Shown here piece after piece: positions 1 through 64,000 of a stretch of 64,000 nt of DNA. The position numbers and the translations under genes were made by a program. The number at the start of each line of letters is the position of its first letter. Positions within the stretch are counted from its first letter, which is position 1. The notes under the pieces were generated by a model. It had not been told where the DNA came from. It did not search any database and saw only the letters and a program-made list of their open reading frames with translations. Origin of the DNA: Phyllobates terribilis (lineage: Eukaryota); NCBI RefSeq assembly GCF_046119375.1, contig NW_027362766.1, forward strand, positions 10,106,001 to 10,170,000, written 5' to 3'.

Positions 1-182
1 AGAAGTGATTACCTGAATTGGTTTTGGCCTATGGCTGAACCTTGGCCCCAAGAAGGCACCCATTGTAGGGATATGGACAAAGACTTCCATTAGGAAGACA
101 TGTTGTTCATCAATAGACACCTTAAAACCCACAACTATACTGCTTGTTGCAGATGCACCCCACACATTTTTAATCTGCATAA

Positions 183-683
183 GTCCACATATTTTCACAC
201 ATTCTTCCTTCTCCTTAATGTTCCATGCGCCTCAAAAGAGGGGAAGGGAAGGGTAGAGAGGATAACTAATTAACAAACGAGCAGTGGTCCCCCCTGCTTC
301 CCTGTTTGTAGGCTCCCTACAGACTGAAGCTGGCTGCTGCAGCACTGCCAGATAAAGGCCAGGAGCCCATTATGACATGTGCAATGTCTGTTCCATTCTT
401 GCATTATTCCATTCTCCCATTGTTCCATTGCCCCCTAACAATGGGACAATGGAATAATGCAAGAATGGAACAGACTTTGCACGTGTCATAATGGGCTCCA
501 GGCTTTTATCTAGCTGTGCTGCAGCAGCCAGCTTCAGTCTGTAGGGAGCCTACAGACTGGGAAGCAAGGGGACTGATGCTTGTTTGTTCAATAATTAGTT
601 ACCCTCTTTACCCACCACCCTTCCCGGTCGTGAGGCGCGTGGGACATTAGCTGGGAGAGGAGAATGTGTGAAAATAGGTGGAC
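183..683. repeat. ~500-bp imperfect palindrome (MITE-like foldback)
   Basis: GTCCACATATTTTCACACATTC at 183 is the reverse complement (1 mismatch) of GAATGTGTGAAAATAGGTGGAC ending at 683. The arms pair inward with scattered mismatches to a very short centre near 425-437. Confidence 0.85.
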
Positions 684-685
684 GT

Positions 686-761
686 ATAGTGGACGTATCA
701 GGTATTAAACTGATAAGAAAAGTTACTACACTTGATCTCAGCCAAAAGGCCGATAAGCGAT
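686..761 (-). pseudogene. U2 snRNA 5' fragment (nt ~1-76)
   Basis: The reverse complement reads ATCGCTTATCGGCCTTTTGGCTGAGATCAAGTGTAGTAACTTTTCTTATCAGTTTAATACCTGATACGTCCACTAT, about 6 mismatches in 76 nt against vertebrate U2 as recalled. The branch-point pairing motif GTAGTA is intact. The Sm site and 3' half are absent. Confidence 0.9.
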
Positions 762-1478
762 GTACCGTCGGCGTCTCTGCCTCCTGTCGGGCAGAGACGC
801 TGATCCCCTCACCGCCGCGGTCCTGGTCCGGCGTCCTCTGGCTCCCCTGCTGTGACCTCCCGGGGTGCGCGCACCGCGCGCAGTTTCCCGGGCACCGTAC
901 TTAGGGCACTCGCTCGTGCGCTTCCTCCCTCGTAAAGGGGCCGCGTGCGCCGTCCTAAAGAGTCCACGGCCAATGGCTGGAGGACTGCCCTTATATAAGG
1001 CACCTCCTCAAAAATGGAGGTGCCTGTGCAAGATTGTTGTTTGTGTGCTAACACGCTCCTCAGTCCGCAGGTTCCAATGCCCGCCAGCCTGTCTTTCAGC
1101 CATGCCCGCCAGCCTGACTATCAGCCGTTCCAGCTAGCCTATCTGCCATGCCCACCTGCCTATCAGCCGTGCCTGCCTGTCTATCTGCCGTGCCCACCTT
1201 CCTGCTTATCGGCCGTGCCCGCAAGCTTGTCTACCCACATCACCTGCCTGTCTACCAGCCATGCTCATCTGCTGTGCCTGTCGGCCTCGGCCATCAGTCC
1301 CGCGGGAGTCGCCTGCTCTCACACAAGATCGGTCCCAGAGTGGCACCTGGTTCACCTTCCTGGTCCCTCCTTGGTTCATGGAGTCGACTAAGCCACGGTG
1401 TGGCCAGGGTCGGTCCGTGAAGGCACTTAGTTACGCCTCGCTGGTCCCTCCTTGTATCCACCACCCGGATCCGTAACA
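761..1478 (+). repeat. 5' LTR
   Basis: Starts TGTA and ends CCGTAACA. Homologous to 5668-6110 but longer because of internal degenerate repeats at ~1075-1300. Confidence 0.85.
970..998 (+). promoter_or_regulatory. LTR promoter: CCAAT box and TATA box
   Basis: CCAAT at 970-974 and TATATAA at 992-998. Both are also present in the 3' LTR. Confidence 0.7.
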
Positions 1479-1480
1479 GT

Positions 1481-1490
1481 TTGCACAGGC
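1481..1490 (+). other. Self-priming primer-binding site
   Basis: TTGCACAGGC, 2 nt after the LTR end, is the exact reverse complement of GCCTGTGCAA at 1022-1031, about 30 nt downstream of the TATA box. No tRNA-type TGG PBS is present. Confidence 0.75.
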
Positions 1491-1491
1491 C

Positions 1492-2427
1492 ATGGAATCT
1501 GTTGGCTACCAGGCTCCTTTACTCTCAGACCTGTACCAAGAGGGCTCTCGCCAGAGATCCCAACAGGATACTATCCTGTCCTATCTGCGGACAGTCAACT
1601 CCCGCCGGGACGCGCTGTCCACCCCGACTGTGTCCGCCTCTAACCAAGCGGCACCCCAACCCAGTGGCGCTATGGCATCTGGCTTAGGACCCCGGCTTTC
1701 TGTGCCTCCATGTTTTGGTGGCGACCATTCTTTATGTCGGGGCTTCATAAATCCGTGCACGCTGCACTCTGAGCTCTTGGCACACTAGTTCACCTCCGCC
1801 CGGGCCAAGGTGGCATTCATCATGTCTCACCTCACCGGAGAGGCGTTGGCGTGGGTTAACCCTCTGTGGGAGACAGGGGATCCTCTGGTGTCTGACCTCC
1901 AGGCATTCCTCGCGGCTTTCTGGAAGGTGTTCGATGAGCCTGGACGAAAATCTTCAACTGCCTCCTCTCTTCTCCTACTCCGCCAAGGGAGTCTCTCTGT
2001 GGGACAGTATGCTGTGCGTTTCCGCACCCTCGCATCTGAACTTGCCTGGAACAATGAGTCTCTGGTGTCCACCTTTTGGGAGGGCCTTTCCGGTCGGATC
2101 AAGTATGAGTTAGCTGGTCGTGACATACCTCCCTCTCTGGACGATCTGGTGTCATTAGCTACACGGATCGACATCCGTTTTCAGGAGGGTTCTAAGGAGG
2201 CAACCCGTGAGAGAAGACCCCTGCGACTTGCACCAACCTTTCAAAAACCAGCCTCGCAAACAACATCTCCTCCGGTGTCTTCTCCAGAGTCTATGCAAAT
2301 AGACCAAGTTAAGATGGTCAAGTCTCGCCAGGAGGTCCGCCGCGCCGAGGGGAGTTGCTTCTACTGTGGCAGCACAGAGCATCTTATCCGCTCCAGTCTG
2401 GTGAGACCGGGAAACTCCAGTGTCTAG
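1492..2427 (+). pseudogene. Gypsy gag (one in-frame TAG at 1786-1788)
   Basis: ORFs 1492-1788 and 1810-2427 share a frame. Capsid-like LLLLRQGSLSVGQYAVRFRTLA and a degenerate zinc knuckle CFYCGSTEH. Confidence 0.9.
2409..2415 (+). other. -1 ribosomal frameshift slippery site G GGA AAC
   Basis: In the gag zero frame (P-G-N) just before the gag stop. The -1 frame opens into pol (GKLQCLG). A hairpin CTAGGA/TCCTAG starts after an 8-nt spacer. Confidence 0.75.
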
Positions 2428-5400
2428 GACTGCTCGGAGAGTTCCTCCTAGGCAAAAGTTCCTCCTCTACGCCCTTGACTCTGTCCGTTTCGGTTACCTG
2501 TGGTGAGACCCGCTTCTTCGAGATCTGGATTCCGGAGCCGCTGGGAACCTCATTCAGCAGGCCGTTGTGGAGCGATATCAGATTCCTACCATATGTCCGG
2601 CTGATCCTTTAGCGGTTTCCTCTGTGGATGGAAAGCTTTTCTCTGAGACCATCTTGTTTGTCACTGAGCCTGTAACTCTTCAGGTGGGAATGCTGCACTC
2701 GGAGAAGATCTCCTTTTACGTACTGTCCGGTCTCTCTCATCCCCTTTTGCTTGGCCTGCTTTGGTTACAGAGACATGAGCCCGTCCTGAATTGGAGCTCG
2801 GGTGAGGTGCTCCGTTGGGGTCAGGAATGTCATAAGTTCTGTCTGGTTCCGGTTCGTCCTGCTCGACCTCTGTCTACTCCAGCTAACCTACCTGGCCTGC
2901 CGGCACCCTACTGGTCATATGTGGACGTCTTTGATAAACAGGAGGCAGAGACACTACCACCTCATAGGCCGTATGATTGCCCCATCAACCTAATACCTGG
3001 TGCCTCACCTCCTCGAGGGCGAATCTACCCCTTGTCGCTGGCCGAGAACCGTGCTATCTCTGAGTACATAGAAGAGAATCTTGCTAGGGAATTTATACAG
3101 AAATCCACCTCTCCGGCTGTAGCAGGATTCTTCTTCGTCAAAAAGAAAGATGGCTCTCTTCGTCAATGTATCACTATAGGGGCCTAAACCAGATCACCAT
3201 CTAAAATAAGTACCCCCTGCCTCTCATCTCGGAGCTGTTTGACTGCCTAAAAGGCGCGAAGATCTTCACTAAGCTCGATCTTCGTGGGGCATACAATCTG
3301 GTCCGGATTCACCAGGGAGATGAGTGGAAGACGGCATTCAACACTTGGGATGGTCACTACGAGTACCACGTGATGCCCTTTGATCTCTGTAATGCTCCAG
3401 CCGTCTTCCAGGAGTTAGTGAATGACATCTTCCGAGATCTCCTGTATTCCTGCGTGGTGGTGTACCTGGACGACATCTTGGTGTTCTCCCCTGATCTGCC
3501 CTCTCACCGGAGGGATGTTTGTCAGGTACTGCTGAGGCTTCAGAGGAATCGCCTGTATGCCAAGTACGAGAAATGCCTCTTTGAGCAGACCTCCCTACCA
3601 TTTTTGGGGTATATCATCTCTGAGACCGGACTGCGGATGAATCCCGAGAAGGTGTCTGCCGTCTTAAAGTGGCCCCGACCGGAGGGGTTGAAGGCTATTC
3701 AGCAATTTATGGGATTAGCTAACTATTACCGCCTCTTCATTCCTCATTTCTCCTCCCGGACTGCTCCCATCTCTGCTCTCACCCGTTAAGGAGCAAATCC
3801 CAGGGAATGGACTTCTGAGGCGGAAAGTGCCTTTGTCTCTCTTAAACAAGCCTTCTCCTCCGCTCCAGTGCTACATCGTCCAGATTGCAATAAACAGTTC
3901 TTCCTGGAGGTTGATGCCTCTTCCTCTGGGGCCGGAGCAGTGCTCACCCAGAAATCCTCGTCCGGATGAATGGTGACCTGCGGCTTCTTCTCCAAACTCT
4001 TTTCTCCATCCAAGCGCAATTACTCCATAGGAGATCGAGAACTGCTGGCCATCAAATTAGCGCTGGAGGAGTGGCGCTACTTGCTTGAGGGTGCTCTCCA
4101 CTCAGTGGTCATCTACACTGACCATAAAAACCTTGCTTACTTGCAGCCCGCCCAAAGACTAAATCCGCATCAGGCCAGATGGTCTTTGTTCTTTGCTTGT
4201 TTCAGCTTCACTCTCTATTACCGCCCGGCAGACAAAAATATTAAAGCTGACGCTCTATCCCGCTCTTTTCTGTCTACCAACCAAGAGGAGGAGCCTCTAC
4301 ACATCATTGACCCCTCCAGAATAATGACTGTTGCCCGCTTGACCTGTCTCATCTACCTCCTGGTAAGACCTTTGTAGAGGCTATGGATCGGAAGAGGGTC
4401 TTACTCTGGGGTCATTCGTCCAAACTGGCTGGTCATGTCGGCCAGAGGAAGACGCTTCTGCTCATTGCCCGACATTATTGGTGGCCCACCCTGCGCAAGG
4501 ATGTTGCGGATTTTGTCGCGGCTTGTTCCTCCTGTGCCCGTAACAAGATACCTAGGCACCTCCCAGCTGGTCATCTTCTTCCTCTCCCCGTGCCTTCTGC
4601 TCCTTGGCAACACATTGCTATGGATTTCATCACTGACCTCCCGGTATCTGCCGGTTCTACCGTCATATGGGTGGTCGCTGACCGCTTCTCCAAGATGGCT
4701 CACTTCATTCCTTTGCCTGGTCTACCGTCCGCACCTGTGCTGGCTAAGGACTTCATCCATCACATCTTCCGTCTCCACGGCTTACCCCTCCACATTGTCT
4801 CAGACAGAGGAGTTCAGTTTACTTCTCGCTTCTGGAGAGCCACGTGCAAGCTGCTGGATGTCACTTTGGACTTTTTTTCAGCCTATCATCCTCAGTCCAA
4901 TGGTCAGGTGGAACGTATTAATCAGATCCTTACAAGTTTTCTTCGGCACTTTGGCAACGCTCACCATAGCGATTGGGTAGAACTTCTTCCTTGGGCCGAG
5001 TTTTCTTATAACAACCATGTGAGTGAGTCCTCTGCTAAGTCTCCGTTTTTTTGTAGCTTACGGTCGACACCCCAAATTCCGTTTCCCGTCTCTTCTTCAG
5101 TGGACAATCCTGCCGCGGAGTCTCTCGTCAGTAACTTTTCGGTGATTTGGGAAGACACTAGATCTGCGCTTCTTCAGTCCTCCGAGCGGATGAAGAAGCA
5201 TGTGGATAAGACGTCTGGTTCTGCCTCTATTTAGTCCAGGAGACAAGGTCTGGCTTTTGTCCAAATATGTCCGTCTCAAGATACCATCATACAAGTTGGG
5301 CCTGCGGTTCATCGGTCCTTTCAAGATTATGAACCAAATGAATCCAGTGGCGTACAGGCTGAAACTCCCGGCCTCCTTACAGATTTCCAATTCCTTTCAT

Positions 5401-5645
5401 GTGTCTCTCCTCAAGCCTGTTATCCTTAATCCTTTCTCTGACGATCCAGGTACCACTCCAGCTCCAGTCTCCGCTGAGGAAGTCTTTGAGGTAGAGAATA
5501 TTTTGGCCATCAAGAAGGTAGGAGGAAAGACTTTCTTTCTTGTGGATTGGAAGGGGTTTGGTCCTGAGGTGAGGTCTTGGGAGCACAGGGAGAACATTCA
5601 TGCTCCTCGTCTTCTAGAGAAATTTCTTGCGGGCCTAAAGATGGA
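2410..5645 (+). pseudogene. Gypsy pol: protease-RT-RNase H-integrase-chromodomain, disrupted
   Basis: ORF pieces 2567-3187, 3370-3789 ([12 protein letters not shown]), 3970-4377 (YTDHKNL), 4383-5234 (integrase) and 5200 onward (chromodomain FEVENIL...FLVDWKGFGPEVRSWE). Confidence 0.95.
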
Positions 5646-5649
5646 GCAT

Positions 5650-5664
5650 AAAGGGGGGGGGGGG
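5650..5664 (+). other. Polypurine tract
   Basis: AAAG followed by a G run, ending 3 nt before the 3' LTR TG. Confidence 0.85.
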
Positions 5665-5667
5665 TAC

Positions 5668-6110
5668 TGTAGGGTCCCGGCAGGAGGCAGAGACGCCGAT
5701 CCCCTCACCGCCGTGGTCTCAGTCCGGCATCCTCCGGCTCCCCTGCTGCATCTGCCCGGGGTGCGCGCACCACGCGCAGTTCCCTGTTCACTGTACACCG
5801 TCCTAAAGAGTCCCCGGCCAATGGCCGGAGGACTGCCCTTATATAAGGCACCTCCTCCAAAATGGAGGTGTCTGTGCAAGGTTGTTGTTTGTGTGCCCGC
5901 CAGCCTATAAGCCCTGCCAGCCTATCCGCATCAACTACCTGTCGGCTTCGGCCATCAGTCGGCTGCTCTCACACAAGGTTGGTCCCAGAGTGGCACCTGG
6001 TTCACGGAGTCGACTAAGCCGCCTTGTGGCCAGGGTCGGTCCGGGTAGGCACTTAGTTACGTCCCTCCATGTATCACAGCACAGAGGTTCCACCACCAGG
6101 ATCCGTAACA
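5668..6110 (+). repeat. 3' LTR
   Basis: TGTAGGG...GGATCCGTAACA. Shares CCAAT, TATA and U5 sequence with the 5' LTR. Confidence 0.9.
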
Positions 6111-6134
6111 GCAGTGACTGTACCGGGGTATATA

Positions 6135-7595
6135 CACTGCTCGAAAAAATAAAGGGAACACTTAAACAACACAATGTAACTAAGTCGATCACACTTCTGT
6201 GAAATCAAACTGTCCAGTTATGAAGCAACACTGACCGTGAATCAATTTCTCCTGCTGTTGTACAAGTGGAACAGGTAGAAATAATCGGAAATAAAGGAGC
6301 GGTTCTGTAGGTGATGACCACAGAAAATTTCTCTGTTCTCATCCTTTTTGGTGGCTGTTTTGGTCACTTTTTCATTTTGTCATTGCTCTCACCCCTAGAG
6401 GTACAGTAGCATGAGGCGGTGTCTACAGTACAACCCACAGAAGTTGCTCAGGTAGTGCAGCTCATCCAGGATGGCACATCAATGCGAGCTGTTGCAAGAA
6501 GGGTAGCTGTGTCTGTCAGCACAGTGTACAGAGCATGGAGCAGATACCAGGAGACATGGAGGGGGCCGTAGGAGGGCAACAACCCAGCAGCAGGACTGCT
6601 CCTTTGTGCAAGGAGGAACAGTGCCAGAGCCCTGCACAGTGACCTCCAGCAGTCCACTAACATCCATGTGTCTGCTCTGTCAGAAACTGACTCCAAGAGG
6701 GTGGAATGAGGGCCCGACCTCCACAAGTGGGTGTTGTGTTTACAGCCCAACACCATGCATGGCGATTGGCAGATTTGACATTGGTGCCCTGTGCTCTTCA
6801 CTGATGAGAACATGTTCACACTGAGCACGTGACAGAGTCTGAAGACACTGTGGAGAACGTTCTGCTGCCTGGACCATCTTCCAGCATGACCGGTTTGACA
6901 GTGGGTCAGTAATGGTGTGGGGAGGCATTTCTTTGGAGGGCCGCACAGCCCTCCATGTGCTCGCCAGAGGTAGCCTGACTGCCATTAGGTACCGAGGTGA
7001 GATCCTCAGACCCCTTGTGAGACCATATGCTGGTGGGGTTGGCCGTGGGCTCCTCCTAATGCAGGACAATGCCAGACCTCATGTGGCTGGAGTGTGTCAG
7101 CAGTTCCTGCAAGATGAAGACATTGAAGCTATGGACTGGCCCGTCCGTTCCCCAGACCTGAATCCGATTGAGCACATCTGGGAAATAATTTCTTGTCCCA
7201 TCCACCAACGCCACGTTGCAGCACAGACTGTCCAGGAGTTAATTGATGTTTTAGTCCAGGTCTGGGAGATCACCCGCCGCCTCATCAGGAGCATGCTCGG
7301 GCATTGTAGGGAGGTCATAAAAGGCACATGGAGGCCACACACAATACTGAGCATCATTTCCTCGTCTTGAGGTATTTCCACTGACATGGATAAGCCTGTA
7401 ATTTGATTTTACACTTTGATTTTGAGTATCATTCCAAATCCAGACCTCCATGGGATATTGATTTACATTGATCATATTTATGGTTTTATTGTTCTCAATG
7501 CATTATATAATGAATATAGATTTGCAATGGAATATTTCATTCAGTGATATCTAGGAAATGATATTTTAGCGTTCCTTTTATTTTTTTGAGCAGTG
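6135..7595 (+). mobile_element. Tc1/mariner DNA transposon, defective
   Basis: TIRs CACTGCTCGAAAAAATAAAGGGAAC and GTTCCTTTTATTTTTTTGAGCAGTG, with TA on both flanks (6133-6134, 7596-7597). Confidence 0.95.
6411..7370 (+). pseudogene. Tc1 transposase remnant (DD34E)
   Basis: ORF 6912-7370 contains MVWGGI, QDNARPH and SPDLNPIEHIW with D-to-E spacing 34. The N-terminal HTH part is frameshifted and partly deleted. Confidence 0.9.
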
Positions 7596-8429
7596 TATAT
7601 ACTGTATAATCCATGCGTTGGAATCGGGAGTTGTATATACCACACGCTCACTGTTACGTTTCCCCAATAACCGGCCTATTAGTGGAAACAAGCTGCAGCC
7701 TCCTCCATTAATCATCAGTCAATCGCGTAATTTTCTGGACAATAGGGGGAAGTGGAGACCTGTTTGTGACAAAAAGATCTGCATGACATCCCAGGCTGTG
7801 ATCCTTGACATTAGCAATCAAAATTCTTCCCCCAATTCTGCAGATTTTTCTTCTCAATTGCAGCCTGGTAGCCTTATTGGAGTTTGTGGAGATGCATGCA
7901 TTTTTGGGTTTTGGTGGGGGTCAACCATGAACCGAAGGAAAGCGGTAAGTGGGCTGGTCGGAGGAGTACACCGCAGAGGAGTTAGCTGCTGCATGCGACT
8001 AGTGTCGCAGTCTTCTTGTCTCAGCTACGTAGTGTTGGACATTGCATGACCCTATCAGCATCGGTGGTTCCCAACCTGCACAGATATCGTTTTCCTGGTC
8101 TACACACTGGACAGAGCGGCCGTAAACCAGGGGATAAAAGCCCCCAATAAAGAAAAGCAGTAATGTAGAGCTGAATAGATGTCACAGAGGGAGGAATCAG
8201 GCGATAAATTAACAAAACCTTTATTAACAGAAACAATATATATTACACAACTTGTAAACATGGCGAACCGGAACGTGCAACAATGCAAACTGCAGCCAGA
8301 GGGGGCGCTGCTCAGGACTCGTCCTCGATCACTATTACATCATTGCTGGAGCTCAGGAGCGTGTCTACGGAAAAAGGGCAAGAGTAAATGAGAGGGACTG
8401 ATTGGTGCCCAGAGATTAAAAGGGAGCAA

Positions 8430-9245
8430 GTAAGAAGACAAAACACGAGAAGAATGGAGGGATAGAGCGAAAGGGAGCCAAAGCATCAGAAGAAGGACGA
8501 AGAGAGCAAGCGAGAGGGAGCCAAAGCATTAGAAGAAGGACAAAGGGAGCAAGCGAGAGGGAGCCAAAGCATTAGAAGAAGGACAAAGGGAGCAAGCGAG
8601 AGGGAGCCAAAGCATTAGAAGAATGATGGATGGAGCGCGCGAGAGCTAAAGAGTCAGAAGAAGGACGAAGGGAGCAAAGCGAGAGGGAGCCAAAGCATTA
8701 GAAGAATGATGGATGGAGAGCGCGAGAGCCAAAGCGTCAGAAGGGGGACTTAGTGAGTGAGCGAGAGGGAGCCAAAAGCGTCAGAAGAATGGAAGGAGTG
8801 AGAGGGAGCCAAAGCATCAGAAGGACAAAGGGAGCAAGCGAGAGGGAGCCAAAGCATTAGAAGAAGGACAAAGGGAGCAAGCGAGAGGGAGCCAAAGCAT
8901 TAGAAGAAGGACAAAGGGAGCAAGCGAGAGGGAGCCAAAGCATCAGAAGAATGATGGATGGAGCGCGCGAGAGCTAAAGAGTCAGAAGAAGGACGAAGGG
9001 AGCAAAGCGAGAGGGAGCCAAAGCATTAGAAGAATGATGGATGGAGCGCGCGCGAGAGCCAAAGCGTCAGAAGGGGGACAAAGTGAGTGAGCGAGAGGGA
9101 GCCAAAGCATCAGGACCAGCGGAGTGAGCGAGAGTGAGGGAACCAAAGCATCAGAAGGAAGCAGCAAGCGAGAGCAGGATGGAAGGAGAGTGAGAGAGAG
9201 CGCCAAAGCACCAGAAGAAGGACGGAAGGAGCGAGCGAGAGGGAG
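8430..9245. repeat. Degenerate purine-rich tandem repeat (~43-bp unit)
   Basis: Recurrent GCGAGAGGGAGCCAAAGCATTAGAAGAAGGACAAAGGGAGCAA. Confidence 0.85.
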
Positions 9246-9617
9246 CCTGTCATGGAGTAAAGTAAAATGCTTACAGAGATGAGAGAGAAGAACTTGCACT
9301 CTCCTCTGTGCAGCTGCCTCCCTCCTTTTGGAATTAGGCAACCATAGATACTCCAATGGCTAAACAGATGTGATGTGTGTGCTTTAGGAATGTGGATCAG
9401 ATTTATGACCGAGATAAGCATTATAGGAACATAAAGATCTAGGATTCTCTTTTGTGGGCTTAGTAGAATAGTAAAAAGGGAGGTTTGCATGAAATGCGCC
9501 AATCCAATATATAGGAAAATCATATTTTCGGAAACATGATGACGTGACGAATGCAAAGCATAGTTTCAAGTTGCTGAGCGATGAGTAGAATCGTGTCAAT
9601 TGAATACGGACCTAATA

Positions 9618-10090
9618 CAACCCCTGGCAAAAATTATGGAACCACCGGGCTCGGAGGATGTTCATTGTTGTTGAAAAAAAGCAGATCACAGACATGGCAC
9701 AAAACTAAAGTCATTTCAAATGGCAACTTTAGGGCTTTAAGAAACACTAAAAGAAATCAAGATTAAAAATGTGGTACTCAGTAAGGGTAATTTTTTTTCA
9801 GACCAAGCAGAGGGAAAAAAAATTATGGAACCACCCTGTAAATTTTCATTTCCAAAACTTACAATTGCATCAAATTAGATCTGCTCGTTAGCCTGCATCT
9901 AAAAAGGAGTGATCACACCTTGGAGAGCTGTTGCACCAAGTGGACTGACATGAATCATGGCTCCAACAGGAGAGATGTCAATTGAAACAAAGGAGAGGAT
10001 TATCAAACTCCTAAAAGAAGGTAAATCATCACTCAATGTTGCAAAAGATGTTGGTTGTTCACAGTTAGCTGTGTCTAAAATCCGGACCAA
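9618..10090 (+). mobile_element. Tc1-like element, 5' fragment
   Basis: TA then CAACCCCTGGCAAAAATTATGGA. An internal direct repeat AAAAATTATGGAACCACC near 9818 gives IR/DR architecture. The transposase start at 9957 (MAPTGEMSIETKERIIKLLKEGKS...) is cut off at a T run. Confidence 0.8.
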
Positions 10091-10254
10091 ATTTTTTTTT
10101 TTCTCCTAAGTTTATATCTGAATATTCTATGAGAATTCGTTGCACGCAAATCTTGTCTAAGTAGGAGTTAATATCCTAATTTGTATACTAATCTATCACA
10201 CATGTTTAGGGGTGGTCACAGTTTTTATTATAAATGTGTTGTTTTTTAATTCAT

Positions 10255-10470
10255 TTGTATACTGACGAATAAGGGGCTGTGTCCTCGAAACGCGTCCAGT
10301 TGTTCCCCTCCTAGGGACATGTTGTGATTTTTAATTTTGGAATAAAAGGATTTATCGCATGTGGCACTGGATTTTACCTTCTTTATATACCCTTGCAAGT
10401 GTATGCTGGACACTAATCCGTGAGCCTGGGATTCCTGTGAGTATCAGGTGATATGAGCTAATTATCTTTT
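10255..10470 (+). mobile_element. Possible Penelope-like pseudo-LTR remnant
   Basis: CTGACGA...CGAAACGCGTC hammerhead-like core followed by AATAAA in AT-rich sequence. No ORF nearby. Confidence 0.4.
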
Positions 10471-11047
10471 TTTAGTCTATGTACCATAAGCTCACTATTA
10501 GTTTTCCAATAACTGGCCTGTTAATGCAAACAGCCTGCAACCTCTTACGTTAATCGTCGGCCAATTGTGTAATTGTCTGAATGATAGGGGGCAGCAGAGA
10601 GCTGTTTGCTCAAGAGATCACAGCGGGTGGTCCTGCGTGACCTTCCCAGGCTGTGATAATCCTGACAGAGCCAACAGGCCAGAAAGTCGGAGGGGGCGAG
10701 CAAGAGGGGGCCAAAGCGTCAAAAGAAGTATGTTGGGAGTGGCCAGGCCTGAGTAAAATAGGGAGTGAGCAAGAGGGTCCAAGTGCAGAGATTTGGGCGC
10801 AGAATGCAAAAAAGAAGGGAGTAAATGAGAAAGCGATCAGGACTCAGTACAATAAATTAAAAAAGAGAGCGGGACACAGAGTGATAAAAAAGAAGGAAGG
10901 GAGTGAGTGAGATCAAGACCCAGAGTGCAAGATGGAGTGAGCCCAAAATAATATAAAAGGGGTGAAGTGTGAATTACACCATAAACTATGTAGCAGCGGC
11001 GCATCCCCCAGGCCAAGTGTTTGTCTTCGTTTTCCCACCACCATCAC

Positions 11048-14000
11048 TCAGTGGATTTTACCGGAATCCCTCGTCGCCTGTTTCACACCCGTCTGGACAG
11101 TGTCGTCCTCACTGTCGGAGCTGATAGTTATTATTTCTCCGGAGGAGCTGGTGATCATGGAGCTGGTGGACCGCTCATCAGTCAGGTAATAGAAACAGCC
11201 ACGCGGGGAGTTGATGCTGCTGTCCTCCGCGGAGGAGGACACAAAGCTCAGCCCCTCTGAGGATGTGCAGGTGGAGGAAGAGCCAGTCGCCTCCCCTGAG
11301 GAATCTGAAGATTTGTCTGAAGAGGCGGTGGACGGGCTGGAAGTCACAGGGTGGTCACTGTCATCTATGTGCATTTTTGCGATGGTCTGCTCCATGCTGT
11401 CCACTTCATCCACAGACTCCGGGCAGAACGTGGGGGTGGAAACGCTGCTCTGCTGGCGCTCGGGGCTGTGAAACACATCTGCTCGGATAACCTCAATAGA
11501 TCCATCTGGGATGTAGGTATCTGAGCGTTAACCAAGATGGTGGCCACATTTATCACCACAGCAGCCACTGATCTATTGCTAATAGGTTGTCATCAAGAGG
11601 TGGAGGGGTGCACCACCACAAAAAGGAAGTGACAACGGCTCAGACAGACCCTCTATAAACTGAACCCAAACATCATCCGACAAGACAACACTTACCAGAT
11701 GCCAGGCAACCCTCTTCCGGACGGCTAGAGAAACTGCCAGTGTCGGAGCCCGCAGACAGACCAGTGACTTCTTCCTGTAGGGGGCAGCACACAGTGAGCA
11801 GAGAATATTGACCACTATCTCCAGCGGTCAGGATGTTACCCACCAGGAGTCGAGCCACCAGAGAGTCCTCTTCATCGCCCTTGGTGGGGCTCACCTGGCA
11901 CTCAATGGCATGGCCCTGGCGGATCAGCTCCAGACCGATGTCCAGCATCTGCAAGAAAATGGACAAGGACTAGAGGGTCACGCTACCCATCCTGCATTAC
12001 ATCCCTTCTATCCTTCACTCACAGCCAGAGCTGCAGTCATGTCTGATGTAATAGCTTAAATTGTAACTGCAGCTCTGGCTGTGAGTGAAGTACAGATCTG
12101 ATATAACAGCAGATGTATAACTGGTTGTGATGTGCTGTAATGCAGTCAGTCACACATCACACTCCACTCACAGCCGAAGCTGCCATGTGGGAGATTTCAT
12201 CTTCCAGGATGTTAACGACTGCTTTACATCCTGAGAGGACTATGCACGCTGCTTTGGATGTGGCTGGAGCGAATGTCTGGACTCACGGGGTCACTGGAAG
12301 GGTCATACAGTTTTATCTGGAAGCAGCAAGACACCCCGGGAGATGGAAAACTGGAAATTTTGGCGAGCAGCGGCTTCCATTCAGCGCAGTGCGACAAGGC
12401 GTCAAAAGCGTCTAGCGCCTGATCCGACCACGTCCCCCCTGTCGGGACAAGAGATCGCAATAAGGAAGCGGCCCCCAGAAGACAAGTGTGTACTGCACGG
12501 ACAACCAACATGGCCACAGCTCCTAGAAGTGGTCACTGGCTCGGAGTACTGCAGACATTCGGGTAGGCACGGTTCAGCACATCTGCTTTCTTTAGATGTA
12601 ATGGCGGCCATCTTGGTTGTCACTGATCTGCAGGACAACTCACCGCGGGGAGCGACACCAGAGAGGCGGCATTCAACGGCCTGGAACGGGAGACTCAGAA
12701 AGTCACTCCTGGAAGAGGACAAGTTCACGGTTACACAGGACGGCGGCTGGACCTGGTCATCACACCGGGAAGGCGGGGAGCAGTCACTCACCGCAGCGGA
12801 TGCAGCTCCTCTCTCGCCGTGTCCCAGTTGTCGCCGTAGTCCACGTAGTATAAATCCACGTTTCCGTTTTTCAGGAAGCCCAGCACCTCCGCCCGGTACC
12901 AGAACTCATCAACGTGGAAGGGAGCAGCCACAATGTCACCCACCTGGATCTCCGGCACTGCCCCCTGACAAAGCAGTGACATCATAAGGGGGAGGAGCAA
13001 CTAATCAAGGTGGTGACATCATAATGGAAGGGTGACTAATCAGTGCATCAAATAGAACCCCCCCATACAGGAACTGCAGCCAATAGAAATCTGGGCGGCG
13101 GGGAGGGGGGAGTGGCTAGAGTTGTCAGGACACACCCTCTTCCTCCCCCGGTAGTGGTCACTCATCTCTGTGGTCAGTTTGTCCAGCTGTGAGGAGCGGG
13201 ATCCCAGGATTTGGATCCAGAAGTGTTCGGGTTTCTCCGTGGCTGACACGTAGACGTCCACATACTCATCCGCACGGAAACTGAAGTCCGGGCTCGGGAC
13301 TGGAAGAACACAAAATGAAGAGCGATCTCCGGGGCACACACGACATCACACACAACTTCCATAGAAGGAGAATTTGTAGATATCACCGCCCCTCCCACAA
13401 CCAATCAGGAGTGCTAGCAGGGGTCATGTGATGCTACAGTAAGATGCAGATACCCTCAAACTTGCAGATGTTGGAGGGGAAGTCGGCCATATTTTCTGGG
13501 GCCGGTGATTGGTCCTCTACAGAGCCCATGGTCTGGGGACCTTCCCTGGGAGACGGCTGCCCATCCTTCTCTTCCTCTTGGGGGTGCTGCCTGTCTTTCT
13601 TCTTCACAGCGATGATCTCTTTCCGGCGTGAGCGGAAGGTGGAAGACTCTGCGGCTCTGCGCTGGACAGCGGCGTCCTCCTCTGATGCTTTCTGGAGGAG
13701 GGTCTGACAGGAGGGGCAGAGGGTTATGATGGGGTGACACAGACTTACTTCACTCCTCCTCTCAGCCATCGCACCTTGGCTGCCTCCACTTGCTCCCTAG
13801 TTCCGGTGAGGGTGATCCGTTGGGTACCCGGGGCAGCCTGGCTGTTCTCTGTCCGCCGCTCACAGTAGATTTTGGCACCAGAAATTCTGGTTATTTCCCG
13901 GATCCGCTCACCACCTTGTCCTGCAGACGACAGAAGACCGACTGCAGGGAGCTGCATGCCCAGCGCCCCCAAGCCTCTGAATTCTCAAATCAGGCCTGAC

Positions 14001-15316
14001 CGAAGCCCTGTGTTACACATGGCCGCCATTATCGGCTCCTCGTGTTACCTATGATGCGGCCCATAGACCTGGCCGGGAAATGCAGCTCAACCTTCAGCGC
14101 AGCAGCGTCCTGCAGGATCTCGTTCAGCTGTGCGGGGCTGCCCATAACAGTCAGCCCGTGTTTTCCACTGTCCGGCACCGCAGACGCTTCAACCTGAGCG
14201 AGCCTGTGTCTCATCACCTGAGAAGAGGAACCATTATATGGGAAAACATGGCGTCACCTGGCAAATGGGCAGATCCGACAGCTGGGACTCACCTTGTCAG
14301 AGACAGCGCCATCCTGATCAACGACGAGCTCCGCGGCCAACAGAGGAACGGTAACCTGCAGCTCGTCCGGTGTCTGCTCAGGGGCTGGAGACAACAGACG
14401 AGTGAGTGGGGGGCCAGAGGCGACAGGGGGCCGGAGGCCTGCAGCTCGTCCTGTGTGTTCAGGGGCTGGAGACAACACAAAGAGTGAGCAGAGGGGGCCG
14501 GAAGCGACAGAGACCTGCAGCTCCTCCGGTGTGTGCTCAGTGGCTGGAGACAACAGACGAGTGAGTGGGGGGCCGGAGGCGACAGGGGGCTGGAGGCCTG
14601 CAGCTCGTCCTGTGTGCTCAGGGGCCGGAGGCGACAGGGGGCCGGTGGCCTGCAGCTCGTCCTGTGTGCTCAGGGGCCGGAGGCCTGCAGCTCGTCCTGT
14701 GTGCTCAGGGGCCGGAGGCCTGCAGCCCGTCAGGTGTGTGCTCAGGGGCTGGAGACAACACAAACGAGTAAGCAGAGGGGGGCCGGAGGCGACAGAGACC
14801 TGCAGCTCCTCCGGTGTGTGCTCAGTGGCTGGAGACAACAGACGAGTGAGTGGGGGGCCAGAGGCGACAGGGGGCCGGAGGCCTGCAGCTCGTCCTGTGT
14901 GCTCAGGGGCTGGAGACAACACAGACGAGTGAGCAGAGGGGGCCGGAGGTGACAGAGACCTGCAGCTCCTCCGGTGTGTGCTCAGTGGCTGGAGACAACA
15001 GATGAGTGAGTGGGGGGCCGGAGGTGACAGGGGGCTGGAGGCCTGCAGCTCATCCTGTGTGCTCAGGGGCTGGAGGCCTGCAGCTCGTCCTGTGTGCTCA
15101 GGGGCTGGAGACAACATAGACGAGTGAGCAGAGGGCTGGAGGCGACAGGGGGCCGGAGGCGACAGGGGGCCGGAGGCGACAGGGGGCCGAGGTCTCCAGC
15201 TCCTCACCTGTCCGGTACCGGGTGTAGCACGTGTACAGAAGGACCGCTCCGGCTGATACTCCCATCGTCACGGCAACCTTTTGCCCGGTGGTAAGGCCGC
15301 TCCAACGCTCCATCAT
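11048..15316 (-). CDS. TDRKH: Tudor and KH domain-containing protein (TDRD2), ~658 aa
   Basis: Coding exons (minus): 15208-15316, 14293-14384, 14049-14217, 13775-13920, 13454-13703, 13136-13299, 12792-12964, 12644-12708, 12287-12438, 11844-11948, 11696-11774, 11048-11520. All are GT-AG and phase-consistent (1977 nt). N-terminal hydrophobic anchor, KH2 (GRIIGQGG) and extended Tudor (PSPDFSF...FWIQILG...GDIVAAPF..WYRA..YYVDYGDN...LPFQAVEC). The last two exons are less certain. Confidence 0.92.
14385..15200 (-). repeat. Composite minisatellite built from the TDRKH intron/exon junction
   Basis: Repeated minus-strand TGTTGTCTCCAG|CCCCTGAGCACACAGGACGAGCTGCAG modules match the true acceptor at 14384/14385. 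Confidence 0.9.
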
Positions 15317-15472
15317 CCACTCGCTGCACCGTCACTATACCCGACTCGCCCCAGAAACTAAAATAACGGAAGAAACGTGTACAGCCACTCCTGACAGCCG
15401 GCCAGTACCCTCCCGCTACCGAGCAGCTCCCGGGGGGCGGCCAGCGCCGCTACTTCAGTATTATCTACTCAC

Positions 15473-15540
15473 CCTCCAGAGCTGCGGACATCACGGCCGG
15501 TGCTCTGCGCTACTGAAGCCAGCGGTGCTGAGGGGGCGGT
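15473..15540 (-). other. TDRKH: Putative non-coding first exon of TDRKH
   Basis: Donor GAGG|GTGAGT at 15472 and acceptor TTTTAG| at 15358 upstream of the ATG exon. The TSS is not defined. Confidence 0.55.
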
Positions 15541-15578
15541 GACTTCCGGGTGCAGCAAGATGGCGTCAGAGCATGCGC
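15531..15578. promoter_or_regulatory. Bidirectional CpG-island promoter core (GC box, ETS, YY1, NRF1-like)
   Basis: GGGGGCGG at ~15531-15538, ACTTCCGG at 15542-15549, CAAGATGGCG at 15556-15565 and GCATGCGC at 15571-15578, between divergent donor sites at 15472 (minus) and 15622 (plus). Confidence 0.7.
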
Positions 15579-15579
15579 T

Positions 15580-15621
15580 GTGTGGCGTGCTGGGAAAACG
15601 GGACGGAACAGGACCCCGAAC
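15580..15621 (+). other. SLC39A1: Putative non-coding first exon of SLC39A1
   Basis: Donor AAC|GTGAGG at 15622. Matching acceptor TCCTGTAG| at 18138 precedes the Kozak ATG. Confidence 0.5.
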
Positions 15622-15725
15622 GTGAGGGTGAGAAAGAACTTACATTCGGCTCCTCTCACACCTCCCCCACTGCCAGGGAGCGCTCTCAGCCTATTTCTCT
15701 CTCTCTTCCCAATCGGTTTTTCCCC

Positions 15726-17965
15726 TTGAAGTCGGCGTCCCTTACCCCACCGCCCTCCGTAGTCAACGTCCCTTACCCCACCGCCCTCCGTAGTCAACGT
15801 CCCTTACCCCACCGCCCTCCGTAGTCAACGTCCCTTACCCCACCGCCCTCCGTAGTCAACGTCCCTTACCCCACCGCCCTCCGTAGTCGGCTTCCCTTAC
15901 CCCACCGCCCTCCGTAGTCGGCTTCCCTTACCCCACCGCCCTCCGTAGTCGGCTTCCCTTACCCCACCGCCCTCCGTAGTCGGCTTCCCTTACCCCACCT
16001 CCCTCCGTAGTCGGCTTCCCTTACCCCACCGCCCTCCGTAGTCGGCTTCCCTTACCCCACCGCCCTCCGTAGTCGGCGCCCCTTACCCCACCGCCCTCCG
16101 TAGTCGGCGCCCCTTACCCCACCGCCCTCCGTAGTCGGCGCCCCTTACCCCACCGCCCTCCGTAGTCAACGTCCCTTACCCCACCGCCCTCCGTAGTCAA
16201 CGTCCCTTACCCCACCGCCCTCCGTAGTCAACGTCCCTTACCCCACCGCCCTCCGTAGTCAACGTCCCTTACCCCACCGCCCTCCGCAGTCAACGTCCCT
16301 TACCCCACCGCCCTCCGCAGTCGGCGTCCCTTACCCCACCGCCCTCCGTAGTCGGCGTCCCTTACCCCACCGCCCTCCGTAGTCGGCTTCCCTTACCCCA
16401 CCGCCCTCCGTAGTCGGCGCCCCTTACCCCACCGCCCTCCGTAGTCGGCGCCCCTTACCCCACCGCCCTCCGTAGTCGGCGCCCCTTACCCCACCGCCCT
16501 CCGTAGTCGGCGCCCCTTACCCCACCGCCCTCCGTAGTCGGCGCCCCTTACCCCACCGCCCTCCGTAGTCGGCGCCCCTTACCCCACCGCCCTCCGTAGT
16601 CGGCGCCCCTTACCCCACCGCCCTCCGTAGTCGGCGCCCCTTACCCCACCGCCCTCCGTAGTCGGCGCCCCTTACCCCACCGCCCTCCGTAGTCGGCGCC
16701 CCTTACCCCACCGCCCTCCGTAGTCGGCGCCCCTTACCCCACCGCCCTCCGTAGTCGGCGCCCCTTACCCCACCGCCCTCCGTAGTCAACGTCCCTTACC
16801 CCACCGCCCTCCGTAGTCAACGTCCCTTACCCCACCGCCCTCCGTAGTCAACGTCCCTTACCCCACCGCCCTCCGTAGTCGGCTTCCCTTACCCCACCGC
16901 CCTCCGTAGTCGGCTTCCCTTACCCCACCGCCCTCCGTAGTCGGCTTCCCTTACCCCACCGCCCTCCGTAGTCGGCGCCCCTTACCCCACCGCCCTCCGT
17001 AGTCGGCGCCCCTTACCCCACCGCCCTCCGTAGTCGGCGCCCCTTACCCCACCGCCCTCCGTAGTCGGCGCCCCTTTACCCCACCGCCCTCCGTAGTCGG
17101 CGTCCCTTTACCCCACCGCCCTCCGTAGTCGGCGTCCCTTTACCCCACCGCCCTCCGTAGTCGGCGTCCCTTTACCCCACCGCCCTCCGCAGTCGGCGTC
17201 CCTTTACCCCACCGCCCTCCGCAGTCGGCGTCCCTTTACCCCACCGCCCTCCGCAGTCGGCGTCCCTTTACCCCACCGCCCTCCGCAGTCGGCGTCCCTT
17301 TACCCCACCGCCCTCCGCAGTCGGCGTCCCTTTACCCCACCGCCCTCCGCAGTCGGCGTCCCTTTACCCCACCGCCCTCCGCAGTCGGCGTCCCTTTACC
17401 CCACCGTCCTCCGCAGTCGGCGTCCCTTTACCCCACCGTCCTCCGCAGTCGGCGTCCCTTTACCCCACCGCCCTCCGCAGTCGGCGTCCCTTTACCCCAC
17501 CGCCCTCCGTAGTCGGCGTCCCTTTACCCCACCGCCCTCCGTAGTCGGCGTCCCTTTACCCCACCGCCCTCCGCAGTCGGCGTCCCTTTACCCCACCGCC
17601 CTCCGCAGTCGGCGTCCCTTTACCCCACCGTCCTCCGCAGTCGGCGTCCCTTTACCCCACCGTCCTCCGCAGTCGGCGTCCCTTTACCCCACCGTCCTCC
17701 GCAGTCGGCGTCCCTTTACCCCACCGTCCTCCGCAGTCGGCGTCCCTTTACCCCACCGTCCTCCGCAGTCGGCGTCCCTTTACCCCACCGTCCTCCGCAG
17801 TCGGCGTCCCTTACCCCACCGTCCTCCGCAGTCGGCGTCCCTTACCCCACCGTCCTCCGCAGTCGGCGTCCCTTACCCCACCGCCCTCCGCAGTCGGCGT
17901 CCCTTACCCCACCGCCCTCCGTAGTCGACGTCCTTTACCCCATCGCCCTCCGTAGTCGGCGCCCG
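15726..17965. repeat. 31-32-bp C-rich minisatellite (~70 copies)
   Basis: Unit AGTCGGCGTCCCTTACCCCACCGCCCTCCGT with blocks of variant units. Confidence 0.97.
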
Positions 17966-18163
17966 CTTCCCCTCCGGCGTGCTGCCTTTTTTCCCCTCCG
18001 GCGTGCTGCCTTTTTTCCCCTCCGGCGTGCTGCCTTTTTTCCCCTCCGGTGTGCTCCCCGCGGTCGGTGCGGACCTCTGGGTCTGTGTTCTGCCTGGATC
18101 AGTTAATAATCCCTAGCATGGCATCTGCTGTCCTGTAGTGATCGGTACGTCCTTCCTCCCACC

Positions 18164-19274
18164 ATGGAGGTGAACCCCGCCAGTGCGGTGTGGAGCCTGG
18201 GTCGGGAGGACGCCTCGCTCTCGGTGGCCGGTTTGGAGATGAAGCTGGGATCTCTGGTGACTTTACTCCTCCTGACCCTCATCAGTGGCCTTGCCCCCCT
18301 CTTCCTCTTCAGACGGCAGGCAGCCCCCGACCTATTGGGTAAGTTCTGCTGACCACCTTGTAGTCGCTGTCGGCTGCGCTGAAGTCGCTGTAATGTCCGC
18401 ACTTTCTCCCCGCTGCAGGCGATCGGCGCAGGGCGCTGGCTCTGATCAGCTGTTTCTCAGGGGGAGTCTTCCTGGCCACCTGCCTGTTAGATCTGCTGCC
18501 CGACTACCTGTCCGGGATGAACGATGCCCTCATGAGACTGAATATAACTGTGAGTATGGCAGATGCCGCCCCTGGGCCAAGCCACACTAGTCCTATGACC
18601 CTTCCTGCTTTAACCTCTTGCTCCCTGTGCTTGCCCAGCTCCAGTTCCCCCTGCAGGAGTTCGTCCTGGCCATGGGCTTCTTCCTGGTGCTGGTATTGGA
18701 GCAGATTGTGCTGAGTTACAAGGAGCCATCGGGCCGGTCTGAGGAGACGCGCTCCCTCCTGGGCGCTGACGCCTGGACCCTGCACACGGACCAGCCACAT
18801 GTCCACGTGGATGTGAGTGCCCACTCGGCGGTCCGGGCCGCGGTTCTGGTGCTGTCTCTCTCCTTACACTCGCTGTTGGAGGGTCTGGCCGTGGGGCTCC
18901 TGCCGGAGAGCGGGAAGGTGCTGGAGACCTGCCTGGCGCTGCTCCTACACAAGTGCCTCATCTCCTCTAGCCTGACGCTGAGGCTGGCGCAGGGCCGTCT
19001 CCGCCCGCGGCTCGTCCTCTCCTGCCTCCTCCTCTTCGCCTTCATGACTCCTCTGGGCATCGGACTTGGCATTGTGCTGACGGAGAGCGCAGACCCCATA
19101 CAACAGCTGAGCTGCAGCGTCCTGGAGGGAATCGCCACAGGGACCTTCCTGTACATCACCTTCCTGGAGATTCTGCCCCACGAGCTGACCGCCGGCGACC
19201 AGCGCATCGTCAGGGTCATCGCCATCCTGTGCGGCTTCTCCGTTATCACCGCCATCCTGTTCATCAAGATCTGA
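18164..19274 (+). CDS. SLC39A1: Zinc transporter ZIP1, 313 aa
   Basis: Exons 18164-18338, 18419-18549 and 18639-19274 with 80- and 89-nt GT-AG introns, and Kozak CCACCATGG. Motifs SCFSGGVFLATCLLDLLPDY, LQFPLQEF, LHSLLEGLAVG, LHK and GTFLYITFLEILPHEL. The position upstream of CRTC2 matches mammalian synteny. Confidence 0.95.
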
Positions 19275-19392
19275 GGGCTCTGAGAATGGCTCGTATGGGT
19301 AATACCCCCACCCCGGGGGTCCTTGACCTGCTGCAGAGAGATGATCCCGCCAGTGCTGCCTTATTGTAGTACGGCCCCTATGTGACGGCGCC

Positions 19393-21342
19393 GGCGGTGA
19401 CTATACCGCCCCCTATATGCAGAACATGACTGTACCAGCGGTGACAATACCGCCCGCTATATGCAGAACATGACTGTACCAGCGGTGACTGTACTGCCCC
19501 TATATACAGGACATAACTGTAGTACCAGCAGTGACTATACTGCCCCTATATACAGAACATGACTGTACCAGCAGTGACTATACCGCCCCCTATATACAGA
19601 ACATGACTGTACCAGCAGTGACTACACCGCCCCCTATATACAGAACATGACTGTACCAGCAGTGACTATACCGCCCCTATATACAGAACATGACTGTAGT
19701 ACCAGCAGTGACTATACCGCCCCTATATACAGAACATGCCTGTAGTACCAGCAGTGACTATACCGCCCCTATATTCAGAACATGACTGTAGTACCAGCAG
19801 TGATTATACCGCCCCCTATATACAGAACATAACTGTACCAGCGGTGACTATACCACCCCCTATATACAGGACATGACTGTAGTACCAGCAGTGACTATAC
19901 CGCCCCTATATACAGAACATGACTGTAGTACCAGCAGTGACTATACCGCCCCTATATACAGAACATGACTGTAGTACCAGCAGTGACTATACCGCCCCTA
20001 TATACAGAACATGACTGTAGTACCAGCAGTGACTATACCGCCCCCTATATACAGAACATGACTGTACCAGCAGTGACTATACCGCCCTCTATATACAGAA
20101 CATGACTGTACCAGCAGTGACTATACCGCCCCTATATACAGAACATGACTGTACAAGCAGTGACTATACCGCCCCTATATACAGAACGTGACTGTACCAG
20201 CAGTGGCTATACCGCCCCTATATGCAGAACGTGACTGTACCAGCAGTGACTATACCGCCCCTATATACAGAACATGACTGTACAAGCAGTGACTATACCG
20301 CCCCTATATACAGAACGTGACTGTACCAGCAGTGGCTATACCGCCCCTATATACAGAACGTGACTGTACCAGCAGTGACTATACCGCCCCTATATACAGA
20401 ACGTGACTGTACAAGCAGTGACTATACCGCTCCTATATACAGAACGTGACTGTACCAGCAGTGACTATACCGCCCCTATATACAGAACGTGACTGTACCA
20501 GCAGTGACTATACCGCCCCTATATACAGAACGTGACTGTACCAGCAGTGGCTATACCGCCCCTATATACAGAACGTGACTGAACCAGCAGTGACTATACC
20601 GCCCCTATATACAGAACGTGACTGTACCAGCAGTGACTATACCGCCCCCTATATACAGAACGTGACTGTACCAGCAGTTACTACACTGCCCCTATATACA
20701 GAGCATGACTGTAGTGCCAGCAGTGACTATACCGCCCCCTATATACAGAGCATGACTGTAGTACCAGCAGTGACTATACCGCCCCCTATATACAGAACAT
20801 GACTACCAGCAGTGACTATACCGCCCCTATATACAGAGCATGACTGTAGTACCAGCAGTGACTATACCGCCCCCTATATACAGAACATGACTGTACCAGC
20901 AGTTACTACACTGCCCCTATATACAGAACATGACTGTACCAGCAGTTACTATACTGACCCTATATACAGAACATGACTGTACCAGCAGTGACTATACCGC
21001 CCCTATATTCAGAACATGACTGTATCAGCAGTAGCCATACCGCCCCTATATACAGAACGTGACTGTACTAGCAGTGACTATACTGCCCCTATATACAGAA
21101 TGTGACTGTACCAGCAGTGACTATACCGCCCCTATATACTGAGCATGACTGTAGTACCAGCAGTGGCTATACCGCCCCCTATATACAGAACATGACTGTA
21201 CCAGCAGTGACTATACTGCCCCTATATACAGAGCATGACTGTAGTACCAGCAGTGACTATACCGCCCCTATATACAGAACATGACTGTACCAGCAGTGAC
21301 TATACCGCCCCCTATATACAGAGCAGTGACTATACCGCCCCC
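19393..21342. repeat. 43-47-bp minisatellite (putative SLC39A1 3' UTR)
   Basis: Unit CAGCAGTGACTATACCGCCCCTATATACAGAACATGACTGTAC, with or without an extra TAG. Confidence 0.95.
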
Positions 21343-21443
21343 TTTGATATGATGAGCACGGATATTCGGGGGCCATAGAGGACGTATTGAGGGCTCCTGC
21401 TTCCTATTACTAGAGTATTTCAAAGTGACTCTTGTGTCCTGCG

Positions 21444-21462
21444 CTGTCGCCACCTGGTGGCC
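21444..21462 (-). promoter_or_regulatory. CTCF-like site
   Basis: The minus strand reads GGCCACCAGGTGGCGACAG, close to the CCACCAG(G/A)(G/T)GGC consensus, in unique sequence. Confidence 0.5.
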
Positions 21463-21643
21463 TTTTCATACTGAAAAACTGCTCATAGTGAAGATTTATT
21501 CTATTTTTGCACAAAACTGGCTTTAAAAATAACTGATAAAGGGGAAGAAGCCCCCAAGTATCTGCAGCCGCACTGAGCTGCCTGCAACTGTCTGTTCTCC
21601 GCACCCAGCGTCACTTGCCAGTGGACTGCCATGAACACTGCTA

Positions 21644-21800
21644 AGCCCCGCCTTCCGCTGCACTCGTAGCCCCGCCTTCCGCTGCACTCGTAGCCCCGCC
21701 TTCCGCTGCACTCGTAGCCCCGCCTTCCGCTGCACTCGTAGCCCCGCCTTCCGCTGCACTCGTAGCCCCGCCTTCCGCTGCACTCGTAGCCCCGCCTTCT
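21644..21800. repeat. 24-bp tandem repeat (6+ copies)
   Basis: AGCCCCGCCTTCCGCTGCACTCGT. Confidence 0.95.
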
Positions 21801-22037
21801 GCACCCACTAATTAGCTCCACCTTATTTGCATGTAAGCCCCGCCTTCTGCCTCTTAATGGCGGTATTTTGCGTCCCGGCCTCGCGTGCTCAGACGGTGCG
21901 GCAGGGTGTGGGATTTTTGGGCCGGTAATAATGGAGTAGTGATTATTTTCTACATGTTTTGGTGGCGTCGGTTTCATACCGGAGATTTGTGGGTTTTTTA
22001 TTGCCTGGATGTTTTGTACTCGGCCGCGTGTGCTTCA

Positions 22038-22043
22038 AATAAA
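22038..22043 (+). terminator. Candidate SLC39A1 polyadenylation signal
   Basis: First AATAAA I found downstream of the SLC39A1 stop. Confidence 0.45.
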
Positions 22044-22062
22044 TATAATTTACACTATTAAG

Positions 22063-25000
22063 GGGGAGGTATTATCAGGTCGCGCCGTGTGTGAGGTGAT
22101 TATATAGCGGGGAGGTATTATCAGGCTGCAGCGTGTGTGAGGTGATTATATAGCGGGGAGGTATTATCAGGCTGCAGCGTGTGTGAGGTGATTATATAGC
22201 GGGGAGGTATTATCAGGTCGCAGCGTGTGTGAGGTGATTATATAGCGGGGAGGTATTATCAGGCTGCACCGTGTGTGAGGTGATTATATAGCGGGGAGGT
22301 ATTATCAGGCTGCAGCGTGTGTGAGGTGATTATATAGCGGGGAGGTATTATCAGGCTGCACCGTGTGTGAGGTGATTATATAGCGGGGAGGTATTATCAG
22401 GCTGCAGCGTGTGTGAGGTGATTATATAGCGGGGAGGTATTATCAGGCTGCAGCGTGTATGAGGTGATTATATAGCGGGGAGGTATTATCAGGCTGCAGC
22501 GTGTGTGAGGTGATTATATAGCGGGGAGGTATTATCAGGCTGCAGCGTGTGTGAGGTGATTATATAGCGGGGAGGTATTATCAGGCTGCAGCGTGTGTGA
22601 GGTGATTATATAGCGGGGAGGTATTATCAGGCTGCAGCGTGTGTGAGGTGATTATATAGCGGGGAGGTATTATCAGGCTGCAGCGTGTGTGAGGTGATTA
22701 TATAGCGGGGAGGTATTATCAGGCTGCAGCGTGTGTGAGGTGATTATACAGCGGGGAGGTATTATCAGGCTGCAGCGTGTGTGAGGTGATTATATAGCGG
22801 GGAGGTATTATCAGGCTGCAGCGTGTGTGAGGTGATTATATAGCGGGGAGGTATTATCAGGTCGCAGCGTGTGTGAGGTGATTATATAGCGGGGAGGTAT
22901 TATCAGGCTGCAGCGTGTGTGAGGTGATTATATAGCGGGGAGGTATTATCAGGCTGCAGCGTGTGTGAGGTGATTATATAGCGGGGAGGTATTATCAGGT
23001 CGCAGCGTGTGTGAGGTGATTATATAGCGGGGAGGTATTATCAGGCTGCAGCGTGTGTGAGGTGATTATATAGCAGGGAGGTATTATCAGGTCGCAGCGT
23101 GTGTGAGGTGATTATATAGCGGGGAGGTATTATCAGGTCGCAGCGTGTGTGAGGTGATTATATAGCGGGGAGGTATTATCAGGCTGCAGCGTGTGTGAGG
23201 TGATTATATAGCGGGGAGGTATTATCAGGTCGCAGCGTGTGTGAGGTGATTATATAGCGGGGAGGTATTATCAGGTCGCAGCGTGTGTGAGGTGATTATA
23301 TAGCGGGGAGGTATTATCAGGCTGCAGCGTGTGTGAGGTGATTATATAGCGGGGAGGTATTATCAGGCTGCAGCGTGTGTGAGGTGATTATATAGCGGGG
23401 AGGTATTATCAGGCTGCAGCGTGTGTGAGGTGATTATATAGCGGGGAGGTATTATCAGGCTGCAGCGTGTGTGAGGTGATTATATAGCGGGGAGGTATTA
23501 TCAGGCTGCAGCGTGTGTGAGGTGATTATATAGCGGGGAGGTATTATCAGGTCGCAGCGTGTGTGAGGTGATTATATAGCGGGGAGGTATTATCAGGCTG
23601 CAGCGTGTGTGAGGTGATTATATAGCGGGGAGGTATTATCAGGTCGCAGCGTGTGTGAGGTGATTATATAGCGGGGAGGTATTATCAGGCTGCAGCGTGT
23701 GTGAGGTGATTATATAGCGGGGAGGTATTATCAGGTCGCAGCGTGTGTGAGGTGATTATATAGCGGGGAGGTATTATCAGGCTGCAGCGTGTGTGAGGTG
23801 ATTATATAGCGGGGAGGTATTATCAGGTCGCAGCGTGTGTGAGGTGATTATATAGCGGGGAGGTATTATCAGGCCGCAGCGTGTGTGAGGTGATTATATA
23901 GCGGGGAGGTATTATCAGGTCGCAGCGTGTGTGAGGTGATTATATAGCGGGGAGGTATTATCAGGTCGCAGCGTGTGTGAGGTGATTATATAGCGGGGAG
24001 GTATTATCAGGCTGCAGCGTGTGTGAGGTGATTATATAGCGGGGAGGTATTATCAGGCTGCAGCGTGTGTGAGGTGATTATATAGCGGGGAGGTATTATC
24101 AGGCTGCAGCGTGTGTGAGGTGATTATATAGCGGGGAGGTATTATCAGGTCGCAGCGTGTGTGAGGTGATTATATAGCGGGGAGGTATTATCAGGTCGCA
24201 GCGTGTGTGAGGTGATTATATAGCGGGGAGGTATTATCAGGCTGCAGCGTGTGTGAGGTGATTATATAGCGGGGAGGTATTATCAGGTCGCAGCGTGTGT
24301 GAGGTGATTATATAGCGGGGAGGTATTATCAGGCTGCAGCGTGTGTGAGGTGATTATATAGCGGGGAGGTATTATCAGGTCGCAGCGTGTGTGAGGTGAT
24401 TATATAGCGGGGAGGTATTATCAGGCTGCAGCGTGTGTGAGGTGATTATATAGCGGGGAGGTATTATCAGGTCGCAGCGTGTGTGAGGTGATTATATAGC
24501 GGGGAGGTATTATCAGGTCGCAGCGTGTGTGAGGTGATTATATAGCGGGGAGGTATTATCAGGCTGCAGCGTGTGTGAGGTGATTATATAGCGGGGAGGT
24601 ATTATCAGGTCGCAGCGTGTGTGAGGTGATTATATAGCGGGGAGGTATTATCAGGCTGCAGCGTGTGTGAGGTGATTATATAGCGGGGAGGTATTATCAG
24701 GTCGCAGCGTGTGTGAGGTGATTATATAGCGGGGAGGTATTATCAGGTCGCAGCGTGTGTGAGGTGATTATATAGCGGGGAGGTATTATCAGGCTGCAGC
24801 GTGTGTGAGGTGATTATATAGCGGGGAGGTATTATCAGGCTGCAGCGTGTGTGAGGTGATTATATAGCGGGGAGGTATTATCAGGCTGCAGCGTGTGTGA
24901 GGTGATTATATAGCGGGGAGGTATTATCAGGCTGCAGCGTGTGTGAGGTGATTATATAGCGAGGAGGTATTATCAGGTCGCAGCGTGTGTGAGGTGATTA

Positions 25001-27997
25001 TATAGCGGGGAGGTATTATCAGGTCGCGCCGTGTGTGAGGTGATTATATAGCGGGGAGGTATTATCAGGCTGCAGCGTGTGTGAGGTGATTATATAGCGG
25101 GGAGGTATTATCAGGCTGCAGCGTGTGTGAGGTGATTATATAGCGGGGAGGTATTATCAGGCTGCAGCGTGTGTGAGGTGATTATATAGCGGGGAGGTAT
25201 TATCAGGCTGCAGCGTGTGTGAGGTGATTATATAGCGGGGAGGTATTATCAGGCTGCAGCGTGTGTGAGGTGATTATATAGCGGGGAGGTATTATCAGGC
25301 TGCAGCGTGTGTGAGGTGATTATATAGCGGGGAGGTATTATCAGGCTGCAGCGTGTGTGAGGTGATTATATAGCGGGGAGGTATTATCAGGTCGCAGCGT
25401 GTGTGAGGTGATTATATAGCGGGGAGGTATTATCAGGTCGCAGCGTGTGTGAGGTGATTATATAGCGGGGAGGTATTATCAGGCTGCAGCGTGTGTGAGG
25501 TGATTATATAGCGGGGAGGTATTATCAGGTCGCAGCGTGTGTGAGGTGATTATATAGCGGGGAGGTATTATCAGGCTGCAGCGTGTGTGAGGTGATTATA
25601 TAGCGGGGAGGTATTATCAGGTCGCAGCGTGTGTGAGGTGATTATATAGCGGGGAGGTATTATCAGGTCGCAGCGTGTGTGAGGTGATTATATAGCGGGG
25701 AGGTATTATCAGGCTGCAGCGTGTGTGAGGTGATTATATAGCGGGGAGGTATTATCAGGTCGCAGCGTGTGTGAGGTGATTATATAGCGGGGAGGTATTA
25801 TCAGGTCGCGCCGTGTGTGAGGTGATTATATAGCGGGGAGGTATTATCAGGCTGCAGCGTGTGTGAGGTGATTATATAGCGGGGAGGTATTATCAGGCTG
25901 CAGCGTGTGTGAGGTGATTATATAGCGGGGAGGTATTATCAGGCTGCAGCGTGTGTGAGGTGATTATATAGCGGGGAGGTATTATCAGGTCGCGCCGTGT
26001 GTGAGGTGATTATATAGCGGGGAGGTATTATCAGGCTGCACCGTGTGTGAGGTGATTATATAGCGGGGAGGTATTATCAGGCTGCAGCGTGTGTGAGGTG
26101 ATTATATAGCGGGGAGGTATTATCAGGCTGCACCGTGTGTGAGGTGATTATATAGCGGGGAGGTATTATCAGGCTGCAGCGTGTGTGAGGTGATTATATA
26201 GCGGGGAGGTATTATCAGGCTGCAGCGTGTGTGAGGTGATTATATAGCGGGGAGGTATTATCAGGCTGCAGCGTGTGTGAGGTGATTATATAGCGGGGAG
26301 GTATTATCAGGCTGCAGCGTGTGTGAGGTGATTATATAGCGGGGAGGTATTATCAGGCTGCAGCGTGTGTGAGGTGATTATATAGCAGGGAGGTATTATC
26401 AGGTCGCAGCGTGTGTGAGGTGATTATATAGCGGGGAGGTATTATCAGGCTGCAGCGTGTGTGAGGTGATTATATAGCGGGGAGGTATTATCAGGCTGCA
26501 GCGTGTGTGAGGTGATTATATAGCGGGGAGGTATTATCAGGTCGCAGCGTGTGTGAGGTGATTATATAGCGGGGAGGTATTATCAGGCTGCAGCGTGTGT
26601 GAGGTGATTATATAGCGGGGAGGTATTATCAGGTCGCAGCGTGTGTGAGGTGATTATATAGCGGGGAGGTATTATCAGGCTGCAGCGTGTGTGAGGTGAT
26701 TATATAGCGGGGAGGTATTATCAGGTCGCAGCGTGTGTGAGGTGATTATATAGCGGGGAGGTATTATCAGGTCGCAGCGTGTGTGAGGTGATTATATAGC
26801 GGGGAGGTATTATCAGGCTGCAGCGTGTGTGAGGTGATTATATAGCGGGGAGGTATTATCAGGTCGCAGCGTGTGTGAGGTGATTATATAGCGGGGAGGT
26901 ATTATCAGGCTGCAGCGTGTGTGAGGTGATTATATAGCGGGGAGGTATTATCAGGTCGCGCCGTGTGTGAGGTGATTATATAGCGGGGAGGTATTATCAG
27001 GCTGCAGCGTGTGTGAGGTGATTATATAGCGGGGAGGTATTATCAGGCTGCAGCGTGTGTGAGGTGATTATATAGCGGGGAGGTATTATCAGGCTGCAGC
27101 GTGTGTGAGGTGATTATATAGCGGGGAGGTATTATCAGGCTGCAGCGTGTGTGAGGTGATTATATAGCGGGGAGGTATTATCAGGTCGCAGCGTGTGTGA
27201 GGTGATTATATAGCGGGGAGGTATTATCAGGCTGCAGCGTGTGTGAGGTGATTATATAGCGGGGAGGTATTATCAGGCTGCAGCGTGTGTGAGGTGATTA
27301 TATAGCGGGGAGGTATTATCAGGCTGCAGCGTGTGTGAGGTGATTATATAGCGGGGAGGTATTATCAGGCTGCAGCGTGTGTGAGGTGATTATATAGCGG
27401 GGAGGTATTATCAGGCTGCAGCGTGTGTGAGGTGATTATATAGCGGGGAGGTATTATCAGGCTGCAGCGTGTGTGAGGTGATTATATAGCGGGGAGGTAT
27501 TATCAGGCTGCAGCGTGTGTGAGGTGATTATATAGCGGGGAGGTATTATCAGGCTGCAGCGTGTGTGAGGTGATTATATAGCGGGGAGGTATTATCAGGC
27601 TGCAGCGTGTGTGAGGTGATTATATAGCGGGGAGGTATTATCAGGTCGCAGCGTGTGTGAGGTGATTATATAGCGGGGAGGTATTATCAGGCTGCAGCGT
27701 GTGTGAGGTGATTATATAGCGGGGAGGTATTATCAGGTCGCAGCGTGTGTGAGGTGATTATATAGCGGGGAGGTATTATCAGGTCGCAGCGTGTGTGAGG
27801 TGATTATATAGCGGGGAGGTATTATCAGGCTGCAGCGTGTGTGAGGTGATTATATAGCAGGGAGGTATTATCAGGTCGCAGCGTGTGTGAGGTGATTATA
27901 TAGCAGGGAGGTATTATCAGGTCGCAGCGTGTGTGAGGTGATTATATAGCGGGGAGGTATTATCAGGTCGCAGCGTGTGTGAGGTGATTATATAGCA
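22063..27997. repeat. 46-bp minisatellite (~129 copies)
   Basis: Unit GTATTATCAGGCTGCAGCGTGTGTGAGGTGATTATATAGCGGGGAG, highly homogeneous. Confidence 0.98.
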
Positions 27998-28648
27998 GGA
28001 TTGTGGGTGACATTACACTGATTAATATGACACCTTGGTTGATGAAATCCGTCCTGTGGTTCTTGTGTAATCTTTACTTTCAGTCTGGAGATAATGATAT
28101 GCTCGTGCTTTGGGACGGGCGCTCTATCTTGTGCTCCGGGGCGGCCTGTGGGGGGCGCTCTATCTGGTGCTCTGCTTACATATTCATCTGTATGCTCTTA
28201 TGACAGCTCACTGATCGGCCTCCTATGTTATATAATGCATCTAGCAGTGCGGGGCGACGTAATAGGAGGCCGGTCAGTGACTGATCAGTGAGCTGTCATA
28301 AGAGCATACAGATGAATATGTAAGCAGAGCACCAGATAGAGCGCTCCCCACAGGCCGCCCCGGAGCACCAGATAGAGCGCTCCCCACAGGCCGCCCCGGA
28401 GCACCAGATAGAGCGCTCCCCACAGGCCGCCCCGGAGCACCAGATAGAGCGCTCCCCACAGGCCGCCCCGGAGCACCAGATAGAGCGCTCCCCACAGGCC
28501 GCCCCGGAGCACGAGCATATCATTATCTCCAAACTGAGTATAGATTACACAAGAACCGCAGGATGGATTTCATCAACCAAGGTATCATATTAATCAGTGT
28601 AATGTCACCCTCCTGACAGTGTATGTAGTTACTGAGCACAATCCTGCT
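27994..28648. mobile_element. Palindromic MITE with an internal 40-bp tandem repeat
   Basis: Arms GGGTGACATTACACTGATTAATATGA...GAAATCC and GGATTTC...TCATATTAATCAGTGTAATGTCACCC, with outer AGCAGGATTGT/ACAATCCTGCT. The right arm holds ~5 copies of GAGCACCAGATAGAGCGCTCCCCACAGGCCGCCCCG. Confidence 0.8.
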
Positions 28649-28681
28649 GACCACTGCGCTTTATGCTGGACTTCATGGTGG

Positions 28682-28821
28682 TCAGTATTTGGTCAGTGTT
28701 TTTTCTCAGGAGTGGGAACCAAAACCAGGTAAAGAACAATCAGAGAAAAGGTATAATAGAAACAAGTCACCAATTCTGTATTTATCACCCACTCCTGAGA
28801 GAAATACTGACCAGATACTGA
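28682..28821. mobile_element. Short inverted-repeat element (MITE remnant)
   Basis: TCAGTATTTGGTCAGTGTTTTTTCTCAGGAGTGGG pairs with CCCACTCCTGAGAGAAATACTGACCAGATACTGA. Confidence 0.6.
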
Positions 28822-28898
28822 TAGTGGGGCCGGGGCTAAGACAGTTGCTCACGTTATTTTGTGTCATAACAAAACTTGAGGATTTAGCGGACTGTTAA

Positions 28899-29797
28899 AG
28901 GGAACCTGTCACATCCTAGCGACTATCTACACTGCCCCCATAGCGTGTGCAGTGATGCCGTGTGCAGTGAGCGTCACTAACAAGCTGTTTTTGCCGTGTG
29001 CAGTGAGCGTCACTAACAAGCTGTTTTCATTAAAATTGTTGGTAGAATAATTATTCTATAACCTTTGATAGGACAAAGTCTATCTGCTCCTATTCAGCCA
29101 TAGGGGTGCAATCCTCACATTCAGCCGTGGGGGTGCGATCCCGACATTCGGCCATAGGGGTGCGATCCCGACATTCAGCCATAGGGGTGCGATCCCGGCA
29201 TGCGGCCATAGGGCTGCGATCCCGGCATGCGGCCATAGGGCTGCGATCCCGGCATGCGGCCATAGGGCTGCGATCCCGGCATGCGGCCATAGGGCTGCGA
29301 TCCCGGCATGCGGCCATAGGGCTGCGATCCCGGCATGCGGCCATAGGGCTGCGATCCCGGCATGCGGCCATAGGGCTGCGATCCCGGCATGCGGCCATAG
29401 GGCTGCGATCCCGGCATGCGGCCATAGGGCTGCGATCCCGGCATGCGGCCATAGGGCTGCGATCTCGGCATCCGGCCATAGGGGGTCGCACCCCCACGGC
29501 TGAATGTGAGGATTGCACCCCTATGGCTGAATGTGAGGATTGCACCCCTATGGCTGAATGTGAGGATTGCACCCCTATGGCTGAATGTGAGGATTGCACC
29601 CCTATGGCTGAATGTGAGGATTGCACCCCTATGGCTGAATAGGAGCAGATAGACTTTGTCCTATCAAAGGTTATAGAATCCTTATTCTACCAACAATTTT
29701 AATGAAAACAGCTTGTTAGTGACGCTCACTGCACACGGCATCACTGCACACGCTATGGGGGCAGTGTAGATAGTCGCTAGGATGTGACAGGTTCCCT
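28899..29797. mobile_element. T2-family (Kolobok-type) MITE with TTAA target duplication
   Basis: TTAA|AGGGAACCTGTCAC ... GTGACAGGTTCCCT|TTAA (TSDs 28895-28898 and 29798-29801). Near-perfect ~200-bp arms surround 27-bp tandem arrays. Confidence 0.9.
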
Positions 29798-29832
29798 TTA
29801 ATGGTTACAGCGGATTGACTGCGCACAGGAGG

Positions 29833-30023
29833 CTGGGAGATGTAGTTTTGGACACGGTTGCAATTACTATATTGACGCCGCCTTGAACTTTATTTCCCGG
29901 CATGCAGCGGTCCGGCGCCGCCCGCGCCCCGTAGTGGTGAGCGGGGTTTGTAGTCCGCCGTCGCTTCCGATGCCGCCTGTAGAGCGGAGTTAGGGCGGAA
30001 CAGGACTACGGTTCCCGGCGTGC
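29833..30023. promoter_or_regulatory. CRTC2 promoter with four ZNF143/THAP11 (ACTACA-NN-TCCC)-like motifs
   Basis: Minus ACTACATCTCCCAG (29833-29846), plus ACTTTATTTCCCGGCATGC (29887-29905), minus GGACTACAAACCCC (29943-29956) and plus ACTACGGTTCCCGGCGTGC (30005-30023), in CpG-rich DNA. Confidence 0.65.
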
Positions 30024-30082
30024 CCGGCACCGCGGCTTCACTCCCCCTATATCCCATCGGCGCCTACGGAAGGGCTGGAAAA

Positions 30083-33000
30083 ATGGCTGCTCCGGGGTCC
30101 AGCGGGCCGGGCTCGGCCTCCAACCCGCGCAAGTTCAGCGAGAAGATCGCACTGCAGCGTCAGAGACAAGCGGAGGAGACGGCGGCCTTCGAGGAGGTCA
30201 TGATGGACATCGGCTCCACCCGGGTACGACCCTCCACATATCGCGATAACTGACTGCTGTCAGAGAGGAGAGACAGAGACGGGCGAGAGGAGAGAGAGGG
30301 ACTGGCCTCAGACGGGTGAGAGGAGAGGAGAGAGAAAGACTGGCGTCTGATGGGTGAGAGGAGAGAGAGGGACGGGAGAGAGGGACTGGCCTCAGACGGG
30401 TGAGAGGAGAGAGAAAGACTGGCGTCTGATGGGCGAGAGGAGAGAGGGACTGGCGTCTGATGGGCGAGAGGAGAGAGAGACTGGCGTCAGACGGGCGAGA
30501 GGAGAGAGAGGGACTGGCGTCAGACGGGCGAGAGGAGAGAGAGGGACTGGCCTCAGACGGGCGAGAGGAGAGAGAAAGACTGGCGTCTGATGGGCGAGAG
30601 GAGAGAGGGACTGGCGTCTGATGGGCGAGAGGAGAGAGAGACTGGCGTCAGACGGGCGAGAGGAGAGAGAGGGACTGGCGTCAGACGGGCGAGAGGAGAG
30701 AGAGGGACTGGCGTCAGACGGGCGAGAGGAGAGAGAGGGACTGGCGTCAGACGGGCGAGAGGAGAGAGAGGGACTGGCGTCAGACGGGCGAGAGGAGAGA
30801 GAGGGACTGGCGTCAGACGGGCGAGAGGAGAGAGAGGGACTGGCGTCTGACGGGCGAGAGGAGAGAGAGGGGGACGGGCCTCAGACGGGCGAGAGGAGAG
30901 AGAGGGGGACGGGCCTCAGACGGGCGAGAGGAGAGAGAGAGGGATGGATGGGCCTCAGACGGGCGAGAGGAGAGGGATGGACTGGCGTCTGACGGGCGAG
31001 AGGAGAGAGAGGGACTGGCGTCTGACGGGCGAGAGGAGAGAGAGGGACTGGCGTCTGACGGGCGAGAGGAGAGAGAGGGACTGGCGTCTGACGGGCGAGA
31101 GGAGAGAGAGGGACTGGCGTATGACGGGCGAGAGGAGAGAGAGGGACGGGCGAGAGGAGAGAGAGGGACGGGCGTCAGACGGGCGAGAGGAGAGAGAGGG
31201 GGACGGGCGAGAGGAGAGAGAGGGACGGGCGAGAGGAGAGAGAGGGGGACGGGCGTCAGACGGGCGAGAGGAGAGAGAGGGGGACGGGCGTCAGACGGGC
31301 GAGAGGAGAGAGAGAGGGAGGGGCGTCTGACGGGCGAGAGGAGAGAGAGAGGGAGGGGCGTCTGACGGGCGAGAGGAGAGAGAGAGGGAGGGGCGTCTGA
31401 CGGGCGAGAGGAGAGAGAGAGGGAGGGGCGTCTGACGGGCGAGAGGAGAGAGAGAGGGAGGGGCGTCTGACGGGCGAGAGGAGAGAGAGAGGGAGGGGCG
31501 TCTGACGGGCGAGAGGAGAGAGAGAGGGAGGGGCGTCTGACGGGCGAGAGGAGAGAGAGAGGGAGGGGCGTCTGACGGGCGAGAGGAGAGAGAGAGGGAG
31601 GGGCGTCTGACGGGCGAGAGGAGAGAGAGAGGGAGGGGCGTCTGACGGGCGAGAGGAGAGGGATGGACGGGCCTCAGACGGGCGAGAGGAGAGAGAGGGA
31701 TGGACGGGCCTCAGACGGGCGAGAGGAGAGAGAGGGATGGACGGGCCTCAGACGGGCGAGAGGAGAGGGATGGACTGGCGTCTGACGGGCGAGAGGAGAG
31801 AGAGGGATGGACTGGCGTCTGACGGGCGAGAGGAGAGGGATGGACTGGCGTCTGACGGGCGAGAGGAGAGAGAGGGACTGGCGTCTGACGGTCGAGAGGA
31901 GAGAGAGGGACGGGCGTCTGACGGTCGAGAGGAGAGAGAGGGACGGGCGTCTGACGGGCGAGAGGAGAGAGAGGGACGGGCGAGAGGAGAGAGAGGGACG
32001 GGCGTCTGACGGGCGAGAGGAGAGAGAGGGACGGGCGTCTGACGGGCGAGAGGAGAGAGAGGGACGGTCGTCTGACGGGCGAGAGGAGAGAGAGGGACGG
32101 GCGTCTGACGGGCGAGAGGAGAGAGAGGGACGGGCGTCTGACGGGCGAGAGGAGAGAGAGGGACGGGCGTCTGACGGGCGAGAGGAGAGAGAGGGACGGG
32201 CGTCTGACGGGCGAGAGGAGAGAGAGGGACGGGCGTCTGACGGGCGAGAGGAGAGAGAGGGACGGGCGTCTGACGGGCGAGAGGAGAGAGAGGGACGGGC
32301 GTCTGACGGGCGAGAGGAGAGAGAGGGACGGGCGTCTGACGGGCGAGAGGAGAGAGAGGGACGGGCGTCTGACGGGCGAGAGGAGAGAGAGGGACGGGCG
32401 TCTGACGGGCGAGAAGAGAGAGAGGGGGACGGGCGAGAGGAGAGAGAGGGGGACGGGCGAGAGGAGAGAGGGGGACGGGCGTCAGACGGGCGAGAGGAGA
32501 GAGAGGGGGACGGGCGTCAGACGGGCGAGAGGAGAGAGAGGGAGGGGCGTCTGACGGGCGAGAGGAGAGAGAGAGGGAGGGGCGTCTGACGGGCGAGAGG
32601 AGAGAGAGAGGGAGGGGCGTCTGACGGGCGAGAGGAGAGAGAGAGGGAGGGGCGTCTGACGGGCGAGAGGAGAGAGAGAGGGAGGGGCGTCTGACGGGCG
32701 AGAGGAGAGAGAGAGGGAGGGGCGTCTGACGGGCGAGAGGAGAGAGAGAGGGAGGGGCGTCTGACGGGCGAGAGGAGAGAGAGAGGGAGGGGCGTCTGAC
32801 GGGCGAGAGGAGAGAGAGAGGGAGGGGCGTCTGACGGGCGAGAGGAGAGAGAGGGACTGGCGTCTGACGGGCGAGAGGAGAGAGAGGGACGGGCGTCTGA
32901 CGGGCGAGAGGAGAGAGAGGGACGGGCGAGAGGAGAGAGAGGGGGACGGGCGAGAGGAGAGAGAGGGGGACGGGCGAGAGGAGAGAGGGGGGGACGGGCG

Positions 33001-36000
33001 AGAGGAGAGAGGGGGGGACGGGCGAGAGGAGAGAGAGGGGGACGGGCGAGAGGAGAGAGAGGGGGACGGGCGTCAGACGGGCGAGAGGAGAGAGAGGGAT
33101 GGACGGGCCTCAGACGGGCGAGAGGAGAGAGAGGGATGGACGGGCCTCAGACGGGCGAGAGGAGAGAGAGGGATGGATGGGCCTCAGACGGGCGAGAGGA
33201 GAGAGAGGGATGGATGGGCCTCAGACGGGCGAGAGGAGAGAGAGGGATGGACGGGCCTCAGACGGGCGAGAGGAGAGAGAGGGATGGACGGGCCTCAGAC
33301 GGGCGAGAGGAGAGAGAGGAATGGACGGGCCTCAGACGGGCGAGAGGAGAGAGAGGGATGGACTGGCGTCTGACGGGCGAGAGGAGAGAGAGGGATGGAC
33401 GGGCCTCAGACGGGCGAGAGGAGAGAGAGGGACTGGCGTCTGACGGGCGAGAGGAGAGAGAGGGACTGGCGTCTGACGGGCGAGAGGAGAGAGAGGGACT
33501 GGCGTCTGACGGGCGAGAGGAGAGAGAGGGACTGGCGTCTGACGGGCGAGAGGAGAGAGAGGGACTGGCGTCTGACGGGCGAGAGGAGAGAGAGGGACTG
33601 GCGTCTGACGGGCGAGAGGAGAGAGAGGGGACTGGCGTCTGACGGGCGAGAGGAGAGAGAGGGACTGGCGTCTGACGGGCGAGAGGAGAGAGAGGGACTG
33701 GCGTCTGACGGGCGAGAGGAGAGAGAGGGACTGGCGTCTGACGGGCGAGAGGAGAGAGAGGGACTGGCGTCTGACGGGCGAGAGGAGAGAGAGGGACTGG
33801 CGTCTGACGGGCGAGAGGAGAGAGAGGGACTGGCGTCTGACGGGCGAGAGGAGAGAGAGGGACTGGCGTCTGACGGGCGAGAGGAGAGAGAGGGACTGGC
33901 GTCTGACGGGCGAGAGGAGAGAGAGGGACTGGCGTCTGACGGGCGAGAGGAGAGAGAGGGACTGGCGTCTGACGGGCGAGAGGAGAGAGAGGGACTGGCG
34001 TCTGACGGGCGAGAGGAGAGAGAGGGACTGGCGTCTGACGGGCGAGAGGAGAGAGAGGGACTGGCGTCTGACGGGCGAGAGGAGAGAGAGGGACTGGCGT
34101 CTGACGGGCGAGAGGAGAGAGAGGGACTGGCGTCTGACGGGCGAGAGGAGAGAGAGGGACTGGCGTCTGACGGGCGAGAGGAGAGAGAGGGACTGGCGTC
34201 TGACGGGCGAGAGGAGAGAGAGGGACTGGCGTCTGACGGGCGAGAGGAGAGAGAGGGACTGGCGTCAGGAGAGAGAGGGACGGGCGTCTGACGGGCGAGA
34301 GGAGAGAGAGGGACGGGCGTCTGACGGGCGAGAGGAGAGAGAGGGACGGGCGTCTGACGGGCGAGAGGAGAGAGAGGGACGGGCGTCTGACGGGCGAGAG
34401 GAGAGAGAGGGACGGGCGTCTGACGGGCGAGAGGAGAGAGAGGGACGGGCGTCTGACGGGCGAGAGGAGAGAGAGGGACGGGCGTCTGACGGGCGAGAGG
34501 AGAGAGAGGGACGGGCGTCTGACGGGCGAGAGGAGAGAGAGGGACGGGCGTCTGACGGGCGAGAGGAGAGAGAGGGACGGGCGTCTGACGGGCGAGAGGA
34601 GAGAGAGGGACGGGCGTCTGACGGGCGAGAGGAGAGAGAGGGACGGGCGTCTGACGGGCGAGAGGAGAGAGAGGGACGGGCGTCTGACGGGCGAGAGGAG
34701 AGAGAGGGACGGGCGTCTGACGGGCGAGAGGAGAGAGAGGGACGGGCGTCTGACGGGCGAGAGGAGAGAGAGGGACGGGCGTCTGACGGGCGAGAGGAGA
34801 GAGAGGGACGGGCGTCTGACGGGCGAGAGGAGAGAGAGGGACGGGCGTCTGACGGGCGAGAGGAGAGAGAGGGACGGGCGTCTGACGGGCGAGAGGAGAG
34901 AGAGGGACGGGCGTCTGACGGGCGAGAGGAGAGAGAGGGACGGGCGTCTGACGGGCGAGAGGAGAGAGAGGGACGGGCGTCTGACGGGCGAGAGGAGAGA
35001 GAGGGACGGGCGTCTGACGGGCGAGAGGAGAGAGAGGGACGGGCGTCTGACGGGCGAGAGGAGAGAGAGGGACGGGCGTCTGACGGGCGAGAGGAGAGAG
35101 AGGGACGGGCGTCTGACGGGCGAGAGGAGAGAGAGGGACGGGCGTCTGACGGGCGAGAGGAGAGAGAGGGACGGGCGTCTGACGGGCGAGAGGAGAGAGA
35201 GGGACGGGCGTCTGACGGGCGAGAGGAGAGAGAGGGACGGGCGTCTGACGGGCGAGAGGAGAGAGAGGGACGGGCGTCTGACGGGCGAGAGGAGAGAGAG
35301 GGACGGGCGTCTGACGGGCGAGAGGAGAGAGAGGGACGGGCGTCTGACGGGCGAGAGGAGAGAGAGGGACGGGCGTCTGACGGGCGAGAGGAGAGAGAGG
35401 GACGGGCGTCTGACGGGCGAGAGGAGAGAGAGGGACGGGCGTCTGACGGCGAGAGGAGAGAGAGGGACGGGCGTCTGACGGGCGAGAGGAGAGAGAGGGA
35501 CGGGCGTCTGACGGGCGAGAGGAGAGAGAGGGACGGGCGTCTGACGGGCGAGAGGAGAGAGAGGGACGGGCGTCTGACGGGCGAGAGGAGAGAGAGGGAC
35601 GGGCGTCTGACGGGCGAGAGGAGAGAGAGGGACGGGCGTCTGACGGGCGAGAGGAGAGAGAGGGACGGGCGTCTGACGGGCGAGAGGAGAGAGAGGGACG
35701 GGCGTCTGACGGGCGAGAGGAGAGAGAGGGGGACGGGCGTCTGACGGGCGAGAGGGAGAGAGAGGGGGGACGGGCGTCAGACGGGCGAGAGGAGAGAGAG
35801 GGATGGACGGGCCTCAGACGGGCGAGAGGAGAGAGAGGGGGACGGGCGTCAGACGGGCGAGAGGAGAGAGAGGGATGGACGGGCCTCAGACGGGCGAGAG
35901 GAGAGAGAGGGATGGACTGGCCTCAGACGGGTGAGAGGAGAGAGAGGGATGGACGGGCGTCAGACTGGCGAGAGGGGGACCCACAGGAGACATTGACATG

Positions 36001-39000
36001 CTGCGGGTGTGATAAGATGTCTGTGTCTGCGGGTGCACAGAGACACATAGTGGACCTGGGATGTCTAGAAATCCATCCACTGCTGTAACATCTGGACGCT
36101 GCATAAACACACAGCGTCAAATCCACAGCGGCTCCTGATCGTGGGCACAGGGCCTTAGGGAGGGGGGATGTGACGGGTGTAAGCCGTGGGACTGACTGGT
36201 GTGAGGGGGTGGCATAGATCACATGTCATGTGTTTGTCAGCTGCAGGTTCAGAAGCTGAGGATTGGCCACATGCGGGGGTCTTACTATGGAGGCTCCCTC
36301 CCAAATGTCAATCAGATCAGCGGCGGATCCACAGAGTTTCAGGTAAAGAATCTTCCTCTTCTGTTGCTGTACCCTCCTCCTTTCTTTACCCTCCTCCTCC
36401 TTTCTTTACCCTCCTCCTCCTTTCTTTACCCTCCTCCTCCTTTCTTTACCCTCCTCCTCCTTTCTTTACCCTCCTCCTTTCTTTACCCTCCCTCCCTCCT
36501 CCTTTCTTTACCCTCCTCCTCCTCCTTTCTTTACCCTCCCTCCTCCTCCTTTCTTTCCCTCCTCCTCCTCCTTTCTTTACCCTCCTCCTCCTCCTTTCTT
36601 TACCCTCCTCCTCCTCCTTTCTTTACCCTCCTCTCCTCCTCCTCCTCCTTTCTTTACCCTCCTCCTCCTCCTTTCTTTACCCTCCTCCTCCTCCTTTCTT
36701 TACCTCCCCTCCTCCTTTCTTTACCCTCCTCCTCCTCCTTTCTTTACCCTCCTCCTCCTCCTTTCTTACCCTCCTCCTCCTCCTTTCTTTACCCTCCTCC
36801 TCCTTTCTTTACCCTCCTCCTCCTCCTTTCTTTACCCTCCTCCTCCTCCTTTCTTTACCCTCCTCCTNNNNNNNNNNNNNNNNNNNNNNNNNNNNNNNNN
36901 NNNNNNNNNNNNNNNNNNNNNNNNNNNNNNNNNNNNNNNNNNNNNNNNNNNNNNNNNNNNNNNNNNNNNNNNNNNNNNNNNNNNNNNNNNNNNNNNNNNN
37001 NNNNNNNNNNNNNNNNNNNNNNNCCTTTCTTTACCCTCCTCCTCCTCCTCCTTTCTTTACCCTCCTCCTCCTCCTCCTTTCTTTACCCTCCCTCCTCCTC
37101 CTCCTTTCTTTACCCTCCTCCTCCTCCTCCTTTCTTTACCCTCCTCCTCCTCCTCCTTTCTTTACCCTCCTCCTCCTCCTCCTTTTCTTTACCCCCTCCC
37201 CTCCTCCTCCTTTCTTTACCCTCCTCCTCCTCCTCCTTTCTTTACCCTCCTCCTCCTCCTCCTTTCTTAACCCTCCTCCTCCTCCTCCTTTCTTTACCCT
37301 CCCCCTCCTTTCTTTCCCTCCTCCTCCTCCTCCTCCTTCTTTACCCTCCCTCCTCCTCCCTCCTTTCTTTACCCTCCTCCTCCTCCTCCTTTCTTTACCT
37401 CCTCCTCCTTTCTTTACCCTCCTCCTCCTCCTTCTTTACCCTCCTCCTCCTCCTTTCTTTACCCTCCTCCCTCCTCCTTTCTTTACCCTCCTCCTCCTTT
37501 CTTTACCCTCCTCCTCCTCCTCCTCCTTTCTTTACCCTCCTCCTCCTCCTCCTCCTTTCTTTACCCTCCCCCTCCTTTCTTTACCCTCCCCTCCTTTCTT
37601 TACCCTCCCCCTCCTTTCTTTACCCTCCTCCCCTCCTTTCTTTACCCTCCTCCTCCTCCTTTCTTTACCCTCCCCCCTCCTTTCTTTACCCTCCTCCTCC
37701 TCCTTTCTTTACCCTCCTCCTCCTCCTTTCTTTACCCTCCTCCTCCTCCTTTCTTTACCCTCCTCCTCCTTTTCTTTACCCTCCTCTTTCTTTACCCCCT
37801 CCTCCTCCTCCTCCTTTCTTTACCCTCCTCCTCCTCCTTTCTTTACCCTCCTCCTCCTCCTCCTCCTTTCTTTACCCCCCTCCTCCTCCTCCTCCCCTTT
37901 CTTTCCCTCCTCCTCCTCCTCCTCCTCCTTTCTTTACCCTCCTCCTCCTCCTTCTACCTCCTCCTCCTTTCTTTACCCTCCTCCTTTCCCTCCTCCTCCT
38001 CCTTTCTTTACCTCCTCCTCCTCCTTCCTTACCNNNNNNNNNNNNNNNNNNNNNNNNNNNNNNNNNNNNNNNNNNNNNNNNNNNNNNNNNNNNNNNNNNN
38101 NNNNNNNNNNNNNNNNNNNNNNNNNNNNNNNNNCTCCCCCTCCTTTCTTTACCCTCCCCCTCCTTTCTTTACCCTCCCCCTCCTTTCTTTACCCTCCCCC
38201 TCCTTTCTTTACCCTCCCCCTCCTTTCTTTACCCTCCCCCTCCTTTCTTTACCCTCCCCCTCCTTTCTTTACCCTCCCCCTCCTTTCTTTACCCTCCCCC
38301 TCCTTTCTTTACCCTCCCCCTCCTTTCTTTACCCTCCCCCTCCTTTCTTTACCCTCCCCCTCCTTTCTTTACCCTCCCCCTCCTCCTTTCTTTACCCTCC
38401 CCCTCCTCCTTTCTTTACCCTCCCCCTCCTCCTTTCTTTACCCTCCCCCTCCTCCTTTCTTTACCCTCCTCCTCCTCCTTTCTTTACCCTCCTCCTCCTC
38501 CTTTCTTTACCCTCCTCCTCCTCCTTTCTTTACCCTCCTCCTCCTCCTTTCTTTACCCTCCTCCTCCTCCTTTCTTTACCCTCCTCCTCCTCCTTTCTTT
38601 ACCCGCTCCTCCTTTCCTCCTTTCTTTACCCGCTCCTCCTTTCCTCCTTTCTTTACCCGCTCCTCCTTACCTCCGTTCTTTACCCTCTCCTCTCGTCGTC
38701 CTCCCTTCTTTACCCGCTCCTCTCGTCGTCCTCCCTTCTTTACCCGCTCCTCTCGTCGTCCTCCCTTCTTTACCCGCTCCTTTCGTGTCTTTCAGAGCCC
38801 GTCACCGTTGGACCCTCGGGGCACCCGTCATCATGGTTTAGTGGAGAGGCGGGGCACCCGTCATCATGGTTTAGTGGAGAGGGTGCAGCACAGAGACGCT
38901 CGGCGGATGATGTCTCCGCTGCGCCGCTACATGCGGCAGATATCCTTCCTTTCTGCTGCTCTGTTGTAGGGGGTCTGATTCCCGCTGACACCAGAGGACA

Positions 39001-42000
39001 GTAGCTCTGCGTGCGGTGTGCGTGAGACCCCGGATACTTTGCGGGGGTTACATTCTAATGACTTTCCTTAACAAAGTCACGTGGACAGCTCTCCTTACAG
39101 TGCGTCCTACCTGTCCCCACACCAGGAGTCCTGGAGAAGGTAATGTGGGGGCTCAACCTATGTCATCCACTGCTGGTACCCCATTGTCTTATCCTTCAGT
39201 CACCTCTAGAGCTGCAGTCCCTATCCTGCGGTTACATAATGTCTTATCCTCCAGTCACCTCTAGAGCTGCAGTCACTATCCTGCGGTTACATAATGTCTT
39301 ATCCTCCAGTCACCTCTAGAGCTGCAGTCACTATCCTGCGGTTACATAATGTCTTATCCTCCAGTCACCTCTAGAGCTGCAGTCACTATCTTGCTGCTAT
39401 CCAGAGCGGCCCCTTTAGTCGCCCGGATAAAGGATCTGAGTTGAGTGCAGCTCTGGCTTTGACTGGAGAGGGAAGACGGGTGTCAGATGGGTGCCCTGTA
39501 ATAATCCTTTAATCCTTTTTTTTTCGTTGTGAAGGAACCCCACCTGGGGCGGCGGCCCCCCGGACACAGGACAGCTCTTTAGGCTGCCGAGCGCCCTGAA
39601 CAGGTGAAGCTTCTTGCTATCTGTGTGCTGCCCCCCCCCACTGGCTTGTGTGTGTGCTGCCCCCCACGCTCCCCGCTGGCCTGTGTGTGCTGCCCCCCAC
39701 GCTCCCCGCTGGCCTGTGTGTGCTGCCCCCCACGCTCCCCGCTGGCCTGTGTGTGCTGCCCCCCACGCTCCCCGCTGGCCCGTGTGTGCTGCCCCCCACG
39801 CTCCCCGCTGGCCCGTGTGTGCTGCCCCCCACGCTCCCCGCTGGCCCGTGTGTGCTGCCCCCCACGCTCCCCGCTGGCCCGTGTGTGCTGCCCCCCACGC
39901 TCCCCGCTGGCCCGTGTGTGCTGCCCCCCACGCTCCCCGCTGGCCCGTGTGTGCTGCCCCCCACGCTCCCCGCTGGCCCGTGTGTGCTGCCCCCCACGCT
40001 CCCCGCTGGCCCGTGTGTGCTGCCCCCCACGCTCCCCGCTGGCCCGTGTGTGCTGCCCCCCACGCTCCCCGCTGGCCCGTGTGTGCTGCCCCCCACGCTC
40101 CCCGCTGGCCCGTGTGTGCTGCCCCCCACGCTCCCCGCTGGCCCGTGTGTGCTGCCCCCCACGCTCCCCGCTGGCTTGTGTGTGCTGCTCCCCGCTGGCT
40201 TGTGTGTGCTGCTCCCCGCTGGCTTGTGTGTGCTGCTCCCCGCTGGCTTGTGTGTGCTGCTCCCCGCTGGCTTGTGTGTGCTGCTCCCCGCTGGCTTGTG
40301 TGTGCTGCTCCCCGCTGGCTTGTGTGTGCTGCTCCCCGCTGGCTTGTGTGTGCTGCTCCCCGCTGGCTTGTGTGTGCTGCTCCCCGCTGGCTTGTGTGTG
40401 CTGCTCCCCGCTGGCTTGTGTGTGCTGCTCCCCGCTGGCTTGTGTGTGCTGCTCCCCGCTGGCTTGTGTGTGCTGCCCCCCACGCTCTCCGCTGGCTTGT
40501 GTGTGCTGCCCCCCACGCTCCCCGCTGGCTTGTGTGTGCTGCCCCCCACGCTCCCCGCTGGCCTGTGTATGCTGGGCCCCCTTTTAGCCTGTGCTGTGTG
40601 ATGATGCCCCCCGCAGCGACATGCCCCCTTCGCCCTGTCTTCTGCCTCCTTGTGCCCGTCCTGACCAATGTGCACTGTCCTCCCCTCCCTCGCAGAACAA
40701 ACTCTGACTCCGCCCTGCACACGAGTGTGATGAACCCAGTCTCCCAGGAGCCGTACCCCGGACCCTCACCAGGGGTCTCCTCCACCTCCCGCAGGAGTGG
40801 TAAGTGACAGTGCAGGCAACTGTGAGGGGCTAAACGAGTAGATGGGAGGCTTTGGATATGGGAGGGCTGTGCATGGTGACAATGTGTTAGGATTGTGCAC
40901 ACTGTGTCATCCTTCTCTTCCGTGCCGGCAGCCTTCCCTTTCAGTGTCCCAGCGATAGAGGAGTCTCAGGTGGACGGTGGGCACCTGCTGAGTCCGTGTG
41001 ACACCAAAAAAGTGAGTGCCGTGGATATGTGACGACGGGTGTGGGCGCCATACTTGTACATGAGTGTAAATGTGCCCCCTTGGCTCCTGTCCACAGCTGC
41101 CCTCTGCCTCTGGCCGCCCGAAATCCTGTGAGGTACCCGGGATTAAGTAAGTAGAGCGCAGCGGAGGATTGTGGCATCAGCCCGCGCCGTCTCTGGTGCA
41201 GGGGCATGTCATTCCTTGTCTTCATGTTTCAGCATTTACCCCTTGGTGGATCAGCCTGCCAGCCTTCCCGCAGCTGCTTCTGTACTTAACACCGGGGGGT
41301 CCTTACCAGACCTGACCAGCCTGCACTTCCCATCACCCCTCCCCACGCCCCTGGACCCAGACGAGTCTGGATTCAGCAGCCTGAGCGGCGGCAGCAGCAC
41401 CGGAAACCTCACCAGCACCATGACCCATCTGGGCATCAGCAGGGTTGGATTCCCCACCGGGCTCGACTCATCAGGTAAACTGGCCATACAGAACTATCAC
41501 TCCCAGCGTGTGCAATCACTGCAGTGTCCGTCAGCTCGCACGTTGCCTCCCCGACGCCGCTCCTCGGTCACCTCGCACGTCGCCGCTCCTCGGTCACCTC
41601 GCACGTCGCCGCTCCTCGGTCACCTCGCACGTCGCCGCTCCTCGGTCACCTCGCACGTCGCCGCTCCTCGGTCACCTCGCACGTCGCCGCTGCTCGGTCA
41701 CCTCGCACGTCGCCGCTCCTCGGTCACCTCGCACGTCGCCGCTCCTCGGTCACCTCGCACGTCGCCGCTCCTCGGTCACTTCGCACGTCGCCGCTCCTCG
41801 GTCACTTCGCACGTCGCCGCTCCTCGGTCACCTCGCACGTCGCCGCTCCTCGGTCACCTCGCACGTCGCCGCTCCTCGGTCACCTCGCACGTCGCCGCTC
41901 CCCGGTCACCTCGCACGTCGCCGCTCCCCGGTCACCTCGCACGTCGCCGCTCCTCGGTCACCTCGCACGTCGCCGCTCCTCGGTCACCTCGCACGTCGCC

Positions 42001-45000
42001 GCTCCTCGGTCACCTCGCACGTCGCCGCTCCTCGGTCACCTCGCACGTCGCCGCTCCTCGGTCACCTCGCACGTCGCCGCTCCTCGGTCACCTCGCACGT
42101 CGCCGCTCCTCGGTCACCTCGCACGTCGCCGCTCCTCGGTCACCTCGCACGTCGCCGCTCCTCGGTCACCTCGCACGTCGCCGCTCCTCGGTCACCTCGC
42201 ACGTCGCCGCTCCTCGGTCACCTCGCACGTCGCCGCTCCTCGGTCACGTCGCCGCTCCTCGGTCGCCTCGCACGTCGCCGCTCCGACGCCGCTCCTCGGT
42301 CACCTCGCACGTCGCCTCGCACGTCGCCGCTCCGACGCCGCTCCTCGGTCACCGCTCCTCCGTCGCCTCGCACGTCGCCGCTCCGACGCCGCTCCTCGGT
42401 CACCGCTCCTCCGTCGCCTCGCACGTCGCCGCTCCGACGCCGCTCCTCGGTCACCGCTCCTCCGTCGCCTCGCACGTCGCCGCTCCGACGCCGCTCCTCG
42501 GTCACCGCTCCTCCGTCGCCTCGCACGTCGCCGCTCCTCCGTCACCTCGCACACTAGGTTACCACTATGTTCTTGGTTCCAGGTTTTTCGCTCTCGGCCG
42601 GCGTGCAGAATCCTCTGAGCCGTCAGTCCCTGCAGTCGTCGCTGAGTAACCCAAACCTGCAGACGTCCCTCAGCAGCGCCTCCCTACAGACCTCCTACAG
42701 TAATCCCTCCCTGCAGTCGTCGCTCAGCAGCCTGTCTCTGCCCTCATCCCTGAGCAATCAGTCGTTGTCGCCCTCGGCCAGCAGTCACAGTCTGCCCTCT
42801 GCCTACAGCACCCCGTCCTCTCCGTCCTCCTCCTCCTCCTCCTCATTTCCTCCTCTGGCTCCTGCCTCACTGAACACCTCCCCACGTCGTAGAGTCCCTC
42901 TCAGCCCCCTGACATTGCCGATGGCCGGAGACTCCAGGAGGCCGCACCAAAAGCAATTCTCCCCTACTATGTCCCCGACGCTGACCTCCATCACTCAGGT
43001 AACAATCATTGCCCCATCTGCCTTCCTCTATGACTACCACCCCCATTCTCTCTCATACATTTACCTTCTGTGTGTTTTCTAGGGCGTCCCCCTGGATACC
43101 AGCAAAATGCCCACCGAGCAGAGACTGCCGCCTTACCATTATAATCACCCCGGCCTCATGCCCCACTCCCAGCATCCTCTGCACCATTCCCAGCTGCCAA
43201 TGCACGACTCCCAGCATCCTCTGCACCATTCCCAGCAGCCAATGCACGACTCCCAGCATCCTCTGCACCATTCCCAGCCGCCAATGCATGACTCCCAGCA
43301 TCCTCTGCACCATTCCCAGCAGCCAATCAACGACTCCCAGCATCCTCTGTACCATTCCCAGCCGCCAATGCACGACTCCCAGCATCCTCTGCACCATTCC
43401 CAGCAGCCAATGCACGACTCCCAGCATCCTCTGCACGACTCCCAGCATCCTTTGTCCCAGACCCAGCACTCTTCACATGATGTGCAGCCATCATTACACC
43501 ATTCCCAGAATCCAGCGCCACAGCTGCCTATAATGCCACCCCAACAGCCATCACAACAAGCCCCCCAATCCCTGAACCAACATGGACAACATGTGTTGGG
43601 GGAGGTTTCCCAGAAGCCTTTGCCACAAACCTCCCACAAAAATAATCATGGTGTTGCGTCAAAACATGGGAGAATCATTCTACCAGTCGCCCCTGACTGA
43701 CTACACGCTGGGCAATGTAAGTTCCTGGTGGTCTTCATGTGGTCATTTGTCCTCGCTGCTGCTGCTCTCTGTGACTGCGCTCTGCTGCTGCTCTCTGTGA
43801 CTGCGCTCTGCTGCTGCTCTCTGTGACTGCGCTCTGCTGCTGCTCTCTGTGACTGCGCTCTGCTGCTGCTCTCTGTGACTGCGCTCTGCTGCTGCTCTCT
43901 GTGACTGCGCTCTGCTGCTGCTCTCTGTGACTGCGCTCTGCTGCTGCTCTCTGTGACTGCGCTCTGCTGCTGCTCTCTGTGACTGCGCTCTGCTGCTGCT
44001 CTCTGTGACTGCGCTCTGCTGCTGCTCTCTGTGACTGCGCTCTGCTGCTGCTCTCTGTGACTGCGCTCTGCTGCTGCTCTCTGTGACTGCGCTCTGCTGC
44101 TGCTCTCTGTGACTGCGCTCTGCTGCTGCTGCTCTCTGTGACTGCGCTCTCTGCTGCTGCTCTCTGTGACTGCGCTCTCTGCTGCTGCTCTCTGTGACTG
44201 CGCTCTGCTGCTGCTCTCTGTGACTGCGCTCTCTGCTGCTGCTCTCTGTGACTGCGCTCTCTGCTGCTGCTCTCTGTGACTGCGCTCTCTGCTGCTGCTC
44301 TCTGTGACTGCGCTCTCTGCTGCTGCTCTCTGTGACTGCGCTCTCTGCTGCTGCTCTCTGTGACTGCGCTCTCTGCTGCTGCTCTCTGTGACTGCGCTCT
44401 CTGCTGCTGCTCTCTGTGACTGCGCTCTCTGCTGCTGCTCTCTGTGACTGCGCTCTCTGCTGCTGCTCTCTGTGACTGCGCTCTCTGCTGCTGCTCTCTG
44501 TGACTGCGCTCTCTGCTGCTGCTCTCTGTGACTGCGCTCTCTGCTGCTGCTCTCTGTGACTGCGCTCTCTGCTGCTGCTCTCTGTGACTGCGCTCTCTGC
44601 TGCTGCTCTCTGTGACTGCGCTCTCTGCTGCTGCTCTCTGTGACTGCGCTCTCTGCTGCTGCTCTCTGTGACTGCGCTCTCTGCTTCTCTGACTGTTCTC
44701 TCTGCTGCTGCTGCTCTCTGACTGCGCTCTGCTGCTGCTCTCTGTGACTGAGCGCTCTGCTGCTGCTCTCTGTGACTGAGCGCTCTGCTGCTGCTCTCTG
44801 TGACTGCGCGCTCTGCTGCTGATGCTCTGTGACTGCGCTATGCTGCTGCTCTCTGTGACTGCTCTCTGACTGCGCTCTCTGCTGCTGCTGCTCTGACTGC
44901 GCTCTGCTGCTCTCTGACTGCGCTCTGCTGCTCTCTGACTGCGCTCTGCTGCTCTCTGACTGCGCTCTGCTGCTCTCTGACTGCGCTCTGCTGCTCTCTG

Positions 45001-48000
45001 ACTGCGCGCTCTGCTGCTCTCTGACTGCGCGCTCTGTTGCTGCTGCTCTCTGTGACTGCGCTCTGCTGCTCTCTGTGACTGCGCTCTGCTGCTCTCTGTG
45101 ACTGCGCTCTGCTGCTCTGTGACTGCGCTCTGCTGCTCTCTGTGACTGCGCTCTGCTGCTCTCTGTGACTGCGCTCTGCTGCTCTCTGTGACTGCGCTCT
45201 GCTGCTCTCTGTGACTGCGCTCTGCTGCTCTCTGTGACTGCGCTCGCTGCTGCTGCTCTGCGACTGCGCTCGCTGCTGCTGCTCTGCGACTGCGCTCGCT
45301 GCTGCTGCTCTGCGACTGCGCTCGCTGCTGCTGCTCTGCGACTGCGCTCGCTGCTGCTGCTCTGCGACTGCGCTCGCTGCTGCTGCTCTGCGACTGCGCT
45401 CGCTGCTGCTGCTCTGCGACTGCGCTCGCTGCTGCTGCTGCTCTCTGTGACTGCGCTCGCTGCTGCTGCTGCTCTCTGTGACTGCGCTCGCTGCTGCTGC
45501 TGCTCTCTGTGACTGCGCTCGCTGCTGCTGCTCTCTGTGACTGCGCTCGCTGCTGCTGCTCTCTGTGACTGCGCTCGCTGCTGCTGCTCTCTGTGACTGC
45601 GCTCGCTGCTGCTGCTCTCTGTGACTGCGCTCGCTGCTGCTGCTCTCTGTGACTGCGCGCTCTGCTGCTGCTCTCTGTGACTGCGCGCTCTGCTGCTGCT
45701 CTCTGTGACTGAGTTCTCTGCTGCTCTCTGTGACTGCGCTCTGCTGCTCTCTGTGACTGCGCTCTGCTGCTCTCTGTGACTGCGCTCTGCTGCTCTCTGT
45801 GACTGCGCTCTGCTGCTCTCTGTGACTGCGCTCTGCTGCTCTCTGTGACTGCGCTCTGCTGCTCTCTGTGACTGCGCTCTGCTGCTCTGTGACTGCGCTT
45901 GCTGCTGCTGCTCTGTGACTGCGCTCGCTGCTGCTGCTCTCTGTGACTGCGCTCGCTGCTGCTGCTCTCTGTGACTGCGCTCGCTGCTGCTGCTCTCTGT
46001 GACTGCGCTCGCTGCTGCTGCTCTCTGTGACTGCGCTCTGCTGCTGCTCTCTGACTGCGCTTGCTGCTGCTGCTCTCTGTGACTGCGCTCTGCTGCTGCT
46101 CTGTGACTGCGCTCTGCTGCTGCTCTCTGTGACTGCGCTCTGCTGCTGCTCTCTGTGACTGCGCTCTGCTGCTGCTCTCTGTGACTGCGCTCTGCTGCTG
46201 CTCTCTGTGACTGCGCTCTGCTGCTGCTCTCTGTGACTGCGCTCTGCTGCTGCTCTCTGTGACTGCGCTCTGCTGCTGCTCTCTGTGACTGCGCTCGCTG
46301 CTGCTGCTCTCTGCGACTGCGCTCGCTGCTGCTGCTCTCTGAGACTGCGCTCTGCTGCTGCTCTCTGAGACTGCGCTCTGCTGCTGCTCTCTGAGACTGC
46401 GCTCTGCTGCTGCTCTCTGAGACTGCGCTCTGCTGCTGCTCTCTGAGACTGCGCACTGCTGCTGCTGCTATGTGACTGCGCACTGCTGCTATGTGACTGC
46501 GCACTGCTGCTGCTATGTGACTGCGCACTGCTGCTGCTGCTATGTGACTGCGCACTGCTGCTGCTGCTATGTGACTGCGCACTGCTGCTGCCGCTATGTG
46601 ACTGCGCTCTCTGCTGCCGCTATGTGACTGCGCTCTCTGCTGCCGCTATGTGACTGCGCTCTCTGCTGCCGCTATGTGACTGCGCTCTCTGCTGCCGCTA
46701 TGTGACTGCGCTCTCTGCTGCCGCTATGTGACTGCGCTCTCTGCTGCCGCTATGTGACTGCGCTCTCTGCTGCCGCTATGTGACTGCGCTCTCTGCTGCC
46801 GCTATGTGACTGCGCTCTCTGCTGCCGCTATGTGACTGCGCTCTCTGCTGCCGCTATGTGACTGCGCTCTCTGCTGCCGCTATGTGACTGCGCTCTCTGC
46901 TGCCGCTATGTGACTGCGCTCTCTGCTGCCGCTATGTGACTGCGCTCTCTGCTGCCGCTATGTGACTGCGCTCTCTGCTGCCGCTATGTGACTGCGCTCT
47001 CTGCTGCCGCTATGTGACTGCGCTCTCTGCTGCCGCTATGTGACTGCGCTCTCTGCTGCCGCTATGTGACTGCGCTCTCTGCTGCCGCTATGTGACTGCG
47101 CTCTCTGCTGCCGCTATGTGACTGCGCTCTCTGCTGCCGCTATGTGACTGCGCTCTCTGCTATGGTTTTCGCTGCTGTTGCTGCTCCTCTCTGCGACGGC
47201 GCTCGCTGCTGCTCCTCTCTGCGACGGCGCTCGCTGCTGCTCCTCTCTGCGACGGCGCTCGCTGCTGCTCCTCTCTGCGACGGCTCTCGCTGCTGCTGCT
47301 CTCTGCGACGGCGCTCTCTGCTGCTGCTCTCTGCGACGGCGCTCTCTGCTGCTGCTCTCTGCGACGGCGCTCTCTGCTGCTGCTCTCTGCGACGGCGCTC
47401 TCTGCTGCTGCTCTCTGCGACGGCGCTCTCTGCTGCTGCTCTCTGTGACTGCGCTCTCTGCTGCTGCTCTCTGTGACTGCGCTCTCTGCTGCTGCTCTCT
47501 GTGACTGCGCTCTCTGCTGCTGCTCTCTGTGACTGCGCTCTCTGCTGCTGCTCTCTGTGACTGCGCTCTCTGCTGCTGCTCTCTGTGACTGCGCTCTCTG
47601 CTGCTGCTCTCTGTGACTGCGCTCTCTGCGACCGCGCTCGCTGCTGTTGCTGCTCCTCTCTGTGACGGCGCTCGCTGCTCCTCTCTGTGACGGCGCTCTG
47701 TTCTCTCCACAGTCTCTTCTAAGCAGTCTCTTCGATGACTGTGATTTCCAGCTCTCGGCTCAGCAGACCAGCGCTCTATCCCAGCAGGTACAATAGAGGG
47801 CGCACTGACAGTACTTGGTGGAGGGGTCCGGGCCGCTCACTGTGGGGTCTGATGTGTCTCTGCTCAGTTTGAACAGTGTAACATGGTGGAGGGCGGGCGA
47901 TTGAGCCTGGGCAGCAGCTGTTTTCCTGGAGAGTATCCTCAGGTGCAGAACTCGGCACAGCCGCTGAAGAGACTGAACTGCAGCCGCCACGAGCCCATCC

Positions 48001-48301
48001 CCAACATCATCCTGACAGGTGGGTGTGTGCCCACCTCCTCGCTGCCTCCTGCCTGTGCCCCCTGTAACCTCCTCCTTCCTTCTCCCATCCAGCTGTGGAC
48101 TCCCCTCCCGGCTTCTCTAAGGAGATCACCAGCGCATTGTCCGGGCTCCCTGGCTTTGAAATGGATCCCTCTCTGGGTTTGGAGGAAGATCTTAACATTG
48201 AGCCCCTGACTCTGGACGGACTTAATATGCTCAGTGACCCCTATGCTCCCCTGACGGACCCCCTGGTGGAGGATTCCTTCCGCTCTGACCGGCTGCACTG
48301 A
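30083..48301 (+). CDS. CRTC2: CREB-regulated transcription coactivator 2, ~824 aa (one apparent +1 frameshift in exon 11)
   Basis: Exons 30083-30223, 36241-36342, 38796-38939, 39081-39139, 39535-39603, 40696-40799, 40932-41011, 41097-41146, 41233-41474, 42583-42998, 43083-43716, 47713-47787, 47868-48018, 48093-48301. Motifs [12 protein letters not shown]...[52 protein letters not shown] and DSFRSDRL. Confidence 0.93.
30265..35975. repeat. 33-bp purine-rich minisatellite filling CRTC2 intron 1
   Basis: Unit GACGGGCGAGAGGAGAGAGAGGGAC(T/G)GGCGTCT, ~170 copies in homogeneous variant blocks. Confidence 0.97.
36868..37023. other. Assembly gap (156 N)
   Basis: Run of n. Confidence 1.
38034..38133. 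other. Assembly gap (100 N)
   Basis: Run of n. Confidence 1.
38940..39080 (+). other. CRTC2: U12-type (minor spliceosome) AT-AC intron of CRTC2
   Basis: 5' site ATATCCTT, branch point TTCCTTAAC at 39064-39072 and 3' end AC. Splicing gives ...YMRQ|VDSSPY..., colinear with human CRTC2 (YTRH IDSSPY). Confidence 0.92.
39186..39390. repeat. 55-bp tandem repeat (~3.6 copies), CRTC2 intron 4
   Basis: ATCCTCCAGTCACCTCTAGAGCTGCAGTCACTATCCTGCGGTTACATAATGTCTT. Confidence 0.9.
39620..40570. repeat. 33-bp/24-bp minisatellite, CRTC2 intron 5
   Basis: GTGTGTGCTGCCCCCCACGCTCCCCGCTGGCCC, plus a block of a 24-bp deletion variant. Confidence 0.95.
41535..42551. repeat. 26-bp CpG-rich minisatellite, CRTC2 intron 9
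   Basis: CTCCTCGGTCACCTCGCACGTCGCCG. Confidence 0.95.
43160..43455 (+). repeat. 42-bp coding tandem repeat ([14 protein letters not shown]) in CRTC2 exon 11
   Basis: About 6-7 in-frame copies visible in ORF 43107-43700. Confidence 0.9.
43752..47700. repeat. CTG/CTC-rich ~21-27-bp degenerate minisatellite, CRTC2 intron 11
   Basis: CTGCTGCTCTCTGTGACTGCGCT with many block variants. Confidence 0.95.
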
Positions 48302-48813
48302 GGTTAATGTCAGAGAGAAGAGAGCGGCGTCCTCCCTGTGGTGGATGTGCGGAGATGGCGGCGCCCACTAGTGGTCATCATATTCTGGAGGATGTCCTAC
48401 TACTTGCGCTCCTGGAATTCTCTGGCCAGTTCCCTTCTTTTATCACTAGGAGGCGCTGTGTGTTTCCGTGCTCTTCTCATCCGACATTTAGGTGTAATAC
48501 TGCCATGCTATGCAGATTTACTGCACCCCGAGACCCCACGTTCTCCGCTGCCGATTCCCCCCCATTTTTTATCTTTTCTAGATGACTCTTTAATAATCCA
48601 TTTTTCTAACCAGAAGCCGGGTATTTTCTAGTGTGTGGAGCTATGGCTGCCGCCGAATCCAGGGTGGGGCTGGTGAGCCATGTATTGTGCTGCCCCTGTA
48701 TTCCAGGCACGGAGCGGTGGGTCCATCAGCCGTAGGCGCCCCCGTTGTATCCCACCCGGACCTGATGTGCCTTTACTGCCTGAGCTCTGCCCTCCTCTCC
48801 GTGTAACACGGCG

Positions 48814-49974
48814 GCGGTCTCGCCCTCGGCATGTATCCAGTTCTGCCGCGGTCTCGCCCTCGGCATGTATCCAGTTCTGCCGCGGTCTCGCCCTCGGCAT
48901 GTATCCAGGTCTGCCGCGGTCTCGCCCTCGGCATGTATCCAGGTCTGCCGCGGTCTCGCCCTCGGCATGTATCCAGGTCTGCCGCGGTCTCGCCCTCGGC
49001 ATGTATCCAGGTCTGCCGCGGTCTCGCCCTCGGCATGTATCCAGGTCTGCCGCGGTCTCGCCCTCGGCATGTATCCAGGTCTGCCGCGGTCTCGCCCTCG
49101 GCATGTATCCAGGTCTGCCGCGGTCTCGCCCTCGGCATGTATCCAGCTCTGCCGCGGTCTCGCCCTCGGCATGTATCCAGGTCTGCCGCGGTCTCGCCCT
49201 CGGCATGTATCCAGGTCTGCCGCGGTCTCGCCCTCGGCATGTATCCAGGTCTGCCGCGGCTGCGCCCTCGGCATGTATCCAGGTCTGCCGCGCTGCGCCC
49301 TCGGCATGTATCCAGCTCTGCCGCGCTGCGCCCTCGGCATGTATCCAGCTCTGCCGCGCTGCGCCCTCGGCATGTATCCAGCTCTGCCGCGGTCTCGCCC
49401 TCGGCATGTATCCAGCTCTGCCGCGGTCTCGCCCTCGGCATGTATCCAGCTCTGCCGCGGTCTCGCCCTCGGCATGTATCCAGGTCTGCCGCGGTCTCGC
49501 CCTCGGCATGTATCCAGGTCTGCCGCGGTCTCGCCCTCGGCATGTATCCAGCTCTGCCGCGCTGCGCCCTCGGCATGTATCCAGCTCTGCCGCGGTCTCG
49601 CCCTCGGCATGTATCCAGCTCTGCCGCGGTCTCGCCCTCGGCATGTATCCAGCTCTGCCGCGGTCTCGCCCTCGGCATGTATCCAGCTCTGCCGCGGTCT
49701 CGCCCTCGGCATGTATCCAGCTCTACCGCGGTCTCGCCCTCGGCATGTATCCAGGTCTGCCGCGGTCTCGCCCTCGGCATGTATCCAGGTCTGCCGCGGT
49801 CTCGCCCTCGGCATGTATCCAGGTCTGCCGCGGTCTCGCCCTCGGCATGTATCCAGGTCTGCCGCGGTCTCGCCCTCGGCATGTATCCAGGTCTGCCGCG
49901 GTCTCGCCCTCGGCATGTATCCAGGTCTGCCGCGCTGCGCCCTCGGCATGTATCCAGGTCTGCCGCGCTGCGCC
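48814..49974. repeat. 34-bp minisatellite in the putative CRTC2 3' UTR
   Basis: CGGTCTCGCCCTCGGCATGTATCCAGGTCTGCCG, ~34 copies. Confidence 0.95.
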
Positions 49975-50172
49975 CGCTGCACTTTTCTATGTTTTCTAGG
50001 TGAATCTTATTTATTGACTCCGGATTTTGCAGGCAAAACGTGGACGCGGAGTTTATTTTCTGCAGTCGCCCCAGTGAAGGAAAATCCCTTTTTTCTCTCC
50101 ACTTCCTTTTGTACGCCGCGCTGTATAAATGTATATATTTCTACCAAGACGTCCTTTTTATAAGATAGCGAA

Positions 50173-50178
50173 AATAAA
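50173..50178 (+). terminator. Candidate CRTC2 polyadenylation signal
   Basis: First AATAAA I found after the CRTC2 stop, in AT-rich unique sequence. Confidence 0.5.
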
Positions 50179-50279
50179 GGAAAAAGAAAGGTGTGCCGCA
50201 GCCTTGTGTGAACGCGCGTCGGCAAACCGTCCCTGACACCATCAGTAACACACAGCTGCCTCTAGGTGGCAGGATATAG

Positions 50280-53200
50280 GAGTAGATCCCCCGTATTACC
50301 CAGAGCCCCCTGTAGGTGGTGATATATAGGGGTAGATCCCGGTATTACCCGGAGCCTCCTGTAGATGGCGGTATAAAAGGGAAGATCTTGGTATTACCCG
50401 GAGCCTCCAGTAGGTGGCGGTATATAGAGATAGATCTTGGTGTTACCCGGAGCCTCCTGTAGGTGGCGCTATATAGAAATAGATCTTGGTATTACCAGGA
50501 GGCTCCTGTAGGTGGTGGTATATAGGGGTAGATCCCGATATTACCCAGAGCCTCCTGTAGATGGCGGTATATAGGGGTAGATCCCGATATTACCCGGAGC
50601 CTCCTGTAGGTGGCGATATATAGGGGTAGATCCCGATATTACCCGGAGCCTCCTGTAGGTGGCGGTATATAGGGATAGATCCCGACATTACCCGGAGCCT
50701 CCTGTAGGTGGCGGTATATAGGGGTAGATCCCGACATTACCCGGAGCCTCCTGTAGGTGGCGATATATAGGGGTAGATCCCGACATTACCCGGAGCCTCC
50801 TGTAGGTGGCGATATATAGAGGTAGATCCCGGTATTACCCGGAGCCTCCTGTAGGTGGCGGTATATAGGGGTAGATCCCGATATTACCCGGAGCCTCCTG
50901 TAGGTGGCGGTATATAGGGGTAGATCCCGATATTACCCGGAGCCTCCTGTAGGTGGTGGTATATAGGGGTAGATCCCGATATTACCCGGAGCTTCCTGTA
51001 GGTGGGGATGTATACGGGTAGATCCCGATATTACCCGGAGCCTCCTGTAGGTGGCGATGTATAGGGGTAGATCCCGATATTAGCCGGAGCCTCCTGTAGG
51101 TGGCGGGGTAGATCCCGATATTACCGGGAGCCTCCTGTAGGTGGCGATATATAGGGGTAGATCATTGTATTACCCGGAGCCTCCTGTAGGTGGCGATGTA
51201 TAGGGGTAGATCTCGGTATTACCCGGAGCCTCCTGTAGGTGGCGGTATATAGGGGTAGATCCTGATATTACCCGGAGCCTCCTGTAGGTGGCGATATATA
51301 GGGGTAGATCCATATATTACCCGGAGCCTCCTGTAGGTGGCGATATATAGGGGTAGATCCTGATATTACCCGGAGCCTCCTGTAGGTGGCGATATATAGG
51401 GATGGATCCCGAAAGTAGCCGGAGCCTCCTTGTAGGTGACGATATATAGGGGTAGATCCCGGTATTACCCGGAGCCTCCTGTAGGTGGCGGTATATAGGG
51501 GTAGATCCCGTTATTTCCCGGTGCCTCCTGTAGGTGGTGATGTATAGGGGTAGATCCTGGTATTACCCGGAGCCTCCTGTAGGTGGCGATATATAGGGGT
51601 AGATCCCGATATTACCCAGAGCCTCCTGTAGGTGGCGGTATATAGGGGTAGATCACGGTATTACCCAAAGCCTCCTGTAGGTGGCGGTATATAGGGGTTG
51701 ATGACGGTATTACCAGGAGGCTTCTGTAGGTGGCAATATATAGGGGTAGATCCCAACATTACCCGGAGCCTCCTGTAGGTGGCGGTATATAGGGGTAGAT
51801 CCCGATATTACCCAGAGCCTCCTGTAGGTGGCGGTATATAGGGGTTGATCACGGTATTACCAGGAGGCTTCTGTAGGTGGCAATATATAGGGGTAGATCC
51901 CAATATTACCAGGAGGCTCCTGTAGGTGTCGATATATAGGGGTAGATCCCGTTATTACACGAAAGCTCCTGTAGGTGGCGATGTATAGCAGTTGATCACG
52001 GTATTGTCCGGAAGCTCCTGTAGGTGGCGATATGTAGGGTTAGATCCCGGTATGACCCAAAGCCTCTTATATGTGGCAATATATAGGGGTAGATCCTGAT
52101 ATTACCCAGAGCCTCCTGTAGGTGGCGGTATATAGGGTTAGATCCCAGTATTATCCGGAGGCTCCTGTAGGTGGCGGTATTTAGTGGTAGATCCCGTTAT
52201 TACCTAGAGGATCCTGTAGGTAGCGGTAAATAGGGAGAGATCCCGTTATTACACGAAGGCTCCTGTAGGTGGCGATATATAGGGGTAGATCCCGATATTA
52301 CCTGGAGCCTCCTATAGGTGGCGGTATATAGGGGTAGATCCCGAAAGTACCTGGAGCCTCCTGTAGGTGGATATATATAGAGGTAGATCCCCATATTACC
52401 CGGAGCCTCCTGTAGGTGGCGATATATAGGGGTAGATCACGGTATTACCCGGAGCCTCCTGTAGGTGGCGATATATAGGGGTAGATCCCGGTATTACCCG
52501 GAGCCTCCTGTAGGTGGCGGTATATAGGGGTAGATCCCGATATTACCCGGAGCCTCCTGTAGGTGGCGATATATAGGGATAGATCCCGAAAGTAGCCGGA
52601 GCCTCCTGTAGGTGGCGATATATAGGGGTAGATCCTGATATTACCCGGAGCCTCCTGTAGGTGGCGATATATAGGGATAGATCCCGAAAGTAGCCGGAGC
52701 CTCCTGTAGGTAGCGATATATAGGGGTAGATCCCGGTATTACCCGGAGCCTCTTGTAGGTGGCGGTATATAGGGGTAGATCCCGTTATTACCCGGAGACT
52801 CCTGTAAGTGGCGGTATATAGGGGTAGATCCCGATATTACCCAGAGCCTCCTGTAGGTGGCGGTATATAGGGGTAGATCCCGGTATTACCCGGAGCCTCC
52901 TGTAGGTGGCGGTATATAGGGGTTGATCACGGTATTACCAGGAGGCTTCTGTAGGTGGCAATATATAGGGGTAGATCCCAACATTACCCGGAGCCTCCTG
53001 TAGGTGGCAATATATAGGGGTAGATCCCAATATTACCAGGAGGCTCCTGTAGGTGTCGATGTATAGGGGTAGAACCCGATATTACCCGGAGCCTCCTGTA
53101 GGTGGCTGTATATAGGGGTAATTTCCCGGTATTACCCGGAGCCACCTGTAGGTGGTGATATATAGGGGTAGATCCCGGTATTACCCGGAGCCTCCTGTAG

Positions 53201-56200
53201 GTGGTGCTATATAGGGTTATAGCCCGGTATTACCTGGAGCCTCCTGTAGGTGGCGATATATATAGGGTAGATCCCGGTATTACCCGCAGCCTCCTGTAGG
53301 TGGCGGTATATAGGGGAAGATCCCCGTATTACCCGGAGCCTCCTGTAGGTGGCCGTATATATGGGTAATTTCCCGGTATTACCCGGAGCCACCTGTAGGT
53401 GGCGATATGTAGGGGTAGATCCCGGTATTACCCGGAGCCTCCTGTAGGTGGCGGTATATAGGGGTAGATCCCGGTATTACCCGGAGCCTCCTGTAGGTGG
53501 CGGTATATAGGGGTAGATCCCGGTATTACCCGGAGCCTCCTGTAGGTGGCGGTATATAGGGGTAGATCCCGGTATTACCCGGAGCCTCCTGTAGGTGGCG
53601 ATATATAGGGGTAGATCCCGGTATTACCCGGAGCCTCCTGTAGGTGGTGGTATATAGGGGTAGATCCCGATATTACCCGGAGCCTCCTGTAGGTGGCGGT
53701 ATATAGGGGTAGATCCCGATATTACCCGGAGCCTCGTGTAGGTGGCGGTATATAGGGGTAGATCCCGGTATTACCCGGAGCCTCCTGTAGGTGGCAATAT
53801 ATAGGGGTAGATCCCGGTATTACCCGGAGCCTGCTGTTGGTGGCGATATATAGGGGTAGATCCCGGTATTACCCGGAGCCTCCTGTAGGTGGCGATATAT
53901 AGGGGTAGATCCCGGTATTACCTGGAGCCTCCTGTAGGTGGCGGTATATAGGGGTATATCCCGGTATTACCCGGAGCCTCCTGTAGGTGGCGGTATATAG
54001 TGGTAGATCCTGGTATTACCCGGAGCCTCCTGTAGGTGGCGGTATATAGGGGTAGATCCCGATATTACCCGGAGCCTCCTGTAGGTGGCGGTATATAGGG
54101 GTAGATCCCGATATTACCCGGAGCCTCCTGTAGGTGGTGGTATATAGGGGTAGATCCCGATATTACCCGGAGCTTCCTGTAGGTGGGGATGTATACGGGT
54201 AGATCCCGATATTACCCGGAGCCTCCTGTAGGTGGCGATGTATAGGGGTAGATCCCGATATTAGCCGGAGCCTCCTGTAGGTGGCGGGGTAGATCCCGAT
54301 ATTACCGGGAGCCTCCTGTAGGTGGCGATATATAGGGGTAGATCATTGTATTACCCGGAGCCTCCTGTAGGTGGCGATGTATAGGGGTAGATCTCGGTAT
54401 TACCCGGAGCCTCCTGTAGGTGGCGGTATATAGGGGTAGATCCTGATATTACCCGGAGCCTCCTGTAGGTGGCGATATATAGGGGTAGATCCATATATTA
54501 CCCGGAGCCTCCTGTAGGTGGCGATATATAGGGGTAGATCCTGATATTACCCGGAGCCTCCTGTAGGTGGCGATATATAGGGATGGATCCCGAAAGTAGC
54601 CGGAGCCTCCTTGTAGGTGACGATATATAGGGGTAGATCCCGGTATTACCCGGAGCCTCCTGTAGGTGGCGGTATATAGGGGTAGATCCCGTTATTTCCC
54701 GGTGCCTCCTGTAGGTGGTGATGTATAGGGGTAGATCCTGGTATTACCCGGAGCCTCCTGTAGGTGGCGATATATAGGGGTAGATCCCGATATTACCCAG
54801 AGCCTCCTGTAGGTGGCGGTATATAGGGGTAGATCACGGTATTACCCAAAGCCTCCTGTAGGTGGCGGTATATAGGGGTTGATGACGGTATTACCAGGAG
54901 GCTTCTGTAGGTGGCAATATATAGGGGTAGATCCCAACATTACCCGGAGCCTCCTGTAGGTGGCGGTATATAGGGGTAGATCCCGATATTACCCAGAGCC
55001 TCCTGTAGGTGGCGGTATATAGGGGTTGATCACGGTATTACCAGGAGGCTTCTGTAGGTGGCAATATATAGGGGTAGATCCCAATATTACCAGGAGGCTC
55101 CTGTAGGTGTCGATATATAGGGGTAGATCCCGATATTACCCGGAGCCTCCTGTAGGTGGCGGTATATAGGGGTAGATCCCGTTATTACACGAAAGCTCCT
55201 GTAGGTGGCGATGTATAGCAGTTGATCACGGTATTGTCCGGAGGCTCCTGTAGGTGGCGATATGTAGGGTTAGATCCCGGTATGACCCAAAGCCTCTTAT
55301 ATGTGGCAATATATAGGGGTAGATCCTGATATTACCCAGAGCCTCCTGTAGGTGGCGGTATATAGGGTTAGATCCCAGTATTATCCGGAGGCTCCTGTAG
55401 GTGGCGGTATTTAGTGGTAGATCCCGTTATTACCTAGAGGATCCTGTAGGTAGCGGTAAATAGGGAGAGATCCCGTTATTACACGAAGGCTCCTGTAGGT
55501 GGCGATATATAGGGGTAGATCCCGATATTACCTGGAGCCTCCTATAGGTGGCGGTATATAGGGGTAGATCCCGAAAGTACCTGGAGCCTCCTGTAGGTGG
55601 ATATATATAGAGGTAGATCCCCATATTACCCGGAGCCTCCTGTAGGTGGCGATATATAGGGGTAGATCACGGTATTACCCGGAGCCTCCTGTAGGTGGCG
55701 ATATATAGGGGTAGATCCCGGTATTACCCGGAGCCTCCTGTAGGTGGCGGTATATAGGGGTAGATCCCGATATTACCCGGAGCCTCCTGTAGGTGGCGAT
55801 ATATAGGGATAGATCCCGAAAGTAGCCGGAGCCTCCTGTAGGTGGCGATATATAGGGGTAGATCCTGATATTACCCGGAGCCTCCTGTAGGTGGCGATAT
55901 ATAGGGATAGATCCCGAAAGTAGCCGGAGCCTCCTGTAGGTAGCGATATATAGGGGTAGATCCCGGTATTACCCGGAGCCTCTTGTAGGTGGCGGTATAT
56001 AGGGGTAGATCCCGTTATTACCCGGAGACTCCTGTAAGTGGCGGTATATAGGGGTAGATCCCGATATTACCCAGAGCCTCCTGTAGGTGGCGGTATATAG
56101 GGGTAGATCCCGGTATTACCCGGAGCCTCCTGTAGGTGGCGGTATATAGGGGTTGATCACGGTATTACCAGGAGGCTTCTGTAGGTGGCAATATATAGGG

Positions 56201-59200
56201 GTAGATCCCAACATTACCCGGAGCCTCCTGTAGGTGGCAATATATAGGGGTAGATCCCAATATTACCAGGAGGCTCCTGTAGGTGTCGATGTATAGGGGT
56301 AGAACCCGATATTACCCGGAGCCTCCTGTAGGTGGCTGTATATAGGGGTAATTTCCCGGTATTACCCGGAGCCACCTGTAGGTGGTGATATATAGGGGTA
56401 GATCCCGGTATTACCCGGAGCCTCCTGTAGGTGGCGATATATATAGGGTAGATCCCGGTATTACCCGCAGCCTCCTGTAGGTGGCGGTATATAGGGGAAG
56501 ATCCCCGTATTACCCGGAGCCTCCTGTAGGTGGCCGTATATATGGGTAATTTCCCGGTATTACCCGGAGCCACCTGTAGGTGGCGATATGTAGGGGTAGA
56601 TCCCGGTATTACCCGGAGCCTCCTGTAGGTGGCGGTATATAGGGGTAGATCCCGGTATTACCCGGAGCCTCCTGTAGGTGGCGGTATATAGGGGTAGATC
56701 CCGGTATTACCCGGAGCCTCCTGTAGGTGGCGGTATATAGGGGTAGATCCCGGTATTACCCGGAGCCTCCTGTAGGTGGCGATATATAGGGGTAGATCCC
56801 GGTATTACCCGGAGCCTCCTGTAGGTGGTGGTATATAGGGGTAGATCCCGGTATTACCCGGAGCCTCCTGTAGGTGGCGGTATATAGGGGTAGATCCCGA
56901 TATTACCCGGAGCCTCGTGTAGGTGGCGGTATATAGGGGTAGATCCCGATATTACCCGGAGCCTCCTGTAGGTGGCAATATATAGGGGTAGATCCCGGTA
57001 TTACACGGAGCCTCCTGTAGGTGGCAATATATAGGGGTAGATCCCGGTATTACCCGGAGCCTGCTGTTGGTGGCGATATATAGGGGTAGATCCCGGTATT
57101 ACCCGGAGCCTCCTGTAGGTGGCGATATATAGGGGTAGATCCCGGTATTACCTGGAGCCTCCTGTAGGTGGCGGTATATAGGGGTATATCCCGGTATTAC
57201 CCGGAGCCTCCTGTAGGTGGCGGTATATAGTGGTAGATCCTGGTATTACCCGGAGCCTCCTGTAGGTGGCGGTATATAGGGGTAGATCCCGATATTACCC
57301 GGAGCCTCCTGTAGGTGGCGGTATATAGGGGTAGATCCCGATATTACCCGGAGCCTCCTGTAGGTGGTGGTATATAGGGGTAGATCCCGATATTACCCGG
57401 AGCTTCCTGTAGGTGGGGATGTATACGGGTAGATCCCGATATTACCCGGAGCCTCCTGTAGGTGGCGATGTATAGGGGTAGATCCCGATATTAGCCGGAG
57501 CCTCCTGTAGGTGGCGGGGTAGATCCCGATATTACCGGGAGCCTCCTGTAGGTGGCGATATATAGGGGTAGATCATTGTATTACCCGGAGCCTCCTGTAG
57601 GTGGCGATGTATAGGGGTAGATCTCGGTATTACCCGGAGCCTCCTGTAGGTGGCGGTATATAGGGGTAGATCCTGATATTACCCGGAGCCTCCTGTAGGT
57701 GGCGATATATAGGGGTAGATCCATATATTACCCGGAGCCTCCTGTAGGTGGCGATATATAGGGGTAGATCCTGATATTACCCGGAGCCTCCTGTAGGTGG
57801 CGATATATAGGGATGGATCCCGAAAGTAGCCGGAGCCTCCTTGTAGGTGACGATATATAGGGGTAGATCCCGGTATTACCCGGAGCCTCCTGTAGGTGGC
57901 GGTATATAGGGGTAGATCCCGTTATTTCCCGGTGCCTCCTGTAGGTGGTGATGTATAGGGGTAGATCCTGGTATTACCCGGAGCCTCCTGTAGGTGGCGA
58001 TATATAGGGGTAGATCCCGATATTACCCAGAGCCTCCTGTAGGTGGCGGTATATAGGGGTAGATCACGGTATTACCCAAAGCCTCCTGTAGGTGGCGGTA
58101 TATAGGGGTTGATGACGGTATTACCAGGAGGCTTCTGTAGGTGGCAATATATAGGGGTAGATCCCAACATTACCCGGAGCCTCCTGTAGGTGGCGGTATA
58201 TAGGGGTAGATCCCGATATTACCCAGAGCCTCCTGTAGGTGGCGGTATATAGGGGTTGATCACGGTATTACCAGGAGGCTTCTGTAGGTGGCAATATATA
58301 GGGGTAGATCCCAATATTACCAGGAGGCTCCTGTAGGTGTCGATATATAGGGGTAGATCCCGATATTACCCGGAGCCTCCTGTAGGTGGCGGTATATAGG
58401 GGTAGATCCCGTTATTACACGAAAGCTCCTGTAGGTGGCGATGTATAGCAGTTGATCACGGTATTGTCCGGAGGCTCCTGTAGGTGGCGATATGTAGGGT
58501 TAGATCCCGGTATGACCCAAAGCCTCTTATATGTGGCAATATATAGGGGTAGATCCTGATATTACCCAGAGCCTCCTGTAGGTGGCGGTATATAGGGTTA
58601 GATCCCAGTATTATCCGGAGGCTCCTGTAGGTGGCGGTATTTAGTGGTAGATCCCGTTATTACCTAGAGGATCCTGTAGGTAGCGGTAAATAGGGAGAGA
58701 TCCCGTTATTACACGAAGGCTCCTGTAGGTGGCGATATATAGGGGTAGATCCCGATATTACCTGGAGACTCCTATAGGTGGCGGTATATAGGGGTAGATC
58801 CCGAAAGTACCTGGAGCCTCCTGTAGGTGGATATAAATAGAGGTAGATCCCCATATTACCCGGAGCCTCCTGTAGGTGGCGATATATAGGGGTAGATCAC
58901 TGTATTACCCGGAGCCTCCTGTAGGTGGCGATATATAGGGGTAGATCCCGGTATTACCCGGAGCCTCCTGTAGGTGGCGGTATATAGGGGTAGATCCCGA
59001 TATTACCCGGAGCCTCCTGTAGGTGGCGATATATAGGGATAGATCCCGAAAGTAGCCGGAGCCTCCTGTAGGTGGCGATATATAGGGGTAGATCCTGATA
59101 TTACCCGGAGCCTCCTGTAGGTGGCGATATATAGGGATAGATCCCGAAAGTAGCCGGAGCCTCCTGTAGGTAGCGATATATAGGGGTAGATCCCGGTATT

Positions 59201-62200
59201 ACCCGGAGCCTCTTGTAGGTGGCGGTATATAGGGGTAGATCCCGTTATTACCCGGAGACTCCTGTAAGTGGCGGTATATAGGGGTAGATCCCGATATTAC
59301 CCAGAGCCTCCTGTAGGTGGCGGTATATAGGGGTAGATCCCGGTATTACCCGGAGCCTCCTGTAGGTGGCGGTATATAGGGGTTGATCACGGTATTACCA
59401 GGAGGCTTCTGTAGGTGGCAATATATAGGGGTAGATCCCAACATTACCCGGAGCCTCCTGTAGGTGGCAATATATAGGGGTAGATCCCAATATTACCAGG
59501 AGGCTCCTGTAGGTGTCGATGTATAGGGGTAGAACCCGATATTACCCGGAGCCTCCTGTAGGTGGCTGTATATAGGGGTAATTTCCCGGTATTACCCGGA
59601 GCCACCTGTAGGTGGTGATATATAGGGGTAGATCCCGGTATTACCCGGAGCCTCCTGTAGGTGGTGCTATATAGGGTTATAGCCCGGTATTACCTGGAGC
59701 CTCCTGTAGGTGGCGATATATATAGGGTAGATCCCGGTATTACCCGCAGCCTCCTGTAGGTGGCGGTATATAGGGGAAGATCCCCGTATTACCCGGAGCC
59801 TCCTGTAGGTGGCCGTATATATGGGTAATTTCCCGGTATTACCCGGAGCCACCTGTAGGTGGCGATATGTAGGGGTAGATCCCGGTATTACCCGGAGCCT
59901 CCTGTAGGTGGCGGTATATAGGGGTAGATCCCGGTATTACCCGGAGCCTCCTGTAAGTGGCGGTATATAGGGGTAGATCCCGGTATTACCCGGAGCCTCC
60001 TGTAGGTGGCGGTATATAGGGGTAGATCCCGGTATTACCCGGAGCCTCCTGTAGGTGGCGATATATAGGGGTAGATCCCGGTATTACCCGGAGCCTCCTG
60101 TAGGTGGTGGTATATAGGGGTAGATCCCGATATTACCCGGAGCCTCCTGTAGGTGGCGGTATATAGGGGTAGATCCCGATATTACCCGGAGCCTCGTGTA
60201 GGTGGCGGTATATAGGGGTAGATCCCGATATTACCCGGAGCCTCCTGTAGGTGGCAATATATAGGGGTAGATCCCGGTATTACCCGGAGCCTCCTGTAGG
60301 TGGCAATATATAGGGGTAGATCCCGGTATTACCCGGAGCCTGCTGTTGGTGGCGATATATAGGGGTAGATCCCGGTATTACCCGGAGCCTCCTGTAGGTG
60401 GCGATATATAGGGGTAGATCCCGGTATTACCTGGAGCCTCCTGTAGGTGGCGGTATATAGGGGTATATCCCGGTATTACCCGGAGCCTCCTGTAGGTGGC
60501 GGTATATAGTGGTAGATCCTGGTATTACCCGGAGCCTCCTGTAGGTGGCGGTATATGGGGGTAGATCCCTAGTATTACCCGGAGCCTCCTGTAGGTGGGG
60601 AAATCCCGGTATTACCCGGAGCCTCCTGTAGGTGGGGAGATCCCGGTATTACTCGGAGCCTCCTGTAGGTGGCTATATATAGGGGTAGATCCCGGTATTA
60701 CCCGGAGCCTCCTGTAGGTGGCGGTATATAGGGGTAGATCCCGATATTACCCGGAGCTTCCTGTAGGTGGCGGTATATAGGGGTAGATCACGGTATTACC
60801 CGGAGCCTCCTGTATGTGGCGATATATAGGGGTAGATCCCGGTATTACCCGGAGCCTCCTGTAGGTGGCGGTATATAGGGGTAGATCCCGATATTACCCC
60901 TAGCCTCCTGTAGGTGGCGGTATTACTCGGAGCCTCCTGTAGGTGGCGATATATAGGGATAATTTCCCGGTATTACCCGGAGCCACCTGTAGGTGGCGAT
61001 ATATAGGGGTAGATCCCGGTATTACCCGGAGCCTCCTGTAGGTGGTGCTATATAGGGTTATATCCCGGTATTACCTGGAGCCTCCTGTAGGTGGCGATAT
61101 ATATATGGGTAGATCCCGGTATTACCCGGAGCCTCCTGTAGGTGGCGGTATATAGGGGTAGATCCCGATATTACCCGGAGCCTCCTGTAGGTGGAGGTAT
61201 ATAGGGGTAGATCCTGGTATTACCCGGAGCCTCCTGTAGGTGGTGGTATATAGGGGTAGATCCCGGTATTACCCGGAGCCTCCTGTAGGTGGCGGTATAT
61301 AGGGGTAGATCCCGGTATTACCCGGAGCCTCCTGTAGGTGGGGAGATCCTGGTATTACCCGGAGGCTCCTGTAGGTGGCTGTATATAGGGGTAATTTCCT
61401 GGTATTACCCGGAGCCTCCTGTAGGTGGCGGTAAATAGGGGTAGATCCCGATATTACCCGGAGCCTCCTGTAGGTGGCGGTATATAGGGGTAGATCCCGA
61501 TATTACCCGGAGCCTCCTGTAGGTGGCGATATATAGCGGTAGATCCCGATATTACCCGGAGCCTCCTGTAGGTGGCGATATATAGGGGTAGATCACGATA
61601 TTACCAGGAGCCTCCTGTAGGTGGCGGTATATAGGGGTAGATCACGATATTACCAGGAGCCTCCTGTAGGTGGGGATATATAAGGGTAGATCCCGATATT
61701 ACCCGGAGCCTGCTGTAGGTGGCGATGTATAGGGGTAGATCCCGATATTACCCGGAGCCTCCTGTAGGTGGCGATATATAGGGGTAGATCACAATATCAG
61801 CCGGAGCCTCCTGTAGGTGGCGATATATAGGGATAGATCCCTATATTACCCGGAGCCTCCTGTAGGTGGCGATATCGGGATCTACCCCTATATATTACCC
61901 GGAGGCTCCTGTAGGTGGCGATGTATAGGGGTAGATGCCGGTATTACCCGGAGCCTCCTGTAGGTGGCGATATATAGGGGTAGATCCCGATATTACCCGG
62001 AGCCTCCTGTAGGTGGGGATATATAGGAGTAGATCCCGATATTACCCGGAGCCTCCTGTAGGTGGCGGTATATAGGGGTAGATCCCGATATTACCCGGAG
62101 CCTCTTGTAGGTGGCGATATATAGGGGTAGATCCCGATATTACCCGGAGCCTCCTGTAGGTGGCGGTATATAGGGATAGATCCCGACATTACCCGGAGCC

Positions 62201-64000
62201 TCCTGTAGGTGGCGGTATATAGGTGTAGATCCCGACATTACCCGGAGCCTCCTGTAGGTGGCGATATATAGGGGTAGATCCCGACATTACCCGGAGCCTC
62301 CTGTAGGTGGCGATATATAGAGGTAGATCCCGGTATTACCCGGAGCCTCCTGTAGGTGGCGGTATATAGGGGTAGATCCCGATATTACCCGGAGCCTCCT
62401 GTAGGTGGCGGTATATAGGGGTAGATCCCGATATTACCCGGAGCCTCCTGTAGGTGGTGGTATATAGGGGTAGATCCCGATATTACCCGGAGCTTCCTGT
62501 AGGTGGGGATGTATACGGGTAGATCCCGATATTACCCGGAGCCTCCTGTAGGTGGCGATGTATAGGGGTAGATCCCGATATTACCCGGAGCCTCCTGTAG
62601 GTGGCGGGGTAGATCCCGATATTACCGGGAGCCTCCTGTAGGTGGCGATATATAGGGGTAGATCATTGTATTACCCGGAGCCTCCTGTAGGTGGCGATGT
62701 ATAGGGGTAGATCTCGGTATTACCCGGAGCCTCCTGTAGGTGGCGGTATATAGGGGTAGATCCCGATATTACCCGGAGCCTCCTGTAGGTGGCGATATAT
62801 AGGGGTAGATCCATATATTACCCGGAGCCTCCTGTAGGTGGCGATATATAGGGGTAGATCCTGATATTACCCGGAGCCTCCTGTAGGTGGCGATATATAG
62901 GGATAGATCCCGAAAGTAGCCGGAGCCTCCTGTAGTTGACGATATATAGGGGTAGATCCCGGTATTACCCGGAGCCTCCTGTAGGTGGCGGTATATAGGG
63001 GTAGATCCCGTTATTTCCCGGTGCCTCCTGTAGGTGGCGATGTATAGGGGTAGATGCTGGTATTACCCGGAGCCTCCTGTAGGTGGCGATATATAGGGGT
63101 AGATCCCGATATTACCCAGAGCCTCCTGTAGGTGGCGGTATATAGGGGTAGATCACGGTATTACCCAAAGCCTCCTGTAGGTGGCGGTATATAGGGGTTG
63201 ATGACGGTATTACCAGGAGGCTTCTGTAGGTGGCAATATATAGGGGTAGATCCCAACATTACCCGGAGCCTCCTGTAGGTGGCGGTATATAGGGGTAGAT
63301 CCCGATATTACCCAGAGCCTCCTGTAGGTGGCGGTATATAGGGGTTGATCACGGTATTACCAGGAGGCTTCTGTAGGTGGCAATATATAGGGGTAGATCC
63401 CAATATTACCAGGAGGCTCCTGTAGGTGTCGATATATAGGGGTAGATCCCGATATTACCCGGAGCCTCCTGTAGGTGGCGGTATATAGGGGTAGATCCCG
63501 TTATTACACGAAAGCTCCTGTAGGTGGCGATGTATAGCAGTTGATCACGGTATTGTCCGGAGGCTCCTGTAGGTGGCGATATGTAGGGTTAGATCCCGGT
63601 ATGACCCAAAGCCTCTTATATGTGGCAATATATAGGGGTAGATCCTGATATTACCCAGAGCCTCCTGTAGGTGGCGGTATATAGGGTTAGATCCCAGTAT
63701 TATCCGGAGGCTCCTGTAGGTGGCGGTATTTAGTGGTAGATCCGTTATTACCTAGAGGATCCTGTAGGTAGCGGTAAATAGGGAGAGATCCCGTTATTAC
63801 ACGAAGGCTCCTGTAGGTGGCGATATATAGGGGTAGATCCCGATATTACCTGGAGCCTCCTATAGGTGGCGGTATATAGGGGTAGATCCTGATATTACCC
63901 GGAGCCTCCTGTAGGTGGCGATATATAGGGATAGATCCCGAAAGTAGCCGGAGCCTCCTGTAGGTGGCTGTATATAGGGGTAATTTCCCGGTATTACCCG
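50280..64000. repeat. 49-bp satellite with higher-order structure (~280 units, runs off the window)
   Basis: Unit TTACCCGGAGCCTCCTGTAGGTGGCGGTATATAGGGGTAGATCCCGGTA. Diagnostic variant units recur at ~3.2-kb spacing. Confidence 0.98.

What the first reader, a model, noticed from the sequence alone, without database searches (positions are those of the whole stretch)
14385..15207. Tandemly amplified splice acceptor could give TDRKH a variable-length linker
Seen: the intron repeat contains seven extra copies of the exon-3 acceptor (TTGTCTCCAG|CC), with exon starts at 14465, 14543, 14748, 14828, 14909, 14988 and 15104 versus the true 14384. Five are in frame (+27, +53, +148, +175, +240 aa), and the frame has no stop over the whole array (ORF 14254-15207). 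Two (14748, 14988) shift the frame. The most upstream copy still leaves a 103-nt intron. Inference: acceptor choice and repeat copy number could set the distance between the mitochondrial anchor and the KH/Tudor module, or send transcripts to NMD, making a VNTR-encoded isoform ladder in a piRNA gene.
Basis: partly seen in the sequence, partly recalled or inferred. Interest (0 to 1): 0.75.

Follow-up and report, generated by a model that had tools for sequence, protein, structure and literature searches.

The report
Repeat-copied splice acceptor in frog TDRKH
In the golden poison frog's piRNA-pathway gene TDRKH, a young tandem repeat has copied the start of exon 3 eight times; RNA data show that two of the copies are used, adding or omitting 27 amino acids, and no sign of the proposed many-step isoform ladder was found.

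Summary
Eight identical copies of TTGTCTCCAG|CC lie at the stated positions on the minus strand. Every exon translation I compared (8 of the 14 coding exons) is 100% identical to RefSeq Phyllobates terribilis TDRKH.

Spliced RNA contigs from four runs in two studies join donor 15208 to acceptor 14465 in all four runs. This is the first repeat-born copy and adds 27 aa. RefSeq already lists both forms: X1 and X3 carry the 27 aa, X2 does not.

No contig and no RefSeq isoform uses the six distal copies, so a two-step choice is shown, not a ladder. NMD isoforms were not seen, and copy-number polymorphism is untested.

The array is derived. Dendropsophus ebraccatus has a 67-nt intron 2 with one homologous acceptor. 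Dendrobates tinctorius has a single-copy intron of about 64 nt. Eight other frog proteins have the short linker.

This is a new member of a known kind; the closest case is the human ABCA7 VNTR, which copies a splice donor. The same scan had noted splice-donor arrays elsewhere in this genome (s1-224811).

The parts
8315..15600 (-). TDRKH gene of Phyllobates terribilis (exon 1 ends at 15473; last coding exon 8315-8365)
   Evidence: Spliced joints with GT..AG ends on the minus strand. Pfam KH_1 and TUDOR hits on exon ORFs. Best PDB matches are 'Tudor and KH domain-containing protein'. Eight of the 14 coding exons were translated and compared; each is 100% identical to XP_073493457.1.
15208..15357 (-). 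Exon 2, with ATG at 15316. It encodes the N-terminal hydrophobic anchor (MMERWSGLTTGQKVAVTMGVSAGAVLLYTCYTRYRT). Its donor is CAG|gtgagg at 15208/15207.
   Evidence: Joints 15357/15473 and 15208/14465; translation.
14385..15207 (-). Minisatellite filling intron 2. After three 17-nt units it alternates 81-nt 'beta' units and 78-80-nt 'alpha' units, each ending in a branch-point, pyrimidine-tract and AG cassette. Truncated 35/37/52-nt units without an acceptor are interspersed.
   Evidence: Beta units are 75-80 of 81 identical. The first ~30 nt of each alpha unit match the start of exon 3 at 27 of 30 positions.
14466..14475 (-). Acceptor copy used in all four runs (exon start 14465). It has the best pyrimidine tract of the eight (16 Y and 10 T in -23..-4) and a CTCAC branch-like motif 20 nt upstream.
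   Evidence: Joint 14465/15208 in X1, X2, X5 and X6 (contig depths 99.6, 170.4, 51.8, 166.5). The contigs continue from 14465 to 14289 with 0 mismatches.. RefSeq X1/X3.
14385..14465 (-). Alternative 81-nt 5' extension of exon 3 (the last beta unit). It encodes the 27-aa insert APEHTGRAAGLRPPVASGPPLTRLLSP.
14385..14394 (-). Proximal acceptor copy (exon start 14384). It gives the ancestral-type short linker.
   Evidence: Joint 14384/15208 only in X5 (depth 44.2 against 51.8 for 14465). The 23-nt side is what a k=31 de Bruijn bubble gives when the two copies share CCCCTGA. RefSeq X2.
14293..14384 (-). Core of exon 3 (start of KH1). Its donor is AAG|gtgagt at 14293/14292.
14544..15114 (-). Span holding the six distal acceptor copies (exon starts 14543, 14748, 14828, 14909, 14988, 15104), none seen in use.
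   Evidence: Zero contig depth in the bins covering 14542-15157 in all four runs. The depth of bin 14388-14541 is exactly that of 78 covered bases (14388-14465), so nothing lies on 14466-14541 either. No RefSeq isoform has a longer insert.
14049..14217 (-). Exon 4 (rest of KH1, start of KH2).
   Evidence: Joints; 100% match to P0153 residues 68-123.

Best explanation
A young, lineage-specific minisatellite arose by tandem amplification of almost the whole ancestral ~65-nt intron 2 plus the first ~30 nt of exon 3 of TDRKH. It enlarged the intron to 742 or 823 nt and left eight complete 3' splice-site cassettes (branch point, pyrimidine tract, AG). The spliceosome uses only the two cassettes nearest the exon-3 donor. 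The copy at 14465 predominates: it is the only form in three runs and about half in the fourth. It makes a TDRKH with 27 extra Pro/Gly/Ala-rich residues just after the membrane anchor. The copy at 14384 gives the ancestral-length protein and is abundant in one of four runs. The six distal copies are silent at the sensitivity of contigs.

Shown: the array, its derived status, and use of two acceptors. Inferred: why only these two are used. My reading is exon definition. Acceptors are recognised together with the strong downstream donor at 14293, which favours exons of 92 and 173 nt over 456-812 nt. The slightly better pyrimidine tract and upstream position of 14465 would favour it over 14384. 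Also inferred: the insert is a tolerated, probably disordered spacer and not a tuned device.
For: Exact repeat anatomy. All eight cassettes keep a YTNAY motif 19-21 nt upstream of the AG and 15-16 pyrimidines in 20, with 14465 the best. Joints 15208/14465 in 4 of 4 runs and 15208/14384 in 1 of 4, with no coverage of the distal array. RefSeq X1 (693 aa) and X3 carry the 27-aa insert and X2 (666 aa) lacks it. D. ebraccatus has a 67-nt intron 2 with the single homologous acceptor gttgtctcgcag|CC and no repeat there. The D. tinctorius X1 model reads through a single-copy intron 2 of about 21 codons that aligns with the repeat unit. Eight other frog TDRKH proteins have the short linker. The exon-3 donor AAG|gtgagt is close to consensus.
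Against: The 14543 copy would give a 251-nt in-frame exon, still within the usual range of exon definition, yet it is not seen. So exon length alone does not explain the choice. Contigs drop rare variants, so use of distal copies at a few percent cannot be excluded. The stop-free frame across the whole array is somewhat unlikely by chance (about 1% for that frame and 3% for any frame in mononucleotide shuffles; about 1/64 from six frame-shifting unit lengths that always compensate). That could hint at selection on longer forms. Splice-site strength was judged only by crude counts, not by a trained model.
Confidence: 0.64

Rival explanations
1. Genotype, not splice choice. The array is length-polymorphic. 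The 'short' junction comes from alleles in which unequal crossing-over removed the last 81-nt unit. Each allele would then have one dominant acceptor, and run X5 would be a heterozygote.
For: The short and long forms are near 1:1 in X5 (44.2 against 51.8) and the short form is absent from the contigs of X1, X2 and X6. That is the pattern expected for heterozygote against homozygotes. Units are 93-99% identical, which favours unequal exchange. The two studies differ at a fixed SNP (14080), so different stocks were sampled.
Against: No DNA run was available, so no length variant has been seen. X5 also differs from the others in carrying intron-retaining contigs (12936-13164 and 13893-14077), which suggests a different tissue or RNA preparation instead. 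In the reference allele both cassettes are intact and nearly equal in quality.
Confidence: 0.25
2. Many of the eight acceptors are used, giving a ladder of linker lengths (+27 to +240 aa) plus frameshifted NMD substrates, tuned by repeat copy number.
For: All eight cassettes look competent. Five are in frame and the frame is open throughout. Two of them are demonstrably used.
Against: There is zero contig coverage across the distal array in four runs where the gene stands at k-mer depth 100-170. RefSeq models only the +0 and +27 forms. A word search with the 337-aa array ORF found no matching protein of 185-590 aa, the length range that search could see. Exons of 456-812 nt are poorly defined in vertebrates (established knowledge).
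Confidence: 0.08
3. Assembly or alignment artefact. The 14384 or 14465 junction is produced by mis-assembly of repeat k-mers, and only one acceptor is really used.
For: The copies share long identical stretches, and de Bruijn contigs can mis-join repeats.
Against: The 14465 copy carries a private base (CCCCTGAAC instead of CCCCTGAGC), and the contigs match 14465-14289 with 0 mismatches in three runs with 131-150 nt on the shorter side of the joint. The 23-nt sides in X5 are exactly what a true bubble gives. RefSeq lists both forms, though possibly from overlapping data.
Confidence: 0.03

Closest known systems
Human ABCA7 intron-18 VNTR (PMC5954066)
   Same: A minisatellite starts at a real splice site and copies it in every unit. 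Use of the neighbouring unit's copy keeps one repeat unit in the mRNA. The array is GC-rich and intronic.
   Different: ABCA7 copies the donor, its unit is 25 nt, and the retained unit shifts the frame to a PTC in a minor isoform. Here the acceptor is copied, the unit is 81 nt and in frame, and the repeat-born copy has become the predominant site. ABCA7 length polymorphism (12-427 units) is measured; here it is untested.
Alternatively spliced introns and exon changes born from tandem arrays (Zhuo et al. 2007 PNAS, cited in PMC2812944; De Grassi and Ciccarelli 2009, PMC2812944)
   Same: Internal tandem repeats carrying splice signals change exon-intron structure and often leave both the old and the new transcript forms.
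   Different: Those are human surveys, mostly of repeats inside exons that create new introns. Here an existing ~65-nt intron was inflated and its acceptor multiplied. I could not read the 2007 paper itself.
Tandem acceptors (NAGNAG 'wobble' splicing, PMC2699507)
   Same: Two adjacent, near-equivalent acceptors compete and give in-frame protein variants.
   Different: NAGNAG sites are 3 nt apart and share one branch point and tract. Here the sites are 81 nt apart, and each has its own branch point and tract.
Splice-donor arrays at first introns elsewhere in this frog genome (earlier finding s1-224811)
   Same: Same genome; locally made tandem repeats that copy a real splice site many times.
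   Different: Those copy donors at first introns, and they were judged a tolerated by-product without shown use of the extra copies. I did not re-test them.

Membership tests
Splice-site-copying minisatellite with use of more than one copy | The tandem repeat includes a bona fide splice site. | tested here: met
   The array at 14355-15211 overlaps the exon-3 acceptor and the first ~30 nt of exon 3.
Splice-site-copying minisatellite with use of more than one copy | The copies keep the full signal (branch point, pyrimidine tract, AG). | tested here: met
   All 8 have a YTNAY motif 19-21 nt upstream, 15-16 Y in 20, and identical last 10 nt. Strength was judged by counts only.
Splice-site-copying minisatellite with use of more than one copy | Transcripts join the same donor to more than one copy. 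| tested here: met
   15208/14465 in 4 runs and 15208/14384 in 1 run; RefSeq X1/X3 against X2. Only 2 of 8 copies are used.
Splice-site-copying minisatellite with use of more than one copy | A derived state: relatives have a single site. | tested here: met
   D. ebraccatus has a 67-nt intron with one acceptor. D. tinctorius has a single-copy intron. Eight other frog proteins have the short linker.
VNTR in the strict sense (copy number varies between individuals) | Different array lengths in different individuals. | not tested
   High unit identity makes variation likely but does not show it.
Alternative splicing coupled to NMD | Frameshifting isoforms with premature stops are produced. | tested here: not met
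   Junctions to 14748 or 14988 are absent from the contigs of four runs. Contigs cannot exclude rare or degraded forms.
TDRKH / Papi orthologue | N-terminal hydrophobic anchor, KH domains and an extended Tudor domain, orthologous to vertebrate TDRKH. | tested here: met
   KH_1 (E 2e-09) and TUDOR (E 1.5e-11 and 4e-08) on exon ORFs. PDB best hits are TDRKH. The eight exon translations compared are 100% identical to RefSeq P. terribilis TDRKH. KH1 itself is not detected by Pfam or PDB in exon pieces.

The most novel reading that the evidence does not exclude
The array is a length-polymorphic VNTR whose allele state sets the ratio of TDRKH linker isoforms. Its unbroken reading frame is kept by selection because more distal in-frame acceptors are used in particular germ-cell stages. 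Individuals would then differ heritably in the spacing between the mitochondrial anchor and the piRNA-trimming scaffold.
Probability: 0.08. Interest if true: 0.6.

Novelty: new member of a known kind. Interest (0 to 1): 0.35.

Why it matters
This is a clean natural example of how a minisatellite can take over a splice site. A repeat-born acceptor has become the predominant one within a single poison-frog lineage. It adds 27 residues to the juxtamembrane linker of an essential piRNA-biogenesis scaffold, while the ancestral form is still made. It shows that TDRKH tolerates a much longer tether. It also offers a natural competition set of eight near-identical 3' splice sites for testing rules of acceptor choice. 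It does not open a long-standing question: the mechanism class is known, and both isoforms are already in RefSeq.

Tried and rejected
A word search with the 337-aa stop-free array ORF found nothing. That search sees only proteins of 185-590 aa, so it could not see the 666-693 aa TDRKH.

Pfam and PDB searches with exon 2, exon 3 and exon 4 pieces gave nothing for KH1.

The representative search with the Tudor exon was swamped by multi-Tudor proteins. One 86%-identical 660-aa hit (P0123) opened the way to the frog orthologues.

The look-up of encoding contigs returned no DNA for the P. terribilis and D. tinctorius records because the files are too large. The D. tinctorius intron was therefore inferred from its intron-reading X1 protein model.

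Zhuo et al. 2007 is not held. Two literature searches for duplicated acceptors gave nothing more specific.

I considered that the whole array might be coding exon. I rejected this because the bins covering 14542-15157 have zero RNA depth, bin 14388-14541 is accounted for by 14388-14465 alone, and exon 2 is in another frame.

I considered a dispersed repeat. I rejected this because the motif occurs only in the array.

Joined exon models were translated only inside a script to count frames and stops.

Full report
**1. Observation**

The gene lies on the minus strand. Exon 2 ends ...CGGACAG|gtgagg at 15208/15207.

The 12-mer TTGTCTCCAGCC occurs eight times in the window, all on the minus strand. 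The exon starts are 15104, 14988, 14909, 14828, 14748, 14543, 14465 and 14384. Chance expectation is 0.31 even with one mismatch allowed, and 0 of 100 shuffles reach 8. Tandem Repeats Finder finds the array at 14355-15211 with periods 81, 78, 160, 35, 52 and 17.

- Five copies are in frame: +27, +53, +148, +175 and +240 aa.
- The copies at 14748 and 14988 shift the frame and meet early stops.
- The most upstream copy leaves a 103-nt intron.

The exon-3 frame is open from 15267 to 14257. All 14 stop triplets in the array lie in the other two frames.

**2. Anatomy**

Cut at the recurring CC(C/A)CTGAGCAC motif, the array reads from 5' to 3' as follows:
- three 17-nt units;
- a first acceptor at 15104;
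- 81-nt "beta" units alternating with 78-80-nt "alpha" units, each ending in an acceptor;
- truncated 35/37/52-nt units without an acceptor, interspersed.

The real exon 3 sits where the next alpha unit would be. Its first 30 nt match the alpha units at 27 of 30 positions. Beta units are 75-80 of 81 identical, and the 160-nt higher-order unit is 93% matched. The array is therefore young.

Every cassette keeps a CTCAC or CTTAC branch-like motif 19-21 nt upstream of the AG, and 15-16 pyrimidines in positions -23..-4. The 14465 copy is marginally the best, with 16 Y and 10 T.

**3. Identity of the gene**

Exon ORFs hit Pfam KH_1 and TUDOR. Their best solved-structure matches are "Tudor and KH domain-containing protein".

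A representative search with the Tudor exon gave one 86%-identical 660-aa protein, TDRKH of Dendropsophus ebraccatus. Using its 664-aa isoform as the query in a word search returned the frog orthologues.

Eight of the window's 14 coding exons were translated one at a time and compared. Each is 100% identical to XP_073493457.1, TDRKH isoform X2 of Phyllobates terribilis. The window is therefore from the golden poison frog. Its genome is described as large (12.6 Gb) and highly repetitive (PMC12208295).

**4. RNA evidence**

Eight runs from two studies hold 42-49% of the sampled words of the 4.4-kb gene stretch. That is about its exon share.

I laid four of them on 11000-15600. They skip every intron at GT..AG ends on the minus strand, so they are RNA.

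Donor 15208 is joined to 14465 in all four runs:

| Run | Depth of joint to 14465 | Depth of joint to 14384 |
|---|---|---|
| X1 | 99.6 | none |
| X2 | 170.4 | none |
| X6 | 166.5 | none |
| X5 | 51.8 | 44.2 |

- The contigs run on from 14465 to 14289 without a mismatch. They cross the private base of that copy (CCCCTGAAC).
- In X5 both joints have 23-nt sides. That is what a k=31 bubble gives when the two copies share CCCCTGA.
- The depth of bin 14388-14541 equals 78/154 of the contig depth in each run. Coverage therefore stops exactly at 14465.
- The bins covering 14542-15157 have zero depth in all four runs.

However, the "true" acceptor is mostly not 14384.

**5. Annotation**

The RefSeq cluster for this gene holds three isoforms: X1 (693 aa), X2 (666 aa) and X3 (545 aa). 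X1 and X3 carry APEHTGRAAGLRPPVASGPPLTRLLSP after ...RYRT, and X2 lacks it.

The 27-aa difference is exactly the 81-nt unit. No isoform carries +53 aa or more. X3 skips exon 13 (11062-11505), and all three end in a small exon at 8315-8365.

**6. Evolution**

- In D. ebraccatus (locus L001), intron 2 is 67 nt. It ends ...cgtgttgtctcgcag|CCCCCC, which is clearly homologous to the P. terribilis acceptor, and it holds no repeat.
- The D. tinctorius isoform X1 is a model that reads through exon 2 in the other frame and through a single-copy intron 2 of about 21 codons. That stretch, VRKTPAVTGLPVRSLICVLSP, aligns with the repeat unit RPPVASGPPLTRLLSP.
- Dendrobates, Anomaloglossus, Dendropsophus, two Bufo species, Eleutherodactylus, Leptodactylus and one Logan-derived frog protein all have the short linker.

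The repeat unit therefore equals nearly the whole ancestral intron plus the first ~30 nt of exon 3. It was amplified after the Phyllobates and Dendrobates lineages split. The short isoform reproduces the ancestral protein, and the long one is the novelty.

**7. Mechanism (inferred)**

Each unit is a self-sufficient 3' splice site. Under exon definition, acceptors are recognised together with the downstream donor, which here is a strong AAG|gtgagt at 14293. This favours 92- and 173-nt exons over 456-812-nt ones.

Between the two used sites, 14465 is upstream and has the better tract.

This does not explain why 14543 is silent. It would give a 251-nt in-frame exon.

The 27 residues are Pro/Gly/Ala-rich and lie directly after the anchor. 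I read them as a tolerated flexible spacer. No evidence bears on function.

**8. The open frame**

Shuffles give about 1% for that frame and 3% for any frame.

The six unit lengths that are not multiples of 3 always compensate (+1, +2, +1, +2...), which is roughly 1 in 64 if the events are independent. But the units arose by block duplication, and the array is too young to have gained stops by point mutation.

I treat this as a weak hint only.

**9. Open rival**

The near 1:1 ratio in X5 against none in the other three runs would also fit a heterozygote for an allele lacking the last unit. X5 also differs in carrying intron-retaining contigs, which points instead to a different tissue or RNA preparation. 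Without DNA from the same animal this cannot be settled.

**10. Comparison and verdict**

The closest documented case is the human ABCA7 VNTR. It copies the exon-18 donor in every 25-nt unit, and its second copy is used in a minor frameshifting isoform (PMC5954066).

Tandem arrays as a source of new splice patterns are also known (PMC2812944 and its reference to Zhuo 2007).

The present case is a new member of that kind. Its distinguishing points are that the acceptor is copied, that the unit is in frame, and that the repeat-born copy has become the predominant site.

**Limits**
- All RNA evidence is from assembled contigs. These show presence, not absence or exact ratios.
- The tissues of the runs are unknown.
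- RefSeq may rest on overlapping data.

Noticed in passing
window 15730-17976: A 31-bp minisatellite of about 72 copies (97% matched) lies about 150-250 bp upstream of TDRKH exon 1. D. ebraccatus has a 33-bp array with a different consensus unit at the equivalent place, just upstream of its TDRKH coding start (L001 8145-9821).
   Followed up: partly
window 14293-14384 and 14049-14217 (KH1); alignment A2: The GXXG loop of KH1 reads DQDG in P. terribilis and D. tinctorius, but GQDG, GRDG or GPDG in five of the other frogs aligned; Anomaloglossus has a gap after GQ and the Ranitomeya model lacks this region. KH1 is also shorter here. Pfam and PDB searches do not detect KH1 in the exon pieces. KH1 may have lost RNA binding in dendrobatids.
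   Followed up: partly
window 11062-11505 and 8315-8365: The large Ser-rich exon 13 is optional (skipped in RefSeq X3). All isoforms end in a 17-codon exon about 2.7 kb downstream. Loose ends at 11062 in X1 and X6 match 8336-8364.
   Followed up: partly
window 12936-13164 and 13893-14077: Run X5 alone has contigs that run through introns 7 and 4 (depths 15 and 30). It is also the only run with the short exon-3 junction, so it may be a different tissue or a nuclear or pre-mRNA-rich sample.
   Followed up: no
P0275 (Dendrobates tinctorius TDRKH isoform X1): This RefSeq model starts at an upstream ATG, reads exon 2 in the wrong frame and reads through intron 2. It lacks the membrane anchor and looks like an intron-retention artefact, not a real isoform.
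   Followed up: partly
window 19397-21336, about 22000-28000, 30000-36000 and 50000-64000: The window is packed with further tandem arrays and strongly strand-skewed blocks: a 43-bp array of 44 copies, and GC-skew blocks of +0.5 to +0.6. Two runs of N lie at 36868-37023 and 38034-38133; I left them alone.
   Followed up: no
window 14080: A>G (plus strand) is fixed in both runs of study P2 and absent in both runs of study P1. The two studies therefore sampled different stocks.
   Followed up: no
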